NCBI GenBank assembly: GCA_945787125.1
Contig: CALZHW010000003.1
Coordinates: 4,094 to 68,093, forward strand
Reading direction: 5' to 3'
Length of the DNA: 64,000 bases
DNA from: an uncultured Ectothiorhodospiraceae bacterium
GTDB taxonomy: Bacteria; Pseudomonadota; Gammaproteobacteria; S012-40
Shown: piece after piece, positions 1 through 64,000 of the stretch
Numbering within the stretch: position 1 is the first letter of the stretch
Layout: the number at the start of each line of letters is the position of its first letter
Program-made: the position numbers and the translations under genes
The notes under the pieces: generated by a model
What the model was told of the DNA's origin: nothing
The model's input: the letters and a program-made list of their open reading frames with translations, nothing else
Database searches by the model: none

Positions 1-150
1 GGGCTGGGTACATCAACAATCGCTTTGGCGGTTTCTACGGCAAGCAGCTTGTCATCGACCTTGACCTCATCGCCTTGTTTGACATGCCATTCAACAATTT
101 CTGCTTCCTGCAAACCTTCACCTAGGTCAGGTAGTTTAAATATACTCATG
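1..150 (-). CDS. Dihydrolipoamide acyltransferase (E2) of a branched-chain 2-oxoacid dehydrogenase complex. Only the N-terminal lipoyl domain is in the window; the gene continues past the window start.
   Basis: The reverse complement, read from the ATG at 148..150, gives MSIFKLPDLGEGLQEAEIVEWHVKQGDEVKVDDKLLAVETAKAIVDVPSP, a typical lipoyl-attachment domain (lipoyl-Lys in ETAKA). Its start overlaps the E1-beta stop as ATGA. Confidence 0.7.
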
Positions 151-1135
151 AGGCCTCCATTGTCTTTTTTACAGCGGTAATAATGCGGGCGATCGATGGC
201 ATATAATGTTTTTCTAAGCGGAACATCGGCATAACAGTGTCATAACCCGTGACACGTTGAATGGGAGCAAATAGGCTCATTAGACCATGTTCAGCCAATT
301 GTGCGGCAATCTCGGCGCCAACACCACAGGTGCGTACCGCTTCGTGAATGATGACGCAGCGCCCGGTTTTGGCCACCGAGTCGAGTATCGTCGGCATATC
401 CAGTGGTTTGATGGTTGCTACATCAATCACTGCGGCGCTAATGCCTTGTTCACTTAATTGTTCGGCGGCTTGAAGGGTTTCGTGGGTCATCGCCCCCCAG
501 GTCACTAGAGTGACATCCGAACCATCGCGCAATTGATAACAAACATCCAATGGTAAAGGCTGGCCATCGTCGAGCACTTTCTGTTTCACCATACGATAGA
601 TACGTTTGGGTTCCAAAAAAATTACTGGATCGGGATCTTGAATGGCAGCTAACAACAGGCCATAAGCACGCAAGGGTGAGGAAGGTATCACTACACGTAT
701 GCCTGGCATATGCGCGAACAGCGCTTCGGTGCTTTCTGAATGATGTTCTGGCGCATGAATACCGCCACCGAATGGCGCGCGTATCACCAGCGGGCAGGTG
801 AGTCTACCTCGAGTGCGGTTACGCATGCGGCTGGCGTGGCTTATTATTTGATCGACAATGGGATAAATAAAACCCATGAACTGAATTTCACTGACGGGCC
901 GTAGGCCTTGTGTTGCCATGCCGATGGCCATTCCGGCGATGAGTGTTTCTGCTAGCGGGGTGTCCATGACACGTTGCTCGCCAAAGCGCCGTTGCAGTCC
1001 ATCGGTGGCACGGAAGACTCCGCCGTTGAAACCCACATCTTCACCAAGCACCACGACATTTGGGTCCAACTCTAGTGCGCGCGCCAGCGCCACGTTGACG
1101 GCTTCTACCAAAGTGATTTCATATTCCTCAGCCAT
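146..1135 (-). CDS. 2-oxoisovalerate/pyruvate dehydrogenase E1 component, beta subunit (transketolase-like)
   Basis: The tracked ORF 146..1480 shows the E1-beta N-terminal consensus starting at MAEEYEITLVEAVNVALARALELDPNVVVLGEDVG (residue 116 of the ORF). The ATG maps to 1133..1135. The upstream extension is low-complexity repeat read-through. Confidence 0.85.
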   Translation of the reverse strand: MAEEYEITLVEAVNVALARALELDPNVVVLGEDVGFNGGVFRATDGLQRRFGEQRVMDTPLAETLIAGMAIGMATQGLRPVSEIQFMGFIYPIVDQIISHASRMRNRTRGRLTCPLVIRAPFGGGIHAPEHHSESTEALFAHMPGIRVVIPSSPLRAYGLLLAAIQDPDPVIFLEPKRIYRMVKQKVLDDGQPLPLDVCYQLRDGSDVTLVTWGAMTHETLQAAEQLSEQGISAAVIDVATIKPLDMPTILDSVAKTGRCVIIHEAVRTCGVGAEIAAQLAEHGLMSLFAPIQRVTGYDTVMPMFRLEKHYMPSIARIITAVKKTMEAS

Positions 1136-2291
1136 CGTTGCTAACCCCTTTGTTACCAGTACCTTGGTTACTAGCCCCTTTGTTACTAACCCCCTGCTGA
1201 ATGAGTTCCGCACGCTGCGCCTGATAGGCATCCGGCAATGTTTCGTAAAGATAATCAAACATGCTTTCGGGGGGCGCGGGTGGTGTATCGAAATAAGCCT
1301 GTACCGCCTTTTCAACGTCGACGGCACATTCCGCGTGCAGGGCCTGGTCTTTTTTCTCATTCCAGTTGCCGGTCTGCATAAGATAATCATGTAAACGTTT
1401 AATCGGATCGTATTTTTGTTGTTGTTGCACTTCTTCGGTAGCACGATAACGGCTGGCGTCATCGGCTGTGGTATGATCACTCATGCGATAAGTCAATGCT
1501 TCGATGACACTTGGCCCGCCACCATTGCGTGCTCGTTCAATGGCCTCGCTCATGCAATGGCGCATGGCAATCACATCATTGCCGTCAACTTGTTCGCCCT
1601 GCACACCGCCGGCAATCGCTTTTTGTGCTAGGGTTTGCGCAAGTGATTGGTTTTTTCGCGGCACAGAGATTGCCCATTGATTATTGTTAATGACGATCAC
1701 CATCGGCAATTGCCACACGCCGGCAAGATTCAATGCTTCGTAAAAATCCCCTTTAGAGCTACCACCGTCACCCAGTACAGCCACAGCAACGCGAGGCTCA
1801 TTACGCAACTTAAAGGCGGTGGCTACACCAGCAGCGTGTGGCAGGTGCGTGGCAATCGGCACAGAAATAGGTAAGTCTTGCGGTTGCTGGGCATAACTCA
1901 TGCCGCGTTCATCACCACCCCAATAGAGTAAGAGATCGGTCATCGAGACACCACGTTGCAATTGTGCGCCATATTCTCGATAAGTCGGTACCAACACATC
2001 TTCTGCAGACATGGCTTGGCCAATGCCAACTGCGACAGCCTCCTGGCCTAATGAAGAGGCATAGGTACCCATTTTGCCAGTACGCTGCAATGCAATTGCC
2101 TTGCTATCAAAGATGCGAGTTTTTACCATCATACGATAAAGCGTGATTAAAGACCCAGCATCTTGAGCAAAGGTTGGCAGCGCTGATGTAAGTACAGCAT
2201 TATGATCGAGAATCTGTCTGTAGTGAATTTCAAAACGGGCAACACAAACTGTGTTTTCTTCGCTGGAGGATTGATTGTCAGTATCTGTCAT
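1128..2291 (-). CDS. 2-oxoisovalerate/pyruvate dehydrogenase E1 component, alpha subunit (TPP-dependent)
   Basis: 387-aa product carrying the TPP-binding motifs of E1-alpha (GDGG..., YR.SDHTT). Its C-terminal tail GVSNKGASNQGTGNKGVSNDG is encoded by a 15-bp tandem repeat and overlaps the E1-beta start. Confidence 0.85.
   Translation of the reverse strand: MTDTDNQSSSEENTVCVARFEIHYRQILDHNAVLTSALPTFAQDAGSLITLYRMMVKTRIFDSKAIALQRTGKMGTYASSLGQEAVAVGIGQAMSAEDVLVPTYREYGAQLQRGVSMTDLLLYWGGDERGMSYAQQPQDLPISVPIATHLPHAAGVATAFKLRNEPRVAVAVLGDGGSSKGDFYEALNLAGVWQLPMVIVINNNQWAISVPRKNQSLAQTLAQKAIAGGVQGEQVDGNDVIAMRHCMSEAIERARNGGGPSVIEALTYRMSDHTTADDASRYRATEEVQQQQKYDPIKRLHDYLMQTGNWNEKKDQALHAECAVDVEKAVQAYFDTPPAPPESMFDYLYETLPDAYQAQRAELIQQGVSNKGASNQGTGNKGVSNDG
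1143..1196. repeat. Imperfect 15-bp tandem repeat, about 3.5 copies (cccctttgttacyar)
   Basis: Direct reading: aacccctttgttacc / agtaccttggttact / agcccctttgttact / aaccccctg. It lies at the E1-alpha 3' end and the E1-beta 5' end. Confidence 0.7.
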
Positions 2292-2314
2292 TTCATGTGC
2301 CTCGTTGCCGAAGA

Positions 2315-3442
2315 TTAACCCGGCTCTGAACCATACAATATCTCCTCGGCCATGCGATCAACGACCGTGAGGGGAGACGCGTTTTTGTTGTCGGCTTGTT
2401 CAAAGATATTGATCAAGGTGTCATAAATACTAAATACTTTATTGTGCAGTTGAATGGCGTCTTGAATCCACACCTGCATTAAGCCGCCAGCGTTGATGAT
2501 ATAGTCAGGTGCATAGAGAATTCCCCTTTGATGTAAATCCTGTGCATGGGTGACATCAGCTAACGGGTTATTGGTTGCGCCGGCAATAATTGCCACATCA
2601 AGTTGGGGCAGGGTGTTGTCGTTGATCACTGCTCCCAGGGCGCAGGGGGAAAATACATCTGCTTTCACTTTAAAAATATCGGTAGGTGCAACCAAGTCGG
2701 CATTGAATTCAGCAGCGCAACGTTCCATGGCTGCTTGCTTATTATCACACATGGTGAGTTTGGCGCCGAGATAGTGTAGCTCTTTCGCCAGGTGATATCC
2801 AACATGACCAGCGCCTTGAATGGCGACATGAATACCCTCCAACTGGGCACGACCTAATTTATGTTTTACCGCTGCCTGAATACCGCGCCTAATGCCTAAG
2901 GCTGTAATGGGAGAAGGGTCGCCGCGATCGGAGGTGCTTCTGATGAAGTTTGAATAGTGCGCGGCGGCATCCATGTCGGCTGTGTCTGTACCGCTATCAA
3001 CTGATGAAATAAAACGGCCACCCAGTTCATCCACAAAGCGGCCATAGGCCTCAAACAACGCTACGCGGTCTTCAATGTGATTAGGCCGTATGATCACGGA
3101 TTTACCACCACCTAAAGGTAGACCTGCCATTGCTGCTTTATAACTCATAGCATGGGCAAGATTGAGTACATCAATGAGTGCAGCTTCGGTAGACGGATAG
3201 GGCAAACAGCGGCAACCACCTAACGCGGGTCCTAAACGTGTATTGTGAATCGCAACAATGGCATATAGCCCAGTTTTTTTTTCGATCTTGAAATGGATAT
3301 CGCCAAATCCCAAGGATGCAGCATGGTTAAATAGATCAGGACGAACCGAATCTGTTACTTTATTGTTTAGTGCTTTAACGTATTGCATGGGATGCTTCCA
3401 ATATTGGGAAGGGAACACAATATCATTCATTAACAGCACCAA
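2315..3442 (-). CDS. Leucine (Glu/Leu/Phe/Val family) dehydrogenase
   Basis: Glu/Leu/Phe/Val dehydrogenase signatures: GGGK catalytic region (LPLGGGKSVI) and the NAD Rossmann motif GAGHVG. The start may instead be the ATG four codons downstream (MNDIVF). Confidence 0.8.
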   Translation of the reverse strand: MVLLMNDIVFPSQYWKHPMQYVKALNNKVTDSVRPDLFNHAASLGFGDIHFKIEKKTGLYAIVAIHNTRLGPALGGCRCLPYPSTEAALIDVLNLAHAMSYKAAMAGLPLGGGKSVIIRPNHIEDRVALFEAYGRFVDELGGRFISSVDSGTDTADMDAAAHYSNFIRSTSDRGDPSPITALGIRRGIQAAVKHKLGRAQLEGIHVAIQGAGHVGYHLAKELHYLGAKLTMCDNKQAAMERCAAEFNADLVAPTDIFKVKADVFSPCALGAVINDNTLPQLDVAIIAGATNNPLADVTHAQDLHQRGILYAPDYIINAGGLMQVWIQDAIQLHNKVFSIYDTLINIFEQADNKNASPLTVVDRMAEEILYGSEPG

Positions 3443-3607
3443 AGCGCTATTAGTAAACGAAATCGCATTCCAAACCTTAGGGTTAATTACATCCTTCCTC
3501 CTCTTGCTTCAAGTCACAATTTTAGTACAAAAATTTGCTTGTTTCCGGTTGTTTTTTATAATGGTTTTTTGTTACTACTAGTAAGACAGGCTCCTAGCCC
3601 AGATAAT

Positions 3608-5506
3608 TCATAAATCTTTATGAACTTTAGGTAGATAATCCTTTAAGGCACGCTGGATTATGCCCCGATTGAGAGGTGCATACTCACCTTTAAGCGCTTG
3701 TCTACCAATATTGGCCCGCTGCTCATCGTCATTGCTGAGCATTTCTTTTAGTAGCCACTTAATACGTACTTTTGCTGTGCGGAAATACTCGTCCGCCAGC
3801 TCCCAGGCGAAAGCGTGATCGAGTCTTTGGGCATATAGCGCTGTACTGACAATGGTGAACAATTCTTCACTTATGCACTCAATGCGATTTTGTCTTCCCT
3901 GGTCATCACGCATGGCTTCGCGCGATTTCAACATGGCGTAAAAGATGGTACGGGCAAGTATGCGGCTGTTTTTTTCAACATAGCTTAGTTTGTGATGCAC
4001 CTGCGGGTGGCTGAATTCGCTAGTATGCGGAATGTCAGTCATTTTCCAGAGAGATAAATACCATGGCACATAGAATTTTATTAATATAAAAATGCCGCCG
4101 AGTTTGATACCACTATCGATGGTTTCCTTAATACGTTCAAGATGGCTATTCAACCCTTCACGTGCAACAAAGGGACGAAGAACGTCGGTTGCACCTTCAC
4201 CAATGCGATACATAGTGGCATCGCGCACCAATTGTTCCAAACCGAAGGCCGGTTGTCCGCGAAATCTTTTTGAGTCAGCCGTCTCATAACCCATACCGCC
4301 AAAAATAACCTGAGCGTCGTTCAAAAATTGAATGGTTTTTTCTGAACAAAACATCTTGGTGACGGCGGCTTCGATCCGCACGTCGTAGTTTTTCTGGTCC
4401 GCCATATGCCATACCAACTCACAGAGCGCCTCCATGGCAAATAGGTCGGTGGCCATATTGCCGATACGCACACACTGAGTTTGGCGGGTACTGAGAGGTT
4501 GTTTAAACGTGATGCGAGTGTTGGCGCGATCAATGCTGGGTTGCCAGGCCTGTTTCGCCATGCCAAGACAGATAGCAGGGACACTGACAGCACGGCCAAT
4601 GTTCAAGATCGACAAGGCAATCTTGAGACCATAGCCGATTCCACCAACAACGTCTTCCTTGGGAATCAATACATCGGTAAATGTCATATGTGCATTGGCA
4701 ATACCATGACAGCCTTCAAAACGACATTGCTGACGTACTTCAACTCCTGCGGTTTGCATGTCAAGGATAAAAGCAGTATGAACATTATCCTCGGCGCGTT
4801 CACCATTGAGTGCTGCTCGCCAGCGTTTTTTTCCAACGTCACTTATTTTGCATGTCTTACATGCTGGCACGCGGGCAATGAGAGTTATATAGCGCGCAAT
4901 TGGGCCATTGGTGCACCAAAGTTTTTCACCATTAACTATGAAGTGCTCACCCTGTTCATCAAGCACGGCCATCGTTTGCACGTTTGCTGCATCCGAGCCA
5001 GTCTCTGGTTCTGTCAGGGCAAAGGCAGAAATTTCTTTGCGCGCCACTAGCGGCAGATATTTTTGTTTTTGCTGCTCGTTACCATAGAGCAGGATAGGCA
5101 TGGCAATGCCAATTGATTGTGGTACCGCGACGGTCAGTGAAAGAATATTGCTCCAGCTGGCTATGAGTGTTAATACACGGCCATAATTTTTATGAGAAAA
5201 ACCAAGGCCACCGTATTCCTTAGGAATTTTCATGCCAAAAGCGCCAAGTTTGAAAAGTCCCTTTAATACCTGTTCCGGGATTTCACCGCTGCGCTCTATT
5301 TCATCAGCATCAACATGGGCTTTTAAAAATGTCTCAACCTGTTGATAAAATGCTTGCCCTGCCTTTTTTTCAGTAAGGTTTTCTTCAGCGGGCAGCATGA
5401 CACTAAAATCCGGTTTACCAAGAAATAACCCCGACATAAAGCTCAAACCTTTAATGCGCTCGCGAGCTTCTTCAATTCGTTCCAGCCCTTCAAATAACTT
5501 AGACAT
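3608..5506 (-). CDS. Long-form acyl-CoA dehydrogenase (ACAD core plus a ~200-aa C-terminal extension)
   Basis: 632-aa product with ACAD N-terminal, middle and C-terminal signatures (FALTEPETGSDA, YRIGEGATDV). The extra C-terminal domain resembles the Acyl-CoA_dh_C type. Confidence 0.75.
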   Translation of the reverse strand: MSKLFEGLERIEEARERIKGLSFMSGLFLGKPDFSVMLPAEENLTEKKAGQAFYQQVETFLKAHVDADEIERSGEIPEQVLKGLFKLGAFGMKIPKEYGGLGFSHKNYGRVLTLIASWSNILSLTVAVPQSIGIAMPILLYGNEQQKQKYLPLVARKEISAFALTEPETGSDAANVQTMAVLDEQGEHFIVNGEKLWCTNGPIARYITLIARVPACKTCKISDVGKKRWRAALNGERAEDNVHTAFILDMQTAGVEVRQQCRFEGCHGIANAHMTFTDVLIPKEDVVGGIGYGLKIALSILNIGRAVSVPAICLGMAKQAWQPSIDRANTRITFKQPLSTRQTQCVRIGNMATDLFAMEALCELVWHMADQKNYDVRIEAAVTKMFCSEKTIQFLNDAQVIFGGMGYETADSKRFRGQPAFGLEQLVRDATMYRIGEGATDVLRPFVAREGLNSHLERIKETIDSGIKLGGIFILIKFYVPWYLSLWKMTDIPHTSEFSHPQVHHKLSYVEKNSRILARTIFYAMLKSREAMRDDQGRQNRIECISEELFTIVSTALYAQRLDHAFAWELADEYFRTAKVRIKWLLKEMLSNDDEQRANIGRQALKGEYAPLNRGIIQRALKDYLPKVHKDL

Positions 5507-5749
5507 GCAGACCCGTTCCCCGTAACTACTGATTTGAGTGCGAAGATACTCATGGATTTAAGGCGCCAGTGACATTTATCGACTACTTTATTATAACTTT
5601 AGTAATCCCTGTGGAATTGTCAATATTCTAATAACTCACATCTGTAGTACAAAGCATTAGCCAAACGCTTAAGCCTTAATTACATTGACGCTATCGTTTA
5701 ATTCAGCCAATGTATTTCGTGCACGTTCCTAATGTCCGAAACTCGAGAA

Positions 5750-7126
5750 TTAAGCTGGCAAACTAATGCGAAACTCTGTATTTGCATCAGTCGAAGTAAC
5801 AACAATTTTTCCACCATGAGATTCAATAATCGATTTAACGATCGCTAAACCTAATCCCGCGCCTTCACTGCTGCGCTGACGCGATGGATCGATGCGGTAA
5901 AAACGGTCGAAGATTTTTTCAAGGTGGGCGGGCGAGACTAGCGATCCCGGGTTTTGTACAACGATAGTTACGCCTTTTTTATCGCGATTGAGCATTACAT
6001 TTACACAATTATTGGCCGATGTGTGACGAATAGCATTGGAGAGCAGGTTGCTAAGTGCTCGGCGCAACATTAAAGGATCACCTTGTACATGAGCTTGGCC
6101 TTCAAGTATTAACGTCACATGGCTTTCTTCCGCCCAAGCTTCGTAATAATCAAACAGATTACGCACCTCACTTTTTAAGTCAACGTCTTCTATATTGAGC
6201 GAGTTTAATCTATTGTCAGTTTTAGCCAAGAAGAGCATGTCACCAATCATTTGTGCCATACGTTCGTACTCTTCCATGTTGGAATAAAGAATTTCCCGAT
6301 ACTCAGTTGCAGTTCGAGCGTGAGAGAGGGCGACTTGAGTTTGGGTCATTAGGTTAGTAACAGGCGTGCGGAGTTCATGGGCGATGTCAGCAGAGAAATT
6401 TGAAAGTCGATTAAAGGCATCTTCCATACGTTGCAAGAGTGCGTTAAACGACATTGCCAGTGCAGTGAGTTCAGCGGGAACAATGCCGGGGTCGAGGCGG
6501 ATATTTAATTCACTAGCGTTAATTCCGCTGATCTGATCGACCATATGGTGTAATGGCCGATGCCCCTGACGTACGGCAATCCAACTCATTAGCGCCATGA
6601 TTGCAATGCCAACAATAACCATGAGCCAAAGTGTGTGGTGAAAGCTTTCAAGAAACTTTAGGTGAAAATCAATGGCGATGGCAACTACAACAGTGTACGA
6701 GTTATTATCCAGACCGGTGATCTGTTGCACGAATACTCGGTAATTTTGCTCGGCGTGACTCCATGTTTGCAATACCCCCTGATCAAGTTGTATAGATGGC
6801 GGCGTTGGCATTAAAGAAAGATCTGAGCCGGGACTTGCGTAAAAATATTTTCCTGAGGAATCTATAATATGCAGTAATGCACTATGATGCCCGACCAGAA
6901 TATCATTGAAGCGCTGTTCTATACGTACAATATCATCGTTAGACTTTAGCTCGAGCAACGCTTTCTCCACCGCTTGGGTTATCATTTTAAGTTCGTTAAT
7001 ATCACCTGAATCGAAATGACTCTCGATGGATCGCTCAACGATCCATCCGAATGCGAGCAACACAAACATCGCCACGGTGCTAAACCACAGGGTAAGCCGT
7101 AACGTCAGAGAGATAGGGCGTTTCAT
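5750..7126 (-). CDS. Heavy-metal sensor histidine kinase (CusS/CopS family)
   Basis: Two transmembrane segments, a periplasmic sensor, a HAMP domain, the H-box HELRTPVTNL typical of the CusS/CzcS family, and the HATPase motifs. Confidence 0.8.
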   Translation of the reverse strand: MKRPISLTLRLTLWFSTVAMFVLLAFGWIVERSIESHFDSGDINELKMITQAVEKALLELKSNDDIVRIEQRFNDILVGHHSALLHIIDSSGKYFYASPGSDLSLMPTPPSIQLDQGVLQTWSHAEQNYRVFVQQITGLDNNSYTVVVAIAIDFHLKFLESFHHTLWLMVIVGIAIMALMSWIAVRQGHRPLHHMVDQISGINASELNIRLDPGIVPAELTALAMSFNALLQRMEDAFNRLSNFSADIAHELRTPVTNLMTQTQVALSHARTATEYREILYSNMEEYERMAQMIGDMLFLAKTDNRLNSLNIEDVDLKSEVRNLFDYYEAWAEESHVTLILEGQAHVQGDPLMLRRALSNLLSNAIRHTSANNCVNVMLNRDKKGVTIVVQNPGSLVSPAHLEKIFDRFYRIDPSRQRSSEGAGLGLAIVKSIIESHGGKIVVTSTDANTEFRISLPA

Positions 7127-7813
7127 TTATACATCGTTGTCCGGCGTGTCGATCATATAGCCCATACCTCGCACGGTATGAATCAGCTTGAGCGGAAAAT
7201 TGTCGTCAATTTTGCCGCGTAAACGACGAATGGCGACATCAATGACATTTGTGTCACTGTCAAAATTCATGTCCCACACTTGGGAGGCAATAAGGGAGCG
7301 TGGTAATACCTCACCCCGACGGCGAACCAGCAGTTCCAGCAGCGCAAATTCCTTGGCGGTCAAGTGGATGCGACGGCCGCTACGACTGGCGCGGTGCCGC
7401 GCTAAATCTAATTCCAGATCGGCAATACGCAAATTCAACTCGGCAGTGGGCATCGCGCCACGCCGCAACAGGGTGCGCACTCGCGCCAGCAGTTCGGCAA
7501 AAACGAAAGGTTTGACCAGATAATCATCTGCCCCTAGCTCCAACCCTTTTACTCGATCATCCACACTGTCTCGCGCGGTAAGAAAAAGCACAGGCACCTC
7601 TTTACCAGCCTCGCGCAGCGATTTCAAAATACGCCAGCCGTCCACATCAGGTAACATAACATCGAGAATCAGTAGGTCGTAATACTCGGTCATTGCCAGG
7701 TGATGACCGTCAAGTCCGTTGTGCGCGAGATCAACGACAAAACCCGCCTCGCTCAGCCCCTGCTTGAGGTATTCACCCGTTTTAACTTCATCTTCGACAA
7801 TCAATAATTTCAT
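7127..7813 (-). CDS. OmpR-family response regulator (CusR/CopR-like)
   Basis: Receiver domain (DD...D in LILDVMLP, K in LVKPF) plus a winged-helix C-terminus. It is translationally adjacent to the kinase gene. Confidence 0.85.
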
Positions 7814-7891
7814 TCTATGCCTGTTGATTTCACATGACTGGTCTTTTTATAACCTTGGATGACAGTTTAACCCTCAGTAGCTGCCATTATG

Positions 7892-7929
7892 ATGACAACC
7901 ACATTACAAAATTGTAACGTAATCGTCAT
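7892..7929. promoter_or_regulatory. Nested palindrome in the divergent promoter region between the response regulator and the metal-cassette genes; candidate response-regulator (cop/cus-box-like) operator
   Basis: atgacaacc-acaTTACAA-aa-TTGTAAcgtaatc-gtcat. The inner element is a perfect 6-bp inverted repeat with a 2-bp spacer, flanked by an outer tgaca/tgtca inverted repeat. Confidence 0.4.
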
Positions 7930-8012
7930 GCTAGCGACAGCGTTCAGTTTTTACTATTGCAGAACGAGAATCGCGAAGATGATCATAAACAGAGGTAAAA
8001 GGTAAAAGGTAA

Positions 8013-8471
8013 TTGATGAATTTTAATAAACATAACATAATGGCCTGGGTATTTATTGGCATATTGGTGCTTGTTTCAGCAGCTCACGCAGCGGGTGAAC
8101 ACAAAGATGCTCATACATCGGGGCATGATAATTCCACTGCCCAAAGCGGAATGTTTTTGCAGAAAATGACGGTTGATGGCTACGATGTTAGCTTTCACAT
8201 CATGAAAGCGAAAGAGGGCAAAGAGATGGGCGGCAGCCATGACCTCATGCTCAAGGTGGAACTCGGCGGTAAGGCGCTCACTGACATCGTTATGAATACC
8301 AAAGTCGTACTCCCCAATGGCAAAGCCGAAAGCAAAAAAGCCATGAAAATGGGTGATTGGCTAATGGCCGGTTATGACCTGGGGCACCCGGGTAAACATC
8401 AGGTGATGATTCTATTTAAAACCGCCGATGGCAAAAAACACAAGGGTGGGGTTTATTACGAAGACAAATGA
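8013..8471 (+). CDS. Secreted His/Met-rich putative metal-binding protein, uncharacterised family (paralog A1)
   Basis: Signal peptide, a His-rich N-terminus (HKDAHTSGHDNS), and a conserved core FHIMKAK...MKMGDWLMAGYDLGH..KHQ.MILFKTADGKKHKGGVYY. It is about 65% identical to ORF 15185..15655. Confidence 0.6.
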   Translation: MMNFNKHNIMAWVFIGILVLVSAAHAAGEHKDAHTSGHDNSTAQSGMFLQKMTVDGYDVSFHIMKAKEGKEMGGSHDLMLKVELGGKALTDIVMNTKVVLPNGKAESKKAMKMGDWLMAGYDLGHPGKHQVMILFKTADGKKHKGGVYYEDK

Positions 8472-8510
8472 TAAGTTGCTGGGGTATTCATCAATGTAAG
8501 AGGCACAATC

Positions 8511-9092
8511 ATGTCAATCATTAACACGCCTAAAGGACATAAGTTTCCCTGGTACGTCAAACTGTTTTTCTGGAATCAGCAGCGCAAGTACGGCGCGATT
8601 CTAGAACCGGCGCGGCTATGGGGGAGGTCACCCAAAGTATTCGCCACGCTGGCCTTGCTCTATGGCGCTTTTGATCGCAACGACTCACCGTTGGAGCCGT
8701 CATTGCGTACTCTGGTAACGGTACGAGTATCTCAGATTAACTGGTGCCCTTTCTGTGTTGACATCAATTCTGCCACGGCGCTGAAGCGGGGAATCACAGC
8801 TGAGAAACTTACCCTTCTTGCCGATTATGCTACCAGCGATCTTTATAGCGACAAAGAAAAAGCGGCACTTGCCTATGCCGAGGCGATAACCGACAGCAAC
8901 CAACAGCCTACCGAAGAACACTTCGCGACGCTACGCCGCTACTTCAACGACAACGCCATTATCGAACTCACTGGTTTAATCTGCTTTCAGAACATGTCGA
9001 GCAAATTTAACGCTGCTTTAGATGTTAAACCACAGGGCTTTTGCGCTATCGCGCCGCAGCCTGTTATGGATAAACAGAATAAAGAGAATTAA
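8511..9092 (+). CDS. Carboxymuconolactone decarboxylase (CMD/AhpD-like) family protein
   Basis: AhpD-like CxxC motif in VSQINWCPFCVDINSATALKRG, and a size of about 190 aa. Confidence 0.7.
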   Translation: MSIINTPKGHKFPWYVKLFFWNQQRKYGAILEPARLWGRSPKVFATLALLYGAFDRNDSPLEPSLRTLVTVRVSQINWCPFCVDINSATALKRGITAEKLTLLADYATSDLYSDKEKAALAYAEAITDSNQQPTEEHFATLRRYFNDNAIIELTGLICFQNMSSKFNAALDVKPQGFCAIAPQPVMDKQNKEN

Positions 9093-9179
9093 ATGTTTGG
9101 AATAATTCCTAATTGGCACCCAATCTTCATGCATTTTGCTGTTGCGCTGTTTTCGCTGGCGGCCGGATTTTTTAAGGAG
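9093..9179 (+). pseudogene. 28-codon stub of a DUF2231-like membrane protein gene (paralog of 15727..16356), cut off by the efflux operon
   Basis: ATG...MFGIIPNWHPIFMHFAVALFSLAAGFFKE*. About 85% identical to the first 26 aa of ORF 15727 (MIEIIPNWHPIFVHFTVALLSLAAGLF). Homology ends where the AAGGAG RBS and TTG start of the next gene begin. Confidence 0.55.
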
Positions 9180-9187
9180 TAATTAAT

Positions 9188-10489
9188 TTGAATTTTCGAT
9201 CTCGATACTGGTTCAATTCGCTCATACGTGTCTTGTTGATAAGTACACTGATTTTGGGGGTGTCGATCGCGCAGGCATCGGAAGTGCTGACTTTGGACAA
9301 GGCGGTCGCCGAAGTCTTAAGTGCGCATCCTGGTCTGGCGGCTATTGAAGCGCGGGCCAAGGCGCTGGCCACGATTCCAGATCAGGCGGGCGCTCTGCCT
9401 GACCCTAGTTTGTCGGTTAATATCGTCAATCTGCCATTAGATAGTTTATCTTTTAACCAGGAGGGTATGACGCAGTTTCAGGTGGGTATTACACAAGCAC
9501 TGCCATATCCTGGCAAGTTGGCCTTGCGTTCCCAAACTGCTCGGCATGAAGCAGAGGCCGCTAGTGCAGATGTAAAAGAAAAACAGCTGCAACTGGTTCG
9601 TGATGTCAAAACCGTGTGGTGGAACCTCTTCTATCTGGACCGGGCGCTTGAGGTCATTGCCCAAAACCAGATCCTACTGAAGCAGTTCGTCAATGTAGCG
9701 GAGACGCGTTATACGGTCGGTCAGGGCTTGCAACAAGATATTCTGCTGGCGCAATTGGAGTTGTCCAAATTGAGTGACAGCGCTATTCGCGTGCAAAATA
9801 TGCGGGAAAACGAGGTGGTTCGACTGAATATATTGATGGATCGTCCTGTGGCAGAAGCCATCCTACTTCCGGTTGTCGTTGATGAAGCATTGTTGGTGAT
9901 GATGAGTGTGGACGTGTTGCAACAGCGGGTAGAAACAACGCGCCCAAGCCTGGTAGCGCAGATCAAACGTATGGGAGCGGCACGCAGTCGTGTTGATTTG
10001 GCGAAAAAGGATTACGCACCTGATTTTAAAGTGGGCGCAATATATGGCCTGCGTAATGGTAACAACCCCGATGGCAGCGGGCGCGCTGACTTTGGTTCCG
10101 TTATGTTTAGCATGAATCTTCCCCTCTACACCGGTAGCAAGCAGGATCGCGCCGTTGATCAGCGTAATGCTGAGTGGATGCAGCAAAAATACCAGCTGCA
10201 TGATCAACGTAATCAGGTAGCTTCTCAAGTACAGCAGGCCATGATTGACTATCGTCGAGCCGGTGAACGGACACAACTTTTTCAGCAGAAAATTCTTCCT
10301 CAAGCTCGCCAGACCGTAGATGCCATGTTGGCGGGGTATCAGGTTGGCAAGGTTGATTTTTTGGATCTAATTCGCAGCCAAACCACACTTTATGACTATG
10401 AAACCCAATATTGGAAAGCCCTGAGTGGCGCGAATCAGGCTTTAGCTCGATTGATTGCTGCGGTTGGCGAGGAGACTATTTATGAATAA
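9188..10489 (+). CDS. Outer-membrane efflux factor, TolC/CusC/CzcC family
   Basis: Signal peptide and the two-repeat OEP architecture. It is the first gene of a three-gene RND operon with overlapping stop/start codons. Confidence 0.8.
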   Translation: MNFRSRYWFNSLIRVLLISTLILGVSIAQASEVLTLDKAVAEVLSAHPGLAAIEARAKALATIPDQAGALPDPSLSVNIVNLPLDSLSFNQEGMTQFQVGITQALPYPGKLALRSQTARHEAEAASADVKEKQLQLVRDVKTVWWNLFYLDRALEVIAQNQILLKQFVNVAETRYTVGQGLQQDILLAQLELSKLSDSAIRVQNMRENEVVRLNILMDRPVAEAILLPVVVDEALLVMMSVDVLQQRVETTRPSLVAQIKRMGAARSRVDLAKKDYAPDFKVGAIYGLRNGNNPDGSGRADFGSVMFSMNLPLYTGSKQDRAVDQRNAEWMQQKYQLHDQRNQVASQVQQAMIDYRRAGERTQLFQQKILPQARQTVDAMLAGYQVGKVDFLDLIRSQTTLYDYETQYWKALSGANQALARLIAAVGEETIYE

Positions 10490-11957
10490 GAGTACTGTAG
10501 CATTGGTCGTTGTTTTTGCTTTGGGTATTGGCTTTGGTGGAGGCTATTTTCTCTTCAGCCCAAATACCTCAGAGAAAATGGATGCAACGCAGAGCCAATC
10601 AGGCGAACGCAAGGTGCTGTTTTGGCGTAACCCCATGAATCCAGCCATTACCTCGCCGGTTTTCATGCAGGATGACATGGGCATGGATTACATCCCTGTC
10701 TACGCCGATGGAGAGAGGCCCAAAGAAAAAGAGGTGCTCTTTTATCGTAACCCCATGAACCCAGCTATTACCTCACCGGTATTTATGCAGGACGAAATGG
10801 GTATGGATTACATTCCCGTTTATGCCGACGGTGGTGCGGGAGATGAACTCGCTGGCACGGTTACAATTGATCCAGTCACAGTGCAAAATATTGGTGTACG
10901 TACAGCAGTTGCGGAAACCCGTGATTTATCACGGGCACTGAACGGCCTGGGGCGGGTTGATTTCAACGAAGAACGACTGGCCCGTTTGCATCCCAAGACC
11001 TCCGGTTGGATTGAACAATTAATGATTGATGAAACTGGCAAGCGAGTGAATAAAGACACCATCCTGCTTGGCATCTATTCCCCCGACTTGGTGGCTGCGC
11101 AGCAGGAGTATTTGGTGGCGCTTATTAACTGGGAAGCAGTGCGTGACAGCGCTGCTTCCCAAATGAACAAAAGTGCCAAAACCGTCCTGGAAAGCGCCCG
11201 TGAGCGCTTGCACTTATTTGATGTGGCGGAACATCAGATCAAAGAACTGGAAAAAAACCGAAAAATCAAAAAACAACTCCACATCCACTCTCCCTTTGAA
11301 GGTCAGATCATGCACATTGGTGCGAGGGAAGGGCAATATGTCACACCCAAAGACGAGCTTTATCTCATTGCTGACCTAAGTCGCATCTGGGTCAATGTGG
11401 ATATTTTTGAAGATGAATTAAGCTGGTTGAAGTTGGGTAATCGTGCCGAGATGCGCGTGCGTGCGCAACCGGGTCGAACCTATGAAGGCAAAATTACCTT
11501 TATTCATCCGATATTAAATCGTAAAAGCCGCTCAGTACAGGTACGTTTGGAATTCGACAACCGCGATCATTCACTCAAACCAGGCATGTTTGCCAACGTT
11601 ACACTCTATGTCGACCCTCAACCCAGTGCCGTGGTGGTGCCCAGCGAAGCGATTGTGCGTTCAGGCAGTCGCGAACAAGTGTTTGTCGTGCGTGAACCAG
11701 GCAAGTTTGAACCCCGTGAAGTGACACTGGGTGTGAGTGCTGAAGGTTTGACTCAAATCTTATCTGGTGTTGAGGCGGGAGAGCAGGTGGTGACCTCCAG
11801 CCAGTTCCTCATCGACTCCGAATCCAAGCTGCGTGAAGCCACGGCCAAGATGATGAAAGCGATGGCGGGTGAGGGTGACTCCGCTGGTATAGATATGTCG
11901 GACATGGAGATGGATGACATGGATATGGACGATGCATTGATGGAGGATCAACCATGA
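10482..11957 (+). CDS. RND periplasmic adaptor (membrane fusion protein, CusB/CzcB family) with a duplicated Met-rich N-terminal motif and a Met/Asp-rich C-terminal tail
   Basis: HlyD-like beta-barrel and lipoyl-like regions. The 33-aa motif LF(W/Y)RNPMNPAITSPVFMQD(D/E)MGMDYIPVYADG occurs twice. The C-terminus is MSDMEMDDMDMDD. The likely start, MNKSTV at 10482, overlaps the upstream stop. Confidence 0.8.
   Translation: MNKSTVALVVVFALGIGFGGGYFLFSPNTSEKMDATQSQSGERKVLFWRNPMNPAITSPVFMQDDMGMDYIPVYADGERPKEKEVLFYRNPMNPAITSPVFMQDEMGMDYIPVYADGGAGDELAGTVTIDPVTVQNIGVRTAVAETRDLSRALNGLGRVDFNEERLARLHPKTSGWIEQLMIDETGKRVNKDTILLGIYSPDLVAAQQEYLVALINWEAVRDSAASQMNKSAKTVLESARERLHLFDVAEHQIKELEKNRKIKKQLHIHSPFEGQIMHIGAREGQYVTPKDELYLIADLSRIWVNVDIFEDELSWLKLGNRAEMRVRAQPGRTYEGKITFIHPILNRKSRSVQVRLEFDNRDHSLKPGMFANVTLYVDPQPSAVVVPSEAIVRSGSREQVFVVREPGKFEPREVTLGVSAEGLTQILSGVEAGEQVVTSSQFLIDSESKLREATAKMMKAMAGEGDSAGIDMSDMEMDDMDMDDALMEDQP
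10611..10833 (+). repeat. Intragenic tandem duplication (about 102 bp x2, period 120 bp) encoding the duplicated Met-rich motif
   Basis: 10611..10712 and 10731..10833 are about 80% identical and in frame. Confidence 0.8.
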
Positions 11958-14900
11958 TCACCAGCATCATTGACGCCTCCCTGCGTAATCGCTTCCTGAT
12001 TATCATCGCCACTATTATAATCGTGGCGGCAGGGCTGTGGTCGATGAAAAATACACCGCTGGATGCGATTCCTGATCTCTCAGATGTGCAGGTCATCGTC
12101 TTCACCGAATACCCTGGTCAAGCACCCCAAGTGGTTGAAGATCAAGTCACCTATCCGTTGACTACGGCCATGCTGGCCGTGCCCAACGCCAAGGTAGTAC
12201 GCGGTTATTCCTTTTTTGGTTTCTCCTTCGTCTACATCATCTTTGACGACGGTACCGACATGTACTGGGCGCGTTCGCGGGTTCTGGAGTATCTCAACTA
12301 CGTCAGCGGTCGTCTGCCTGATGGCTTAACACCTTCATTAGGGCCGGATGCCACCGGAGTAGGCTGGATCTATGAATATGCCCTGGTCGATAGAACCGGC
12401 AATACCGACCTGGCAGAATTGCGTTCTATTCAAGACTGGTATCTGCGTTATCCCTTACAGACGGTAGAAGGGGTCGCCGAAGTGGCGTCCGTTGGCGGTT
12501 ATGTCAAACAGTATCAGGTAGAAGTCGATCCCAATGCGTTGCTGGCCTACAGCATTCCGCTGTCGAAAGTGAAGCATGCCATTCAGCGCTCTAACAACGA
12601 TGTCGGTGGTAAGTTGGTGGAGATGGCCGAGACTGAATACATGGTGCGCGGCCTGGGTTATATTCAGTCTATTGATGACCTCAATGTGATACCGGTTGGC
12701 GTCGATGAAAATGGCACGCCGATTCGTTTGCAGGATGTGGCGCATGTGCACTTGGGCCCTGAACTGCGCCGTGGCGTGGCGGAATTCAATGGCGAAGGCG
12801 AAGTGGCGGGCGGTGTGGTGATTATGCGCTACGGTGAAAATGCCATGGCGGTCATTGAACGAGTGCGCGCCAAACTGGAAACGTTAAAACCCGGCTTGCC
12901 TGAAGGGGTAGAGATTGTGCCAGTCTATGATCGGGGCGACCTCATTACACGGGCGGTGGAAAACCTTGAAGAGAAATTGATCGAAGAGATCATCGTCGTT
13001 AGCATCATCTGTATCTTGTTTTTGCTGCATGCCCGTTCGGCTTTAGTGGCAATTATCTCCCTGCCTATCGGCATCTTGCTCGCTTTTACGATCATGAAAT
13101 GGCAGGGCATCAATGCCAACATCATGTCCTTAGGGGGGATTGCGATTGCCATTGGTGCCATGGTGGATGGGGCGATTGTGATGATCGAAAACGCGCACAA
13201 ACACCTGGAGCAAATGGTTAAAGAGAAAGGCCGAGAACTAACTTCGCCCGAACGATGGCAAGCTGTCTCAGAAGCATCCCGAGAAGTCGGCCCGGCACTG
13301 TTCTTTTCGCTACTGATTATCACCGTCTCCTTCCTGCCAGTGTTTACCTTACAAGCACAGGAAGGGCGACTTTTCGCGCCACTCGCCTTTACAAAAACCT
13401 ATGCTATGGCTGCGGCGGCTATCTTGGCGATTACCTTAGTACCGGTGCTAATGGGTTATTTTATTCGCGGCAAGATTCCGCCTGAAGCCAAAAATCCGGT
13501 CAACCGTTTTCTCCATTTCATTCATGTACCGACACTGGATCTTGCCATTCGCTGGCGTTGGGTGACATTAACGTTGGCCCTGCTGTTGTTAGTTGCAACG
13601 GCCTATCCACTCAGCAAGCTGGGCAGTGAATTTATGCCGCCGCTGAATGAGGGTGACATTCTTTATATGCCGACTACCTACCCTGGTGTTTCTATCACCA
13701 AGGCCAAGGAACTCTTGCAGCAGACAGACAAGATCATTAAAACGTTTCCCGAGGTGCAGAGTGTTTTCGGCAAGGTGGGGCGAGCCGAAACCGCTACTGA
13801 TCCGGCGCCGCTGGCAATGCTCGAAACCACGATTCGACTCAAACCCAAAGACGAGTGGCCTGACCCGAAAAAGACAGTGAAAGAACTGATGGACGAGATG
13901 GACGCGGCGATTAAATTTCCGGGGCTAGCCAACGCTTGGACCATGCCTATCAAGACCCGCATCGATATGCTTTCCACCGGTATTAAAACACCCATCGGCA
14001 TCAAGGTTAGCGGGCCTGATTTAAAGGTATTGGAGGAGGTTGGTAATGATATCGAGCAGGCCTTGAAACAACTACCCGATACGCTCTCTGCTTTTGCGGA
14101 TAAAGCAGCCGGTGGTTACTACCTCGACTTCGATATCAACCGCGAAGAGGCGTCCCGTTACGGGCTCACCACTGGCGATGTACAGGATGTGATTCAGACC
14201 GCCATCGGTGGCATGAACGTGACTCAGACCGTTGAAGGCTTGGAGCGTTATCCGATCAACTTGCGTTATCCCCGCGAGCTACGCGATAACCTCGATAGTC
14301 TAAAGCGAGTATTGATTCCCACACCCACCGGCGCGCAAATTCCTCTGTCGCTGGTAGCTGATCTGGAACTGCGTCGTGGTCCACCAGGCATCAAGAGCGA
14401 AAACTCTCGCCCCAATGCTTGGGTTTATGTGGATATCAAAACTTCGGACATTGGCGGTTATGTGGAACAGGCCAAAAAGGTGGTGGCCAGCCAGGTCAAA
14501 ATCCCGCCCGGCTACAACCTCGTGTGGTCCGGTCAGTTCGAGTACATGGAGCGGGCGGCCGAACGTTTACGTATCGTCGTGCCCGCTACCTTATTGGTGA
14601 TTTTTCTGTTGCTCTACTTCAACTTCCGCAACATCACTGCGCCGTTGGTCGTCATGCTCTCCATTCCATTTGGTTTGATCGGTGGCTTTTGGTTGATCTA
14701 TTTGTTGGGCTACAATCTCTCGGTTGCTGTGGTGGTCGGGTTTATCGCCCTGGCAGGAGTCGCGGCGGAGATTGGCGTTTTGGTGCTTACCTTCATCGAT
14801 CAAGAATTGGCTCGGCGTCGTAAAGAAAAAGGTCACTTAGACGCGGCTGACATCATGTCCGCTGTGCATCGCGGCACATCAGCACGGGTTCGTCCCATCG

Positions 14901-15148
14901 CCATGACGGCCACTGCAATTATCGCTGGTCTGCTACCCATCATGTGGGGCACTGGCACAGGATCTGAAGTGATGCAACGCATCGCTGCACCAATGGTGGG
15001 TGGTATGGTCACAGTCACGATTCTCTGCCTGCTGGTGTTACCAGTAATCTATGGCTTGGTTCTTCAAGTCCAGGAAAAATTTAAACAGGGTCATAACGAC
15101 CAGGAGACAGCTTCGCATAATGGGTTGGGCGAAACTGGTACTCGATAA
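11954..15148 (+). CDS. Heavy-metal efflux RND transporter (HME-RND, CusA/CzcA family)
   Basis: 1064 aa, 12 TM segments with two large periplasmic loops, and the characteristic AIVMIENAHK and GG..VM motifs of CusA/CzcA pumps. Confidence 0.9.
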   Translation: MITSIIDASLRNRFLIIIATIIIVAAGLWSMKNTPLDAIPDLSDVQVIVFTEYPGQAPQVVEDQVTYPLTTAMLAVPNAKVVRGYSFFGFSFVYIIFDDGTDMYWARSRVLEYLNYVSGRLPDGLTPSLGPDATGVGWIYEYALVDRTGNTDLAELRSIQDWYLRYPLQTVEGVAEVASVGGYVKQYQVEVDPNALLAYSIPLSKVKHAIQRSNNDVGGKLVEMAETEYMVRGLGYIQSIDDLNVIPVGVDENGTPIRLQDVAHVHLGPELRRGVAEFNGEGEVAGGVVIMRYGENAMAVIERVRAKLETLKPGLPEGVEIVPVYDRGDLITRAVENLEEKLIEEIIVVSIICILFLLHARSALVAIISLPIGILLAFTIMKWQGINANIMSLGGIAIAIGAMVDGAIVMIENAHKHLEQMVKEKGRELTSPERWQAVSEASREVGPALFFSLLIITVSFLPVFTLQAQEGRLFAPLAFTKTYAMAAAAILAITLVPVLMGYFIRGKIPPEAKNPVNRFLHFIHVPTLDLAIRWRWVTLTLALLLLVATAYPLSKLGSEFMPPLNEGDILYMPTTYPGVSITKAKELLQQTDKIIKTFPEVQSVFGKVGRAETATDPAPLAMLETTIRLKPKDEWPDPKKTVKELMDEMDAAIKFPGLANAWTMPIKTRIDMLSTGIKTPIGIKVSGPDLKVLEEVGNDIEQALKQLPDTLSAFADKAAGGYYLDFDINREEASRYGLTTGDVQDVIQTAIGGMNVTQTVEGLERYPINLRYPRELRDNLDSLKRVLIPTPTGAQIPLSLVADLELRRGPPGIKSENSRPNAWVYVDIKTSDIGGYVEQAKKVVASQVKIPPGYNLVWSGQFEYMERAAERLRIVVPATLLVIFLLLYFNFRNITAPLVVMLSIPFGLIGGFWLIYLLGYNLSVAVVVGFIALAGVAAEIGVLVLTFIDQELARRRKEKGHLDAADIMSAVHRGTSARVRPIAMTATAIIAGLLPIMWGTGTGSEVMQRIAAPMVGGMVTVTILCLLVLPVIYGLVLQVQEKFKQGHNDQETASHNGLGETGTR

Positions 15149-15184
15149 TTAATCATTTAGCCCAAAGTTTGTAAGGATTAAGCA

Positions 15185-15655
15185 ATGAGAAAAGTAGTAA
15201 AACCTTTATCAGCGATCACCTTCGTCGCATTGTTAGCGGCAACAGGATCTTTGTACGCATCAGGTGATCACTCACAGGGTCACGATGATCATAATAAGTC
15301 TGAAATGAAACATGATAATCACGGCTCTACCATGGGAGAAATGTTTCTAAAGAAAACGGAGATCGATGGTTACGATGTTAGTTTTCATATCATGAAAGCC
15401 AAACCTGGCAAACAGATGGGTGGCACCCATGACTTTATGGTTAAAGTCGAAAAAGATGGAAAGGCACTTTCTAACATTGTTATGAATACGAAAGTTAAAC
15501 ACCCAAACGGCAAGTCGGAAAGTAAAAAAGCCATGAAGATGGGGGATTGGCTGATGGCAGGTTATGACTTGGGGCACGAAGGTAAACACCAGTTAATGAT
15601 TTTGTTTAAGACCGCTGATGGTAAGAAACACAAAGGCGGTGTTTATTATCCATAG
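15185..15655 (+). CDS. Secreted His/Met-rich putative metal-binding protein, uncharacterised family (paralog A2)
   Basis: Signal peptide, His-rich N-terminus (GDHSQGHDDHNKSEMKHDNHGS), and the same conserved core as ORF 8013. Confidence 0.6.
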   Translation: MRKVVKPLSAITFVALLAATGSLYASGDHSQGHDDHNKSEMKHDNHGSTMGEMFLKKTEIDGYDVSFHIMKAKPGKQMGGTHDFMVKVEKDGKALSNIVMNTKVKHPNGKSESKKAMKMGDWLMAGYDLGHEGKHQLMILFKTADGKKHKGGVYYP

Positions 15656-15678
15656 TCCCTTAAAAACAGGACTGAATT

Positions 15679-15726
15679 ATGTCAATGATTATGACATCTC
15701 TTAACACAAGTAATGAGGAACATTAA
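15679..15726 (+). pseudogene. 15-codon remnant of a CMD-family gene start (paralog of 8511..9092)
   Basis: ATGTCAATGATTATGACATCTCTTAACAC... gives MSMIMTSLNTSNEEH*. The first codons match ATGTCAATCATTAACAC (MSIINT) of the intact CMD gene. It occupies the same position, between the A-paralog and the membrane protein. Confidence 0.4.
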
Positions 15727-16356
15727 ATGATTGAAATAATTCCCAATTGGCACCCGATTTTCGTGCACTTTACTGTCGCATTATTATCGCTGGCAGCCGG
15801 ACTTTTTGTCGTAACACCGTTTATTAAATCTCCGTTGAAAGAACAGTGGATCATCGTTGCCCGGTGGACGTTGTGGTTCGGCGCGGGAATCACCATCATT
15901 ACGGGACTCACCGGACTTTATGCATATAACACAGTTGATCACGATTCTCCGTCGCACCTGGCAATGACGGAACATCGCAACTGGGCGATTGTGACAATCT
16001 CGCTTTTTCTAGCGCTTGCTGCGTGGTCTATAGTCTGGGTACGTAAAAACAAAACGTTGGGAACAGCGTTTGTGGTGTGTATTGCGATCGCAGGCGCTGT
16101 CTTGGGCTCTACCGCTTGGCACGGTGGCGAAGTGGTCTATCGTTATGGCATTGGCGTGATGTCGTTACCGAAAGTAGAGGGTGACGGACATAACCACGCC
16201 CATGGCGAAAGTAGTGATCATAAAGATGCTTCTAAAACAGGTATGGAAGAACGTCACAATAATCACAGCGAAAGGGAACATCAAGATGAAATGAAGATGG
16301 ATTTCAGTGACATGGATACGATGAAAAATGATGATGGTCATGATCATGACCATTAA
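15727..16356 (+). CDS. DUF2231-like integral membrane protein with a His-rich C-terminal tail
   Basis: Four predicted TM helices, an N-terminal NWHPIFVHF motif, and a C-terminal HNHAHGESSDH...DDGHDHDH tail. Confidence 0.55.
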   Translation: MIEIIPNWHPIFVHFTVALLSLAAGLFVVTPFIKSPLKEQWIIVARWTLWFGAGITIITGLTGLYAYNTVDHDSPSHLAMTEHRNWAIVTISLFLALAAWSIVWVRKNKTLGTAFVVCIAIAGAVLGSTAWHGGEVVYRYGIGVMSLPKVEGDGHNHAHGESSDHKDASKTGMEERHNNHSEREHQDEMKMDFSDMDTMKNDDGHDHDH

Positions 16357-16498
16357 AAATTTTGTTGAATTAACCTGAGATCACTAATCATTGATATGTA
16401 CGATATTAGAGGCGATTTAAAGAGGTGTAAGGACGAGACTTTCCTTTGCTTGTTCGGGAGGTGAAGCAAATATAATGAATTAATGAAGGAGGCAGGTC

Positions 16499-18943
16499 AT
16501 GAAAACCGATCCGGTTTGTGGCATGGACGTGGCGGATGATACTCGATATCACACGAATCACAATGAGCAGATGTTTTACTTTTGCAGTGAGCATTGTTTG
16601 CATAAATTTGAGACTGAGCCAGAAAAATATGTGCAGACCGAGTCGCTCACCGATCCAGTGTGCGGTATGAATGTCACTGAGGAGTCGGTGCATCACACTG
16701 AGCATAGGGGCAAAACACATTATTTTTGCAGTACAGGCTGTTTGAATAAGTTTTTGGCATCATCAGAACAATATCTTAGGGATGTTCACTCTCAACACGC
16801 CGTTCATGATAATAAGTCGGTGGATAAGTCCGCGATCTACACTTGCCCCATGCATCCTGAAATCGAACAGCAAGGCCCGGGCAGTTGTCCTAAGTGCGGT
16901 ATGGCGCTGGAACCGCGCACGGTCGAAGCCGATGAGGATACCAGCGAACTGGATGACATGACACGCCGTTTCTGGGTCAGCTCTCTACTGGCGATCCCGG
17001 TTTTTTTTAGCGCTATGGCTGCCGAGTTTTGGCCAGAGTTCATCAATGGCCTAATTTCACCGGTCGCACGGCAATGGGGCGAGCTCATTTTATCCGCTCC
17101 TGTAGTGTGGTGGGGTGGCTGGGTTTTCTTTCAACGCGGCTGGCAATCTATTGTCACTCGCAATCTTAATATGTTCACGTTAATAGCTGTCGGTGTTGGT
17201 ATTGCCTGGATTTACAGTCTTATTGCAGTACTGCTGCCGGGTATATTTCCGCCCGCTGTCTTTAGTGAGGCAGGAGTAGTTCCGGTCTATTTTGAAGCTG
17301 CCGCTGTGATTACCGCTCTCGTCCTGTTAGGGCAAGTAATGGAGCTGCGCGCTCGTAGCCAAACCAATGCTGCCATTAAACTTCTGCTTGGCCTGGCCCC
17401 AAAAGCAGCGCGTATTGTTCGTGAAGATGGCACGGAGGAAGATATTCCGTTGGAGCATGTTCAAGTTGGAGATCACTTACGTATTCGTCCCGGCGAAAAA
17501 ATACCTGTGGATGGTAATGTTATCAATGGTGAAAGTAATGTTGACGAATCCATGGTGACCGGTGAGCCAATTCCTGTCGCCAAGTCAGTGGGCGAGCGAC
17601 TAATCGGCGCTACCGTCAACGGTACAGGTGGCCTGTTGATGCGCGCCGAGAAAGTGGGTGCCGATACGTTGCTCGCACAGATCGTCAAAATGGTTGCTGA
17701 TGCGCAGCGCTCCCGCGCACCGATTCAAAAATTGGTGGATATTGTTGCCGGTTACTTCGTACCGACAGTGGTGGTCATCGCCGTTATTACCTTCATTGTT
17801 TGGAGTTTGTTTGGGCCGGAACCCGCTATTGCCTATGCCGTGATTAACGCCGTGGCGGTATTGATTATTGCCTGCCCTTGTGCGCTAGGTTTAGCCACTC
17901 CCATGTCCATCATGGTTGGTACCGGCAAAGGAGCGATGATGGGGGTGTTGATCAAAAATGCGGAGGCATTAGAGATTATGCAAAAGGTGGATACTCTGGT
18001 TGTGGACAAAACCGGTACGCTTACCGAAGGCAAACCAAAGCTGGTCTCGGTGTTTGCCAATGAAGATTTTAAAGAGAATGACAATCTGCGTCTGGCTGCC
18101 AGTTTAGAGCGAGCTAGCGAGCATCCGCTGGCGGAAGCGATTGTGAAAGGCGCTGAGGAACGTGGAATAGATTTGGCTCAAGCTCAAAACTTTCAATCAG
18201 TAACTGGCAAGGGTGTTACCGGAAATGTAGACGGAAGGGAAGTGGCCCTGGGAAATCTAAAATTACTTGAGAGTCTCGGTATTGATGCGGGTGGTTTGCC
18301 GCAACAAGCAGACAATCAACGTGCCGAAGGTCAGACCGTGATGTTGCTGGCGGTTGATGGTAAAGCCGCGGGTTTGATCGGTGTCGCCGATCCAATTAAA
18401 GAGAGCACACCGGAGGCGATCCGTAATTTACATGAGGAAGGTATCCGCGTGGTCATGCTCACCGGGGATAGTCGCAAGACCGCCGAAGCAGTCGCTGCTA
18501 AACTGGGTATTGATCAAGTACACGCCGAAGTGTTGCCAGAACAAAAAGCTGAAGTAGTAAAACAACTTCAGGCTGAAGGATTCATCGTCGCCATGGCGGG
18601 TGATGGTATCAATGATGCGCCTGCTTTGGCCCAGGCCCATGTGGGCATTGCCATGGGTACTGGTACTGATGTAGCCATGGAAAGCGCAGGTGTAACATTG
18701 GTCAAGGGTGATTTGCGAGGCATCGTACGTGCTGTGCGATTATCGCGCGCCACTATGCGCAACATTCGCCAAAACTTGTTCTTTGCCTTTATCTATAACG
18801 CCGCCGGAGTGCCAATAGCGGCGGGGGTGCTTTATCCCGTCTTCGGATTACTACTCTCTCCCATGATAGCGGCAGCAGCCATGAGCTTCAGTTCGGTATC
18901 AGTGATCACCAATGCCTTACGGTTGAGGCGAGTTAAATTATGA
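16499..18943 (+). CDS. copA: Copper(I)-translocating P1B-type ATPase with an N-terminus of two TRASH/YHS domains plus a CPMHPE..CPKCGM domain
   Basis: TRASH/YHS motifs CGMDV...FCSEHC and CGMNV...FCSTGC, then [22 protein letters not shown], then the CPC transduction motif, [15 protein letters not shown] and the HP motif. 814 aa. Confidence 0.9.
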
Positions 18944-18961
18944 ATTTTTCAAACTGGGGAG

Positions 18962-19648
18962 ATGCAACAAATGCATGGTGATACTGGGTATGCCTATGGT
19001 ATGTGGGTAGTAGCGGCTTTTAACATCGGCATTTTTCTGTTTTTCATTTTAAGTTTTCTCAAGCCGCGGGGCAGCGAGGAATGGCGCAGCATGGGGGTAG
19101 TAACTGCCTTTCTGGTGGCACTCTTCGCCGAGATGTATGGTTTTCCTTTAACGATTTATCTGCTTTCTGGCTGGTTAGGCGATGCCTACCCAGTGTTACA
19201 ACCCTTCAACCATAAATACGGTCACCTTTGGGTAGTGGTGTTTGGTGGCTCAACCCTGGCTTGGGCAATAGTGATGGGTTTGAGTCTGGGGTTTATGATA
19301 ATGGGCTATATGCTACTCTCGAAGGGCTGGACGCAGATCCACGCTGCTCAAGGTGGATTGGTTTCTAACGGAATCTATGCTTATGTGCGTCATCCTCAAT
19401 ACACAGGATTGTTCCTCGTTATTATCGGTTTTCTAATTCAGTGGCCCACGTTGCTCACCGTGATAATGGCTCCCATTCTTCTTTATGCTTATACACATTT
19501 AGCACGAGTCGAAGAAAAGCGTGCGGAGAAAGTATTTGGTGACGCATATATTAAATACGCAGACAAAACGCCTGCTTTTTTTCCACCACTAAATCAATGG
19601 CACGCATTTCTAACACTAGAGGTAGACAAATTAGATGAGAGAAAATAA
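18962..19648 (+). CDS. Isoprenylcysteine carboxyl methyltransferase (ICMT/PEMT) family membrane protein
   Basis: Multi-TM protein with the NGIYAYVRHPQYTG motif of the ICMT family. Confidence 0.65.
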   Translation: MQQMHGDTGYAYGMWVVAAFNIGIFLFFILSFLKPRGSEEWRSMGVVTAFLVALFAEMYGFPLTIYLLSGWLGDAYPVLQPFNHKYGHLWVVVFGGSTLAWAIVMGLSLGFMIMGYMLLSKGWTQIHAAQGGLVSNGIYAYVRHPQYTGLFLVIIGFLIQWPTLLTVIMAPILLYAYTHLARVEEKRAEKVFGDAYIKYADKTPAFFPPLNQWHAFLTLEVDKLDERK

Positions 19649-19915
19649 AAAACGAGCTGACTAATTGTTGTTAGGATATTTTAACAATGAAATTTGGGTG
19701 TGGTTCAAAACAGAGTAACATATCTCGAGCCTCGAATGAGCCACTAATTGCTTTATTATTAGTCTATTTATCTGCAATTCAGCCGATTTCTAGCATTATT
19801 ATCTTTGGTATACTCGTAGTTTATTTATACCGTATCAACTAGAGGGCGACTGTTTTGAATGGTGATAGAAACTGTGTTTCTCGGTGTTTTAGAACGAAAA
19901 TTATGCGTTTGAGTT

Positions 19916-19943
19916 GAGATGAGATGAGATGAGATGAGATGAT
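19916..19943. repeat. Pentanucleotide microsatellite (GAGAT)x5
   Basis: gagatgagatgagatgagatgagatgat, 50 bp outside the left transposon end. Confidence 0.8.
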
Positions 19944-19991
19944 AAATTTAATACTCCGACAATTAATTCACGAGCCTTTTCGTACAACAAT

Positions 19992-20030
19992 GGGTCCCCA
20001 ACAATATAGGGGTGTAAATGCCACACTTTG
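19992..20030. repeat. Left terminal inverted repeat of the Tn3-family element
   Basis: Matches the reverse complement of 25590..25629 except for one missing G at the outer tip. Confidence 0.8.
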
Positions 20031-20100
20031 CAATCTAACGTATTGTTTATAATAACAATACTTCAGGACTTTTTTATCGAACTCATGCATAGTAAGTCAC

Positions 20101-23100
20101 TTAATTACCTTTTTTGGCTATATTTAGCGATTTTATTTTCTTATAATCAAATTGCGGATCATTTTCTGCTCGTCGAGTAAAGTCGTATTCCCCTCGAAGG
20201 TTCACGTGGGCCCAGGTAATGACAGATCCCTCACCAATCGATTTAATGATAATAGAACGCTGCTCTTTATTGGGTGTTTCTATGATTAAATTCGAAAGGT
20301 ACAAATAATTCCAAAGTATAATCGAATTTTGTAACAAGACTTGGCAGGCTGTTGATAGTTGCTGTTCTTCTTTTGTTCCAACTTGAAATGCCTGATCATT
20401 ATCAAAAAATACAGCATGTGCGAATTTATTGGTTTGTTCAATTCGATTTAATTGCTTTTGGATCTGTTGCCTTAGCTCCACATCATCATAATACGTCAAT
20501 ATGAAATTAGATTTTATGATTCTTCCAAGTTCTTGAAGTGCTTTGTATAAAGGGTGGGATTTGTTATATGAATTTAGTCGACTAAATAATTGAGATGCCG
20601 ACGTGTGGTTCATTTTTATCGTTGCGATGAATCTAAGCACATCGTCCCAATGTTGAAGAATATGCTTTTTGTCAATTGATCGACTGGGAAGAAGAACATA
20701 ACCTTTTTTCTCGTAGGTTCGTCTTGCAGAAAAACTGATTAATCGTTGGTGTCCAATGTTTTTTATTCGTGGCGCAAAATCAACACCAATCATATGGGTA
20801 GCTGCGAAAACTTGCTCAGTATATCCATGTGTGTCGGTTGAGTGAATTTGATTTTGTGAGACATTATTATGCATTAAACCATCAATGACATATGCCGCTT
20901 CTCGATCAGATGAACTAAAAACAGTTGAATAAAATAACGATTGTCGTTCATCAATAAAGGTATACATGGTTACCCCTTTTTCTTTACCAAAATATTTGAA
21001 CGAATAATTGGCATGGAGACTATCAACTGAGACATTCACTTTCCGGCCATCGCTACTGGAATGTAATATTGAAGGCTTATTAATATAATTATTGGCAAGC
21101 CCTAAGCCATGGATCGCACTCACAATACGCTGATTGGCTTCTGTGATATTTTTTAGATCAAGGCACCAATTAACTGCATTATGTAATATATGTTCAGAAA
21201 TGCCGGTAGAAATATTCGCTAGTTTTCGTATGCCAATATTACACCCCTTACCAATTACACCGGCTAAAAGGGTTTCTTCTGAAGGCTTTAATTTGACATT
21301 TTTAGTGCTAAAGTGTTTAAAACACTGAGTGAAATCTGTTGCTGCATTAACTTCTTTAAGGACTTTCAGTATGGGTGTATATCCGTTTTGAGTTAACGTT
21401 GTCGTGATAAATTCTTTGCCTTCATTATCGACGCCCGGTGTCGTAATGACAGGTTTCCCGGCAGCATTAATTTTAAAAAAGGGATTTTTATTGTCAATAA
21501 TGCGTTGATTAACCGAATGATATTTTTCATCTAATACCTCCTTTAGTTTGCCTAAATAATCCTTACCATCAGCAAATTTTGATAGATCACATTCCTCGAG
21601 TATGCGCTCTTTATTGTCTTTCCAATATTGTTTGTCAATCATGTAATCTTGAAATGCCCTGTATCGATAAGAATAAAGTAAATTTAATTTATCAGATCGA
21701 ATTCCTTTTGAAATATGAACAAACAAAAGGCATTTATAAAGGGGTACGACAAATTTATTCTCGTGGTAGAGACTGGCAAGTTCTGAGTCACTGAGAAATG
21801 CAGTGGGTGCTCGATGTGTTATTTTTCCATCAGTTTCTTTAAAATAATCAATTGCCTCCAGTAGTTCCGGTGACGAGTTTGTGCGATCAAATTCCAAAAC
21901 ATTAATAATACCGGATACTCGGCGCTGTAATTTATTTGACTGTGATTTAAGTAACTCGTAATAAGCTTGATTTCTTGCTTCTTTTGATAAATATTCATCG
22001 ATGGTGTTCAATTTTCCTTCGTCTTCTGTGGTTAAATCATCAAGTAAATTAACCAGTTCTTCAATTTTATGATATTTTTCATTTGGTGTAGCATCTTTGG
22101 ACTCTACAATCGTAATAACCGCTTTACTAAATTCCAATAACGACTTGTGCGAATTGTTTAATATTTGTAACGCTTCGTTTCTTTCTTTTTTTGTCTCTTG
22201 CTCTTTATTAGATAACTTGGAATTAACAGCATGAAGCATGGAATTCACCGATTTTTGGAGTATTTCAACCAAGGCATCTTGTCGTAAATAAAACTGATGC
22301 TTAATAAAAGCAAGAAGATGTAAATACACCTTATATCGATCCGACAATTGATTTAATTGCTGATAATCCACTTTTGAAAACCATGTCGCAAAATATTCTG
22401 TGGCAGGGTCACTGAGTGGCAATGTTTTAAGTATATTTTCCATTGACATAATAAGGTCTTTAAATATCAGCGTGTTTTTAATGTTTTCTTTAATTTCACC
22501 AGGTTTCAATCCTTGATTGATATTTTTTAAATCAGTGATGAAAGGGCGAGAACGTTGAAAATCGTTCTTTTCGTATGACAGTATGTTTTCTAAGCTTTGA
22601 CAATCTTCGCTGTTCAATTGCCTGGATAAACAATCAATTAACTGCAGCTCTGTTACGTTAATACAATCCTGAATGATGAGGCATAAGTCAGTATAGGAAG
22701 GTATACAAAATTGGTGTTTCCAGCACTGATCAATAAGTCCAATGAAAATGTCTTTAGGCTTAACTTGGTTATTCGCTTGTCGTAAAGCAAAGTTAGTGAG
22801 CATGTCATTTTCCGATGACCCAAATTTTGACCAACCTTGTTGGACTAAAATTTTGGAACGATGTTTAGAGTTGATTGTACTGTTGTATTTTTGCAAATCG
22901 ATATCTTTACATTGTAAAATTGCTTGGACGTGTTGAATATCGCGTTTTTTGAATTTTTCCGTGGGATAAAATCGAGCATTTGCCCGAAAATAGGCTAACT
23001 GCAAAAGAAAGCCAGCTCGCATATGATGATTTTCCATTCTGGATATGGATCGCTTTAAGCCGGGTGTTAATGAAAAATACAATGTCCGTTCTTCATTGTT

Positions 23101-23163
23101 GAATTTTGGTGGCAATTCGAATTGGCTTTTTTCCTGAGGCGACAGAATGGCAAGTAGAGTCAT
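20101..23163 (-). CDS. tnpA: Tn3-family transposase
   Basis: 1020 aa. N-terminal IR-binding region similar to Tn3 TnpA (..AGFLLQLAYFRANARF..) and a C-terminal DDE RNase-H-like domain. Confidence 0.9.
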   Translation of the reverse strand: MTLLAILSPQEKSQFELPPKFNNEERTLYFSLTPGLKRSISRMENHHMRAGFLLQLAYFRANARFYPTEKFKKRDIQHVQAILQCKDIDLQKYNSTINSKHRSKILVQQGWSKFGSSENDMLTNFALRQANNQVKPKDIFIGLIDQCWKHQFCIPSYTDLCLIIQDCINVTELQLIDCLSRQLNSEDCQSLENILSYEKNDFQRSRPFITDLKNINQGLKPGEIKENIKNTLIFKDLIMSMENILKTLPLSDPATEYFATWFSKVDYQQLNQLSDRYKVYLHLLAFIKHQFYLRQDALVEILQKSVNSMLHAVNSKLSNKEQETKKERNEALQILNNSHKSLLEFSKAVITIVESKDATPNEKYHKIEELVNLLDDLTTEDEGKLNTIDEYLSKEARNQAYYELLKSQSNKLQRRVSGIINVLEFDRTNSSPELLEAIDYFKETDGKITHRAPTAFLSDSELASLYHENKFVVPLYKCLLFVHISKGIRSDKLNLLYSYRYRAFQDYMIDKQYWKDNKERILEECDLSKFADGKDYLGKLKEVLDEKYHSVNQRIIDNKNPFFKINAAGKPVITTPGVDNEGKEFITTTLTQNGYTPILKVLKEVNAATDFTQCFKHFSTKNVKLKPSEETLLAGVIGKGCNIGIRKLANISTGISEHILHNAVNWCLDLKNITEANQRIVSAIHGLGLANNYINKPSILHSSSDGRKVNVSVDSLHANYSFKYFGKEKGVTMYTFIDERQSLFYSTVFSSSDREAAYVIDGLMHNNVSQNQIHSTDTHGYTEQVFAATHMIGVDFAPRIKNIGHQRLISFSARRTYEKKGYVLLPSRSIDKKHILQHWDDVLRFIATIKMNHTSASQLFSRLNSYNKSHPLYKALQELGRIIKSNFILTYYDDVELRQQIQKQLNRIEQTNKFAHAVFFDNDQAFQVGTKEEQQLSTACQVLLQNSIILWNYLYLSNLIIETPNKEQRSIIIKSIGEGSVITWAHVNLRGEYDFTRRAENDPQFDYKKIKSLNIAKKGN

Positions 23164-23266
23164 ATTAATTATCCTTAATTAAAAATTGACGGCAGAATGA
23201 TCTAATAAAGAGCCGTTAGACCTCGAATACGATGGGGAATCATGATACTGTATTGTTATCAAATAT

Positions 23267-23302
23267 CAATATGTCCGATAATAGTTATTATCGGACATAT
23301 TG
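23267..23302. promoter_or_regulatory. Perfect 17-bp inverted repeat with a 2-bp spacer between tnpA and the recombinase gene; candidate core recombination (res/IRS) site
   Basis: caatatgtccgataata-gt-tattatcggacatattg, located 50 bp upstream of the tyrosine recombinase start. Confidence 0.45.
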
Positions 23303-23350
23303 AATACGGCATATTTTCCGCTATAATTAGCATATTATGGAAAGCCTAGA

Positions 23351-24613
23351 ATGCCAATTATGAACCCAAAGCGCCAATCACCAATGCCAATTATTGATAA
23401 TCTCACTCATATTGGTAATCCCTTTAAACAAACAAATTTCTCCACTGACCGGTATTTAAATCATAAAGTAAGTCAATCGGATATCGATCTTGAGTACGCG
23501 CTGAAGTTTCTTTATAGTTTCAACGGCAGTACAGCCACTTATAATAGCTACCGAAAAGAAATTGAACGATTGATACAATGGAGTTGGCGTATTGAAAAAG
23601 TTTCGATATTGAGTCTCAGACGAGAATCAATCGAGGAATTCTTACGTTTTTGTTTCAATCCGCCCATGGCATGGATCGGTACAAAGCATGTTTCTCGATT
23701 TAAAACAAAAAACGGAGAACGATTAACAAACACCGATTGGCGTCCATTTGTCATTACGCTTTCAAAAACAGCGTTTCGAACGGGTGTTGAACTCGACCCA
23801 AAACAATTTTGTCCCTCACAGGCGTCCATTAAAGCGACATTTAGTATATTGTCATCCTTCTATGAATACCTTATCCAGGAAGACCTTGTTCAATCAAATC
23901 CCGTTAAACTCATTAAACAAAAAAGCAAATTTATACGAAAAGATTCCTGTAAACCAATCGTCAGGCGTATTAGTAAACTTCAGTGGGATTATGTGCTAGA
24001 AACAGCAGAATTAGCCGGAACTGATCAAACATTTGAACAAGAACGTACCTTATTTATCATGAATTGTCTTTTTGCGATGTATCTTCGTATTTCAGAATTG
24101 GTTGCAGATGAACGATCATCTCCAGTGATGAGCGACTTCAAAAAAGATCGAGACGGCAACTGGTGGTTTCATGTGATTGGCAAAGGTAATAAAAGTCGAA
24201 GTGTTACAGTTTGCAACGATATGTTAAAAGCATTAAAGCGTTATCGAAAAGCTCAAGGGCTGTCGCCTCTGCCCTCGCCTGACGAACAGTTACCATTAAT
24301 TTCAAAAATAAAAGGCAAAGGACCAGTCACTAGCACACGTCAAATTAGGCGGATTGTCCAAGACTGTTTTGATGGCGCATACCAGCGCATGAAGGCCGAT
24401 GGCCTAAAAGATGATGCGTCAGATTTGAAAGCTGCTACTGTTCACTGGTTGCGTCACACGGGCATCTCAGAAGATGTGAAATTTCGCCCTCGTGAGCATG
24501 TCAGAGATGATGCCGGTCACGCTAGTATGGCAACAACAGATCGATATGTTGATTCAGATTTACGAGAACGACACGCATCAGGAAAACAAAAACGGATTAA
24601 AGAAGTTTTCTAA
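23351..24613 (+). CDS. Tyrosine site-specific recombinase (phage-integrase family), probably the cointegrate resolvase of the transposon (TnpI/TnpS-like)
   Basis: C-terminal catalytic signature HWLRHTGISE...HVRDDAGHASMATTDRYV (R..H..R..Y). The gene lies inside the IR-bounded element. Confidence 0.8.
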   Translation: MPIMNPKRQSPMPIIDNLTHIGNPFKQTNFSTDRYLNHKVSQSDIDLEYALKFLYSFNGSTATYNSYRKEIERLIQWSWRIEKVSILSLRRESIEEFLRFCFNPPMAWIGTKHVSRFKTKNGERLTNTDWRPFVITLSKTAFRTGVELDPKQFCPSQASIKATFSILSSFYEYLIQEDLVQSNPVKLIKQKSKFIRKDSCKPIVRRISKLQWDYVLETAELAGTDQTFEQERTLFIMNCLFAMYLRISELVADERSSPVMSDFKKDRDGNWWFHVIGKGNKSRSVTVCNDMLKALKRYRKAQGLSPLPSPDEQLPLISKIKGKGPVTSTRQIRRIVQDCFDGAYQRMKADGLKDDASDLKAATVHWLRHTGISEDVKFRPREHVRDDAGHASMATTDRYVDSDLRERHASGKQKRIKEVF

Positions 24614-24724
24614 AATGTGACGTAATTCAATAATATATGATATTTTCACATATTTCCTTGCGAAGGATTTCTTATCTAATTAAGGATTATTGACTTTTAC
24701 CCGATAACCTCCCATAATGGGAGC

Positions 24725-25027
24725 ATGAGAATTATTGCTAAAAGGCGTCTTCGAGAGTTTTGGAGCTCAAACCCCAAATACGCAGATTCAAAAGCCCCCT
24801 TAGAAGCATGGCATGAAGAAGTGTCTGAAGCAGACTGGGAAAACCCACAGCAAGTTAAGTCCCAATTTCGTCATGCCAGCATTCTCAAAGATAGTCGTGT
24901 TGTATTCAATATCAAGGGAAATAATTACCGCTTAGTCGCCAAGATTAATTACCCCTATAGAATCGTTTATGTACGCTTTCTTGGGACTCATCGGCAATAT
25001 GATGAAATAGATGTGGAGACAATATAA
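24725..25027 (+). CDS. higB: HigB-like type II toxin (RelE/ParE superfamily mRNA interferase)
   Basis: 100 aa. FNIKGNNYRLVAKINYPYRIVYVRFLGTHRQYDEI resembles the HigB core (FNVGGN.LRVV....YIREV.THKEYD). The toxin gene comes first, as in higBA loci. Confidence 0.65.
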   Translation: MRIIAKRRLREFWSSNPKYADSKAPLEAWHEEVSEADWENPQQVKSQFRHASILKDSRVVFNIKGNNYRLVAKINYPYRIVYVRFLGTHRQYDEIDVETI

Positions 25028-25395
25028 TGAACATTAAACCAATCAAATGCGAAGCAGATTATGATGATGCGCTTGCTCGTGTTGATGATTTAATGGACGC
25101 GCTGCCAGATAGTCCTGAGGGTGATGAGCTCGATATATTGGTGACATTAATCGAGAAATATGAAGCGCAGCATTACCCTATTGATGCCCCAAACCCTGTT
25201 GAAGCTATTCGCTTTCGTATGGAACAGTATGATTTAAAAGATAAAGACTTGATCCCCTACATCGGTCAATCAGGGCGTGTATCTGAGGTGTTAGGTTTTA
25301 AGCGTAAACTCACACTATCAATGATTAGAAAACTTCACTCTGGCCTTAAAATTCCAACCGAAAGCTTGATTCGAGATTATGAGTTAAAGAATTAA
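25027..25395 (+). CDS. higA: HigA-like antitoxin (HTH, XRE-like)
   Basis: 122 aa. C-terminal HTH region GFKRKLTLSMIRKLHSGLKIP similar to HigA (GKRKLTLEHAKKL). The start codon overlaps the higB stop (ATAATG). Confidence 0.65.
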   Translation: MNIKPIKCEADYDDALARVDDLMDALPDSPEGDELDILVTLIEKYEAQHYPIDAPNPVEAIRFRMEQYDLKDKDLIPYIGQSGRVSEVLGFKRKLTLSMIRKLHSGLKIPTESLIRDYELKN

Positions 25396-25589
25396 TTAAG
25401 TGAATGGGCAAAACTTGTTATCGACAAACTGCGAATGAGTACTGTGTCGACATTGCTGTCATTTGTAAATTTCAACGAAAAAATATTTTTTGAATTAATA
25501 GAAACTTATTGATGGATAATTATGCTTTTGGGCCTTGGATTTTGAAAAAAGTCTTATATATTTTTAACTGAAAACAATAAGTTAAATGC

Positions 25590-25629
25590 CAAAGTGTGGC
25601 ATTTACACCCCTATATTGTTGGGGACCCC
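25590..25629. repeat. Right terminal inverted repeat of the Tn3-family element
   Basis: Reverse complement of IR-L. The outer tip reads GGGGTCCCC. Confidence 0.8.
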
Positions 25630-25633
25630 ATGA

Positions 25634-25710
25634 ACTCCGCCGCAGCCATGAGCTTTAGTTCGGTGTCGGTGATTACCAATACATTGTGGTTGCGAGGCGT
25701 TAAATTGTAA
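25634..25710 (+). pseudogene. Fragment of a second copA 3' end (last about 25 codons), immediately outside IR-R
   Basis: atgaactccgccgcagccatgagctttagttcggtgtcggtgattaccaatacattgtggttgcgaggcgttaaattgtaa is about 80% identical to copA 18860..18943 (..[23 protein letters not shown]). The downstream 30 bp also resemble the copA-methyltransferase intergenic region. Confidence 0.6.
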
Positions 25711-25880
25711 GTTTTTTAACTTTGGGAGATACAACAAAGTTATTTCACAGCTTTCCGTAATTTGTGTAAAAAGGCTGCAAAGTAGTCTACTTGTTAAATT
25801 TTAGTAATGATAGGGGATTTGTACTGATTGTGGTTTATACTTACTTATAACAATTTATCCCACTTTCATATGGTAGGACT

Positions 25881-27968
25881 ATGATTAAAAGAAATATTAC
25901 CCTTGTTATAATGTTGATTTTTAGCGGAATTGGACAAACTTTTGCCGCATCTCAAGACAAACTTGAGCCTTTGCAACAACATCGCCTCTCCACAGTATTG
26001 ATTTCCAAATTAATTGATCATAATCACTACAAACAAATTCGATTAAATGACGAACAATCAGGCGAAATATTTGAAGAGTATCTAAAAACACTCGACCCTA
26101 GTCGCAATATTTTTACGCAAAATGATATTGATCAATTTTCCCGATTTAGGTTGATTTTAGATGATGCAATATTGAAAGGTGACTTGGATCCTGCTTTTAT
26201 CATATTCCGAAAATTTAATCAGCGACGCATTGAACGAGCGAATTATGCGTTAAAACGTTTAGACGTGAAATTTGATTTTTCAATTAAAGAGACCTATTTA
26301 TTTGATCAAGAAGATACCGTTTGGGCTAAAGATGAAAAAGCGTTAGATGAAATCTGGCGAAGAAAGGTGAAAAATGATTATCTGACACTTTTACTTGAAA
26401 GTAAGGAAGAAAATGAGCTGAAAGAAACCTTACGGAAGCGGTATAAACAATTTATAAGACGCTCGAATCAATTCAATGCAGAAGATGTATACGAATTCTT
26501 TATCAATGCCTATCTACGAAGCGTAGAACCTCATACGGCATATTTTTCACCTCGCACATCGGAAAACTTCAACATTAACATGAGTCTTTCTCTTGAAGGC
26601 ATTGGTGCGGTATTACAAACAATCGATGAGCATACGGTGGTGAGGCGCATTATTAAAGGTGGGCCCGCTGATTTAAGCAGGCTTCTTCATGCAGGCGATA
26701 AAATTATTGGTGTAGGGCAGGGGGCAAGAGAAGTAGATGACGTTGTTGGATGGCGCTTGGATGATGTAGTCGACAAAATTCGTGGCCCAAAAGATTCAAT
26801 TGTACAATTACATATTTTGCCCGAAGAGAGTGGACCTGGTGGTTCAGATAAATTCATTACAATTGTAAGAAACAAAATCAACCTAGAAGACCAGCAAGTT
26901 AAAAAATCAGTTTTTGAGATTCCTGATGGGGCAACAACCCGCAAGATAGGTGTTATAGAAATACCAACTTTTTATATGGATTTTGCAGCAGCGGCTCGAG
27001 GAGAAAAGGACTTTAGGAGCACAACCCGTGACACTAAAAAAATTATCGATGAATTAAATGATGAAAAAGTTGATGGGATTGTGGTCGATTTACGCAAAAA
27101 TGGGGGTGGTTCACTCGTTGAAGCTGTTTCATTAACAGGTCTGTTTATTGAGGCGGGCGCAGTGGTGCAAATTCGCAAAAGTAACGGTGAAATTGAATTA
27201 AATGAAGATCATGATGAAAGCATCGACTACAGTGGTCCATTAGCGGTTTTGGTTGATCAATATAGTGCATCAGCTTCAGAAATTTTTGCCGGCGCTATTC
27301 AAGACTATGGACGCGGTGTCATTGTTGGTGAGCCGACCTATGGGAAAGGCACAGTGCAAAATGTTATTGACTTGAATAATTACGTCAAAGGTAATAAATA
27401 CACATTAGGCAAACTCAAAATAACGATGGCTCAGTTTTTCCGTGTGAATGGTGATAGCACTCAACATCGTGGAGTAGTACCAGATATAATTTATTCTACT
27501 TCAGTAAATAGTGATGATCAAGGTGAGCGATCATTTGCAAATGCTTTACCTTGGGCGAAAATTTCTGCCGCGAAGTTTACACCAAGCAATCAACTCCCCG
27601 TTAATATTGATGACATTGAATTGCGCCATGAAATGCGAATTAAAACTGATAGTGGTTTTAATTTTATTCTTGCTCAGACTAAGCTTAGACAAGAAGTTAT
27701 GAAGAAAAAAGTACTCTCTCTCCTTGAATCAAAGAGAAAAATTGAACGCGAGATGCGAAAAAAGAATCGAAACGAAAGATTAAATGAATTTCGCGTGTCA
27801 CGTGGAATGAAGGTGGCTTCTCTTACCGAGGATAGCGCTAAAGATGATGATGAAAATGAGCGCCTGAGTGACGAACTTCATCAAATTTTACTGCGTGAAG
27901 CAGCAACAATCCTTGTGGATCTAAGCAGGGTGCCTGATACGAAAAAACTATCGCAACGAAAATTTTAA
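25881..27968 (+). CDS. prc: Tail-specific (C-terminal processing) protease, S41 family
   Basis: 695 aa. Signal peptide, PDZ domain, and S41 catalytic region (GGGS... TYGKGTVQ). Confidence 0.85.
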   Translation: MIKRNITLVIMLIFSGIGQTFAASQDKLEPLQQHRLSTVLISKLIDHNHYKQIRLNDEQSGEIFEEYLKTLDPSRNIFTQNDIDQFSRFRLILDDAILKGDLDPAFIIFRKFNQRRIERANYALKRLDVKFDFSIKETYLFDQEDTVWAKDEKALDEIWRRKVKNDYLTLLLESKEENELKETLRKRYKQFIRRSNQFNAEDVYEFFINAYLRSVEPHTAYFSPRTSENFNINMSLSLEGIGAVLQTIDEHTVVRRIIKGGPADLSRLLHAGDKIIGVGQGAREVDDVVGWRLDDVVDKIRGPKDSIVQLHILPEESGPGGSDKFITIVRNKINLEDQQVKKSVFEIPDGATTRKIGVIEIPTFYMDFAAAARGEKDFRSTTRDTKKIIDELNDEKVDGIVVDLRKNGGGSLVEAVSLTGLFIEAGAVVQIRKSNGEIELNEDHDESIDYSGPLAVLVDQYSASASEIFAGAIQDYGRGVIVGEPTYGKGTVQNVIDLNNYVKGNKYTLGKLKITMAQFFRVNGDSTQHRGVVPDIIYSTSVNSDDQGERSFANALPWAKISAAKFTPSNQLPVNIDDIELRHEMRIKTDSGFNFILAQTKLRQEVMKKKVLSLLESKRKIEREMRKKNRNERLNEFRVSRGMKVASLTEDSAKDDDENERLSDELHQILLREAATILVDLSRVPDTKKLSQRKF

Positions 27969-28349
27969 AAATTGCATGTAGCGTAAAGAGGCATTGCTTG
28001 AATTAACACCCCCATCGAGGCTGGGGCCTTATGTAAATCAAGCATTAATCCCATATATTTCCTCAACAAACGTTTCAACAGTAAGGGTTTGACACTATAT
28101 TGCACATCGTAGCCAGTTTTGACTCGATGTTCGCTGGTTCAGCGGCAGCATTTGTTACGTGCTAAACATAGGTTTAATCTGGGGCCGGGGAATTGAAGCA
28201 TGAATGTTTGCCTGGATGATGGTGGCGCCGGTGGAAAGCCACATGAGACAATCACATGAACTACAATATATTGAGGCGAGCGCATATTCATCGATTATGT
28301 TGCTGTTTGGTGGCTTCGTTTAGTGTTTAAACAAAAGGAGGTATGAGAT

Positions 28350-28655
28350 ATGAGCAAACGAGTAAATAGGGTGCTGATTCTATGCTTTGGCAGTGTGCTG
28401 ATCTCTTTGTCTTCTTTCGCTTCGGGCGGCGATTTTGAGCGCGGAAAGATGTTGTATGAAAACCAATGCCAAGGTTGCCATGAGAGCGTAGTCCATATTG
28501 AATCACGACGTACAGTTGATTCGTTACACAAGCTTCGGCAGCAGGTTGTGCGTTGGTCTGACGAAGTTGAGACGAAATGGGGTAAGGAAGACATCGCTGA
28601 TGTACTGGAATACCTCAACAAGCAGCATTACCAGCTTGAGGATGAACATACTTAG
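28350..28655 (+). CDS. Small secreted c-type cytochrome (single haem)
   Basis: Signal peptide and a CQGCHES haem-binding motif (CxxCH). 101 aa. Confidence 0.6.
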   Translation: MSKRVNRVLILCFGSVLISLSSFASGGDFERGKMLYENQCQGCHESVVHIESRRTVDSLHKLRQQVVRWSDEVETKWGKEDIADVLEYLNKQHYQLEDEHT

Positions 28656-28797
28656 AGGGAATGGTTTATCTGACCATAGACGATTGAGCCAGTGAACAGA
28701 GCCCTAGATTTGTCTAATTGGAATAAAAGTAACTTAGCCTAGCCAGGAAGCTGGCGTTTTTTAGCCTTATGTTAGGTATAAATTAAAAAGGTAAGAT

Positions 28798-29031
28798 ATG
28801 GCAGCAGCAACCATTACAAGTAAAGGTCAGATAACGATACCTGCTCCAGTCAGGATGGATCTTCATGTTGGCCCGGGTGATCGGATTGAGTTTGTAAAAC
28901 TCTCAGATGGTCGATATGAAGTCGTCGCCGCCACTCAGGATGTGTCATGCATTAAAGGGATGATTAAGGCGATCAGTGCTGTGAGCATTGAAGAGATGGA
29001 CGATGCCATCCGAAGGAAGGCGAGGCAATAA
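28798..29031 (+). CDS. AbrB/MazE/SpoVT-family antitoxin-like protein (apparently an orphan)
   Basis: SKGQITIPAPVRMDLHVGPGDRIEF matches the swapped-hairpin AbrB/MazE fold. No toxin ORF follows; only a 5-codon ORF overlaps its stop. Confidence 0.55.
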   Translation: MAAATITSKGQITIPAPVRMDLHVGPGDRIEFVKLSDGRYEVVAATQDVSCIKGMIKAISAVSIEEMDDAIRRKARQ

Positions 29032-29174
29032 TGTTACCCGTTTTTTAGGGTGTCTGTTAGTTTAGATTTGGGCTAAATTTTTTTCATCCCAAATCGTTTA
29101 GTCTGTGGGGACATCGCTTTGTAAGCTCTGGAGACTATGTATCAATTGAAGATATCACGTAGTGATGAACGCTA

Positions 29175-29510
29175 TTAATATTCCATTTCTGACGGTTCAA
29201 CTTCCTGTGTATGCTCAATACTTAAATGCTGAATAACATCTTCACTCTGGCTAGGAACGCCGATAATTTCGATTCCTTCGCTTGTTTCACGATAAAATAT
29301 TGTGTGCTTTCCTTCAAAATAACTTTGGTAACCTTCCTTTATTTCATCACGCTCTAAGCCAAGTTTGGGGTTTACCACTAACCATTCAAAACGGCTTTCT
29401 AATTGACCCATATATTTTTCGGCTTGTTTCTCCCCCCATGTTTCAATCGAGTAATCACGAATATTAGTAAGGTCGTTTTGGGATAATTCGGAAAGCTTAT
29501 AGTTTGGCAC
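29175..29510 (-). CDS. ParE/RelE-family type II toxin
   Basis: 111 aa with a ParE-like core (IRDYSIETWGEKQAEKY...FEGKHTIFYRETSEGIEIIGV). The start abuts the upstream antitoxin stop. Confidence 0.65.
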   Translation of the reverse strand: MPNYKLSELSQNDLTNIRDYSIETWGEKQAEKYMGQLESRFEWLVVNPKLGLERDEIKEGYQSYFEGKHTIFYRETSEGIEIIGVPSQSEDVIQHLSIEHTQEVEPSEMEY

Positions 29511-29758
29511 TATCTTTTGCCTTCCCTCATTTCTTGAAAAAATTCCCGTCCATCCATAGATTCGCCTCTGTTTAGCTGTGCTTCACCAATTGCAAGCTTT
29601 GCTCGTAGGCGTTCTAGTTTAATCTGCTCATATTCGGTTTGAGACATAACAACAGCTACGGGTCGCCCATGTTTTTCAATTGTCACTGGTTCACGTTGTA
29701 CCGTATCCATGAGCTTTCCGAAATGCTCTTTTGCTTCTTTTGCTGCAATGGCTATCAT
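29510..29758 (-). CDS. Phd/YefM-type antitoxin
   Basis: 82 aa. N-terminal region MIAIAAKEAKEHFGKLMDTVQREPVTIEKHGRPVAVVMS is typical of Phd/YefM. It is the first gene of the two-gene operon. Confidence 0.6.
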   Translation of the reverse strand: MIAIAAKEAKEHFGKLMDTVQREPVTIEKHGRPVAVVMSQTEYEQIKLERLRAKLAIGEAQLNRGESMDGREFFQEMREGKR

Positions 29759-29786
29759 GATAGACCTCCTAATTTAAAGTAGCTAC

Positions 29787-29822
29787 TAATGAACATAATG
29801 AACATAATGAACATAATGAACA
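29787..29822. repeat. Four perfect 9-bp direct repeats (TAATGAACA) just upstream of the phd/parE operon; candidate operator
   Basis: taatgaaca x4 at 29787..29822. The antitoxin start (minus strand) is at 29758. Confidence 0.6.
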
Positions 29823-30310
29823 TTATAGACACTTCATTCAAGTGAAAAATTCAGATATTACTGCATTAGCAAGGCGGTTTAATATACCTCTGGTTACTGC
29901 AGATGATCGCATTCGAAAGTATAAATATGTTAAAACAATATGGTAGGAACATTCCGTTGTTGACCTTGAATGCGCACATAAATCTACCTACGACTAATGC
30001 AATTTAACATAATATACATTATGCGCAATAAGATTCACATTATTTAGATAAATTTCAAGAACAAGAAATTGAATATCCACGTAAAAATTGATCGAATAAT
30101 TCTTTTTATTTCAATGCATTATAGTCGAGGTGACTAAATCCAACACTTTTACCGGCCGGACCTCTAGTATGTCCTCCTCCCTGTTTGGGAGTTTTGGTCT
30201 ATTCCCCACCACACAGGCTGACTATTTTATGCCGAGTAGGATAATATTTCTATCACAAAAGGACAAACGTCCGATATAATAAAGTCAAACGACTATTACC
30301 GGAGAATACC

Positions 30311-30751
30311 ATGTTATCGGAAAAAGACATCACCGATGCTCTGGGTGGGCCGAAGTTACTTGGCAAACAGGCCAACACCGTCCTCGATCTGGCTGACCTG
30401 ATCCAGCAAGGACTGCCCACGCAATCGGTATTTCACCTCCAAAAGGAAATGGCGTTACGGGATGACGACTATGCACCCACGTTAGGCGTGAGCATCAAAT
30501 GGCTCGGTCGCTACCGTAATACCCCTCGTCAGCATATGGATGCGAATGTGAGCGACCGCCTTTACCGTATCGCCCGTATCTTCGCCCTGGCGGAAGAGGT
30601 CTTGGAAGACAAGGAAGCCGCCAATCGCTGGCTGCATCGTCCGCAATCAGGGCTTGGCGAACGCACCCCGCTGGAACTAATGAAAAATGAGGTGGGCGCA
30701 CGGGAAGTCGAGGAGCTGCTGTATCGCATCGAGTACGGTATTTATTCATGA
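30311..30751 (+). CDS. Xre/MbcA/ParS-type antitoxin (DUF2384) partner of a RES toxin
   Basis: 146 aa. C-terminal LGERTPLELMKNEVGAREVEELLYRIEYGIY matches the DUF2384 toxin-binding domain. The stop overlaps the next gene's start. Confidence 0.7.
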   Translation: MLSEKDITDALGGPKLLGKQANTVLDLADLIQQGLPTQSVFHLQKEMALRDDDYAPTLGVSIKWLGRYRNTPRQHMDANVSDRLYRIARIFALAEEVLEDKEAANRWLHRPQSGLGERTPLELMKNEVGAREVEELLYRIEYGIYS

Positions 30752-31212
30752 TCAGAGCCGTTCGGATCGCCAAAGCCAAACACAAAAAGCAAGCATTTAC
30801 CGGCCAGGGGAGCCAATTTGCCAGTGGTCGTTGGCATCATCAAATGATCACCCTTGTCTATTGCTCAGGCACCGCCGCCTTAGCGGCATTAGAAGTATTT
30901 GTGCATCTTCAGGATGAAGCGAAACAAATCAAGTTTGTTCTATTTGAGATAAAACTGCCAAAAAACCTCCTGCTTGAGGTTGAAAACATTGCCACGCTAC
31001 CCAAGCGATGGCGAAGTCAACCGCCAGGGGCAGCAACCAAAATGATGGGTAGCAAGTGGGTAACATCCCAGGCTTCAGCAGTACTCAGTGTGCCGTCGAC
31101 AATTATACCCAGCGAGAGAAACTTCCTGCTCAATCCCCTGCATCCAGATTTTAATAACATCACGATCAGCGACCCCGAGCCGTTCAGTTTTGATTCTCGA
31201 TTGTGGAAATAG
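30748..31212 (+). CDS. RES-domain toxin (MbcT-like NAD+ phosphorylase family)
   Basis: 154 aa. R (ASGRWHH), E (IPSERN) and S (SVPSTI) positions are consistent with the RES triad. Pairing with DUF2384 is typical. Confidence 0.7.
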   Translation: MIRAVRIAKAKHKKQAFTGQGSQFASGRWHHQMITLVYCSGTAALAALEVFVHLQDEAKQIKFVLFEIKLPKNLLLEVENIATLPKRWRSQPPGAATKMMGSKWVTSQASAVLSVPSTIIPSERNFLLNPLHPDFNNITISDPEPFSFDSRLWK

Positions 31213-31336
31213 CGCGTTTTCCGTTGTTTGTTGGGCGAGGTAATACAAAATTAACTACCCACAGGTATTTAAGTCGTCAGGATTAAACTGATTAAGATGG
31301 GAATGACCACATGCTTTTGCCCTAACCTGCATTTAA

Positions 31337-31400
31337 CCTAGAATAATCAGTTGGCGCGAATTTTTAGTGCAAAATATTGAAGTGCATAGTGAATTCAAGA
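31337..31400. repeat. Partial copy (left ~64 bp) of the MITE-like element found complete at 51293..51454
   Basis: cctagaataatcagttggcgcgaatttttagtgcaaRatattgaagtgcatagYgaattcaaga is shared with 51293..51356. Homology stops abruptly at 31400. Confidence 0.7.
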
Positions 31401-31927
31401 GCTGCCAACACCTTCTCGCTCTCTTCCACCCGGCGGCAAAAAGGAATCATCAACTTCACATTCGTCAGCCCCATCTCGTCACGCACCCGTTTCATCGCCA
31501 CACACTCCAACGCAAACCCTTCGGCGTAAGCAAGATAGGTGTAACGGGAGGCACCGCGAAAACCGACCATCGGATTGTCTTCTTCCGGCTCGAAAAAAGT
31601 ACCGCCCAGCAAGGCGGCGTATTTGATTAGGCTTGAGTATTGTTGCTTGCTTCTGTTGTCATGGATTCCGATTGCGGCAAAGAGAGTGGCCGCGCTCATA
31701 AAGCTGTACCCAAGGATATCTACCGCGCACAGGAATGAATTGAACGGCACAAACAGAAACATCTCGATACCTTCACTCTGGCCGCGCGCAAGCCGAGGTA
31801 ACACAAGTGTGAGCTGAACAAAATAAACGATGCTGATCCAGACCGTGTAAACCGTGGCGAATGCGGCGTGGCTCCAGATTTTTCTCTCCGGCACCGAAAG
31901 TTGGAGGATATTGGCAGGTCTGGGCAA
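31364..31927 (-). pseudogene. Chimeric ORF: an internal fragment of phosphoenolpyruvate synthase (ppsA) fused to MITE-derived codons and an unrelated N-terminal segment
   Basis: Residues about 112-175 (NPMVGFRGASRYTYLAYAEGFALECVAMKRVRDEMGLTNVKLMIPFCRRVEESEKV) match the PpsA PEP-utilising region. The last 12 codons lie in the MITE copy and the N-terminal 110 aa are unrelated. Confidence 0.5.
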
Positions 31928-31954
31928 GATCCTCCGCCTGTTGCGCTCAACGAA

Positions 31955-32188
31955 TCACTTTTTGGTACTCACACCAAAGATCCGATACAACGGACACCAG
32001 CCGATGAGACCCGTAACCAACGGCACCACGCCGATCCACCCCCACGGACTCTGCGGACCGATAAACACCATTGCGATCAACACCAGTCCCAGCACTATAC
32101 GTATACCGCGATCAAGATTGCCGACCGCCCCTATTGATTGAATATTCATCACTAACCTCCTAGTTTGGTTGAGAATCTCCTGACCCAC
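31955..32188 (-). CDS. DUF2892 (YgaP-like) small membrane protein
   Basis: 77 aa, two TM segments, GWCPLY motif. Confidence 0.45.
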   Translation of the reverse strand: MGQEILNQTRRLVMNIQSIGAVGNLDRGIRIVLGLVLIAMVFIGPQSPWGWIGVVPLVTGLIGWCPLYRIFGVSTKK

Positions 32189-32669
32189 CGTGTCACTAGA
32201 AGATTCATAAGGTCTAGGCTAACACCTGGCCGGCGGGATATCTGTAACCTAGGTAGCAGTTAATGTGCAGTGCGTGTAGATGATGTCATGTGACAGGGGC
32301 CTGCTTCAGCCACCTGGGTTGCGCAATGCGAAATGCACTAGGATTCTGTCTGAGAATGGAAAGCTTACTCTTCGGGTCTGGCCAATGCAGAGGCGCTAGT
32401 GCTCTTATCGTTCCAGGCATTTAGACGGTGGTAATAGGCGAAGCAGGCCAGATGTACCAGCAGCTTGTTGAGGTGCGAACGCCATGCTAGCCCTCCCCTC
32501 GTCAAGAAACTACCAAGAAAACGTAAAGATTTTGTAAAGCAATACTCAGAAGACAACAAAACACACGATTTGTTTGGTATTATAAACACTCGCACTCATA
32601 ATCCTAGAAAACTCACTGCTCCAAGTGCAGGAGGTACGAGCCCATGAATAAATAATCTCTGGGGTCAGC

Positions 32670-33392
32670 TTAAAAACAATATCCAACTGTCACTGATGAT
32701 TGCATATCGTTTCTGTGTTTTCCTGCCGGGGCTTCTGATAAATGGCGTAAGGTAACTTGAATATTGGTGGAAACATTACCCGCTATTTTTGTGCGTAGCG
32801 AGATGGTTGACGTGGCTAAGGTGAGGTCCTTGCCAACTTCAGCCGTAAGATCCTGGCTATAATTTGTGTGGTCGCTGATGTTCCATTGAAATAGGCCACC
32901 TAAACGTAAGATTGCCTCATTATCTGATTTACCTGTGTCTGTAAGTTTGCTTTGGCGCGCACCTGGGCCGCCCTCGAGATCAAGCAATAAAGATTTGCTA
33001 TTGAAAATACGTCGGCCATAACCAATGGCTTCTGTCGCACGGTAATCATAACCGCTGAACCGATCATCCTCATAATTGATAGTGCCGAATACATAATTGG
33101 ATTCATCAAATTTGTAGTCTGTTTTTATCGCTACGTCGTAACGTTCACCGGATCGCACATCGTTTTGCGTGCTTTTAATGCCACGTATCAATGCGTAGTG
33201 ACGCCACTTTTCTCGCTCATTTTTAAGTTGTAGACCAAGGTTTATTTGGAGGCTTTCAGAGTTACCAATGCTAGAATTTATACCTACGGTAGGTAGAATT
33301 TCCCATTCGCTGCCCGCAATTTCTACCCCTTGAGCTACGCTGATTGTGTTGCTTAAAACAACAGCAATTAAAATATTTTTATCTATGATCAT
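32670..33392 (-). CDS. DUF481 (YdiY-like) outer-membrane beta-barrel protein
   Basis: Signal peptide, alternating amphipathic beta-strands, and a C-terminal aromatic residue (..VGYCF). Confidence 0.55.
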   Translation of the reverse strand: MIIDKNILIAVVLSNTISVAQGVEIAGSEWEILPTVGINSSIGNSESLQINLGLQLKNEREKWRHYALIRGIKSTQNDVRSGERYDVAIKTDYKFDESNYVFGTINYEDDRFSGYDYRATEAIGYGRRIFNSKSLLLDLEGGPGARQSKLTDTGKSDNEAILRLGGLFQWNISDHTNYSQDLTAEVGKDLTLATSTISLRTKIAGNVSTNIQVTLRHLSEAPAGKHRNDMQSSVTVGYCF

Positions 33393-33622
33393 TTTTATGG
33401 TTACTTTGTAGATTGCTGTTTAAAAAAAACGCCTTCCTGGTGACGCACCCCCTATTTCAGCGTAAGTTTCCCATGATTCATTCAAAGTAACAAGTTGTCA
33501 ATCAATTTGAAAAGTCAACGGTAATTTATCACACATAATGCACCAAATAATTCACAGTTAGTTTTCAATTAACTTAGTAAATTAACCTTGTTGTTTACCA
33601 TTAATCCAACAAGGAGAAAACT

Positions 33623-34087
33623 ATGTTTGATGAATATTTCACTAAACCAATTATAGCCGTTAATGGCTTGATACTCACAATATTGATTGGGACAAGCGCG
33701 TCCACTATTGCAGATGATTTTTCCCATAACGTTGTTTACCAATCAGCGAAGGATGCAATGTACGAAGACATTTCAATTCTTGCAAAGCAAGCAGAGCTTG
33801 ATGTTGACGCGGTTGAAAAATCGATTGTATTTCAAAATACGTTCGCGAAATTCGCCGAGCAAGTAAATAAAGATTTCCCTGATAGTATTTCAGGTTTGTG
33901 GGTAGATCCTACACCGCAATCAAACGCAGTAATTCGCTTTAAAGGTGACGTTCCACATGAAGTGAAGCGATCGCTTGAATATAACCAGCTTCCTGGAAAT
34001 GTTGTATTAAAAGGTGGGGATATACTCTCACTGGCTGATCAATTGTCACGTGTTAACATATTGCGGCTGAAGCGTTATTATCATTAG
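33623..34087 (+). CDS. Putative signal peptide plus pro-region of an alpha-lytic-protease-like S1 protease (upstream half of a split gene)
   Basis: 154 aa with an N-terminal hydrophobic segment. It ends 129 bp before the protease-domain ORF, and its last 30 nt overlap the open upstream part of that ORF's frame. Confidence 0.4.
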   Translation: MFDEYFTKPIIAVNGLILTILIGTSASTIADDFSHNVVYQSAKDAMYEDISILAKQAELDVDAVEKSIVFQNTFAKFAEQVNKDFPDSISGLWVDPTPQSNAVIRFKGDVPHEVKRSLEYNQLPGNVVLKGGDILSLADQLSRVNILRLKRYYH

Positions 34088-34215
34088 GTTATAAGAATGC
34101 TATTACATCATTCAATCAGAAATCACAAATCTTTGAAACCACTATCCAGCTTTCACGCACTGATAAAAAACCTTCTGTAGATCTTCGGCTCTTTTTAACG
34201 AGTGGTGAAAAACCC

Positions 34216-34806
34216 ATGATTAATTTTGAGCATAGTCGAGGTGGAAATTGGGTGTTGGATGATGGTTTTCGTGAATGCACAAGTGGTTGGCCTGTATTCG
34301 GTCCTTCTGGGGACGGTATTTTAACCGCAGCGCATTGTGCAGGCTTGAATCAATTTGAAGAACCCGGTAATACGCCCTACTCTATGATATGGAGAGCTCA
34401 GCACTTGGGCAGTCAAGGTGATGTTGAATATCATACAACCAGTCACTTGGAACCCGCAGAATTTTATGCAAATAGCAGCGATATACGTAATGTCACTGGC
34501 TGGCGTTGGACCTGGGCGATGCAAGGCGCTGCAGTTTGTCGTTACGGACGTTCATCAAATATACGCACCTGTAATCATACTGTTCTTTCAATCGGTGTAT
34601 CTGTCAATCAAAATGGCACTATTGTTGGTAACATGGTCACTGCGAACAATCATTCAGGAATCGGTAGTGATAGCGGCGGTGGCTGGTCATTTGGCTCAAC
34701 CGCCTGGGGCATACACAGTGGTTCAATTTTCTCAGGTTCTACATCGGTGTTTACACCTATATTTGAAGGAATGATAGCCGTGGGTACGTCTCTAAAAACA
34801 CAATAG
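34216..34806 (+). CDS. Trypsin-fold serine protease domain (S1E, alpha-lytic/SGPB-like). No signal peptide of its own.
   Basis: Catalytic His in LTAAHC and catalytic Ser in GSDSGGGW. The N-terminus resembles a mature S1E N-terminus (..RGGNWVLDDGFRECTSGWPV). The reading frame is open back to 34057. Confidence 0.75.
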   Translation: MINFEHSRGGNWVLDDGFRECTSGWPVFGPSGDGILTAAHCAGLNQFEEPGNTPYSMIWRAQHLGSQGDVEYHTTSHLEPAEFYANSSDIRNVTGWRWTWAMQGAAVCRYGRSSNIRTCNHTVLSIGVSVNQNGTIVGNMVTANNHSGIGSDSGGGWSFGSTAWGIHSGSIFSGSTSVFTPIFEGMIAVGTSLKTQ

Positions 34807-34832
34807 CAATAGATAGTGGATAGATTCTTCTA

Positions 34833-34866
34833 CAATAAGGGCAGTAAAATTGCCCTTATTGTTTTA
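34833..34866 (+). terminator. Rho-independent terminator after the protease gene
   Basis: caataagggc-agtaaaatt-gcccttattg followed by ttttac. Confidence 0.6.
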
Positions 34867-34930
34867 CGAATTGACAATCGCGAGCACCTCGGGTAAAGTT
34901 CGCGGCCTGCAAATGCAGGATTCAGCCCGT

Positions 34931-35017
34931 GCCGAGGTGGCGGAATTGGTAGACGCGCTAGCTTCAGGTGCTAGTGGGGGTAACCCCGTGGAGGTTCGAG
35001 TCCTCTTCTCGGCACCA
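34931..35017 (+). tRNA. tRNA-Leu (anticodon CAG), class II with a long variable arm, CCA encoded
   Basis: gccgaggtggcggaattggtagacgcgctagcttCAGgtgctagtgggggtaaccccgtggaggttcgagtcctcttctcggcacca shows an acceptor stem (gccgagg/tctcggc), a D-arm, an anticodon loop ctCAGgt, a long variable arm, and a T-arm (ggttcgagtcc). Confidence 0.9.
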
Positions 35018-35329
35018 TTATAATACCGCCAGCTCATACACTTGTTATGACTATTGCGGTGACCTGTCTTCTTCAAGCAGATGACCATCTGCGTAGTAAA
35101 AAACCTACGTAAAAACCTACGTATCATGTTTGATGAAACCCAGATTGATCATTTGCATTGTGAGTATTTGAACACGACAAACACTTGAATTCCGCGAATA
35201 AGAAACTACCTCTGTCTGTTCCAACGAAAAAGTGCTATCTTTTAGGTGAAATAGGTCACTCACTTGATTGTCCAATAATATAAATGTCCGAGTAAAGCAC
35301 CAATCCAAACAATTAGGAGGCTGAATAAA

Positions 35330-35551
35330 GTGCCAGAAATTAAACGCCCTGTGCAAACCATTGAAGTGAATTATGTTTGCGATAAATGCGGATATGGAAT
35401 GATGAAAAAAACCCGTGAAATGGATCCAGATACCGGAGACATTCAGCACGAATGCGCAATTTGCAGCCATCCACAAGTTTTCAAATGGAGATCCTATCCT
35501 AGGATTGATTACGTTGGCGCTGATGAATCTATTGACGTTACCGAGGACTGA
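35330..35551 (+). CDS. Small zinc-ribbon protein (CxxC...CxxC), hypothetical
   Basis: 73 aa with the motifs CDKCG and CAICS. The RBS is ggaggctgaataaagtg. Confidence 0.4.
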   Translation: MPEIKRPVQTIEVNYVCDKCGYGMMKKTREMDPDTGDIQHECAICSHPQVFKWRSYPRIDYVGADESIDVTED

Positions 35552-36452
35552 TGAAACAGGAGCGATTAAGTAGCAATATTAAGAAAATACCCAACCCTAA
35601 ATAATGGGCCGTAATGACTAGCCTCCCCCAGCCTGTTGCTGAGTCAAACCCTGCTCATTGATGGCTTTGCTGAAGACTTGCGTCAGCTGAGAACGCAATT
35701 TCAAATATTTTATTTGTACGGCGTTATCTTCAAGCGCATTGTTGATGCTATCAACTACCTTTGATTTTATCGTTTACTCTGCTGTAAATACATAAGGGCT
35801 TGCCCTATTTTATCAAAACTCTCTTGGATGCTTTTTAACTTTCCAACATGTTTTCAATTTCTTATAATATCGTATTTTTAAATATTTTAGTGAGTAGAGC
35901 AATTCCTTGTTTGCTTTCACCGGCTCTTGTGCTGAATAAAATTCCTCTTCCATAAGTTTATCCAAATCTAGTGTTTGTCTATAATCCATAGTTGGTTAGC
36001 AAGCAATTAAACAGTGTACTTCTTGAGTTTTGTTTTATAAAAAAACGATAGTAAGCTATTTAAAAATTTTGTGTCGAAAACTTTTACACTTATTTGATAG
36101 GTAGTAATACGTAGAAAAAGATAATTATCAAGCTGAGTGTTTTTATCAACAAATAATTAGCATTTTTTATTTGTGGCATTAATTAGTGGCTTATAGATGA
36201 ATGTTAATTACATTTATTAAGTTCTCTCAAGTAAATCTTATTCCCAAAATCCCTTTACCACATGTCGAAATTACTTACAAATTAATTTTTAGTAATGTTT
36301 GTCTAAAAAAAATACATCTATTTCAATGACTTAAAAAGTGGCATCCGATATGCAATTTTTTATGCGTGCATGAAAAATGCAGCTTGTAGAGTTGACAAGG
36401 ATTGTTTTTTATTTGGAATAATTAATTGCAATAAAAAATAAGGAGAAATGTT

Positions 36453-37034
36453 ATGAAAAAGTCCACAATTGCAGCTGCCGTTGGTGCTTCATTGGCATTG
36501 TTAGCCAGTAGTGCAATAGCTGATACGTCAAACGACGCTTCTGCGAAAGTCTTCGTCCAAGTAAGTCCTAATGTGTCAGTTATATTTACAGATGCACATG
36601 TTGACTTAGGAACAGTGCAAACGGGTAAGTTTGGCGGTACGGCAACTTTCCGTGTTGACGCTAACGAAGAAGCTGTCATTCTTGGTGTTACTGCGACTAA
36701 TCTCTATAAAGGTGATGTCTGTGAGGCTGAGCCTGAAGTCGCACCTTTACCTGTCAATGGAGACGGCGCATTAGTACAGCCAGAACGCGCAAACCCATTT
36801 AACAGTTTCAGCCCATTGCTTCCTTGGGTGGCTGAAGCTAACTATTTGGACTGCGCGGGCATGCGCTCGACTGACGTTCCATATGAAAGCGCTCAAAATG
36901 GACACTTCAGTCAAGACGTAGACGTTAATGTGAGCTGGGATCAACCAGATCCTGAGCAACCTCAAGGTGAGTATAGTGGTTTCATCATTTTACACACCAT
37001 GTTGCTAGGTCAACCAGCTCTCGCATCTAACTAG
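36453..37034 (+). CDS. Secreted pilin-like subunit, likely SCPU/Csu-type (archaic chaperone-usher pilus major subunit)
   Basis: Signal peptide. The C-terminal motif GEYSGFIILHTML resembles the G.Y.d.l.v.v C-terminus of Csu/SCPU pilins. Paralog of ORF 37147. Strong RBS aaggag. Confidence 0.4.
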   Translation: MKKSTIAAAVGASLALLASSAIADTSNDASAKVFVQVSPNVSVIFTDAHVDLGTVQTGKFGGTATFRVDANEEAVILGVTATNLYKGDVCEAEPEVAPLPVNGDGALVQPERANPFNSFSPLLPWVAEANYLDCAGMRSTDVPYESAQNGHFSQDVDVNVSWDQPDPEQPQGEYSGFIILHTMLLGQPALASN

Positions 37035-37081
37035 CCTCAGTAAAGTTTAATTAATAAAAACTGAACTTTACTGTCATGATG

Positions 37082-37108
37082 GGGCGGCCGCAATAGTCGC
37101 CCCTTTTC
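37082..37108 (+). terminator. Intra-operon rho-independent hairpin after the first pilin gene (attenuator)
   Basis: ggggcg-gccgcaatagt-cgcccc followed by tttt, preceded by a second hairpin cagtaaagtt..aactttactg (37039..37074). Confidence 0.5.
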
Positions 37109-37146
37109 AGCTTCACGTCTAATAAAAATAAGGAGAACACTAGATC

Positions 37147-37722
37147 ATGAATAGTTCTCACAGACATTTCAGAGGAATAACATTTTTTCTAACCATAATT
37201 ATGCACATGCCATTAATAGCGATTGCTCAAAGTGGAGAACTATTGGTGCAAGCGCAGCTTGATTCTTTTATTGCCGTCACACCGACTGATCCCACAGTGC
37301 AAATTTCCGCATCATCTTTGGGCGACTTTAGTGGATCCTTTAGTTTTTTCATAGAGTCAAATACACCCGGAGTATCCGTCCATGCAATTATTACAAAATT
37401 GTATAAAGGAACTGATCCAAATGATACAACCGTAAAACCTATTGATGTAAATACAGCTTCTGGTGTTGAGTTTTCACCATTTTCAGCAAATGCATCTGCA
37501 GGTTCAGATTTAAATGCAACTTTTACCTCTACGACCACCATCAACAAACCCAGTGGATTGTTTGAAGCGCATCAGACTGAATTAGTTAATTTAGAAAGTT
37601 CTCAAGCAGGTGTTTTTAATCAAGATGTCGAGGTAACGGCGACATGGACAATCGATAATACTGCAAGGCCAGCAGGTGTGTATGGTGGTTATGTGCAATT
37701 ATTTGTGAGTGCTATTCCATAA
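37147..37722 (+). CDS. Secreted pilin-like subunit 2 (paralog of 36453)
   Basis: Signal peptide. C-terminal motif GVYGGYVQLFVSAIP. Same aaggag RBS context. Confidence 0.4.
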   Translation: MNSSHRHFRGITFFLTIIMHMPLIAIAQSGELLVQAQLDSFIAVTPTDPTVQISASSLGDFSGSFSFFIESNTPGVSVHAIITKLYKGTDPNDTTVKPIDVNTASGVEFSPFSANASAGSDLNATFTSTTTINKPSGLFEAHQTELVNLESSQAGVFNQDVEVTATWTIDNTARPAGVYGGYVQLFVSAIP

Positions 37723-37827
37723 TAAATGAATGGTAACACTCATTCATAATGCGCTTGTAGTATTCAATTGAAACAAAAAGAAACCAGTGTTGAATAATAA
37801 TAATGACAATATAGGAGCATCCATACC

Positions 37828-38646
37828 ATGCACTACAGCAACATATTCCGCAATTTTCTTTTATTCTTTTTCGCCTTCTTTACTTTAATCCAGCCATTTT
37901 CTGCGAGTGCAAGCTTGGGCGCCAGACCCGCTTACTTATTTGTCGATCTTGAGAAAAGAAACCCCTCTGGCACTTTCACGGTCACGAATATGAGCGATGA
38001 AACCCAGACCTATCGAGCTAATGCCATTCATTTTGCCATTAGTGAAGAAGGTTCGGTGCATCCTGTTGCGCCTGATGCTTACTCGCTGGCAAAGTGGATT
38101 AAATTTAATCCAAAGGAGTTCACGCTTGCACCAAAAACGAGCCGGGAAATCAGGTTTTCTATAATTCGAAAGAAAAATCTTAAACCACGGGAGTACTGGG
38201 GAGCAATAGAGTTTATGCCATTGAAAGGTGTTAAATACAGCGGCGAAACTGATAAAGAAGGACGTAAAATGAAGTTTGAGGTGTTAACCGCACTTCTTAT
38301 CCCAATATATGGTTCGATGAAGGGAATTAATTATCAGGGAAAGGTAAGTGATGTTACTGCCGAGCGTTTGAAAGACAAAACTGGGTTCACCGCTTTAGTG
38401 GAAAACACCGGAACAGGGGTGTTGCGCCTTAAAGGCGAATTGGAAGTGCTCAATGCTAGCTCGGGTGAAGTTTTTCTCAAAACAACCATTAATAATTTTG
38501 ATGTTATGCCTGGCCAAAAGAGGCGGATCAAAATTCTTGCGAATGAAAGTCTGCTTGGCGGTCGTTACACGGCGATGTTACTTTTACAGCAAACACGACC
38601 CGAAGAACTAATTTTTTCACTCCAGGAAGAGTTTGAACTGCCTTAA
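37828..38646 (+). CDS. Periplasmic pilus-assembly chaperone-like protein (PapD-like fold inferred)
   Basis: 272 aa with a signal peptide. Alternating hydrophobic beta-strand pattern and a size typical of two-domain pilus chaperones. Its position after the pilin genes and before a large outer-membrane protein fits the operon logic. Confidence 0.35.
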   Translation: MHYSNIFRNFLLFFFAFFTLIQPFSASASLGARPAYLFVDLEKRNPSGTFTVTNMSDETQTYRANAIHFAISEEGSVHPVAPDAYSLAKWIKFNPKEFTLAPKTSREIRFSIIRKKNLKPREYWGAIEFMPLKGVKYSGETDKEGRKMKFEVLTALLIPIYGSMKGINYQGKVSDVTAERLKDKTGFTALVENTGTGVLRLKGELEVLNASSGEVFLKTTINNFDVMPGQKRRIKILANESLLGGRYTAMLLLQQTRPEELIFSLQEEFELP

Positions 38647-38680
38647 CAAGTTAAAAATATAATACAGGTAATTTCGTTTA

Positions 38681-47478: not shown

Positions 47479-49152
47479 TTAGTGGGTGATGTTTTCAACG
47501 ATTTTTTGAGAAGATAAAAAAGTGAAGAAGTGATCAGGCTTTTGTGGTTTCCCAATATGATGACCTTGAAGCTGATCACAGCCCCATGCGGCTAATATGT
47601 CCATGCTTTCTTGATTTTCGACACCTTCTGCAACTACACTAAAGCCGAGATTATGGGCGAGATCAATGGCAGTGCGAACAATAAGTCCATCTGATTTGTT
47701 GTTTTTAAGATCGGTGATGAAAGATTTATCAATTTTTACCTCTGTGGCAGGTAGGTGTTTAAGATATGATATCGAGGAGTAACCCGTTCCAAAATCATCA
47801 ATAGAAATTAACACACCTAGGTCGGCTAATTGACCCAAGAGTTTTTGAGCATTGCGCGGATTCGCCAACATACTGCTCTCTGTTATTTCAATGATGAGTT
47901 GTTCGGGGTGAGCGTTAACACTCAGTAACAAGTTTTTCACCGCTTTAGGGAATTGTTCATCTGCCAGATTTTTCACCGAAACATTAACAGCGACTGCCAA
48001 GTTTGCACCGAGTGTTTTCCATCTCAATGACTGCTCCAACGCCTTTACTATCACCCAGTTTGTAACATCGTCCATTAACCCAAGCTGCTCAATGAGAGGG
48101 ATTAACGTTTCACGGGATAGCCCGTCGAGCCCACCAAACTTAGCCCCATTCGTTCTTAACAAGGCTTCAGCCGAGCATATACTTTGTCTGGCCACATCAA
48201 ATTTTGGTTGGAAAACCAGTGATAGTTCTTTATGTTCTACCGCATCACGCACACCACGTACAAGAGTATGATGCCGTGGATTAAATACATCCTGACCACT
48301 CTCGTAAACAGTGTGACTATATGCATTTCGTTTAGCTCTATACATGGCGATATCAGCATTTTTCAGCAATGTTTCAGCATCGGTTCCATGATCCGGGTAG
48401 AGGGCGATACCCATGCTGGCGCCGATCTTGAACATATGATCCTCAATGAAAAAACCTTCATCGATCACATGTTGGAATTTTTCACTGACCATGATCGCAT
48501 CGTCGACATTGACTGTGCCTAAAACAGCGGCAAACTCATCCCCGCCAAGGCGAGCCACAGTGTCGGATTGACGTACGCAGTTAATGAGGCGCGGCGCGAG
48601 CAATTGCAATAGCTTGTCACCGGCAGCGTGACCGAAAGTGTCGTTAACTTCTTTGAAGCGATCCAGATCCATAAGAATGACTGCAGTTTGGGTCCAGTTA
48701 CGCTTGGCAAGTGCTATGGCCTGGTCAATACGCTCAATTAACAATAATCTATTGGGCAATTCTGTCAGGTTATCGTGTAATGCGTTGTGTCGGTCGGCTT
48801 CACTGCTCTTTTTCAGTTCAACCATGGTTTGATAACTAATTCGAACTACAGTAAATACGAATAATCCACCGCCAAAAAATATGGGAGCGACGATAAACTG
48901 CGTTGCTTGCGGGGATTCAACTAAGACGAATAAGAAATAAGCAAGATAACCCGCTAAAAAAAAAGCAATAAGTGCAAACAAATACCGCCATCGTGAGGTA
49001 TTTATATCAGAAAATGTACACAGCGCTTTCGAATAACGAAAAGAACCCGCTATGAGTAACGCCCCCATGATGATGAGCGAGAGTGAAAGCAGCTGAGATA
49101 GCCATAGCATTGTTTGATTTACCTCTGTTAACAAACGGTTAAAACGGCTCAA
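47479..49152 (-). CDS. Membrane-anchored GGDEF-EAL protein (diguanylate cyclase/phosphodiesterase)
   Basis: N-terminal TM helices, a GGDEF motif (LGGDEFAAVL), and an EAL domain (EITES, DDFGTGYSS). Confidence 0.85.
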   Translation of the reverse strand: MSRFNRLLTEVNQTMLWLSQLLSLSLIIMGALLIAGSFRYSKALCTFSDINTSRWRYLFALIAFFLAGYLAYFLFVLVESPQATQFIVAPIFFGGGLFVFTVVRISYQTMVELKKSSEADRHNALHDNLTELPNRLLLIERIDQAIALAKRNWTQTAVILMDLDRFKEVNDTFGHAAGDKLLQLLAPRLINCVRQSDTVARLGGDEFAAVLGTVNVDDAIMVSEKFQHVIDEGFFIEDHMFKIGASMGIALYPDHGTDAETLLKNADIAMYRAKRNAYSHTVYESGQDVFNPRHHTLVRGVRDAVEHKELSLVFQPKFDVARQSICSAEALLRTNGAKFGGLDGLSRETLIPLIEQLGLMDDVTNWVIVKALEQSLRWKTLGANLAVAVNVSVKNLADEQFPKAVKNLLLSVNAHPEQLIIEITESSMLANPRNAQKLLGQLADLGVLISIDDFGTGYSSISYLKHLPATEVKIDKSFITDLKNNKSDGLIVRTAIDLAHNLGFSVVAEGVENQESMDILAAWGCDQLQGHHIGKPQKPDHFFTFLSSQKIVENITH

Positions 49153-49332
49153 ACCTTCAATAGCTTAATTATTAAACCATAATACTGTAATGGAGTAATC
49201 CGTTTTATTTAAGTGAATATAACAGGATGATCAACTACGGCCGGGTTATCGAACTTGCAGTGCGATATATACACAATCGTCCAGCCACATACATCGCAGC
49301 ACTTGCCAATCCACAGGCTTTGGTGCAGTTTG

Positions 49333-49372
49333 CCATTCTCGGATAGGCTCCTAGGGGCCTGTCCGAGAATGG
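49333..49372. repeat. Back-to-back pair of the 22-bp MITE terminal repeats (a minimal or solo element forming a 40-bp palindrome)
   Basis: ccattctcggataggctcctag overlapping ctaggggcctgtccgagaatgg. Confidence 0.6.
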
Positions 49373-49840
49373 CAAACTGACTGAAAGACAGTTTCAAGGT
49401 TCGAATTATGTTGCTGGAAAATTGACGTGGCCAGTAATTACGGTTAATCTAAATTGATTATTAATCTCCCGAGTTGGTTCAACCCTCACCCAATAGGCGT
49501 CAATTGGTTGGTATTACTTATAAAAAATATTCACTATAGAGATTTTTTTATGACAGATTAATTGAACTGGTAGAACACGGTGAGGATTTCCGAAACAAGA
49601 GAAATAATTGTAGGATTACAAATTTTGCACCACTTTTTTCACTTCTGTGAGCGATATGCATTCACTTAAACGGCCTGGCAGTTTGCGTTTTAAAAATAAT
49701 CCATATTGATTTATCAGATTAAACAAAAACTTACAGCAGTGACAAGGACAAAGTCACGAATAAACAAGGAAAGTTTTAATAGCCGGAATTATTATTGCAG
49801 AATATAGATTACCGATGCTCAATTAAAGAAGATATTTATT

Positions 49841-50305
49841 ATGAAACTTCCGTTGCTTTCAATTTTCCTTGTTGCATTTTCGATACCCATTCTGGCGGCC
49901 GAAGGCACGTCTCAAACTGTTCCAATGCAGGAAAGAGGCGCTTCAACTTACTACATTCCTGGCTTCATTGATGGTTATGGCGATACTGAGTTTATGGTAG
50001 ATACTGGCTCAGGATATACCACAATCAATGAACAAACCTTAAGTGTCTTAAAAACCAATGGTAAAGCGGTGTACTCCAAACAGTTAATTGGCATACTGGC
50101 TGATGGAACTGAAAAAGTTGTTTCTGTATATCGTATTTCCAGTTTGAGTCTAGGTGGAAAATGTGAATTATCAAATGTAGAAGCCGCAATATTTCCAGGA
50201 AAAACTCGACAAATCCTTGGGTTAAATGCTTTGCGAAAAGTGGGTCAATTTACTTTTTCGTTTGAACCACCATCTCTTTCTATGGAACACTGCAAGCAAG
50301 TTTAG
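49841..50305 (+). CDS. Secreted retropepsin-like (clan AA) aspartic protease
   Basis: Signal peptide and FMVDTGSGYTTIN (the DTG catalytic motif). 154 aa. Confidence 0.6.
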   Translation: MKLPLLSIFLVAFSIPILAAEGTSQTVPMQERGASTYYIPGFIDGYGDTEFMVDTGSGYTTINEQTLSVLKTNGKAVYSKQLIGILADGTEKVVSVYRISSLSLGGKCELSNVEAAIFPGKTRQILGLNALRKVGQFTFSFEPPSLSMEHCKQV

Positions 50306-50379
50306 CGTATGTAACAAGCAGCCATATGCATAGAAATATGCACATTGCTTAGCTGCTTGTTACATGTAGTATCGCAGAG

Positions 50380-50637
50380 TTATTCTGCTGGCGCAGCGTC
50401 TGTTGGCATTTCTTTTGTTTCGAAAGCACTGAACTCAGATTCATCGAGTTTTTCATTCATGTCAGCATCTACCTGACTCCATGCGCTGCTTAGACCTTCA
50501 TTAGCAGCTGCTTCTGTTTTAGAAATAAAACCATCGCCATCTGTATCAAGTGAACTGAAACCAGCCTTCTCTCCTGCGAACGCTGTACCAATGGTGAACA
50601 TCGACATAACTAAAGCAACCATAAAAATCTTTTGCAT
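50380..50637 (-). CDS. Small secreted EF-hand protein
   Basis: Signal peptide and a DTDGDGFISKTE canonical EF-hand loop. Confidence 0.55.
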   Translation of the reverse strand: MQKIFMVALVMSMFTIGTAFAGEKAGFSSLDTDGDGFISKTEAAANEGLSSAWSQVDADMNEKLDESEFSAFETKEMPTDAAPAE

Positions 50638-51039
50638 AATACAATCCTCTGTAAATTTTATTCCTGAAGGGTTTAACTTTTTTCAATGATTTGTGAACGC
50701 ACACAATCTGAAAATAGTTGATGCTTAACTTATTCGTAAAATTCCATAAAAATAATAAGTAAGCGAATGTAAGTCTAATGTAATCGTTACCACTTGCAAA
50801 TAAAGAAAAATAATTATTGCACGGTTGTTATCAGTTAAATTTATGGAGAGGCAAAGAAAAGCTGATTTCGTCACCCTAGGCCGACATAAAACTCGTAACA
50901 TTTGTAAATTAATTTATTGCTGAGAAGATGTAAAAAAAATTCATTAATTAAGGTGTGACGGTTTACTAAATTTGCAGAAAGGAGAAAGGAGTTTTACAAA
51001 CTGATCATTTATCCATATTTATTTTATGAATTAGCTTTT

Positions 51040-51237
51040 AACTCACAATCGGAGTTCAACCTATTTCCCTTAATCAACGCTCGTAGTGGCAAGGCCTTAT
51101 CGAGAGTGTTGCCCTGTTGTGCCCACGGATGCTGCCGTCAAGACTACAGTGACGTATTTACGGCGTCTCTCGGTAAGGTTTGCTGCTATGGGTGCTGGAT
51201 GGTGGCACTATGCGACTTAGAACACCGATTGTGAGTT
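51040..51237. repeat. About 195-bp MITE-like or structured repeat, copy A (terminal inverted repeat AACTCACAATCGGAGTTC)
   Basis: About 85% identical to 56625..56815. Termini are aactcacaatcggagttc ... gaacaccgattgtgagtt. Confidence 0.7.
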
Positions 51238-51257
51238 TTTAAATATATTCGGGGGAT

Positions 51258-51287
51258 AAAAAAAGCCAGCGGTTAAGCTGGCTTTTG
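51258..51287. terminator. Bidirectional rho-independent terminator (A-tract, hairpin, T-tract)
   Basis: aaaaaa-gccagc-ggttaa-gctggc-tttt. It sits downstream of dnaJ (minus strand), separated from the dnaJ stop by the 160-bp MITE. Confidence 0.6.
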
Positions 51288-51292
51288 ATTAT

Positions 51293-51454
51293 CCTAGAAT
51301 AATCAGTTGGCGCGAATTTTTAGTGCAAGATATTGAAGTGCATAGCGAATTCAAGAAATGCATGGTCACCTTATTGGTGATCTGCATATTTTTGAATTTG
51401 CTAGGTGCATCAAGAGCTTGTGCTAAAAATCGTGGTTCAACTGATTAATCTAGG
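51293..51454. mobile_element. MITE-like element (about 162 bp) with 17-bp terminal inverted repeats CCTAGAATAATCAGTTG, inserted between the dnaJ stop and its terminator
   Basis: cctagaataatcagttg at 51293 and caactgattaatctagg at 51438..51454 (1 mismatch). A partial second copy lies at 31337..31400. Confidence 0.65.
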
Positions 51455-51455
51455 A

Positions 51456-52592
51456 TTATGCTTTCATATCATCAAAAAAACTTTTTACTTTACCTAGCCA
51501 GGAGTGTGACTGTGGGCTGTGTTTCGATCCGCTGAGAGAATCATTGAATTGTCGTAATAACTCTTTTTGTTCTTCATTCAGGTGCACAGGAGTCTCTATG
51601 TTGGCTTTGCAGTATAAATCACCAATACCACCGCCACGCACGGGTTTAACGCCTTTACCTTTTATACGAAACATTTTGCCGGTTTGTGTTTCACCTGGGA
51701 TTTTTAATTTAACCCGGCCGTTTAAAGTCGGCACTTCCAGTTCGCCGCCCAGCGTCGCTGTAGCAAATGAAACAGGCACTTCACAGTAGAGGTTGGCATC
51801 ATCACGGACAAATATGGGGTGTTCTTTCACATTTATATTGATATACAAATCGCCGGGAGGTCCACCATTTTCTCCTGCTTCACCCTCACCGCCTAAGCGT
51901 ATGCGATCACCTGTATCAACGCCTGCTGGGATTTTTGCTGATAAAGTCTTATGCTCTTTAACCCGTCCTTGTCCATGGCAGGTATTACATGCATCAGTGA
52001 TGATCTCACCTTTGCCATGACAGCTCGGACAAGTTTGCTGAATAGAAAAAAAGCCTTGTTGCATACGAACCTGACCGTGACCAGCGCAGGTGCTGCAGGT
52101 GCTTGGTTTGCTGCCTTTCTTGGCGCCTGAACCATTGCACGTTTTACACTGAACATAAGTTGGTACACGTATTTTAACTTCTGTACCGGCAACCGCTTCT
52201 TCCAGAGAAATATCTAAATTATAACGCAAATCATCGCCACGATGAGCTCCCCCTGCACCGCCGCCAGCACGTCCACCAGTGAATATGTCTCCAAATATGT
52301 CACCGAAGACATCGCTAAAACCACCGCCGGCAAATCCACCAGCACCGGCTCCGCCACCTCTTGAAGGGTCTACCCCGGCATGACCAAATTGATCATAGGC
52401 CGCGCGTTTTTGAGCGTCACTCAAAATATCGTAAGCTTCTTTGATCTCTTTAAATTTTGCTTCAGCACCTTCATCATCAGGATTTCTATCCGGATGAAAC
52501 TTCATTGCCAGTTTTCGATAAGCCTTTTTTAAGTCTGTATCGCTCACATTTTTGCTGACGCCAAGTATTTCGTAATAATCCCGATTAGCCAT
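51456..52592 (-). CDS. dnaJ: Chaperone DnaJ
   Basis: J-domain (YYEILGV...HPD), G/F-rich region, and four CxxCxGxG zinc-finger repeats. The start is taken at [11 protein letters not shown]. Confidence 0.9.
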
Positions 52593-52625
52593 GCTTTGTA
52601 CTGAACCCTTTTTTCTGGATACGAC

Positions 52626-52652
52626 AAACAGGCGCAATTTGCGCCTGTTTGT
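52626..52652 (-). other. Perfect hairpin in the dnaK-dnaJ intergenic spacer
   Basis: aaacaggcgc-aaat-tgcgcctgttt, 40 bp after the dnaK stop. Confidence 0.45.
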
Positions 52653-52690
52653 TTTTTAGTTTTACGTTAGCCGTGCTAACGATACTGAGT

Positions 52691-54619
52691 TTACTTTTTG
52701 TCGTCTTTGACTTCTTCAAAATCTGCATCTACGGCATCGTCTTTTGCCTTGCTCGATTTAGCAGAATCATTCGTGTCGACATCGGCTCCTGCAGCTGCAC
52801 CTTGTTCAGCGTAAACTCGCTCAGCAAGCTTACCTGATATTTCAGTCAGTTTTAGGGTTTTAGCTTCAATATCTTCGACATCAGTTCCTTCACAGGCAGT
52901 CTTTAGTTCAGCAACCGCAGCTTCAATGCTAGTGCGTTCTTCTGCTTCAACTTTATCAGCCAAATCCAGCAAGGATTTTTCAGTCGCATGAATCATCGCT
53001 TCAGCGCTGTTACGTGCAGTTACTAGAGCATGAAATTTCTTGTCTTCTTCGGCATGAATTTCAGCGTCTTTGACCATTTTATCAATTTCTTCATCTGACA
53101 AACCGCTGGAGGCTTTTATGACGATGGACTGTTCTTTGCCTGTTGCTTTGTCTTTTGCGGAAACGTTTAAAATACCATTGGCATCAATATCGAAAGCCAC
53201 TTCGATTTGCGGAACGCCGCGCGGTGCTGGTGGAATATCTTGCAAGTCAAATCGACCCAGAGATTTATTCGTCGCAGCTTGTTCACGTTCACCTTGTAAT
53301 ACATGCACAGTCACGGCCGATTGATTATTTTCGGCGGTTGAAAAAACCTGCTGCGCTTTGGTTGGGATTGTGGTGTTTTTCTCAATTAACTTGGTCATCA
53401 CGCCACCCATGGTTTCTATACCCAGGGATAATGGGGTAACGTCAAGTAACAATACGTCTTTAACTTCACCACCTAATACGCCACCTTGAATCGCGGCACC
53501 AACGGCAACGGCCTCATCAGGATTCACATCTTTACGCGGCTCTTTACCAAAAAAATCTTTAACTGCTTCCTGGACTTTAGGCATGCGGGTTTGGCCGCCG
53601 ACTAGAATCACGTCATCAATTTCTGAAATACTCAAACCAGCATCGCTTAGTGCTGTTTTGCACGGGCCGATAGTCGCCGTGACCAAGTCACCAACCAGAG
53701 ACTCCAGCTTAGCGCGAGTGATTTTGATGTTCAAATGTTTCGGCCCAGAAGCATCGGCAGTCACATAAGGTAAATTCACTTCGGTTTGCTGTGTGGAAGA
53801 CAGCTCGATTTTCGCTTTTTCAGCAGCTTCTTTTAAACGCTGCAAGGATAATGGATCATTGTGTAAATCAATACCACTGTCTTTTTTAAACTCTTCAGTC
53901 AAATACTCTATCAAGCGTGTATCAAAATCTTCGCCGCCGAGAAATGTATCGCCATTAGTTGCCAAAACTTCGAACTGATGCTCACCTTCAACATCAACGA
54001 TTTCGATGATTGATATATCAAACGTACCACCACCCAAGTCATAAACCGCGATTTTACGGTCGCCGGTTTTTTTGTCCATCCCATAAGCCAATGCAGCAGC
54101 CGTTGGCTCATTAATGATTCGTTTTACATCCAGCCCAGCGATTTTGCCGGCATCTTTAGTCGCTTGACGTTGAGAATCGTTGAAATACGCAGGCACGGTA
54201 ATAACCGCTTCAGTCACTGCTTCACCGAGGTAGTCTTCAGCGGTTTTTTTCATTTTCATCAAAACGCGGGCGGAAATTTCTGGCGCTGCCATTTTTTTGC
54301 CTTTCACTTCAACCCAGGCATCACCATTATCGGCTTTAACAATTTTATAAGGTACCAGCTTGATATCACGCTGCACGACTTCCTCATCGAAGCGGCGACC
54401 GATCAAACGTTTGACGGCGTAAAAAGTCTCTGAAGGATTTGTCACTGCCTGACGTTTTGCGGGCTGACCGACGATAACTTCATCGTCTTTCGTGTATGCG
54501 ACAACTGAAGGTGTAGTGCGATCACCTTCTGCGTTTTCTATTACTTTAGGTTTCCCGCTTTCCATGATGGCTACGCAAGAGTTTGTGGTACCTAAGTCGA
54601 TTCCGATAATTTTACCCAT
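52691..54619 (-). CDS. dnaK: Chaperone DnaK (Hsp70)
   Basis: [17 protein letters not shown]..., DLGGGTFD, and a full-length 642-aa product. Confidence 0.95.
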
Positions 54620-54686
54620 TGGATAAATCTCCGTGTTATGTGCTTGAAATTGTTTGAATCTTTACTGAATTAATTCTTGAGTACTG

Positions 54687-54714
54687 ATATTGGGTCTGGC
54701 CTGACCTTTTCAAG
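54687..54714 (-). promoter_or_regulatory. sigma32 (RpoH)-type heat-shock promoter upstream of dnaK
   Basis: The minus strand reads CTTGAAA-aggtcaggccaga-CCCAATAT (-35 CTTGAAA, 13-bp spacer, -10 CCCCATnT-like), about 60 bp upstream of the dnaK ATG. Confidence 0.5.
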
Positions 54715-54766
54715 GTGTTTTTAAAAAATTAATACCATTAAGGTAACACTTTTTTATGCTCAAAAA

Positions 54767-55414
54767 TTATACGATTTCGTCGATTTGGCCAGCTTCAGGT
54801 TTGTTCTCTTCACCCTTGGAAACGATGACCATAGCGGGTCGAACTAACCGACCTTGCAGGGTGTAACCTTTTTGCAGAACTGCCATCACTGTATTAGGTT
54901 CTAGCTCAGTATTCTCTTGCAGACTCATTGCCTGATGAAAATCGGGATTAAATTTTTCGCCTTGCGGATTCACCACTTTGATGCCGTGTTTTTCCACAGC
55001 TGAACTTAACATTTTAAACGTTAGCTCACTCCCTTCTCTGATTCTTTCTATGTTGGCATTTTCTTCTTGTGTGGCAGCGAGCCCCAGCTCCATACTGTCC
55101 AGTACTGGCAGGAGATCTGCGCTAAATTTTTCCAGGGCAAATTTATGCGCATTAGCAATGTCTTTTTCAACACGACGGCGGGTATTTTCGGACTCGGCTT
55201 TAGCGCGTAATGCCAATTCATGATTTTCTTCAGCTTTCAGCTGTAGAGCCGCCATTTCGTTTCTTAGCTGATCAATTTCAGCCTGTAAAACTTCTGCGGC
55301 GCTCAAACTTTCTACTTTTACAGTATCATTGATTTCTGTCGGTGTTTCATACTTATCAGAACTCACCTCAGATTCTTGCTCTATTTCCTTGTTTTCAGTC
55401 ATCATTTCCTCCAA
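54767..55414 (-). CDS. grpE: Nucleotide exchange factor GrpE
   Basis: Coiled-coil N-terminus and the GrpE C-terminal four-helix/beta region. Lies between hrcA and dnaK. Confidence 0.85.
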   Translation of the reverse strand: MEEMMTENKEIEQESEVSSDKYETPTEINDTVKVESLSAAEVLQAEIDQLRNEMAALQLKAEENHELALRAKAESENTRRRVEKDIANAHKFALEKFSADLLPVLDSMELGLAATQEENANIERIREGSELTFKMLSSAVEKHGIKVVNPQGEKFNPDFHQAMSLQENTELEPNTVMAVLQKGYTLQGRLVRPAMVIVSKGEENKPEAGQIDEIV

Positions 55415-55467
55415 TTTTTATGCGGTCTTAAAAATGCCAGTAAAATTTGAGGTATATATTGGGATGC

Positions 55468-56538
55468 TTATTTAAATTGCAATACTGAACTGAAAATTTT
55501 TGCAGTAATATCAACGATGGGGATAACTTTTTCATAAGCCATGCGAGTGGGGCCGATCACGCCTAAGACACCGGCAATTTCATTATCAATAGTATAGGGT
55601 GAGGTAATGATGCTGCATTCTTCCAGTACGTTATTTCCTGATTCTGAGCCAATATAGATTTGAATACCCTCTGCTACCATGCATTGGTCGAGGATTTCCA
55701 GCACCTCTGTTTTCGATTTGAAAGTTTCAAATAATTGGCGAAGCTTATCGGTATCCGCCATTTCCTGATAAGCCAGTAAATTGGTCTTACCGGCGACCAA
55801 AATATCTTCTTGATAGATTTCTTCGGGGAATAACGTATCCGCCATTTCCAGCAAACTGCCCATAAAGTTATTCACTTCCTGGCGAGCGCGTTTCATATCA
55901 CTCAGTAACTGGGAACGCACCGAGGCAATGTTTTTCCCCATGAATTGCTGATTAAGATAGTTGGCTACCGTCACCAGTTCTTCTCGCGAAAAACTGCGAC
56001 TGGTGTGAATTACACGATTCTCTACTTCACATTCATTAATCACCAGAATACTCAGCACCCGGTTTTCTGACAGTGGCAAGAATTCTATTTGCCGGAGGGA
56101 TTTATGTGAACGTTTCGGCATCATTACCACACTGGCCATACCGGTAATCGCCGATAACAAACCTGAGGCACTCGTCGCCAAATCTTTGGTAGAAAGCTCA
56201 CGGGTCAATTTTTGTTTGATGTGCAGCAGTTGTTTATTACGAATGGATTGCATGGTTACCAGGGAATCAACAAACAGTCGGTAACCCAAATCTGTTGGCA
56301 CCCGCCCGGCTGAGGTATGGGGTGATTTTAGCAATCCCATCTCTTCCAAATCAGCCAAGACATTACGTATGGTCGCTGTACTAACCGTCAATCCGGCGCA
56401 CTGGGCTAAGACCTTTGAAGCAACAGGCTGGCCATCATCTATATATTTCTCAATCAAGGTCTTAAGCAGTATTTGTGCTCTCTCACTCAGATTGGGAAAC
56501 TTCTCATTGCTGATTTTTTTATCTTTATTTTTAGTCAT
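55468..56538 (-). CDS. hrcA: Heat-inducible transcription repressor HrcA
   Basis: N-terminal winged HTH (..RAQILLKTLIEKYIDDGQPVASKVLA..) and the HrcA C-terminal domain. 356 aa. Confidence 0.85.
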   Translation of the reverse strand: MTKNKDKKISNEKFPNLSERAQILLKTLIEKYIDDGQPVASKVLAQCAGLTVSTATIRNVLADLEEMGLLKSPHTSAGRVPTDLGYRLFVDSLVTMQSIRNKQLLHIKQKLTRELSTKDLATSASGLLSAITGMASVVMMPKRSHKSLRQIEFLPLSENRVLSILVINECEVENRVIHTSRSFSREELVTVANYLNQQFMGKNIASVRSQLLSDMKRARQEVNNFMGSLLEMADTLFPEEIYQEDILVAGKTNLLAYQEMADTDKLRQLFETFKSKTEVLEILDQCMVAEGIQIYIGSESGNNVLEECSIITSPYTIDNEIAGVLGVIGPTRMAYEKVIPIVDITAKIFSSVLQFK

Positions 56539-56624
56539 TTATGCACAACAGTAAAAGTCATTTATCGAATCAAGTCATATGTTTAGGAGTAAGTGTCGTT
56601 GGAACATATTTTCGCATAGTTAGA

Positions 56625-56815
56625 AACTCACAATCGGAGTTCAAACTATTTCCCGTAATCAGCGCTCGTAGTGGCAAGGCCCTATCGAGAGTGTTAGCAG
56701 CATGGATGCTGCCGCCAAGCCTACAGAGACGTATTCACGGCGTCTCTCGATAAGGTTTTACCGCTAGGGGTGCTGGAAGGTGGCAATTGGCAACTTCGAA
56801 CTCCGATTGTGAGTT
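56625..56815. repeat. About 190-bp MITE-like or structured repeat, copy B
   Basis: Same termini and internal stems as 51040..51237. Located between hrcA and nadK. Confidence 0.7.
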
Positions 56816-57107
56816 AGAAATTATCACTTAAGCCTATAGTAATGGCAAATAAATAACCACTGACGCTGCGTTTTTGCGTAAGTTATGGAGTCACTAAACC
56901 ACTAAGCCTGTTGTAAACGACTTATTTTTCGTACCAATTACTTGTTTTTACGCTATTTTTTACGTTTTGTTGGCTTGGATTGTTGCAGATTACGTGCTAC
57001 CTTTCCAATCTAACCGAATAAGCGACCCCCAATCTGACCATCAGTTGGCACCCAGGATGAGCCCGGCTCGCATTTCTGCCTATCAGCCACAACCCGAGAC
57101 CCGATTA

Positions 57108-57992
57108 ATGCCTGAAAGAAGCTTCAAAACCATAGGACTCATCGGAAAAAAGTACGCCAACGCCGATTTAGCCAATACATTGAAAAACCTATGCGCGTAC
57201 CTGAAAGAAAATGAATACGACATTCTGGTTGATGATAATACCGCAAGAACCTGTAATACCTGCGATATTCCCTCCATGAGTCGACAAGAGTTGGGCGAGC
57301 GCTGTGATCTTGTGGTTGCTTTAGGCGGAGATGGAACCATGCTGAGTGCAGCCCGCTCGCTGGCAAAATATGGTGTGCCGATGGTCGGCGTTAACATGGG
57401 AACATTGGGATTTTTGACGGATATAGCGGCCAGCCAGATTCACGAAAAAATTCAGGAAATTCTCAACGGTAAATACATCAAAGAAGAACGTTTGTTGTTA
57501 CAGGTCATTATTAAACGGGATGGTGAGCACATCAATGAAAGCATTGCCTTTAACGATGTGGTGGTACATAAGTGGGAAGAGGCTCGAATGCTGGAGTTTG
57601 AAACGGCAATCGATAAAGGTTACGTGAATAAACAACGATCTGATGGCTTGATTATCGCCACACCGACTGGCTCTACCGCATACGCCCTGTCTGGTGGCGG
57701 GCCAATAGTACACCCAACACTCAACGCCTTTATTCTCGTGCCTATTTGTCCCCACACCTTAAGCCAACGCCCCATTGTGGTTGATGGCGACAGTGAAATA
57801 ACCGTTACCGTCAGTGCCACAGGGCATGCACGTGCACAAGTTACCTGTGATGGGCAAATAAATTTGGGCGTCATCGCCGGTGACATTATTTGCATTAAAA
57901 AACTAGAAAAGAAAATAATAATTTTGCATCCTGAAGATTATAATTATTACGAAATTCTACGCGCCAAACTGAACTGGGGTGGTAATCCTTAG
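57108..57992 (+). CDS. nadK: NAD kinase
   Basis: GGDGTML motif and the NADK fold. The start is taken at MPERSFKTIG; the tracked ORF extends upstream. Confidence 0.8.
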   Translation: MPERSFKTIGLIGKKYANADLANTLKNLCAYLKENEYDILVDDNTARTCNTCDIPSMSRQELGERCDLVVALGGDGTMLSAARSLAKYGVPMVGVNMGTLGFLTDIAASQIHEKIQEILNGKYIKEERLLLQVIIKRDGEHINESIAFNDVVVHKWEEARMLEFETAIDKGYVNKQRSDGLIIATPTGSTAYALSGGGPIVHPTLNAFILVPICPHTLSQRPIVVDGDSEITVTVSATGHARAQVTCDGQINLGVIAGDIICIKKLEKKIIILHPEDYNYYEILRAKLNWGGNP

Positions 57993-58011
57993 TGACCATG
58001 GACTCAAAAGC

Positions 58012-64000: not shown

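Follow-up and report, generated by a model that had tools for sequence, protein, structure and literature searches.

Why is a copper pump flanked by two incomplete versions of one accessory cassette, each holding the gene that the other lacks? The question is raised by a copper/silver efflux operon of an uncultured marine bacterium, contained in a 64-kb stretch of DNA ("the window") from a metagenome-assembled genome. A preliminary description proposed that a cassette encoding a periplasmic protein (A), a CMD/AhpD-like protein and a DUF2231 membrane protein had been duplicated around the pump genes, and that each copy had then lost a different gene. Comparison with related loci leads to another answer: a second, distantly related partial accessory cassette has been spliced ahead of the pump, and this upstream piece most likely derives from a diverged locus and did not arise by local duplication.

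Components of the cluster

All open reading frames of the preliminary description were recovered at the coordinates it gave, and its central observation, that two homologous A-CMD-DUF2231 cassettes with complementary intact genes flank the pump, is sound (Table 1). The start of A1 had been placed at 8013, but ATG 8016 is likelier, since its product occurs in public annotation and that of TTG-8013 is absent there. The regulatory pair cusS-cusR (5750..7813) is divergent from the cluster, a position kept in relatives, and the copper box lies within a promoter region (7863-7944) common to them. Judged by sequence, cusC, cusB and cusA (9188..15148) are predicted to form a heavy-metal RND efflux pump of the Cu(I)/Ag(I) type. 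CMD, for which AhpD/CMD homologs were found in the PDB, would by fold and gene context be an AhpD-like CxxC redox protein, and DUF2231 a His-rich four-helix membrane protein; in the intact DUF2231, four TM helices are accompanied by invariant His residues, and the tail is His-rich.

Table 1. Features of the copper/silver cluster, in window coordinates
Feature	Position	Strand	Remarks
cusS	5750-7126	-	Two-component copper sensor; Pfam CusS/HisKA/HATPase
cusR	7127-7813	-	Pfam Response_reg/Trans_reg_C
Copper box	7904..7917	.	CusR/CopR-type palindrome, TTACAAAATTGTAA; sole one in the window
A1	8016..8471	+	Periplasmic beta-sandwich protein; CrdA-like A family, divergent copy
CMD/AhpD-like gene, intact	8511..9092	+	CPFC motif; Pfam PF02627, 52.8 bits (cut-off 23)
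DUF2231 5' stub	9093..9182	+	29 codons plus stop; DUF2231 homology 9088 to 9173
Native cusC leader remnant	9174..9187	+	AAGGAGTAATTAAT, Shine-Dalgarno plus spacer
cusC	9188-10489	+	Pfam OEP; TTG start
cusB	10455 or 10482 to 11957	+	Pfam HlyD_D23
cusA	11954-15148	+	Pfam ACR_tran; TIGR00914, 1310 bits (cut-off 701)
A2	15185..15655	+	Resident A gene of the pump module; 58/58 invariant residues kept; CrdA-like fold
15-codon mini-ORF	15679..15726	+	CMD start remnant fused to native DUF2231 leader
DUF2231 membrane protein, intact	15727..16356	+	Pfam PF09990, 49 bits (cut-off 26.4)
copA	16499..18943	+	P1B-type ATPase, two YHS domains plus HMBD; conserved neighbor downstream of the cassette

Arrangement of related loci

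The usual layout among about 150 related loci is cusRS / cusCBA-A / CMD-(YHS)-(P-II)-DUF2231-copA, with a single cassette downstream of the pump; A lies within 800 nt after cusA in 75 of 94 non-redundant A loci. Relatives carry one copper box (box1) ahead of cusCBA-A and another (box2) ahead of CMD-(YHS)-(P-II)-DUF2231-copA. Compared with the single box of the window, close relatives thus have two, and the identical 14-mer occurs in the cusR-cusC gap and again in the A-to-CMD spacer of L001, L099, L003, L020 and L013. A pump-less variant (L090, L022, L046, L100) is arranged as cusRS / box - A - CMD - (P-II) - DUF2231 - copA. The gene order A-CMD-DUF2231, which the preliminary description expected to find in other genomes, is present in 22 related loci, two of them with a CMD remnant only. 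In 14 loci cusC follows cusR, and cassette genes occupy the gap between them in 0 of 14 relatives with a visible junction and in 0 of about 150 loci altogether.

These patterns also bear on the suggestion that the three proteins serve as metal-handling accessories of the pump. A link to the copper system is supported by the conserved neighborhood and the copper boxes, but CMD and DUF2231 both occur with cusRS and copA in loci that have no pump (L090, L022, L100), and they are therefore not pump-specific accessories. CMD, moreover, has decayed independently in L001, L022 and L044 and is absent from many other loci that have no second copy in the stretch examined, so that its loss here need not come from redundancy.

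The join upstream of cusC

Window positions 9088-9173 align with 15722-15807 at 82.6% nucleotide identity over 86 nt (E=8e-21), a significant match to the intact paralog that confirms the short ORF at 9093 as a truncated DUF2231 5' end. The ORF has 29 codons, not the 28 first reported, and it matches the intact N-terminus at 75% of amino acids (21/28) and 79-83% of nucleotides, not about 85%. Among DUF2231 5' ends compared by nucleotide sequence, the closest to it belongs to the window itself, at those same 79-83%; L093 reaches 78% (over 104 nt) and the other loci 74% or less.

The breakpoint is sharp. DUF2231 homology runs to 9173 and homology to the type-I cusC leader takes over from 9174/9175 (that to L001 resumes at 9175), with the conserved cusC Shine-Dalgarno and leader next and TTG at 9188; the stub is indeed cut exactly at the cusC ribosome binding site, as the preliminary description held. 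An alignment of 11 type-I loci gives the leader consensus GAGGAGTCATTAAT-TTG; apart from the stretch at 9174..9187, the promoter and leader that cusC usually has are missing here. Because the truncation is a base-exact join to the cusC leader, a rearrangement breakpoint is a simpler explanation than later decay, and the stub is probably a dead fragment as well as a recombination breakpoint. Three of 15 family-invariant positions are altered in it (V13M, T16A, L26F; none in the intact copy), and so is the near-invariant E3 (E3G), which the intact copy keeps. No IS element, repeat or target-site duplication was found at the join. Just ahead of the stub, mapping against L093 shows that the last ~7 codons of the intact CMD (9072-9092) come from what was DUF2231 leader, now joined directly to CMD; YHS and P-II genes, which relatives have at this place, are missing.

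The deletion downstream of the pump

The downstream module resembles most closely that of L093, a 4.2-kb contig that leaves the sequence upstream of its cusC outside: amino acid identities are 94% for cusA, 88% for A and 91% for DUF2231, compared with 94-95, 76-81 and 88-89% for L101, L095 and L099. The intact DUF2231 appears from this to be native to the pump module. At exactly the place of the mini-ORF, L093 has an intact CMD; 50 nt of the window stand in place of 1,684 nt in L093 (copper-box spacer, CMD, YHS and P-II genes), and the resident CMD appears to have disappeared in a deletion that, measured against that locus, removed about 1.6 kb. Mapped on L093, the deletions in the two copies have right-hand ends within ~2 nt of each other (3892 and 3890).

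In the 15-codon ORF, CMD ancestry is limited to the first ~7 codons (about 15675-15699, MSMIMTS); the last ~8 belong to conserved non-coding DUF2231 leader (15702-15726) homologous to L090, L088 and L093. Taken alone, the mini-ORF matches the CMD start weakly (15/17 nt, E=0.28). Under a position-weight model built from 16 CMD starts, all from other genomes, ATG 15679 ranks second of the 2,444 ATGs in the window, after the real CMD start.

Ancestry of the two cassettes

A1 and A2 share 65% of amino acids (BLASTP E=1e-66; range 65-68%) and 79% of nucleotides over 309 nt (E=6e-73), and the best identity of A1 to any sequence is at most 73%. In neighbor-joining trees of these short proteins, A2 clusters with those A genes that come 35-60 nt behind cusA, and A1 with a set none of which adjoins cusA (75% bootstrap). 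CMDs from relatives of the pump module share 88-95% identity with one another and 83-85% with the window's intact CMD, which branches outside their group (low bootstrap for its exact placement). Current trees thus point, with limited support, to a position of A1 and the window's CMD outside the A2/L093/L001 clade. Since both genes fall outside the lineage of cusA, A2 and DUF2231, the upstream piece most likely did not arise by duplication in place. A1 is changed at 2 of 58 family-invariant residues, one of them a His, and given these changes part of the A1-A2 distance could reflect acceleration after duplication.

Alternative explanations

We consider it reasonably likely that the cluster is a CusRS-controlled copper/silver resistance locus whose layout arose when two diverged versions of one locus were merged, with partial deletion later. 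A duplication within the lineage, with the copies flanking the pump and each losing a different gene through redundancy, would likewise yield collinear, homologous cassettes that together retain CMD and DUF2231 intact just once each, and the altered invariant residues of A1 fit relaxed selection on a duplicate. The stub's nearest DUF2231, by a slight margin, is that of the window, and the deletion endpoints by the DUF2231 leader almost coincide in both copies; either might be a sign of common ancestry or of gene conversion between the copies. Such a duplication is nonetheless unlikely. A2 is far closer to the A of L093 than to A1, the two A genes lie in different clades and are not sisters, and the intact CMD stands outside the group expected of a local copy. 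A second cassette at cusR-cusC is found in none of about 150 loci and in none of eight close relatives with a visible junction (L001, L089, L099, L137, L101, L003, L011, L106); an ancient duplication, its second copy lost in all sampled relatives, would require many independent and complete losses. The TAAATG abutment seen in both copies is a conserved leader feature, also present in L090, L088 and L093, and not a shared derived character. Neither the proposed duplication nor the reciprocal losses that were to follow it are supported, the DUF2231 cut being more simply a breakpoint and CMD loss recurring in loci with no second copy in the stretch examined.

It is doubtful that the short ORFs were selected as translated leader or coupling peptides for cusC (with its weak TTG) and DUF2231 once their own promoters and leaders were lost, although this is compatible with a merger and both can hold. 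The stub ORF begins where CMD stops (TAAATG), ends 5 nt ahead of the cusC TTG and contains the cusC Shine-Dalgarno in its last two codons; the mini-ORF still has the start site of CMD and terminates at the ATG of DUF2231; and the window has lost the boxes for copper control that in relatives stand separately ahead of cusC and of CMD/DUF2231. Each leftover mini-ORF ends beside the start of the next gene, and because the last two codons of the stub are the cusC Shine-Dalgarno, such ORFs may, on sequence grounds, still be translated and couple translation. Selection for that role is at odds with a stub altered at invariant positions and unique to this genome, hence with no conservation signal; a stop-like triplet stands just ahead of the DUF2231 ATG in relatives even without a preceding ORF, and a search for RNA structure in the stub was negative (z=+1.84). 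Far less probable still is a chimeric contig, assembled or binned from two strains or species with different versions of the locus. The window does derive from a metagenome-assembled genome, and breaks in the assembly graph near the cassette are suggested by an independent contig, L083, which begins 16 nt ahead of the stub and runs out within copA. L083, however, is from a second assembly (those showing this layout apparently all belong to one project) and has the CMD-end/stub/cusC junction and the entire cusCBA-A2-miniORF-DUF2231 stretch at 100% identity. A1 is present on three contigs of 50-200 kb, the Shine-Dalgarno and reading-frame layout at the junction look functional, and the longest exact word common to both cassettes is 14 nt, leaving nothing for k-mer graphs to mis-join.

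Protein A and comparison with known systems

Protein A has no Pfam or NCBIfam match. The best match of its predicted core is CrdA (9ll2; E=1e-5, TM 0.72 normalised to target), described as the periplasmic copper chaperone of CrdAB-CzcBA (PMC9182242), which together with gene context suggests that A is a periplasmic Cu/Ag-binding protein in a CrdA/CusF role for the pump. Like CrdA of Helicobacter pylori CrdRS/CrdAB-CzcBA (PDB 9ll2, 9ll4), it is a small secreted beta-sandwich protein beside an RND copper pump under two-component control. Sequence identity is only 15-16%, however, and CrdA lacks His altogether and relies on a Met-rich loop, whereas invariant His residues abound in A, whose N-terminal linker is His-rich as well; crdA precedes crdB, whereas A follows cusA.

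With Escherichia coli cusRS/cusCFBA the cluster shares a divergent two-component regulator beside OMF, MFP and HME-RND pump, a palindromic copper box in the divergent promoter, and a CusA that is the best solved-structure (PDB) match of the cusA product, with the Met573/Met623/Met672 triad conserved. Unlike that system it has no cusF, protein A following cusA instead; it additionally includes CMD, DUF2231 and copA; and its pump lacks a promoter and leader of its own, being placed behind A1-CMD-stub.

Mosaic metal-resistance islands, such as the cop/cus/czc clusters of Cupriavidus or Pseudomonas ICEs, are built by recombination of modules. Here too, module presence and order vary around a conserved core, gene remnants sit at module joins, and a Tn3-family transposase and a toxin-antitoxin pair lie nearby. 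The present case differs in the bare join described above and in that the merged modules are diverged versions of the same locus, with reciprocal gene remnants as the result. As in duplication-degeneration-complementation, two homologous multi-gene units each retain the part missing from the other, but most likely the units here did not come from duplication in this lineage; one loss is probably the breakpoint itself, and the other, that of CMD, recurs in genomes with no second copy in the stretch examined.

A proposed route to the present layout

The head of the operon (promoter - A1 - CMD - first ~28 DUF2231 codons) would have come from a distantly related copy of the pump-less type, joined to position -14 of cusC through what was presumably illegitimate recombination. 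This could have happened by deletion between two neighboring loci or by incoming DNA replacing the cusC leader; identities of cusS, cusR and copA discriminate neither the donor lineage nor the direction of the event. The DUF2231 stub would be the scar at the breakpoint. Behind the pump, CMD would have been lost from the resident cassette down to 7 codons fused to the DUF2231 leader, along with the second copper box, YHS and P-II genes that L093 has. The outcome may be a single long operon in which one copper box drives A1-CMD-stub-cusCBA-A2-miniORF-DUF2231, possibly on into copA, and which would contain two A paralogs, one working CMD and one working DUF2231. The cluster is not a new kind of system; it is a case that shows recombination rebuilding resistance operons.

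A Cus-type efflux operon and its surroundings

Features of the copper cluster are collected below. Every open reading frame named in the preliminary description was found where it had been placed.

Features of the copper cluster in window positions, with the copper boxes of related loci in the coordinates of those loci
Feature	Position	Strand	Remark
cusS and cusR	5750-7813	minus	divergent from the cluster
A1	8013/8016-8471	plus	ORF
CMD/AhpD-like gene	8511-9092	plus	ORF
Stub, 29-codon ORF	9093-9182	plus	ORF
cusC	9188-10489	plus	ORF
cusB	to 11957	plus	ORF
cusA	11954-15148	plus	ORF
A2	15185-15655	plus	ORF
Mini-ORF, 15 codons	15679-15726	plus	ORF
DUF2231, intact	15727-16356	plus	ORF
copA	16499-18943	plus	P1B-ATPase with YHS/HMBD
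Copper boxes, TTACAAAATTGTAA	window 7904; L001 3936 and 10593; L099 3151 and 9839; L003 3945 and 13128; L093 2259		

The product of cusA is an RND permease of the CusA/CzcA heavy-metal subfamily (TIGR00914, 1310 bits against a cut-off of 701; PF00873, E=1.9e-254), and its best PDB match is E. coli CusA (1319 bits). The three-methionine site is kept: in a HMMER alignment with 3t51_A (chain numbering offset 7), all three Met residues (M573, M623, and M672 in the E. coli structure) align with Met. The pump operon also encodes a cognate membrane-fusion protein, a CusB-type adaptor (HlyD_D23, E=1.6e-74; TIGR01730, 161 bits, cut-off 94.9), and a cognate outer-membrane factor, CusC, in which the OEP domain is matched twice (E=2e-48); the pump genes overlap or abut. 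These features place the predicted pump in the HME-RND CusCBA-type Cu(I)/Ag(I) efflux class. No cusF was found of the kind present in E. coli cusCFBA: cusC and cusB overlap with no ORF between them, and none of the eight cluster proteins scanned matches a CusF-like family. CusF is not universal among Cus systems, so that a missing cusF does not exclude Cus membership.

The N-terminus of CusB carries a tandem Met-rich repeat of ~33 residues in two copies, VLF(W/Y)RNPMNPAITSPVFMQD(D/E)MGMDYIPVYADG, encoded at 10612-10711 and 10732-10828; cross-matching BLAST hits reveal the same duplication in the related loci L001, L003, and L011. A search of a plasmid collection returned 98 nt of cusA as its sole match. 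On the 3' side of copA (~18971-25400) lie a PEMT/ICMT-like methyltransferase gene, which likewise follows copA in the pump-less locus L090, a minus-strand transposase of the Tn3 family (~20101-23163), and genes for a HigB toxin and its partner; with this transposase and toxin pair downstream, the copper cluster adjoins mobile DNA.

Related loci: usual order and recurrent decay

Loci for comparison were fetched through protein A (80 loci), for A1-like proteins (further loci), and through CMD (59 metagenome loci), and all were annotated with the proteins of the window. Their common order is cusS(-) cusR(-) / cusC cusB cusA - A - (CMD) - DUF2231 - copA, with A at most 800 nt after cusA in 75 of the 94 non-redundant A loci. 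The order A-CMD-DUF2231 occurs in 22 loci (two with a CMD remnant only), A-DUF2231 in 24, and A-copA in 11; cusC lies next to cusR in 14. Where the pump is missing, cusR leads directly to A (L090, L022, and L046) or to CMD (L100), the full order in L090 being cusRS / A-CMD-P-II-DUF2231-MerR-x-copA. Among the ~150 related loci, A or CMD between cusR and cusC was found in none; the window is the sole case in this set, and the cusR-cusC junction is ordinary in its close relatives wherever it is visible (L001, L089, L099, L137, L101, L003, L011, and L106). Small YHS/TRASH-domain and P-II-family genes are variably present between CMD and DUF2231 (~3025-3510 and ~3525-3850 in L093, the closest relative of the downstream module; 3567-3893 in L090), and both are missing from both window cassettes.

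Loss of CMD is, as the gene remnants read, recurrent, and the remnants in other genomes are independent. In L001, 25 codons are left (10763-10840), followed by an intact YHS gene and a frameshifted P-II gene (10869-11560); in L022, a start remnant, MSVTTTPK, persists at ~3504 within a 363-nt gap; in L044, ~30 codons survive (10398-10487). None of these three has a second CMD in the stretch examined, and redundancy is therefore not required for loss of the gene. Right after a cusA 95% identical to that of the window, L088 (4940-5050) and L089 (7249-7359) keep the 3' end of an A2-type gene, a remnant of 36 residues at 81% identity; glycosyltransferase and CTP-transferase genes come next, and then an intact A1-like gene, CMD, and DUF2231. 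To judge from such A2-type remnants, the copper locus is clearly prone to reshuffling.

The two remnants and the junctions

The stub region (9088-9173) aligns with 15722-15807 at 82.6% DNA identity (E=8e-21). It had been described as 28 codons with about 85% identity to the N-terminus of the intact DUF2231 protein; the homology stands, while the figures become 29 codons and 21 of 28 residues. The stub is changed at three positions that are invariant in 27 foreign DUF2231 homologs (V13M, T16A, and L26F) and at the near-invariant E3 (E3G), whereas the intact window DUF2231 is changed at none of the four, which fits a dead fragment.

The CMD remnant in the mini-ORF is weak when taken alone (15/17 nt, E=0.28). 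When all 2,444 ATGs in the window are scored with a weight matrix trained solely on CMD starts from other genomes (n=16), ATG 15679 takes second place, behind the true CMD start, and L093 has an intact CMD exactly at the position of the remnant. Only the first ~7 codons of the mini-ORF (MSMIMTS against the consensus MSIITT[S/P]) are CMD-derived; what remains is the conserved non-coding DUF2231 leader AATGAGGAnnATTAnATG, also present in L090, L088, and L093. The abutment "TAAATG" was considered as a derived character shared by both copies and set aside, since L090, L088, L093, and L001 share this leader, their ATG being preceded by TAG or TAA.

Upstream of cusC, type-I loci have the consensus ...GAGGAGTCATTAAT-TTG, and the window has GGATTTTTT/AAGGAGTAATTAAT-TTG (the slash marks the join). 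DUF2231 homology ends at 9173, and the L001 cusC leader can be aligned from 9175 on; the truncation of DUF2231 is thus the join itself. In the upstream copy, CMD is joined directly to the DUF2231 leader at 9072-9074, without the YHS and P-II genes of L093. In the downstream copy, the window has 50 nt (15652-15701) where L093 has 1,684 nt made up of spacer, CMD, YHS gene, and P-II gene. A search for repeats and mobile-element scars at the edges of the inserted segment found none. The promoter region at 7863-7944 is conserved in both locus types and hence marks neither the left boundary nor the direction of the event.

Merger, duplication, or misassembly

The preliminary description envisioned an A-CMD-DUF2231 cassette duplicated around the pump, each copy then losing a different gene. 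Part of this holds: the A-CMD-membrane protein order is present in relatives, the homology of the stub persists on reexamination, and each unit does show a different loss, with an intact CMD and truncated DUF2231 upstream and a CMD remnant and intact DUF2231 downstream. The affinities of the genes speak against duplication within the lineage. A2 is 88% identical to its counterpart in L093 versus 65-68% to A1, the two A proteins fall in separate clades, the window CMD lies outside the group formed by those of the pump module's relatives, and the layout is absent from the ~150 loci. Identities to the downstream module are 94% for cusA, 88% for A, and 91% for DUF2231 in L093; 94-95%, 76-81%, and 88-89% in L101, L095, L099, and L137; and 95%, 83%, and 77% in L001. 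A1 is at most 73% identical to anything. In a neighbor-joining tree of 93 A proteins, all of them short, A1 belongs to an eight-member clade (75% bootstrap) whose members never adjoin cusA, and A2 sits among the A genes that lie 35-60 nt after cusA. CMD shows a like pattern: among the pump module's relatives its pairwise identities are 88-95%, while the window CMD reaches 83-85% with each of these and branches outside their group in a tree that is likewise neighbor-joining on short proteins. A copy made within this lineage should place A1 and CMD nearer to A2, L093, and L095 than those are to each other; both are farther, and we therefore take the upstream cassette to stem from a more distant locus version.

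We consider it probable, from these comparisons, that two diverged versions of one copper-resistance locus merged and that deletion then produced a single-promoter operon with reciprocal gene remnants. Under such a sequence of events, the breakpoint of the merger would be preserved as the 29-codon stub, and the later deletion would have taken out the redundant gene along with an internal promoter. Duplication in the lineage, or an ancient one, followed by complementary loss is an unlikely account, although three observations lean its way: the two changes at invariant residues in A1 (F to L and H to L) make some acceleration possible; the stub is marginally nearest to the window's own DUF2231; and the deletion endpoints beside the DUF2231 leader are ~2 nt apart in the two copies (L093 positions 3892 and 3890), which gives room for shared ancestry or gene conversion. 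An assembly artefact is very improbable. The window sequence is found on the metagenome-assembled genome GCA_945787865.1 (contig CALZJZ010000003.1); L083, a contig from another assembly, covers 9077-16806 at 100% identity with the stub-cusC join included; and three contigs, 50-200 kb long, carry A1. With no exact word above 14 nt common to both cassettes, mis-joining in a k-mer assembly is implausible.

The first 80 loci had hinted (21% bootstrap) that the intact DUF2231 might be a mosaic or of the A1 lineage; the metagenome relatives overturned this (91% identity in L093, 88-89% in L101, L095, and L099). Identity of flanking genes does not tell donor from recipient: cusS (64-71%), cusR (87-92%), and copA (~74-82%) are comparably related to loci of both types. 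Nor did GC and GC3 of the modules show a discriminating difference.

Regulation

In L001, L099, L003, L020, and L013, the copper box, a CusR/CopR-type palindrome, is present twice, once between cusR and cusC and once in the spacer from A to CMD; the spacer box is also present in L093, L095, L096, and L006, and pump-less loci have a box between cusR and A or CMD. The sole box in the 64-kb window is at 7904-7917, upstream of A1. The second box in close relatives implies that CMD-(YHS)-(P-II)-DUF2231 would be a separate copper-regulated unit there; the window has lost this box.

The cusC leader of the window is reduced to a Shine-Dalgarno sequence, no intergenic gap from A1 to DUF2231 exceeds 39 nt, and no convincing terminator was found within the cluster. 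Most simply, A1 through DUF2231 would form a single copper-inducible operon, which perhaps extends to copA. The stub ORF begins at the CMD stop and leaves 5 nt before the TTG of cusC, and the mini-ORF runs up to the ATG of DUF2231; either short ORF may couple translation to the gene behind it. A terminator-like hairpin at 9146-9163 in the stub was rejected as an attenuator or terminator because it folds no better than shuffled sequences (z=+1.84).

Proteins of the cassette

BLASTP gives 65% identity between A1 and A2 (E=1e-66), and their genes agree at 79% of positions over 309 nt; neither protein has a Pfam or NCBIfam match, even at E<=10. The AlphaFold model of A has a beta-sandwich core (pLDDT >90), for which the best solved Foldseek match is Helicobacter pylori CrdA (9ll2_A, E=1.1e-5, TM 0.72 normalised to the target; 9ll4_A, E=7e-5); the CrdA matches comprise apo and Ag-bound forms, and FetP/P19, PmoD, and CopC follow with lower scores. 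According to PMC9182242, CrdA serves the CrdAB-CzcBA pump as a Met-rich copper chaperone in the periplasm. However, identity to CrdA in the structural alignment is only 15-16%, no sequence-level homology was detected, and the CrdA motif MMxEMPGMxxMxEM (PMC9182242) is missing from the A sequences. Protein A is thus best called CrdA-like in fold and context; it can be likened to CrdA or CusF in role, but belongs to neither family. Invariant His and Met residues, which accompany a His-rich linker, and the location of the A gene directly behind cusA (75 of 94 loci) suggest that A may bind Cu(I)/Ag(I) and pass the metal to the pump.

In A1, Leu replaces both F84 and H106 (A2 numbering), residues that are invariant in A2 and 23 foreign homologs. 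This His may be a metal ligand, so that A1 may have diverged in function or be in decay. Nor is the window alone in having several A copies at one locus: in Zetaproteobacteria, L060, L069, L071, L080, and L045 each have two or three diverged A paralogs downstream, and the first four of these have two cusA in tandem. A1-like genes also occur away from any pump (L084/L085, 10001-10462; L086/L087, 7254-10462), one alone beside a Peptidase_M90 gene and another after a multicopper oxidase and copB, downstream of cusRS.

CMD is, by profile and motif, an AhpD-like CxxC protein (PF02627, 52.8 bits, cut-off 23; TIGR00778, the AhpD core, 34.5 bits, cut-off 27.8), with the AhpD-type motif as CPFC (NWCPFCVD) and the PDB homologs 7xw1 and 6ohi at E~1e-14. 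The intact DUF2231 protein (PF09990, 49.0 bits, cut-off 26.4) is modeled with four TM helices and a disordered His-rich tail and has invariant His residues; no solved or similar structure was found for it (best Foldseek E=0.09). The DNA for its His/Asp-rich C-terminus (16332-16355) forms a near-perfect palindrome, TGATGGTCATGATCATGACCATTA, with an A/T-rich run behind it, and scores as terminator-like on both strands. A literature search on DUF2231, or on CMD within cus loci, found nothing relevant. Both proteins had been proposed as accessories of the pump; they occur with cusRS and copA in loci without it and so are not pump-specific.

Wider meaning

As genome evolution the rearrangement is ordinary, but it can be seen with unusual clarity and provides a clean, base-resolved example of how a metal-resistance operon is rebuilt. 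It also carries a caution: paired gene remnants should not be taken as in-place duplication and reciprocal loss before relatives are checked. Current understanding of copper efflux is unchanged by these results.

The part most deserving of follow-up is the A-CMD-DUF2231 set. A conserved, unstudied group of genes (CrdA-like A, AhpD-like CMD, and DUF2231, often with YHS and P-II) is tied to cusCBA, copA, and CusR boxes across ~150 loci of uncultured marine bacteria, and this comparative set offers testable roles for one Pfam-less protein family and one DUF. Tentatively, A, CMD, and DUF2231 could make up a copper-handling module, so far uncharacterised, with wide occurrence among sulfur-oxidising marine Gammaproteobacteria and Zetaproteobacteria, whose CMD-DUF2231 part is normally under a CusR-type box of its own in relatives. 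In it, A would replace CusF as the periplasmic metal donor of the pump, and CMD and DUF2231 would act as a redox/metal relay across the inner membrane, with CopA and not the pump as partner. If so, the window would show two CusR-controlled units consolidating into one operon after the merger of diverged loci.

Follow-up and report, generated by a model that had tools for sequence, protein, structure and literature searches.

The fold of the metallochaperone CusF is a five-stranded OB barrel. In E. coli, the CusCBA efflux complex requires CusF (PMC6235853). Two proteins of the YtkA-like superfamily (PF13115) are already known to handle copper: B. subtilis CtaK and, from the crdAB-czcBA efflux operon of H. 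pylori, CrdA (HP1326). The conserved H118 of CtaK is reportedly essential for its function. Experimental work on YtkA proteins is limited to CtaK and the YcnJ domain (PMC12362106); the His-rich tail of CtaK ends in EEEHSHHH (PMC9145763). CrdA is a secreted component of a copper-induced RND system, crdAB-czcBA, under CrdRS two-component control (PMC12319023; PMC9182242), and binds metal via a His-free, Met-rich loop, MMxEMPGMxxMxEM (PMC9182242).

A copper island with two related genes of this kind, ORF A and ORF B, is found in the window, i.e., the whole analysed stretch of 64,000 nucleotides from an uncultured Ectothiorhodospiraceae bacterium. Their products are probably soluble proteins of the periplasm that bind Cu(I)/Ag(I), have a YtkA-like/CrdA-like sandwich fold and serve as an accessory metallochaperone of the co-encoded CusCBA-type pump, in operons without CusF. 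The proposed role of a small periplasmic Cu(I)/Ag(I) carrier within a CusRS-controlled cusCBA operon is that of CusF (E. coli cusCFBA, PF11604) and SilF.

Two secreted paralogs in a copper island

ORF A (8016..8471, + strand) encodes a secreted YtkA-like/CrdA-like His/Met protein of 151 aa and opens the + strand copper operon, divergent from cusRS. The sequence-only reading had placed it at 8013-8471; the open reading frame exists, but the ATG at 8016, directly preceded by AAGG repeats, is a likelier start than the TTG at 8013, in agreement with the gene call of the source MAG (151 aa). Its paralog ORF B (15185..15655, + strand; 156 aa, ATG start) lies 36 nt 3' of cusA and has an AAGGA 8 nt 5' of its start. 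The two proteins are 65% identical over 148 aa (BLASTP, E 1e-66), and their core of ~105 aa (104 codons) shows 81% protein and 78% DNA identity (dN/dS 0.047, dS ~2.4). These values indicate old duplicates that are both under purifying selection, rather than a chance similarity or a decaying copy.

Both ORFs have a classical signal peptide, with a basic n-region, a hydrophobic h-region and a cleavage site predicted between AHA and A in ORF A and between LYA and S in ORF B; residues 9-23 of ORF A, in the signal peptide region, form a helix in the AlphaFold model. A His-rich leader of low confidence is present in both (3 His in ~20 residues in ORF A, 5 in ~27 in ORF B), and neither protein contains Cys. 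The two ORFs are thus real, and their earlier description as secreted, Cys-free paralogs with a common core, a signal peptide and a His-rich leader is borne out; the consensus string proposed at that time also agrees with both translations.

The - strand genes divergent from ORF A encode a CusR-like OmpR-family response regulator (7127..7813; Pfam Response_reg and Trans_reg_C) and a CusS-like sensor histidine kinase (5750..7126; Pfam PF21085 CusS, HisKA and HATPase_c for the identical gene of locus L001). A CusR-box-like palindrome, TTACAAAATTGTAA, occupies 7904..7917 in the cusR/ORF A intergenic region, and the same motif class is found in 16 of the 18 cusR-divergent intergenic regions of related loci (background 0.049 per kb); between cusR and cusC of E. 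coli, the sequence is TGACAATTTTGTCA. On the + strand, the gap between ORF A and cusC holds a gene for a CMD/AhpD-like (YciW-related) protein (8511..9092; Pfam CMD 3.9e-14; NCBIfam YciW-related 1.2e-38, below cut-off), which follows a family member in 8/50 loci. It is succeeded by genes for a CusC-like outer-membrane factor (9188..10489; Pfam OEP 2e-48), a CusB-like membrane fusion protein (10455..11957, gene call start 10482; Pfam HlyD_D23 1.6e-74) and a CusA-type Cu(I)/Ag(I) RND pump (11954..15148). The N-terminal Met-rich motif of the window CusB is duplicated (VLFWRNPMNP...FMQDxMGMDYIPVYAD; residues ~50-125) and aligns with the N-terminal region of E. coli CusB. The pump shares 56% identity with E. 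coli CusA and conserves both the M573/M623/M672 triad and the A399-D405-E412 motif of TM4, and is, as judged by these sequence features, a true Cu(I)/Ag(I) CusA.

Beyond ORF B, and also on the + strand, are genes for a DUF2231 membrane protein (15727..16356; Pfam DUF2231 8.2e-13), present within 6 kb 3' in 20/50 loci, a P1B-type ATPase with two N-terminal YHS domains and an HMBD (16499..18943; Pfam E1-E2_ATPase, Hydrolase, YHS and HMBD), and an ICMT/PEMT-family membrane methyltransferase (18962..19648; Pfam PEMT/ICMT). The latter is the final gene of the island and is also encoded 3' of the ATPase in L005, L017, L020, L025, L027 and L028. A Tn3-family transposase flanks the island, as is typical of resistance cargo. 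Since a promoter and terminator scan of 7.7-20.1 kb gave counts no higher than those of shuffles, no operon boundaries were drawn from it.

Fold and placement in the YtkA-like superfamily

The core of both proteins is predicted by AF2 as a nine-strand Ig-like beta-sandwich with a pLDDT of >95 for ORF A and ~96 for ORF B, the leader alone being disordered. Structure prediction, a check that the sequence-only reading had suggested, places both models closest to the Cu/Ag-binding CrdA, which is the best PDB match in Foldseek for ORF A (E 8.6e-6, TM 0.75) and for ORF B (E 3.5e-5, TM 0.73), the top structures being 9ll2 (apo) and 9ll4 (Ag-bound) in each case. They are followed by other copper proteins: FetP/FtrA/P19, PmoD and CopC.

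At the sequence level, ORF A, ORF B and six close homologs have no Pfam match even at E<=10, PF13115 included, and searches with the window proteins of NCBIfam (E<=1) and of PDB sequences returned noise only. The earlier failure to match them by sequence to CusF, CopC, CopK, CopG or PcoE/SilE is therefore confirmed in Pfam, NCBIfam and PDB. Divergent family members provide a bridge: PF13115 is matched at E<=0.1 by 25/68 diverse members, with distant relatives scoring mostly below or at the Pfam gathering cut-off of 25.9 bits (e.g., P0214 with 25.8 bits; best E 3.6e-7), a cut-off that neither ORF A nor ORF B reaches. The close family (A1) in turn aligns with the distant group (A3; 27 members, of which 10 match PF13115 at E<=0.01) with an hhalign probability of 99.8% (E 1.2e-27, 150 columns), and residues 38-106 of H. 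pylori CrdA score 70.3 bits on PF13115. Directly by sequence, the family is linked to CrdA only weakly (a PDB profile search gives E 0.21, and hhalign a probability of 33% against a single partial CrdA sequence, a 69-residue fragment), so that the case for homology rests on structure and on the Pfam bridge. By this transitive profile evidence together with the predicted structure, the ORF A/ORF B family belongs to the YtkA-like (PF13115) superfamily as a divergent branch. The earlier view of an uncharacterised, novel family consequently holds insofar as no curated model covers it and no publication on it was found, but not with regard to its superfamily, which is already described. Among distant members, P0219 is fused to HMBD metal-binding domains and P0217 to a thioredoxin/Sco-like CxxC domain. 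Weak Pfam matches to FixH occur among family members, and weak Filamin, MG2 and PKD matches were also seen.

Likenesses to CrdA extend beyond the fold. Both are small, secreted, Cys-free and periplasmic, CrdA binding Cu and Ag, and both are co-encoded with an outer-membrane factor, a membrane fusion protein and an RND pump. The CrdA operon is copper-induced via a two-component system (PMC12319023); the counterpart here would be cusRS and a CusR-box-like site. Signal peptides, the order cusRS / ORF A / cusCBA / ORF B, conserved synteny and this site make up a CrdA-type setting. In contrast, sequence identity to CrdA is just 15-19%, the partner pump in the window is clearly CusA-type, and the family gene stands after cusA or before the whole operon, whereas crdA is first in crdA-crdB-czcB-czcA.

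Membership in other copper-binding families was rejected. CopC (PF04234), assessed by its N-terminal His Cu(II) site and/or MxxMPGM Cu(I) loop, has no Pfam match and only a Foldseek E of 0.02-0.11, and both the N-terminal His and the MPGM motif are missing from the window proteins. P19/FetP/FtrA likewise give no Pfam match, a Foldseek E of ~1e-3 and a TM of ~0.5, and no Ftr1/EfeU permease occurs among the neighbours. P19/FetP/FtrA and CopC/PmoD are, like the window proteins, periplasmic beta-sandwiches, binding copper via His, Met or Glu, and form a second tier of Foldseek matches (E ~1e-3 to 0.1, TM ~0.5). They differ in having other ligand positions, P19 being larger and CopC of different topology, and no CopD partner is found near the window genes.

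Linkage to CusA genes

The family comprises 107 clusters at 50% identity (1.84 billion representatives searched), and ~460 clusters of 'hypothetical' proteins at 90% identity, recognised by no curated model. Its hosts are marine and vent Gammaproteobacteria, Zetaproteobacteria and Nitrospinota, and no family match was obtained in PLSDB plasmids (tblastn). Cultured hosts with the family gene beside cusCBA are Mariprofundus micogutta ET2 and Mariprofundus sp. EBB-1 (loci L043 and L067). From 73 species-level loci, 63 copies had enough upstream DNA to be testable, and 50 of these have a CusA-like gene <1 kb upstream in the same orientation; a further 4 copies are within 1.2-2.2 kb of a CusA-like gene and 4 others are divergent from cusRS, with a conserved CusR-box-like palindrome in front of them. 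All three informative distant members (3/3) are directly 3' of a CusA-like gene, and in L084/L085 the cusA stop codon overlaps the start codon of the family gene. A division of the copies after cusA and those divergent from cusRS into separate orthologous lineages was not supported when tested.

CusF gave a significant tblastn match (E. coli query) in 1 of the 73 loci and none in the window at E<=10, and there are no PF11604 gene calls in L001, L003 and L005. The window proteins are not CusF members themselves, as they have no PF11604 match and no CusF structure is among the best 50 Foldseek matches of either model, in addition to the lack of a tblastn match in the window; they are nine-strand Ig-like sandwiches and not OB barrels, and their gene follows cusA, whereas cusF lies between cusC and cusB. 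The near-constant position after the CusA gene, in operons without CusF, suggests that the family is most likely the periplasmic copper/silver chaperone of the pump.

The superfamily shared with CtaK can also be read as pointing to a chaperone of cuproprotein maturation, comparable to PCuAC or to CtaK (YtkA) of B. subtilis; it would carry copper from the neighbouring P1B-ATPase to a periplasmic or membrane cuproenzyme, e.g., the CuA center of cytochrome oxidase. CtaK and the YcnJ C-terminal domain both support CuA assembly (PMC13344008, PMC9145763), and the window proteins resemble these YtkA-like proteins in having an extracytoplasmic domain whose conserved His and Met are thought to bind copper. 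The fusion in P0217 and the weak FixH matches fit such a role, as does a related P1B-ATPase within 6 kb 3' in 19/50 loci, and the delivery of CtaK copper to an oxidase rather than a pump counts against the pump-chaperone reading. The conserved neighbourhood, however, includes no gene for an oxidase, Sco or PCuAC; family genes are chiefly linked to the efflux gene cusA, under a CusRS-type stress regulator, and the flanking transposase is of the kind that carries resistance cargo. Unlike CtaK, a Gram-positive lipoprotein that helps assemble the CuA of cytochrome caa3 together with Sco, the window proteins are soluble and efflux-linked, and their His-rich segment is N-terminal. A role in cuproenzyme maturation is therefore highly improbable.

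Candidate metal site and proposed role

Conservation across close, mid and far groups of the family (percentages in this order, ORF B numbering) extends over the whole family at H82 (98/52/96%) and M85 (100/91/56%); the values for the other candidates are 97/78/25% (H68), 96/65/40% (M70), 98/43/59% (M117) and 100/65/59% (M119), and W122 is present in 100% of the close and 86% of the mid group and is not kept in the far group. ORF A retains H68, M70, H82, M85, M117, M119 and W122, and has Leu at the position of H106. The conserved M100, M124 and M138 may simply be core residues. Cys is essentially absent across the family, which suits the oxidising periplasm.

In the close family, H68/H82, M117-x-M119 and W122 are conserved and make up a candidate His/Met/Trp set that recalls CusF: both proteins have a His-rich N-terminal segment and a repertoire of His, two Met and Trp, arranged as MxMxxW plus a conserved His here and as WxxMxM plus His in CusF. 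The M117/M119 loop (H106...M117-K-M119) aligns with the Met-rich loop of CrdA and reads K-H-P-N-G-K-S-E-S-K-K-A-M-K-M-G-D-W, with two Met and one His; the His-free Met-rich loop of CrdA is not present in the window proteins. CrdA has no His, as opposed to the His and Met (and Trp) set, the two loop Met and the His-rich leader found here. Because the CrdA loop is largely replaced, ligand identity cannot be transferred from CrdA.

The Ig-like sandwich is also a generic interaction fold, in line with the weak Filamin, MG2 and PKD matches, and the proteins could act without a metal site of their own, with a structural or regulatory task at the pump or at CusS (a periplasmic adaptor that stabilises CusBA assembly, or a CusS modulator), or else as a chaperone of another cation. 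The four copies that adjoin cusRS instead of cusA would agree with this. Yet what is conserved over the deepest splits is His and Met (H82, M85) and not a hydrophobic interface, the nearest structures bind copper or silver, the pump carries the Cu/Ag-specific Met triad and HMBD fusions occur among distant members, which together make this the least probable reading.

The leader raises a further alternative. Across the family it varies in length (median 36 aa, minimum 0), is predicted to be disordered, and is rich in His (16%; median 5 and at most 14 residues), Gly (16%) and Asp (14%). In this composition the window proteins resemble PcoE/SilE, with which they also share being His/Met-rich, Cys-free, secreted and tied to copper/silver resistance genes; membership in PcoE/SilE was rejected, as these are disordered throughout and the folded nine-strand core here has a pLDDT of ~96. 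A periplasmic buffer or sponge of the PcoE/SilE kind would soak up Cu(I)/Cu(II) with its leader and core sites and shield the periplasm until the pump and the ATPase are fully induced, with no specific docking on CusB or CusA. Two copies within one island are consistent with such a function, and so is the position of ORF A as the first gene behind the CusR box, which would allow early production. On the other hand, PcoE and SilE have no beta-sandwich core, and in this family the folded core, not the leader, is the most conserved part; some members are nearly devoid of a leader and that of ORF A has just 3 His. The tight adjacency of cusA and the family gene, down to the stop/start overlap, moreover suggests stoichiometric co-production with the pump. 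A mere sponge is accordingly unlikely.

That the proteins are a chaperone or sponge for Cu(I)/Ag(I) in the periplasm, as suggested earlier, has good indirect support from the CusA linkage, the CusR-box-like site, the absence of CusF, the His/Met conservation and the CrdA match. If the proteins act as the chaperone of the pump, copper would activate CusS/CusR, and CusR would bind the palindrome at 7904-7917 and switch on ORF A and the downstream genes. Both proteins would be exported by Sec and their signal peptides cleaved, after which the flexible His/Asp-rich leader may take up periplasmic Cu. The metal would sit at a His/Met site of the folded core, with H68, M70, H82, M85, M117 and M119 as candidate ligands and W122 as a possible cap, until CusB, with its N-terminal Met-rich motifs, and/or CusA, with its Met triad, receives it for extrusion.

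More tentatively, and with somewhat less than even confidence, the family may represent a previously unrecognised class of CusA-coupled metallochaperones that has taken the place of CusF in Cus systems of chemolithoautotrophs from the deep sea and vents (Chromatiaceae/Sedimenticola/Tenderia-type Gammaproteobacteria, Zetaproteobacteria and Nitrospinota). Their YtkA-like sandwich would carry a new Cu(I)/Ag(I) site made of His, Met and Trp and would be joined to a His-rich capture arm. The general picture of periplasmic copper handling would be unchanged. A function would be offered for the ~460 'hypothetical' clusters, and a new Pfam/NCBIfam model would be supported, with better annotation of copper/silver resistance islands in metal-rich marine settings. 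H. pylori CrdA would be joined with the B. subtilis proteins CtaK and YcnJ as one copper-handling fold with differing ligand chemistries. Many Cus-type operons, that of the window included, are without cusF, and for the bacteria of one large ecological group the family provides a concrete answer that can be tested. If this is true, the YtkA-like fold, taken together with CrdA, would be a general and independently recruited alternative to the OB fold of CusF for heavy-metal RND pumps.

Two paralogous genes in a copper island

The two small secreted His/Met-rich proteins are encoded on the forward strand by ORF A, listed at 8013..8471 (TTG start, 152 aa), and ORF B, 15185..15655 (ATG start, 156 aa). 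ORF A likely starts at the ATG at 8016, giving 151 aa, because this shorter version is the gene call on the identical contig CALZJZ010000003.1 (MAG GCA_945787865.1) and AAGG repeats lie just 5' of that codon. The core attributed to both proteins by the sequence-only reading is present in both translations, which share 65% identity over 148 residues (BLASTP, E 1e-66). Over 104 core codons the proteins are 81% and the DNA 78% identical, with dN/dS of 0.047 and dS of about 2.4, values which indicate old duplicates, each held by strong purifying selection. The signal peptide, His-rich leader and Cys-free core claimed in that reading are likewise seen in both: each has a typical N-terminal Sec signal peptide (predicted cleavage between AHA and A in ORF A and between LYA and S in ORF B), a following His-rich segment that is unstructured in the AlphaFold models, and no Cys. 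The predicted mature N-terminus, x-G-[D/E]-H, is conserved at residues 26-29 of both and in A1, the alignment of the close family, where A25 is invariant and H29 at least 90% conserved; if the predicted cleavage holds, mature position 4 is His, near the ATCUN (x-x-H) Cu(II) motif without matching it.

According to Pfam and gene calls, the island opens with a cusS-like kinase (5750-7126) and a cusR-like regulator (7127-7813), both on the reverse strand, followed by ORF A, a CMD/AhpD-like gene (8511-9092), cusC-like, cusB-like (10455-11957) and cusA-like genes, ORF B, a DUF2231 membrane protein gene directly after it (15727-16356), and a P1B-ATPase with YHS and HMBD domains succeeded at once by an ICMT/PEMT-family membrane methyltransferase (16499-19648). 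This last pair also occurs in the related loci L005, L017, L020, L025, L027 and L028. The CMD/AhpD-like product, a peroxidase-like or redox protein within a copper efflux operon, matches NCBIfam 'YciW-related (seleno)protein' at E 1.2e-38, under the cut-off. A Tn3-family transposase (DDE_Tnp_Tn3, 1020 aa, reverse strand), a phage-integrase-family gene and a HigB-like toxin pair (20101-24613 and 25027-25395) adjoin the island, which may be mobile cargo. Otherwise the window carries housekeeping genes (dnaK, dnaJ, grpE and hrcA at 51-56 kb), and an Xre-like antitoxin/RES-domain toxin pair at 30311-31212 is unrelated to the finding.

The RND protein of the window is, judging from its 56% identity to E. 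coli CusA and its retained M573/M623/M672 triad and TM4 motif A-x5-D-x6-E, a Cu(I)/Ag(I) pump. No CusF was detected in the window at E<=10 (tblastn, E. coli query), the same query gave a significant match in only one of 73 related loci, and no PF11604 gene was called in three annotated neighbourhoods. In the CusB-like protein a motif of ~32 aa, VLFWRNPMNPAITSPVFMQD[D/E]MGMDYIPVYAD, is duplicated in tandem (residues 53-125, approximately). Its counterpart in E. coli CusB is the N-terminal, Met-rich region that binds metal (ILFWYDPMYP...FMDMDLVPKYAD); it is unusual for a single adaptor to have two such acceptor sites.

A perfect palindrome, TTACAAAATTGTAA, lies at 7904-7917 in the cusR/ORF A intergenic region and resembles the E. 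coli CusR box, the equivalent place in the E. coli cusR-cusC region reading TGACAATTTTGTCA. Among 18 cusR-divergent intergenic regions from related loci, 16 contain the pattern T[GT]ACA[AT]NN[AT]TGT[AC]A, whose density across the loci overall is 0.049 per kb. Palindrome, conservation and E. coli equivalent together provide good indirect evidence that ORF A would be first in a CusR-controlled transcript. A generic scan for promoters and terminators gave no useful signal. At 37391-37404, upstream of unannotated ORFs, a second site differs from the palindrome by a single mismatch.

Fold and superfamily

At the sequence level the proteins were correctly said not to match CusF, CopC, CopK, CopG or PcoE/SilE: ORF A, ORF B and six close homologs matched no Pfam family at E<=10, and NCBIfam and PDB sequence searches with the window proteins returned noise only. 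AlphaFold2 with the family alignment gave an all-beta core of nine strands for both ORFs (pLDDT about 96), and the top two Foldseek matches in the PDB were in each case H. pylori CrdA, apo (9ll2) and silver-bound (9ll4), with E of 8.6e-6 and 2.9e-5 for ORF A, 3.5e-5 and 1.4e-4 for ORF B, and TM of 0.70-0.75 normalised to CrdA. FetP/FtrA/P19, DUF4426, PmoD and CopC, mostly periplasmic copper proteins, came next (E 1e-3 to 0.1).

CrdA, treated in the literature as CopC-like (PMC9182242), is by its profile match a YtkA-like domain protein, since its residues 38-106, as printed by HMMER, score 70.3 bits on Pfam PF13115 (E 2.2e-19; FixH weakly), and the published family assignment may need revision. 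PF13115 was also matched at E<=0.1 by 25 of 68 diverse family members (best E 3.6e-7), mostly at or slightly under the cut-off of 25.9 bits, and A1 aligned by hhalign over 150 columns (probability 99.8%, E 1.2e-27) with A3, an alignment of 27 distant members of which 10 are PF13115-positive at E<=0.01. Direct links to CrdA are weak, both by profile (E 0.21) and by hhalign against the single CrdA fragment (E 4.5e-4, probability 33%), and both alignments place the CrdA Met-rich loop in the same register over the H106...M117-K-M119 loop (ORF B numbering here and below). From the CrdA match to PF13115, the family matches to it and the A1-A3 alignment, tied to the Foldseek result, we conclude that the window proteins belong to the YtkA-like/CrdA superfamily as a divergent subfamily missed by Pfam.

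Two distant members are natural fusions, P0217 with a C-terminal Redoxin/thioredoxin domain (WCPPC, weak SCO1/SenC) and P0219 with two C-terminal HMBD heavy-metal-binding domains, and both suggest that proteins of the wider clade handle metals or redox reactions. CtaK is, according to a 2025 paper (PMC12362106), the only YtkA protein studied experimentally besides the YcnJ domain; a CtaK-like role in cuproenzyme maturation would agree with the common superfamily and with the thioredoxin/Sco-like fusion of one distant member, but finds no support in the neighbour genes and is very improbable.

Family distribution and gene context

Among 5.8 billion clusters, a word-indexed search recovered 463 proteins, all named 'hypothetical' save a few UniRef entries called 'YtkA-like domain-containing'. 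The family is compact: when 1.84 billion representatives (50% identity) were searched exhaustively with an HMMER profile, only 107 clusters matched at E<=1e-3 (23 at E<=1e-30). The core is very strongly conserved, with 37 invariant columns (51 sequences), and the leader measures 0-68 aa (median 36; His 16%, Asp 14%, Gly 16%). Scanning one genome per species gave 73 loci, hosted by marine, sediment and vent Gammaproteobacteria (Chromatiaceae, Sedimenticola, Ca. Tenderia, Thiohalomonadales, Polarisedimenticolaceae), Zetaproteobacteria (Mariprofundus and Ghiorsea; two cultured strains) and Nitrospinota; PLSDB plasmids held no family member.

These loci carry 78 copies, 63 of them preceded by 3.3 kb or more of sequence. 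For 50 of the 63, a CusA-like gene is found on the same strand less than 1 kb upstream; four lie farther behind one (within 1.2-2.2 kb), four are divergent from cusRS, as ORF A is, and the others are second copies close to a first. Distant members likewise stand directly behind a CusA-like gene in all three cases where the upstream DNA is usable, twice with overlapping stop and start codons. Downstream companions are less tight: DUF2231, the commonest, in 20/50 loci, a P1B-ATPase in 19/50 and CMD in 8/50. In L005 the DUF2231 gene adjoins DUF411/CopG and a MerR-type regulator. That copies after cusA and copies divergent from cusRS form separate lineages was considered and rejected. In Zetaproteobacteria (Mariprofundus and relatives), the first copy downstream of cusA is followed in tandem by a second paralog that has diverged much further, to about 40% core identity (L043, 8001-8510 and 9294-9746; L077, 8016-8444 and 9193-9633; L067, 8001-8997).

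Candidate metal site and proposed role

Across 185 sequences in close, mid and far groups, respectively, conservation is 98, 52 and 96% for H82, 100, 91 and 56% for M85, 97, 78 and 25% for H68, 96, 65 and 40% for M70, 98, 43 and 59% for M117, 100, 65 and 59% for M119, 96, 65 and 15% for H135, and 98, 69 and 40% for H149; W122 (100 and 86%) is not conserved in the far group, and D83 is replaced there by His in 68%, giving the motif THHxMV. In the AlphaFold model, DSSP strands 63-71 and 82-90 are of equal length, joined by a 10-residue loop, and show alternating hydrophobic residues (F67, I69, F84, V86, V88), from which we infer a putative hairpin with H68 opposite M85 and M70 opposite D/H83 on the solvent side. 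Such pairing would form a putative His-Met-Met patch, a type of site used for Cu(I). In sequence, M117-x-M119-x-x-W122 would mirror the W44-x-x-M47-x-M49 read in E. coli CusF.

Full-text literature searches turned up nothing published on the family, nor any account of YtkA/CrdA-like proteins standing in for CusF. The claim of a novel uncharacterised family stands for the subfamily, with its candidate His/Met/Trp ligand set, His-rich leader, post-cusA position and ecological range, and falls for the kind of system, a small periplasmic copper protein with a YtkA-like fold attached to an RND pump, which is already known.

That the proteins buffer metal as PcoE/SilE-type sponges is unlikely, and an accessory role without metal most improbable. 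The best-supported explanation, which we regard as probable, is that they act as periplasmic chaperones for Cu(I)/Ag(I) and would take the place of CusF at the CusCBA pump encoded with them, following the same logic as CrdA within crdAB-czcBA (PMC12319023). In E. coli, the Met-rich N-terminal region of CusB is the acceptor for CusF (see PMC6235853). The two copies of that motif in the window CusB would agree with a step in which the family protein passes its metal on.

Follow-up and report, generated by a model that had tools for sequence, protein, structure and literature searches.

A Tn3-family transposon with an XerL-family tyrosine recombinase, a dif-like palindrome, and a higBA pair in an uncultured gammaproteobacterium

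Results

The window, i.e., the whole 64-kb stretch of DNA analyzed, contains at 19992 to 25628 an intact and complete Tn3-family transposon of ~5.6 kb, with only tnpA, a recombinase gene, higB, and higA between its terminal inverted repeats (IRs). Judged from its sequence, the element is probably functional and of the replicative type. It is quite probable that cointegrates of this complete transposon are resolved by its own XerL-family recombinase acting at an adjacent palindrome and that the present copy is not a simple insertion.

Terminal repeats and transposase

19992 to 20030, plus strand: IR-L, the tnpA-proximal terminal repeat GGGTCCCCAACAATATAGGGGTGTAAATGCCACACTTTG, a perfect 39-bp match to 25590 to 25628
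25590 to 25628, minus strand: IR-R, the recombinase-proximal terminal repeat, ending at 25628 and not at 25629
20101 to 23163, minus strand: tnpA, 1020-aa Tn3-family DDE transposase (PF01526, DUF4158, NF033527)

The assignment to the Tn3 family, made in a preliminary description, was borne out by the IRs and by the profile matches of the transposase. IR-L and IR-R are identical at 39/39 bp, and a comparable match occurred in 0/100 shuffles. Beyond this core, the similarity covers an 84-nt arm (82%) and reaches 20075 at the left end. No further copies of the 39-bp IR were found within the 64-kb window. The inverted repeat reported earlier is thus real, with a length of 39 bp instead of 40 bp. 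The IR length is within the range of Tn3-family repeats (about 38 to 48 bp), with the tip GGG clade-wide; IRs of classical Tn3-family elements begin with GGGG.

The tips had been described as asymmetric, with IR-L short of one G. All related IR ends from other contigs (n = 26) start with GGGTC, and the base just outside GGG is A in 15, T in 5, G in 5, and C in 1 of them. Because this outside base varies, the additional G of IR-R (C at 25629) belongs to the flanking sequence. As judged from the related ends, the canonical IR tip of this clade is GGG and both repeats are symmetric. The missing G at IR-L was rejected, as contradicted by this comparative set.

TnpA has the size (about 1000 aa) and the Tn3-type catalytic domain expected of a DDE transposase of this family. 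It matched PF01526 at 7e-117 across the full profile and NCBIfam NF033527 (transpos_Tn3) over the full length with 717 bits (cut-off, 500 bits); DUF4158 was also matched. The DDE domain, on which the earlier assignment had been made to depend, is present, with D705, D777, and E909 invariant among 15 relatives. The closest relative of TnpA shares 87% identity. The closest named transposase, with 45% identity over the full length, is that of the Tn3-like ISVsa19 of Aliivibrio salmonicida, which differs in that its tnpA is located on an A. salmonicida plasmid without an adjoining XerL-like recombinase. Cointegrate-based replicative transposition and target immunity are traits of the Tn3 family.

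An XerL-family recombinase

23351 to 24613, plus strand: XerL-family tyrosine recombinase, 420-aa open reading frame; the conserved start MNPKR at 23360 gives 417 aa

A tyrosine recombinase of the phage integrase family had been recognized at this place, and the gene is indeed present. By sequence comparison, the protein is a member of the XerL family and a close relative of Legionella XerL. It showed 51% identity to L. pneumophila XerL over 400 aa (E 3e-152) and 54% identity to Coxiella QpH1 XerL over 373 aa, and its clade was placed as sister to the Legionellales XerL in a neighbor-joining tree. This identity of 51 to 54% extends end to end and was rated as equally close as that between XerL proteins of different genera (54 to 61%). 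The R-K-H-R-H-Y catalytic set of the family is complete, with R246, K278/K281, H365, R368, H390, and Y399 invariant in 25 sequences. Y399 aligns with the DRY motif, i.e., with the tyrosine mutated in Coxiella XerL (Y389F) (PMC9765430). The fold of the structure model matched XerD, XerH, Cre, and lambda Int; the quality of the model is moderate (pLDDT 70.6), with the C terminus carrying the catalytic tyrosine below 50.

XerL has been shown to be both necessary and sufficient for recombination at dif sites that are perfect palindromes, and it resolves chromosome dimers in Legionella, a task of the family that is carried out near the replication terminus; the L. pneumophila gene is lpg1867, and the Coxiella XerL is plasmid-borne (PMC9765430). 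The XerL system belongs to the Legionellales, whereas the best DnaK matches of the host of the element are unclassified Gammaproteobacteria, with no Legionellales names. The cumulative GC skew in the 64-kb window peaks near 41 kb, and the local skew follows gene orientation.

Membership in the XerL family was absent from the preliminary description, as were the palindrome presented below and the possible origin of the contig as a chimera of metagenome-assembled genomes (MAGs).

A palindrome overlaps the predicted divergent promoters

23242 to 23269, minus strand: predicted tnpA promoter, TTGATA-16-TATCAT (consensus scan, 10/12)
23266 to 23303, no strand assigned: 38-bp perfect palindrome, TCAATATGTCCGATAAT-AGTT-ATTATCGGACATATTGA; each arm has 17 bp and the asymmetric center 4 bp
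23300 to 23327, plus strand: predicted recombinase promoter, TTGAAT-16-TATAAT (consensus scan, 10/12)

The palindrome, present in one copy per locus, is placed between the predicted divergent tnpA and recombinase promoters and is proposed, from its position and conservation, to be a recombination (res/dif-like) site and an operator. The same architecture with covarying arms was found upstream of the recombinase in every close homolog, at a constant distance of about 16 to 18 nt from a TATAAT-like hexamer; the TATAAT of the recombinase promoter is conserved in homologous loci. Both -35 hexamers extend into the palindrome, that of the predicted tnpA promoter at the outer end of the left arm and that of the predicted recombinase promoter at the outer end of the right arm, so recombinase binding should repress both genes. 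Such double repression is proposed by likeness to other Tn3-family res sites. The 187-bp intergenic region showed neither accessory recombinase-binding repeats next to the palindrome nor extra half-sites. A site reduced to its core would not have the topological selectivity that characterizes resolution sites.

The tnpA-palindrome-recombinase unit is also present in three other elements (L019, L020-22, and L023-24), the TnpA proteins of which share 87%, 68%, and 64% identity, respectively, with that of the element. In none of the related tnpA-recombinase elements was a second IR found within 8 to 10 kb; with no related element having both ends, a 5-bp duplication and mobility are not demonstrable for the clade.

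Comparison with known resolution systems

With the dif/XerL system of Legionellales, the element shares the single recombinase, the catalytic residues, and the look of the putative cognate site, a fully symmetric palindrome around a short center (PMC9765430). In contrast to the Legionellales gene, that of the element sits inside a Tn3-family transposon. The palindrome is directly upstream of the recombinase gene, whereas the Legionella dif site is >400 kb from xerL, and the arms of the palindrome have 17 bp, compared with 10 to 12 bp in Legionellales dif (PMC9765430). A search of Coxiella QpH1 for the palindrome sequence gave no match.

The recombinase is neither TnpI-like nor TnpS/TnpT-like, being set apart by length, gene order, and site layout only. 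Tn4430 and Tn5401 are likewise Tn3-family elements with a tyrosine recombinase, TnpI, and the inverted-repeat core of their site adjoins the recombinase gene and overlaps promoters for which regulation by the recombinase is expected. However, TnpI has about 280 to 310 aa and is encoded colinearly with tnpA, whereas the recombinase of the element has 417 to 420 aa and is encoded divergently. The TnpI sites have direct-repeat subsites (PMC7157771): the IRS consists of the IR1-IR2 core with the accessory repeats DR1 and DR2, none of which was found at the palindrome. Tn4651 and TnXax1, with TnpS, the helper TnpT, and the rst site, also combine a tyrosine recombinase with inverted repeats between divergent genes; their rst lies between tnpS and tnpT and has two inverted-repeat pairs, in contrast to the single palindrome with tnpA as the divergent partner. 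No TnpT candidate was found among the genes inside the IRs.

In XerH/difH and XerS/difSL, a single Xer-type recombinase is likewise encoded beside its site, a layout long suspected of moving as one module. XerH-difH was among the best structural matches of the recombinase model, with a distant sequence similarity of only about 15% identity across the aligned structures. We know of no report of either system within Tn3 IRs.

The higBA pair

24725 to 25027, plus strand: higB, RelE-fold mRNA-interferase toxin, 100 aa (PF09907 at 4.7e-32)
25027 to 25395, plus strand: higA, encoding the 122-aa antitoxin; 1-nt overlap between its start and the stop codon of higB

The HigB/HigA pair noticed earlier was confirmed by the PF09907 match and by matches of both proteins to solved HigBA structures of E. 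coli and Shigella. HigB matched PDB 5ycl_B and 5ifg_A (HigB), and residues 6 to 109 of HigA matched 5ycl_A and 5ifg_B (antitoxin HigA), each with E of about 8e-7; a Pfam search of the 122-aa HigA gave no match. On this homology, higBA is a type II toxin-antitoxin (TA) pair with the toxin gene first, the order known for HigBA systems, in which the HigB-fold toxin is encoded ahead of an HTH antitoxin, HigA. As in the Tn3-embedded TA pairs surveyed by Lima-Mendez et al. (2020), the pair adjoins the resolvase gene and is not in distal cargo (PMC7157771). The toxin families in that survey were Gp49, PIN_3, PIN, ParE, and HEPN, and PF09907 HigB_toxin (E. coli HigB type) is outside these five; the pair is located downstream of the recombinase gene, whereas the surveyed modules are upstream (PMC7157771). 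Among the relatives of TnpA, TA pairs beside tnpA were Phd/YafO (L003) and TacA/GNAT (L088).

Flanks of the present copy

19649 to 19991, no strand assigned: left flank, non-coding, downstream of a methyltransferase gene, with a (GAGAT)n repeat; unrelated to the ATPase remnant
25629 to 25710, plus strand: right flank, remnant (27 final codons and stop) of a copA-like P-type copper-ATPase gene truncated by the element

With the element delimited at 19992 and 25628, the adjoining 5 bp read ACAAT on the left and CATGA on the right. The mismatch described earlier is real, with the right flank previously read as atgaa. The absence of a target-site duplication also held, no shift of the boundaries yielding identical 5-bp repeats. 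The ATPase remnant is 81% identical to residues 788 to 814 of the intact ATPase at 16499 to 18943, and the homology begins at 25627, exactly at the IR-R junction; the 5' part of the truncated gene was found nowhere else within the window. Tetranucleotide correlation was 0.66 to 0.74 between the left 19.6 kb and the right part, 0.89 to 0.94 among the right-hand segments, and 0.87 inside the left 19.6 kb, with the break located exactly at IR-L.

Since the flanks differ, IR-R cuts the ATPase gene, and IR-L abuts unrelated DNA, the copy is not a simple insertion. The earlier suggestion that its ends do not come from one such event is thus supported, and it is strengthened by the truncation, the tetranucleotide break, and a contig break inside tnpA in a sister assembly. 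For this copy, the lack of a duplication is put down either to a secondary junction or to chimerism of the contig, and not to another transposition mechanism.

Alternative explanations

All copies of the element come from MAGs, and an assembly chimera must therefore be considered, in which two genomes or loci, each with the same 5.6-kb element and its own normal 5-bp duplication, were joined. The sharp change in composition at IR-L, with housekeeping-type genes in the left 19.6 kb, would fit such a join, as would the sister contig stopping 28 bp inside tnpA and the distribution of exact proteins, those of the left side being on three contigs and those of the right side, with the recombinase, on four. 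Nevertheless, we consider a chimera quite unlikely, because the flanks are the same in sister assemblies and the identical join is found in three assemblies, at least two further ones sharing the junctions on contigs of unequal size and differing elsewhere by an indel. In addition, a graph assembler normally halts at a repeat with two alternative flanks, and exact-protein look-ups found no contig with alternative flanks. A TnpI-like module combined with loss of the terminal G of IR-L by a sequencing or repair error is very improbable. The window alone does read GGGG at IR-R and TGGG at IR-L, the former as in classical elements, but a non-G base precedes GGG in 21/26 related ends, the IR-L tip is identical in sister assemblies, and both the long, divergent, XerL-like recombinase and the bare palindrome depart from the TnpI layout.

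The recombinase and the palindrome could also be a self-contained dif/Xer-like module riding on Tn3 ends, the main role of which would be to resolve dimers of the host replicon or stabilize it, or to bring about site-specific integration and rearrangement, instead of cointegrate resolution. The closest characterized relatives are chromosome-dimer resolvases, accessory sites are missing at the palindrome, and the TnpA relatives L001, L003, and L088 are entirely without this recombinase. Moreover, recombinase homologs are far more numerous than TnpA homologs and often occur without tnpA, which indicates that the module has an existence outside transposition. Half elements consisting of palindrome, recombinase, and IR recur in unrelated chromosomes; solo modules, present in many chromosomes, in some cases have an IR 57 to 144 bp past the stop codon (L010, L073, L125, L128, and L138) and in others show none (L011-13 and L014), and their palindrome arms are still symmetric and covarying. 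We regard this explanation as unlikely all the same: a replicative Tn3-family element needs a resolvase and no second resolvase gene is present inside the IRs, the palindrome is at the usual res position for divergent tnpA and resolvase genes with both promoters overlapped, and four independent elements have the module linked to tnpA. A cargo role and a resolution role can also coexist.

Proposed mechanism

Homology, gene order, catalytic residues, site conservation, and the recurrence of the tnpA-palindrome-recombinase unit were established directly, and the following steps are what we infer from them. TnpA, through D705/D777/E909, would act on both 39-bp GGG-tipped repeats, and copy-and-paste transposition would lead to a cointegrate, which the XerL-family recombinase of the element would resolve at the 38-bp palindrome. 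In the present copy, IR-R marks a transposition junction inside the copA-like gene, and DNA of foreign composition adjoins IR-L. Most simply, the copy may be a single junction of a cointegrate that was left unresolved or lost a part, the product of recombination of two copies with each other, through homology or at the palindrome, or the outcome of an adjacent deletion via intramolecular transposition. HigB/HigA would serve as an addiction module for whichever replicon carries the element. The proposed resolution module of the XerL type is previously undescribed for the Tn3 family, in which it would be a new type of module.

Transposon structure and gene content

The element at 19992-25628 of the window is bounded by 39-bp terminal repeats, with the tnpA-proximal repeat IR-L (19992-20030) being the perfect reverse complement of the recombinase-proximal repeat IR-R (25590-25628). 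No further copy of the 39-bp repeat was found in the window, an equal match was obtained in 0 of 100 shuffles, and the similarity of the two ends extends to 84 nt (82%). Four genes, tnpA, the recombinase gene and two small overlapping genes, are located between the repeats.

Genes of the transposon (window coordinates)
20101-23163, minus strand: tnpA, Tn3 DDE transposase
23351-24613, plus strand: tyrosine recombinase gene, predicted XerL-like
24725-25027, plus strand: higB, PF09907 HigB_toxin (5e-32)
25027-25395, plus strand: higA, overlapping higB, PDB sequence match to HigA

TnpA matched the Tn3 DDE domain across the entire profile (7e-117) together with DUF4158, and scored 717 bits against NCBIfam transpos_Tn3 (cut-off 500). 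Residues D705, D777 and E909 were unvarying in an alignment with 14 relatives (87% to 23% identity), and their spacing is that of the catalytic triad of the Tn3 family. The element is thus a genuine Tn3-family transposon. The preliminary description of such a transposon with a tyrosine recombinase and higBA is borne out by the repeats, the full-profile TnpA match and the HigB and HigA matches, and its contrary case, a TnpA without a DDE domain, fails on the invariant triad and the full-profile match. Near-identical copies were absent from 72,556 plasmids searched by megablast, and all relatives in a genome-collection scan with TnpA had ≤55% identity.

HigB also matched the HigB partners in structures 5ifg and 5ycl. 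HigA had no match in Pfam or NCBIfam, and its identity was settled by a PDB sequence search, which matched the solved E. coli and Shigella HigA (5ifg and 5ycl; E about 1e-6). Tn3 elements are known to carry toxin-antitoxin (TA) modules beside the resolvase, and higBA conforms to this pattern; its HigB toxin family, however, is absent from the families listed in the 2020 Tn3 survey (PMC7157771). Some other TnpA relatives lack the recombinase, and some have other TA pairs beside tnpA. A Phd/YafO pair (locus L003, 4135-4859; TnpA 52% identical to that of the window) and a TacA/GNAT pair (locus L088, 8135-8962; TnpA 64% identical) lie directly beside tnpA, with no recombinase nearby.

Terminal repeat tips

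The window tips read GGGGTCCCC in IR-R and (T)GGGTCCCC in IR-L, and IR-L had been described as lacking one G. Related ends came from two sources: contigs bearing relatives of TnpA or of the recombinase, and a metagenome scan with the conserved repeat core. In 26 independent related ends, the repeat starts with GGGTC (GGCTC in two Oleiphilus-like elements), and the base outside it is variable (A in 15, T in 5, G in 5 and C in 1), at tnpA-proximal and recombinase-proximal ends alike. Because the outer base varies, the canonical tip of the clade is GGG, and position 25629 (C) is already flanking sequence. Judged from these ends, the window repeats are symmetric and the supposed missing G is an artefact of boundary definition. 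A read error at the IR-L tip was ruled out, since the sister assemblies, further metagenome-assembled genomes carrying the region, have the identical tip.

Relationship of the recombinase to XerL

The recombinase matched Pfam weakly (24 bits, below the cut-off) and gave weak Xer-type matches in NCBIfam. A large-database search returned thousands of homologues, the best 120 of which were 67-78% identical and 391-454 aa long, with most close to 417 aa; the majority came from Gammaproteobacteria of marine or sediment origin. The best annotated plasmid relatives in a translated search were from Coxiella burnetii QpH1-type plasmids (54%) and Legionella (47-52%); CBUA0010 of Coxiella is a plasmid-borne XerL (PMC9765430). 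Compared with L. pneumophila XerL (query sequence from Table S3 of PMC9765430), the window protein showed 51% identity across 400 residues (E 3e-152); between Legionellales genera, XerL proteins share 54-61% identity. Neighbour-joining grouped the window recombinase with 24 close homologues in a clade sister to Legionellales XerL, and a Pseudomonas megaplasmid homologue, an Aquicella plasmid paralogue, XerH and XerC fell outside both clades. R246, K278/K281, H365, R368, H390 and Y399 were invariant in the alignment, and an AlphaFold model of moderate confidence (pLDDT 70.6) matched XerD, XerH-difH, Cre and lambda Int. By its sequence, the recombinase is XerL-like. Integron or phage integrase identity was rejected, and a tRNA-gene neighbourhood in L. 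adelaidensis proved to be the XerL locus of that species.

The 2022 description of XerL presents it as a chromosome dimer resolvase of unknown origin that is specific to Legionellales (PMC9765430). For recombination at the Legionella dif site, XerL of L. pneumophila (Lpg1867) is both necessary and sufficient, the Coxiella XerL and dif can substitute for the Legionella system, and Legionellales dif sites have unusual, perfectly symmetric 10-12-bp arms (PMC9765430). That paper makes no mention of Tn3 and has "transposon" only in a reference title; in the literature searched, no XerL paper mentioning transposons was found.

A palindromic site between tnpA and the recombinase gene

A 38-bp palindrome, TCAATATGTCCGATAAT-AGTT-ATTATCGGACATATTGA, occupies 23266-23303 between the divergent tnpA and recombinase genes. 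This is where a res site lies, and how it is laid out, in Tn3-family elements whose tnpA and resolvase genes diverge. The same architecture was present upstream of every close recombinase homologue examined, with 12-17-bp arms of the form ATAT.TCCGRTAWT that covary from locus to locus, a 4-bp centre (most often TGTG), and, past the right arm, a TATAAT-like hexamer with constant spacing (about 16-18 nt). In architecture, the window palindrome resembles a dif site. A promoter scan predicted TTGAAT-16-TATAAT for the recombinase gene and TTGATA-16-TATCAT for tnpA, with the -35 hexamers of both in the outer ends of the palindrome. This overlap implies that a recombinase acting at the palindrome would autoregulate tnpA and its own gene. 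No additional half-sites were found beside the palindrome, and a search of each locus for a second palindrome or half-sites gave scattered degenerate matches only, so the site may consist of a core alone, as do loxP and difH.

No palindrome similar to that of the window was found in the Coxiella plasmid QpH1. A palindrome of unlike sequence, AAAAGCGCTC-ACGAGC-GAGCGCTTTT, with 10-bp arms and a 6-bp centre, is located at 13171-13196 of this plasmid (locus L152), about 540 bp upstream of the plasmid xerL, and may be the published plasmid dif site.

Recurrence of the module and half elements

The divergent tnpA-palindrome-recombinase unit recurred in three other elements, with TnpA and recombinase identities to the window of 87 and 74% (L019), 68 and 72% (L020-22), and 64 and 71% (L023-24). 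TnpA and the recombinase have not diverged in step, a pattern suggestive of module exchange at the palindrome. The recombinase without tnpA was much commoner than with it, and occurred as half elements or as solo forms.

Forms without tnpA
L010, 7920-9326 (Aliikangiella chromosome): half element, palindrome, recombinase and IR
L073, 1190-2674: half element, palindrome, recombinase and IR
L125, 9924-11360: half element, palindrome, recombinase and IR
L128, 18-1570: half element, palindrome, recombinase and IR
L138, 1-1381: half element, palindrome, recombinase and IR
L011, 7900-9254: solo form, palindrome and recombinase, IR undetected
L014, 7900-9245: solo form, palindrome and recombinase, IR undetected

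In the five half elements, a GGGTC-type repeat lies 57-144 bp past the recombinase stop codon. The forms listed have their left edge on the palindrome or no more than about 40 bp from it, and they sit in unrelated chromosomal contexts. No repeat was detectable in L014 or in L011-13, where the recombinase gene lies between methionine-salvage genes. Full, half and solo forms were intermixed in the neighbour-joining tree. Half elements could have originated by recombinase-mediated exchange at the palindrome or by processing of one-ended products. A decayed relative, L071 (679-2882), has tnpA fragments (residues 1-52, 32-237 and 966-1015) beside an intact repeat.

Element junctions and genomic context

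With the corrected boundaries, the 5-bp flanks are ACAAT and CATGA. No direct repeat appeared on shifting either boundary, so the reported lack of a target-site duplication holds, and the identical 5-bp repeats that redefined ends might have exposed are not there. The right flank encodes, from the junction onward, the C-terminus of a copper-type P-type ATPase, with 81% identity to the 27 C-terminal residues of the intact ATPase encoded at 16499-18943. This homology sets in at 25627, exactly at the repeat, and the 5' part of the cut gene was not found elsewhere in the window. The left flank is non-coding, downstream of the methyltransferase gene that ends the cusRS-cusCBA-copA cluster; about five tandem copies of the pentanucleotide GAGAT are at 19910-19945, 47 bp left of IR-L.

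Tetranucleotide composition shifts at IR-L. The left 19.6 kb, with BCKDH, LeuDH and acyl-CoA dehydrogenase genes, correlated at 0.87 internally and at 0.66-0.74 with the right-hand segments, which correlated with each other at 0.89-0.94; the transposon correlated at 0.83-0.90 with the right side and at 0.55 with the left. The ATPase homology starting exactly at the repeat and the composition break point to IR-R as a genuine transposition junction in copA' and to IR-L as adjoining DNA of another origin, which supports the earlier proposal that the two ends come from different events. GC content is 0.48 in 1-19650 and 0.42 in 25700-64000, and housekeeping-type genes are found on both sides (BCKDH and prp on the left; hrcA-grpE-dnaK-dnaJ and recN on the right). 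A search with DnaK for the host lineage gave matches named solely in the manner of "Gammaproteobacteria bacterium".

The lack of a duplication is real, and its best reading is a secondary or cointegrate junction beside the copper-resistance cluster. In a cointegrate between an element-carrying donor and the chromosome, the window structure would represent one junction; exchange between two element copies, or adjacent deletion via intramolecular transposition, would be equally possible origins.

The rival to this reading is a chimeric contig joined through a multi-copy element, an artefact to which the metagenome-assembled source of the window lends some weight. Left-side proteins were found on three contigs and right-side proteins on four, and the contig of a fourth assembly (GCA_945786995, CALZGR010000137, locus L018) starts at window position 23136, 28 bp inside tnpA, with 100% identity to the window across 11.5 kb. 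This start suggests a repeat or population polymorphism at the tnpA/recombinase boundary. However, the identical join recurs in three assemblies (GCA_945787865, GCA_945787225 and a 72,573-bp contig), which an indel elsewhere separates, and this recurrence, with the way graph assemblers normally treat branching repeats, makes a chimera improbable. The left contig end runs on into BCKDH E2, prpB and prpC, with no second element copy within 6 kb beyond it.

Among the relatives, no second repeat from which a 5-bp duplication could be read was present within 8-10 kb in L001, L003, L019, L020, L023 or L088. The sole repeat pair found, facing IR-like ends 192 bp apart in L040 (4586-4777), has arms differing at 8 of 32 positions and flanks GTGTG and TTATG without duplication, and may be a Tn3-derived miniature element. 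Searches for an empty site or alternative junction via the ATPase (L151), cusA (L154) and the left contig end (L155) were uninformative.

Farther right, just beyond tsp, the region at about 28300-31250 contains more TA genes (MazE-like antitoxin, ParE/Phd and Xre-MbcA/RES), followed by a truncated PEP-utilizers_C gene at 31364-31927, which gives it the appearance of an addiction-module island. Two convergent surface-protein-like genes of ~1060 aa with SdrD_B and Calx-beta domains (38681-45272) meet at the cumulative GC skew peak of the window near 41-42 kb, which could be a replication terminus or only an effect of gene orientation.

Implications for Tn3 resolution and XerL

The only Tn3-family resolvase types in the survey are TnpR, TnpI and TnpS+TnpT (PMC7157771); with a recurrent XerL-type module, the number would rise to four. 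Together, the XerL-type recombinase and its dif-like palindrome form a putative new kind of Tn3 resolution module, which may be linked in evolution to chromosome dimer resolution in Legionellales. A bolder reading, which we consider conceivable and rather doubtful as a whole, is that a portable dif/XerL module in Tn3-family transposons of environmental Gammaproteobacteria is this fourth type and the source or sibling of Legionellales dimer resolution, with the abundant half elements as traces of its deposition and retention in chromosomes, possibly followed by domestication. A recurrent XerL-type module in Tn3 elements would tie XerL dimer resolution to Tn3 transposition, two fields previously unlinked. 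With a single protein and a 38-bp site, the palindrome-recombinase pair is in addition a candidate for a compact recombination tool, and a transposon-borne site with its recombinase would offer a concrete route for the spread and domestication of single-recombinase Xer systems.

Follow-up and report, generated by a model that had tools for sequence, protein, structure and literature searches.

Two open reading frames (ORFs) lie on the forward strand of the window, the whole 64,000-nt stretch of contig analysed here. ORF1 encodes a signal peptide and part of a pro region, and ORF2 encodes the catalytic domain of an S1E-type serine protease. An earlier reading, made from the sequence only, had placed the two ORFs at the coordinates given below and in different frames, and both statements are confirmed. 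The features of the locus are as follows.

20101-23163: Tn3-family transposase
33611..33616, forward strand: Shine-Dalgarno sequence AAGGAG, read from the sequence, 6 nt 5' of the ancestral start codon
33623..34087, forward strand: ORF1, 154 aa, signal peptide and part of the pro region
33623..33712, forward strand: probable signal peptide (MFDEYFTKPIIAVNGLILTILIGTSASTIA / DD), a hydrophobic core and then an A-x-A-like site, with a putative cleavage site
33713..34063, forward strand: N-terminal half of the pro region in frame 0, to Leu147, colinear with residues ~55-168 of the Thalassomonas homologue P0001
34064..34065, forward strand: frameshifting lesion, two extra nucleotides CG (equivalently GC at 34063-64) inside TTG-CG-GCT
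34066..34230, forward strand: what is left of the pro region's C-terminal half, in frame +2, translation AEALLSLGYKNAITSFNQKS..., matching homologues
34085..34087, forward strand: TAG, a premature stop that the shifted frame 0 runs into
34176..34177, forward strand: approximate junction of an in-frame deletion in the pro region, ~108 nt (~36 codons relative to Thalassomonas)
34216..34806, forward strand: ORF2, 196 aa, catalytic domain, N-terminus MINFEH
34231..34803, forward strand: S1E-type catalytic domain (HSRGGNW... to ...SLKTQ), assigned by PDB sequence matches and by the fold match of a homologue model
34666..34668, forward strand: AGT (Ser) in place of the Gly preceding Asp-Ser of GDSGG
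34832..34866, forward strand: intrinsic terminator hairpin with a U-rich tail, 3' of the gene (RNA fold -18.8 kcal/mol, z = -6.3 against shuffles)
34931..35017, forward strand: tRNA-Leu(CAG), a downstream neighbour outside the gene (ARAGORN, Rfam)

ORF2 is read in the +2 frame relative to ORF1. Its frame is open from 34057, directly after a TAA at 34054-56, as the sequence-only reading had found, and it overlaps the frame of ORF1 by 31 nt (34057-34087) and not by the 30 nt then counted. Between 34057 and 34215 the ORF2 frame contains no ATG, GTG or TTG start codon, the first being that at 34216. The signal-peptide segment of ORF1 aligns with the N-terminal hydrophobic segment of homologues, and its n-region, as read from the sequence, carries little positive charge. 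The catalytic codons of ORF2 are His 34333-35 (in TAAHC), Asp 34420-22 (in GDVEYH) and Ser 34672-74; the His, the Asp and the Ser of DSGGG fall, in triad order, in columns that are invariant in the family, with Ser occupying the Gly position before Asp-Ser. Given a Shine-Dalgarno sequence before ORF1 and a terminator after ORF2, the interval 33611..34866 looks like one former gene.

Joined into a single query, the two frames were searched against a collection of 5.8 billion proteins, which returned 99 clusters. Nearly all of these homologues are single proteins of 410-450 aa, with more than 90% of the joined query covered. The closest, at 59-60% identity, belong to Thalassomonas haliotis, T. 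viridans and Thalassomonas sp. RHCl1, and the remainder to Kangiella, Marinicella and metagenome-assembled genomes (MAGs) of Chloroflexota, Trueperaceae, Nannocystaceae and others. Each of the 79 full-length homologues (385-470 aa) is one polypeptide, as is the product of every genome locus with a complete copy; at the Thalassomonas locus L001 the gene is one uninterrupted ORF of 449 aa. The presumed orthologues are therefore single genes, and the conserved split that the sequence-only reading had set against its own proposal is not what they show.

Short homologues (228-253 aa) were checked as possible splits, namely P0090 and P0082, with P0087 left out. P0090 (locus L026) is interrupted by a DDE_5 transposase, an IS insertion, while in P0082 (locus L027), on a contig labelled 2x, the frame is shifted by +1, probably through an error. 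Both are further broken copies and not instances of a shared design, and neither a conserved split nor a frameshift hot spot was accepted. That the breaks in these proteins cluster in the pro region follows from their having been chosen by product length.

The family could not be read from curated domain models: neither Pfam nor NCBIfam returned a match to ORF1, to ORF2 or to the extended frame, even at E-values up to 1, and a precomputed PF00089 match exists for only one of the 99 homologues; the clade falls outside the current curated sequence models of both collections. The assignment was therefore made through PDB sequence searches and a structure model. The extended ORF2 frame matched Streptomyces proteases, Lysobacter L1/L5 and a Thermobifida-type alkaline protease (E 1e-4 to 5e-3), with direct matches of the window ORF to 2SFA, 5MRT and 2PFE (E 1e-4 to 2e-3), while a profile of the family matched glutamyl endopeptidase and many alpha-lytic-protease entries (E 9e-6 to 1e-3). 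The PDB sequence matches of the catalytic domain thus include streptogrisins, alpha-lytic protease and the Lysobacter L1/L5 proteases.

The structure model is that of the intact T. haliotis homologue P0001, not of the window protein, and was built with AF2 from an 80-sequence alignment (mean pLDDT 88, pTM 0.84). Compared with the PDB, the C-terminal 190 residues of P0001 gave S1E enzymes as all of the top 23 matches, at TM 0.71-0.80; these include NAPase, SGPB, SGPA and alpha-lytic protease, and the S1E matches with E-values of 6e-11 to 1e-8 have TM 0.75-0.80, as do those to NAPase, SGPB and alpha-lytic protease. The pro region of P0001 matched the alpha-lytic-protease pro chains 3pro_C, 4pro_C and 4pro_D moderately, at TM 0.60-0.65 and E 4e-4 to 1.4e-3 over 181-185 columns. 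This likeness is at the level of fold only, as the family-profile sequence search found no match to alpha-lytic-protease pro chains. The stretch 33713..34063 corresponds, in the model, to the first alpha/beta unit of a pro region resembling that of alpha-lytic protease. The layout of the clade is accordingly of the alpha-lytic-protease type, with a probable signal peptide, a long two-unit pro region and a protease domain. These matches of sequence, catalytic fold and pro-region fold bear out the earlier proposal of a single ancestral prepro-protease of the S1E, alpha-lytic-protease type, of which each ORF encodes one half. The clade of this protease is uncharacterised and divergent, akin to alpha-lytic protease and the streptogrisins (MEROPS S1E), and by analogy with alpha-lytic protease it presumably depends on its pro region as a folding catalyst.

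Against this family the window copy shows three lesions, the last two of them brought out by leave-one-out comparison of the window with the 79 full-length homologues. The first is the frameshift. The window reads TTGCGGCT at this site, of which the repaired form is TTGGCT, and from the Asn codon to the Tyr codon it has 38 nt against 36 nt in homologues. Removal of CG at 34064-65 restores ATA TTG GCT GAA GCG (ILAEA) and a single ORF of 393 aa, and the alignment of 80 sequences that includes the repaired window has no gap over the 31 columns around the site. In homologues the junction reads ...RVNIL-ARS-LLSLGYKN..., and in the window ...RVNIL is in frame 0 and AAEALLSLGYKN in frame +2; the joined product reads ...RVNIL-AEALL..., with the spanning peptide ...SRVNILAEALLSLGYK... 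The single-base indel proposed from the sequence fits less well than a 2-nt insertion, a 1-nt deletion with one extra codon being possible and less parsimonious. Alignment with intact homologues, the check then suggested, placed the indel at CG 34064-65, a position accurate only to within 34058-34074. On the P0001 model the site lies within helix 158-174, midway along the pro region.

The second lesion is the in-frame deletion. The block concerned is present in 79 of 79 homologues, with 25-37 residues in nearly all and a minimum of 14, and the window has none of it. On the P0001 model it corresponds to helix 206-222 and the loop leading to strand 242-248. Chiefly through this loss of ~36 pro-region codons, the restored window gene, at 393 aa, is short of the 410-450 aa of its homologues, and its N-terminus is also slightly shorter than theirs; the ancestral length was thus underestimated when put at about 390 aa.

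The third lesion is in the active site. The motif TAAHC is present as first described, whereas the supposed GDSGGG is G-S-D-S-G-G-G, within IGSDSGGG, and the Gly replaced at 34666-68 is found in all 79 homologues. This residue is equivalent to chymotrypsin position 193, in the oxyanion hole. In chymotrypsin, it is the backbone NH of Gly193 that forms the oxyanion hole.

On this evidence, we consider it very probable that 33623..34806 represents one pseudogene, which encoded a secreted prepro serine protease until its recent inactivation. The ancestral product would have comprised a signal peptide, a two-unit pro region of ~200 aa acting as an intramolecular folding catalyst, and a catalytic domain of ~190 aa. 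The 2-nt insertion at ~34064-65, midway through the pro region, shifts the frame into the stop at 34085, the loss of ~36 codons in frame removes a helix of the C-terminal pro unit, and the Gly-to-Ser change affects the oxyanion-hole glycine of GDSGG. Translation from the real start would yield a 154-aa fragment, in which the signal peptide is followed by only half a pro region. The 196-aa product of ORF2, if made, would have no export signal, no foldase and no oxidising compartment for its conserved disulfides. Judged by its sequence, the gene would not be expected to give a functional protease. Of the three options that the sequence-only reading had held open, the pseudogene is the one favoured by a reproducible lesion and two further lesions unique to this copy.

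The age of the inactivation can be gauged from the remainder of the gene. The catalytic triad, the four invariant Cys, the Shine-Dalgarno sequence and the terminator are all intact. Only one of the 46 columns that are at least 95% conserved deviates in the window copy, and, the lesions aside, it agrees with every other column of 90% or higher conservation. Tajima relative-rate tests of the window against four Thalassomonas sequences, with five outgroups, revealed no acceleration (all p >= 0.08, most > 0.2). The intact conserved columns and the non-significant rate tests suggest that the inactivation was recent and that purifying selection acted on the gene up to that time. A brief phase of neutral decay is consistent with a single frameshift, a single deletion and a single change at a conserved position. 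The in-frame deletion in the pro region could pre-date inactivation as a tolerated variant. Some residual function of the copy may persist, which is conceivable because the sequence is so well preserved outside the three lesions.

That same preservation can be read differently, namely that the gene is intact in the organism and that the frameshift is an error of sequencing or assembly. The sequence derives from MAGs, the rest of the gene is well conserved, and the family includes a probable error of this kind in the 2x contig of locus L027. We nevertheless regard such an error as improbable. The products of ORF1 and ORF2 are on record with identical sequence on four contigs at NCBI, with lengths from 20-50 kb to 72,573 bp. 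Two of the four were compared with the window. CALZGR010000137 (GCA_945786995.1, 28 kb) matches it without a difference over 14.8 kb. The other, CALZJZ010000003 (GCA_945787865.1, 72,258 bp), has the same split and differs from the window by one SNP (at window position 19017) and by a 27-nt VNTR, three extra copies of a 9-nt repeat near 29787. Since contigs with the same split differ elsewhere, they represent separate assemblies, at least three including the window, and a one-off assembly error is very unlikely as the cause of the frameshift. The three assemblies derive from near-clonal populations and may have one sequencing platform and pipeline in common; a systematic error is conceivable, although unlikely.

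The local sequence also argues against an artefact. The homopolymers that were to be looked for at 34050..34090 are absent, with no run of three or more bases in 34040-34100 or at 30 nt or less from the lesion; window and homologues differ in length by 2 nt and not by 1; and two further, independent lesions are present in the same copy. A scan of metagenome contigs with a pattern allowing 0-3 nt at the lesion found neither the broken nor the intact form, and a literature search by the assembly accessions found nothing. Sequencing error in a functional secreted protease, another of the options first put forward, is thus disfavoured relative to a genuine pseudogene.

It is distinctly improbable, in our view, that ORF2 is instead a nascent homologue without pro region or signal peptide, with a new intracellular and possibly non-catalytic role, so that the locus is a snapshot of pro-region loss. 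Natural homologues without pro regions do exist; they fold unaided, have been proposed to be pseudoproteases, and some of them branch directly from clades with large pro regions (bioRxiv 10.1101/2020.08.30.274340). The coding sequence of ORF2 is, moreover, intact over 196 aa, its sole unusual substitution being that in the oxyanion hole. Adaptive divergence is, however, absent: at all other conserved columns ORF2 agrees with its presumably pro-dependent clade, and it shows no rise in evolutionary rate. It also keeps four invariant Cys, presumably disulfide-forming, although its product would be cytoplasmic; its start context is inherited coding sequence; and the ORF1/ORF2 arrangement is seen only in one near-clonal population. 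The narrower proposal, in which ORF2 is expressed alone as a pro-less cytoplasmic intermediate and the Gly-to-Ser change is a first step towards a non-catalytic role, has a very slim chance of being correct. If true, lone ORF2 would be an intermediate of pro-region loss and pseudoprotease evolution in this superfamily, caught in the act.

The third option of the sequence-only reading was a split system, with ORF1 supplying a secreted foldase in trans and with translation of ORF2 beginning at the internal ATG, 34216. The pro region of alpha-lytic protease does act in trans (PMC2289522; bioRxiv 10.1101/2020.08.30.274340). It is required either in cis or in trans, and the protease domain without it is misfolded and inactive (PMC2289522), with unassisted folding taking millennia (bioRxiv 10.1101/2020.08.30.274340). 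The ATG at 34216 lies 7-8 codons before the start of the mature domain, with GGTGA 7 nt upstream. What ORF1 encodes, however, is only a signal peptide and the N-terminal half of a pro region, ending inside a helix in its middle. The C-terminal pro unit, which has lost one helix, has no start codon in the window from which it could be translated. Homologues with short pro regions, such as SGPB, retain this unit and no other part (bioRxiv 10.1101/2020.08.30.274340), and the title of PDB entry 1BOQ describes the pro-region C-terminus as critical for folding. Lacking a signal peptide, ORF2 would also be placed in a different compartment from its foldase. The internal Met is a conserved residue of PMINFEHSRGGNW, and both it and GGTGA occur in the intact Thalassomonas gene. 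GGTGA had been taken for a ribosome-binding site; an evolved site of this kind was rejected, the bases being conserved coding sequence for Ser-Gly-Asp/Glu. A sigma-70-like promoter for ORF2 (TTAACA-17-TATTAT, 34053-34081) was likewise rejected, as five such matches were found against 5.2 expected from shuffled sequence. The two-gene arrangement occurs in none of the homologues, the short ones examined being the IS insertion and the low-coverage-contig frameshift described above. We therefore give the split system almost no credence.

Programmed recoding, by which a -1 or +2 ribosomal frameshift or transcriptional slippage would join the frames into a prepro-protease of ~393 aa, has a negligible likelihood: the 31-nt overlap would let a shift anywhere in 34058-34084 give a near-colinear product, but it contains no X XXY YYZ slippery heptamer or homopolymer, no homologue has the two-frame layout and with it a conserved recoding site, and the joined product would still lack the pro-region helix and carry the Gly-to-Ser change.

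In summary, ordinary gene decay explains the locus, which is no novel protease system in two parts. It lies within ~16 kb (20-36 kb) rich in mobile and accessory elements, and in such surroundings, with their mobile elements and toxin-antitoxin genes, decay is unremarkable. The same stretch contains HigB, MazE-like, ParE/Phd and Xre/RES toxin-antitoxin genes, a 187-aa fragment with only part of a PEP-utilising-enzyme domain, a DUF481 outer-membrane protein and the tRNA-Leu gene. The neighbourhood of the Thalassomonas locus L001 has no tRNA and no obvious neighbours in common with the window, so that the gene there may be an orthologue or a paralogue. The host is an uncultured gammaproteobacterium of marine type, whose Tsp protease shares no more than 75% identity with anything named.

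In annotation, the two ORFs, which now stand in protein collections as two hypothetical proteins, ought to be combined and marked as a single pseudogene. Beyond illustrating recent gene decay, this pseudogene contributes little. The intact clade is of interest for the study of kinetically stabilised proteases, comprising ~100 clusters with a long, confidently modelled pro region that Pfam and NCBIfam miss.

Among characterised systems, the best matches to the catalytic domain, in both sequence and fold, are the streptogrisins, NAPase, glutamyl endopeptidase and other S1E enzymes (2OUA, 1HPG, 2SFA, 3SGB), with a best family-profile E of 9e-6 and a best Foldseek match at E 6e-11 and TM 0.79. Their pro regions are short, at ~76 aa, with homology to the C-terminal pro unit alone, whereas the clade described here has the long form. 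In this respect it resembles alpha-lytic protease of Lysobacter enzymogenes (4PRO, 3PRO, 2ALP), which likewise has a signal peptide, a two-unit pro region about the size of the protease and a chymotrypsin-fold domain of ~190-200 aa, with TAAHC and DSGG motifs; the P0001 model matches it at a TM of about 0.77 for the catalytic domain and 0.60-0.65 for the pro region. Sequence identity to alpha-lytic protease is, however, only ~22%, the pro region of the latter has 166 aa against ~200 aa in the clade, and the frameshift, deletion and Gly193Ser change mean that the window copy is not a working member of this type.

The homologues without pro regions, N2-N4 (6XHZ), consist of a catalytic domain only, like ORF2 alone, and the fold matches include 6XHZ. 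They are a separate clade of actinobacterial proteins, diverged and without the residues linked to kinetic stability (bioRxiv 10.1101/2020.08.30.274340), whereas ORF2 is an unmodified member of the clade with long pro regions. The closest counterpart of the window gene is that clade itself, the proteins of Thalassomonas, Kangiella, Marinicella and MAGs annotated as 'hypothetical protein' or 'S1 family peptidase', which share full-length homology, the same domain order and the invariant residues. Its members keep the helix block in the pro region as well as the glycine of GDSGG, both of which the window copy has lost.

Mobile and addiction elements are clustered at positions 20101-31212 of the window, and are listed here with the other features considered.

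Features of the window by position
11954-18943: high-GC genes, (a) a 1064-aa ORF and (b) a P-type ATPase carrying YHS/HMBD metal-binding domains
20101-23163: Tn3-family transposase, 1020 aa
24725-25395: HigB toxin and partner
28798-29031: MazE/PrlF-like antitoxin
29175-29758: ParE/Phd
29787-29822: 9-nt tandem repeat TAATGAACA, about four copies, intergenic between the Phd/ParE and Xre/RES modules
30311-31212: Xre-MbcA/RES
31333-31400 and 51289-51356: intergenic pair of 68-nt repeats, 95.6% identical, with about 20 kb between copies
31364-31927, minus strand: 187-aa ORF
35330-35551, plus strand: 73-aa Cys-rich ORF (CxxC...CxxC), 3' of tRNA-Leu

The large genes at 11954-18943 have a GC content of 50-52% and a GC3 of 49-59%, the remainder of the window being markedly lower, at 38-43%. 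This higher GC and the position of the genes beside the Tn3 transposase suggest horizontal acquisition of a block that possibly serves metal handling.

Comparison with the sibling assembly GCA_945787865.1 showed that its 9-nt repeat array is longer by three copies (27 nt), a VNTR polymorphism inside the population. The 68-nt repeat may represent a small repeat element, or else a regulatory or terminator region that both sites share. The 187-aa ORF, whose match to the PEP-utilizers_C domain is confined to positions 97-158 of 293, is probably a further gene remnant; it is adjoined by a 64-aa YgaP-like membrane ORF.

Beyond tRNA-Leu, a family match was sought for the 73-aa Cys-rich ORF and none was found, and the sequence after it (35476-36453) runs for almost 1 kb with no ORF of at least 70 aa. 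This may be an island junction at the tRNA that has since degraded.

Disruption of the pro region was also observed in two further members of the protease family. In the first (locus L026, ENA ERZ25071132), a DDE_5 insertion sequence has entered the pro region, while the second (locus L027, ENA ERZ25069810) carries a +1 frameshift there, on a contig labelled 2x.

The intact protease homologues (P0001-P0099, loci L001-L023) comprise about 100 clusters that form one clade with a scattered taxonomic distribution, their hosts being Thalassomonas, Kangiella and Marinicella, together with metagenome-assembled genomes of Chloroflexota, Trueperaceae, Nannocystaceae and Acidimicrobiia. The intact clade is recognised by neither Pfam nor NCBIfam, and most clade members are annotated as 'hypothetical protein'. 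These intact members are prepro-enzymes of the alpha-lytic-protease-like kind, in which the pro region spans about 200 aa.

Follow-up and report, generated by a model that had tools for sequence, protein, structure and literature searches.

Two spacers of an uncultured Ectothiorhodospiraceae bacterium, lying on either side of the heat-shock operon hrcA-grpE-dnaK-dnaJ, each contain one copy of a short element. With a probability of about 0.8, we assign both copies to a MITE that has not been described before and is low in copy number; they would be old, and would have been mobilised in trans by a DDE transposase encoded elsewhere. The analysis was performed on a stretch of 64,000 nucleotides, referred to below as the window. 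A preliminary description of the element had left a choice between a MITE hairpin and a small structured RNA. Several observations favour the first option: both copies have terminal inverted repeats (TIRs) and a separate 3-bp duplication, they lack an ORF, they are found in AT-rich spacers, and relatives do not have the element.

Anatomy of the element

The preliminary description had reported an element of ~195 bp in two copies, ~85% identical, and this was confirmed. Copies A and B (Table 1) have the same orientation and are 83.4% identical over 199 columns (blastn, E = 2e-56), or ~87% once 9 gap columns are left out. The 33 differing columns consist of 10 transitions, 14 transversions and the 9 gap columns, eight of which represent a single indel close to the apex. 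The G+C content of the copies is 50.5-51.3%, compared with 43.5% for the whole window, and both are situated in AT-rich spacers.

The 18-bp TIRs that had been said to bound both copies are present at all four termini, one of which has a single mismatch. With up to 3 mismatches allowed, the 18-mer AACTCACAATCGGAGTTC occurs four times in the window, at precisely the four element termini, where shuffled sequences lead one to expect 0.04 occurrences. The left TIR is followed by an unpaired A/T-rich stretch of 17 nt, and then by a long, imperfect inner stem in which columns 36-70 pair with columns 124-159, and whose core in copy B is a perfect 9-bp helix (TATCGAGAG/CTCTCGATA). The apex is variable and carries the 8-nt indel, and a small side hairpin precedes the right TIR. 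Taken alone, the inner part also forms an imperfect palindrome. Neither copy has any coding capacity: in a six-frame translation every frame was interrupted or had no start, and no protein homologues were found among 5.8e9 protein clusters, either for the longest frame or for the six concatenated frames of both copies.

Table 1. Positions of the two copies, their termini and flanking duplications, and of predicted transcription signals in the neighbourhood (window coordinates; the duplications were read from the sequence)
Feature	Position	Strand	Remarks
Copy A	51040..51237	+	198 nt, 50.5% G+C; recovered by the covariance model and nhmmer as one of only two copies
Copy A, left TIR	51040..51057	+	AACTCACAATCGGAGTTC; 0 mismatches
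Copy A, right TIR	51220..51237	-	1 mismatch (17/18)
Copy A, left target-site duplication	51037..51039		TTT
Copy A, right target-site duplication	51238..51240		TTT
Copy B	56625..56815	+	191 nt, 51.3% G+C
Copy B, left TIR	56625..56642	+	0 mismatches
Copy B, right TIR	56798..56815	-	0 mismatches (18/18)
Copy B, left target-site duplication	56622..56624		AGA
Copy B, right target-site duplication	56816..56818		AGA
Terminator-like hairpin with U-run, downstream of dnaJ	51258..51290	-	-23.1 kcal/mol, z = -6.7; GCCAGC-UUAACC-GCUGGC, then UUUUUUU
Sigma-70-like promoter facing hrcA	56820..56848	-	TTGCCA-17-GATAAT; 10/12 consensus match only; putative function
Possible outward hybrid promoter facing the EF-hand gene	51021..51048	-	-35 TTGTGA inside the left TIR of copy A, -10 TAAAAT in the flank; 9/12

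Target-site duplications

Each copy is flanked by a 3-bp duplication of its own, a hallmark of transposition on two separate occasions. Since the duplications differ between copies A and B, they are not part of the element, and since the flanks differ as well, the copies result from two separate insertions and not from a segmental duplication. From the base composition, we estimate the probability of both 3-bp flanks matching by chance at ~3-6e-4. The length of the duplication is ambiguous, because the terminal AA...TT may be counted as part of the element or as part of the target: it may be 3 bp, 5 bp (TTTTA; TAGAA) or 7 bp (6/7 matching at copy A, and TTAGAAA with 7/7 at copy B). The last case corresponds to an element proper of the form CTCAC...GTGAG, with TTAGAAA at 56620-56626 and 56814-56820.

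These duplications also bear on the possibility that the element is a palindromic repeat of the REP/ERIC type, not a transposon but a sequence spread by recombination or by a REP-associated tyrosine transposase (RAYT) instead of a DDE transposase, or that an internal deletion at each site left behind only two insertion-sequence ends. We regard both variants as unlikely. Other small repeat families do exist in the window, namely a 40+40-nt perfect-type palindrome at 49313-49392 and a repeat of 75 nt with copies at 31333 and 51289, and the imperfect palindrome in the inner part of the element recalls ERIC. However, REP sequences are 20-40 nt long and come without target duplications, and the clean, differing 3-bp duplications observed here fit staggered-cut transposition. 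The ERIC/IRU elements of Enterobacteriaceae and Vibrio are comparable in that they are imperfect palindromes over their full length of 100-200 nt (~127 bp for ERIC) and occur in intergenic regions that are transcribed, where they can affect the stability of mRNA. Nevertheless, our element is distinguished from them by its sharp 18-bp TIRs and its target duplications, and blastn gave no match to it in plasmids, in phages or in 5,426 genomes of E. coli, where ERIC occurs. As for the deletion remnant, the internal sequence is common to both copies along their whole length, and they therefore cannot be independent remnants of this kind.

Distribution of the element

A search of the genome for more copies had been suggested in the preliminary description. 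It ended with only two, a count that refers to the contig of ~72 kb (MAG GCA_945787865.1) of which the window, in reverse complement, makes up most, with none in the 6.6 kb outside the window. No further copies were detected by blastn (word size 7), nhmmer --max or a covariance model in a total of 151 kb, which comprised the window, the remainder of its contig and eight loci of relatives. Both known copies are within 5.6 kb of each other. The region is carried by three MAGs, which are 100% identical to each other and therefore provide no data on within-species polymorphism. The short-read assemblies of these MAGs pass straight through both copies, and the assembly of MAG GCA_945786995.1 breaks at window positions 51292-51459, an interval that spans a different, 75-nt repeat and not the element. 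That the assemblies pass through both copies and break elsewhere argues against many near-identical copies.

A search of the 5.8e9 protein clusters with HrcA gave a closest match of 79% identity, the named matches being "Gammaproteobacteria bacterium". The gene order recN-nadK / hrcA-grpE-dnaK-dnaJ is found again in five relatives whose HrcA is 68-77% identical, and these are without the element; in four of the five the nadK-hrcA spacer is 317-355 bp long, compared with 569 bp here. When copy B and one duplication were removed and the result was aligned to the relatives, the divergence of the hrcA-proximal spacer was too great to define an empty site to the base. Absence from related genomes had been named beforehand as an observation that would count against the preliminary description. 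Having been observed in all five relatives, it speaks for the MITE part of that description and not for the structured RNA part. Lineage restriction is in fact the norm for MITEs, since 97.4% of them were genus-specific in a census of 183,232 genomes (PMC11602168).

The exact terminus was also scanned for in 185,579 GTDB species genomes, in JGI metagenomes and in IMG/VR. The only matches were singletons, each within an unrelated gene and no more numerous than chance predicts; these scans cover exact matches, so that variant termini are missed, and collections to which the host genome itself does not belong. Matches of the terminus extending over 20-25 nt were rejected, as they came from the same unrelated coding genes sampled repeatedly. 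A scan of IMG/VR with an internal 18-mer likewise returned chance singletons only. Neither the exact-terminus scans nor the plasmid collection yielded an insertion sequence whose ends match those of the element, and a full-text search of the literature for the terminus sequence produced nothing except unrelated primer strings.

Secondary structure and the differences between the copies

The preliminary description had further claimed that the differences between the copies include paired changes which preserve the stems, and had argued from these for a selected secondary structure. The pair counts do not bear this out. When the two copies were folded together with RNAalifold, the plus strand gave 58 consensus pairs, of which none had a compensatory change and 3 were altered on one side, and the minus strand gave 55 pairs with 0 compensatory changes, counts of low power given that they come from two sequences only. 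Most differences in the stems break pairs: in the minimum-energy fold of copy A, 13 of the 16 altered pairs are broken in copy B, and in that of copy B, 9 of the 13 altered pairs are broken in copy A. In the example that had been put forward, the T>C change leaves copy B with a C·A mismatch where copy A has a U-A pair, and the G>A change falls at another pair, where U·G becomes U-A. The pattern of differences between the copies, which also includes 14 transversions to 10 transitions, is that of neutral decay, with no constraint on pairing.

The fold itself is nonetheless what could be put forward for a functional structured RNA, or for a strand-specific structure of single-stranded DNA, with the hairpin under selection on the plus strand; this could be an sRNA gene or a cis-regulatory leader of the heat-shock genes. 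Compared with shuffled sequences the fold is very stable, reaching -84.9 kcal/mol (z = -5.8) on the plus strand of copy A and -94.0 kcal/mol (z = -8.6) on that of copy B; the minus strands reach -62.8 and -87.8 kcal/mol, respectively. With the TIRs removed, the inner region still exceeds the shuffles on the plus strand in both copies, with z = -3.2 in copy A (0.0 on the minus strand) and z = -5.0 in copy B (-4.1 on the minus strand). The consensus fold contains 8 G·U pairs common to both copies on the plus strand, and none on the minus strand. Paired columns are also somewhat less often affected by differences between the copies (Fisher p = 0.04 and 0.0004), though in part because the termini are invariant, as a transposase would require in any case.

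Despite these features, we find a functional RNA or single-stranded DNA structure quite unlikely. Besides the absence of compensatory changes and the prevalence of pair-breaking ones, the 8 shared G·U pairs were inherited from a single ancestor and therefore count as one observation. Neither copy is bracketed by a promoter or a terminator on the plus strand, and at both sites the strand expected to be transcribed is the minus strand. The element is missing in relatives that keep the same operon, and the separate target-site duplications point to mobility and not to a vertically inherited gene. A comparison with Rfam, which the preliminary description had recommended, gave no family at gathering score in either copy. 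Under permissive settings there were weak partial overlaps below threshold, with SNORA26 (E = 4.1) touching copy A and Ysr224 (E = 0.18; 18 bits, with a gathering score of 70) inside copy B. A tRNA gene at 34931-35014 on the plus strand (51.6 bits) is the sole Rfam match at gathering score in the window.

The bias of the inner hairpin towards the plus strand should not arise from pure decay at the DNA level, in which G·T and A·C oppositions would be equally frequent. It could be accommodated by a mobile unit that relies on a strand-specific single-stranded fold. The plus-strand hairpin with its 8 conserved G·U (or G·T) pairs would then be the active form, serving as an RNA with a regulatory or antisense role, or as an intermediate of single-stranded DNA for an unconventional recombinase, and the insertions bracketing hrcA-grpE-dnaK-dnaJ would have been kept for modulating heat-shock expression. 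We hold such a scenario to be very improbable, and the strand bias of the wobble pairs would be of importance only if many more copies showed it.

Genomic context

According to Pfam, recN and nadK are encoded on the plus strand, and hrcA-grpE-dnaK-dnaJ, followed by a small gene for an EF-hand protein of 85 aa, on the minus strand. Copy A is located between dnaJ and the EF-hand gene, ~400 nt upstream of the latter, and copy B in the divergent nadK-hrcA spacer. A strong terminator-like hairpin separates dnaJ from copy A, which is situated 20 nt beyond it. The possible hybrid promoter at the other end of copy A is weak, in that shuffled sequences predict as many such sites as the region contains. 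At copy B, the predicted sigma-70-like promoter ends 4 nt from the element, and therefore the predicted hrcA start falls on the first bases of the TIR. The hrcA mRNA would start with the whole of copy B as a 5' hairpin, 86 nt before the start codon.

It had been proposed that both copies are close to genes regulated by sigma32 and HrcA. The gene context was indeed as described, but the regulatory link that it implied found no support. There is no CIRCE operator in the window at up to 3 mismatches, and hence no direct tie of the element to HrcA. Moreover, the functional positions of the copies differ, copy B being in the hrcA leader and copy A downstream of the dnaJ terminator, and they have no regulatory feature in common. 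The heat-shock location of the copies is most likely incidental, since spacers tolerate insertions.

The two direct-oriented copies do bracket the whole operon, with copy B just upstream of hrcA and copy A past the dnaJ terminator, as would the ends of a composite mobile unit carrying hrcA-grpE-dnaK-dnaJ, but this is extremely improbable: each copy has its own matching duplication (TTT/TTT, AGA/AGA) and the outer flanks share none, a pattern that speaks strongly against a composite transposon and means that the copies were inserted singly, and the gene order is the same in relatives without the element, so that the operon is native to this position.

Two further identities were considered and rejected. 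Integron attC sites are imperfect palindromes of 57-141 bp with a core GTTRRRY and an inverse core RYYYAAC, situated beside cassette ORFs. The right junctions of our element, GTTTTTA in copy A and GTTAGAA in copy B, do not fit GTTRRRY, its 191-198 bp are too long, and there is no integrase or cassette context. In retrons, the inverted repeats a1/a2 enclose the structured msr-msd ncRNA directly upstream of a reverse transcriptase gene. No reverse transcriptase domain was found among the Pfam neighbours of the element, and the flanking genes are housekeeping or signalling genes.

Some features of the surrounding spacers were recorded in the comparison with relatives. A block of ~75 nt upstream of nadK (56930-57005; …CCAATTACTTGTTTTTACGCT…TTGGATTGTTGCAGATTACGTGCTACCTTTC) is conserved in all relatives examined, the remaining spacer having diverged, and it is probably the nadK-recN promoter or operator and not a CIRCE element. 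The relative GCA_026991625.1 has a canonical sigma-32 promoter upstream of hrcA, CTTGAA...CCCCATTT (CTTGAATCC…CCCCATTTAT; ~880-915 of the compared locus). At the corresponding position, the genome studied here has the sigma-70-like TTGCCA-17-GATAAT, directly followed by the element.

A probable MITE and its proposed mobilisation in trans

Prokaryotic MITEs are defined as elements of less than 500 bp with TIRs of 4-30 bp and flanking direct repeats, found in AT-rich intergenic targets and giving rise to stable stem-loop transcripts (PMC10969869). With 198 and 191 bp, well below ~500 bp, no ORF, an 18-bp TIR within the range of 4-30 bp and copy-specific duplications, the two copies correspond to this definition. 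Described examples such as QMITE1/2 of Coxiella and MITEAba12 of Acinetobacter (PMC10969869) resemble our element in length, TIRs, direct repeats, lack of an ORF, AT-rich intergenic targets, a predicted stable stem-loop transcript and lineage restriction. In contrast to these, our element has two copies, no partner insertion sequence that could be found, a G+C content above that of the host DNA, and no sequence similarity to those that were searched. We count five points against a MITE: only two copies are known, the collections scanned contain no partner insertion sequence, the relatives have diverged too far to show a base-exact empty site, the element is not AT-rich as MITEs typically are, and the inner hairpin is strand-biased.

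We propose that a DDE-type transposase from a related insertion sequence elsewhere would bind the 18-bp TIRs, excise the element and insert it into an AT-rich target by a staggered cut. Repair of this cut would leave the short direct duplication, of 3 bp if the AA/TT belong to the element, and otherwise of 5 or 7 bp. The two copies would have been inserted independently and would then have diverged by 17% without constraint on pairing. They are probably old, inactive members of a low-copy family confined to this lineage. MITEs are present in more than half of prokaryotic genomes, and one more lineage-specific family in such a widespread class changes little. The element does, however, explain the long spacers around the heat-shock operon, and it cautions annotators against calling an sRNA there.

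The position of copy B may be of more consequence. Correia elements (CREE/NEMIS) measure 100-155 bp, number in the hundreds, and have TIRs of 26 bp and a TA duplication. In Neisseria, these hairpin MITEs are often placed between a promoter and a start codon, the helix that their TIRs form in the mRNA is cut by RNase III, and the ends can supply promoter boxes (PMC10969869). Copy B is placed likewise in the hrcA leader, and the TIR of our element contains TTGTGA and TTGAAC, facing outward like -35 boxes, with putative promoter activity. It differs from Correia elements in its unrelated sequence, its duplication and its low copy number. If the predicted start is correct, the hrcA-grpE-dnaK-dnaJ mRNA would open with a hairpin of ~-88 kcal/mol, closed by a helix of 18-21 bp. 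The hairpin of copy B could then stabilise the 5' end of the mRNA or attract RNase III, as for Correia elements. A MITE that coincides precisely with the predicted start of hrcA transcription could change how stable the mRNA of the cell's main chaperone operon is, or how it is processed.

Other repeats and features of the window

The window contains at least two repeat families besides the one described above. A direct repeat of 73-75 nt, 93% identical, is found at 31333-31405, where it overlaps the 3' end of an ORF on the minus strand (31364-31927), and at 51289-51361, between the dnaJ stop and the terminator hairpin, adjoining copy A. The break in the assembly of GCA_945786995.1 over the latter suggests that more copies of the 75-nt repeat exist elsewhere in the genome. 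A third family is represented by a REP-like palindrome at 49313-49392, with arms of 40 nt and no spacer (…GCAGTTTGCCATTCTCGGATAGGCTCCTAG directly followed by GGGCCTGTCCGAGAATGGCAAACTG…), which has half-length relatives in two other spacers, at 32338-32370 and 42066-42098. Contigs from two other MAGs of the same population end at one and the same point, equivalent to window position 65827 and ~1.8 kb past the right end of the window. This point lies in a spacer with a hairpin-forming sequence (…ggaacgtgcacgaaataatttcgtgcaggttcc…; ~590-712 of the compared locus), suggesting another assembly-breaking repeat.

At a larger scale, inverted repeats of 84 nt (19992-20075 and 25545-25628) enclose a segment of 5.5 kb with an RND pump ORF, and direct repeats of 78% identity are found near this segment (8150-8449 with 15340-15639; 18860-18971 with 25627-25738; 10612-10831). 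In all, the window encodes four RND-type efflux pump ORFs of ~1020-1064 aa, together with CusB/CzcB-like and OEP partners and a CusS/CusR-like two-component pair. The RND ORFs with their partners look like a set of paralogous metal-efflux cassettes.
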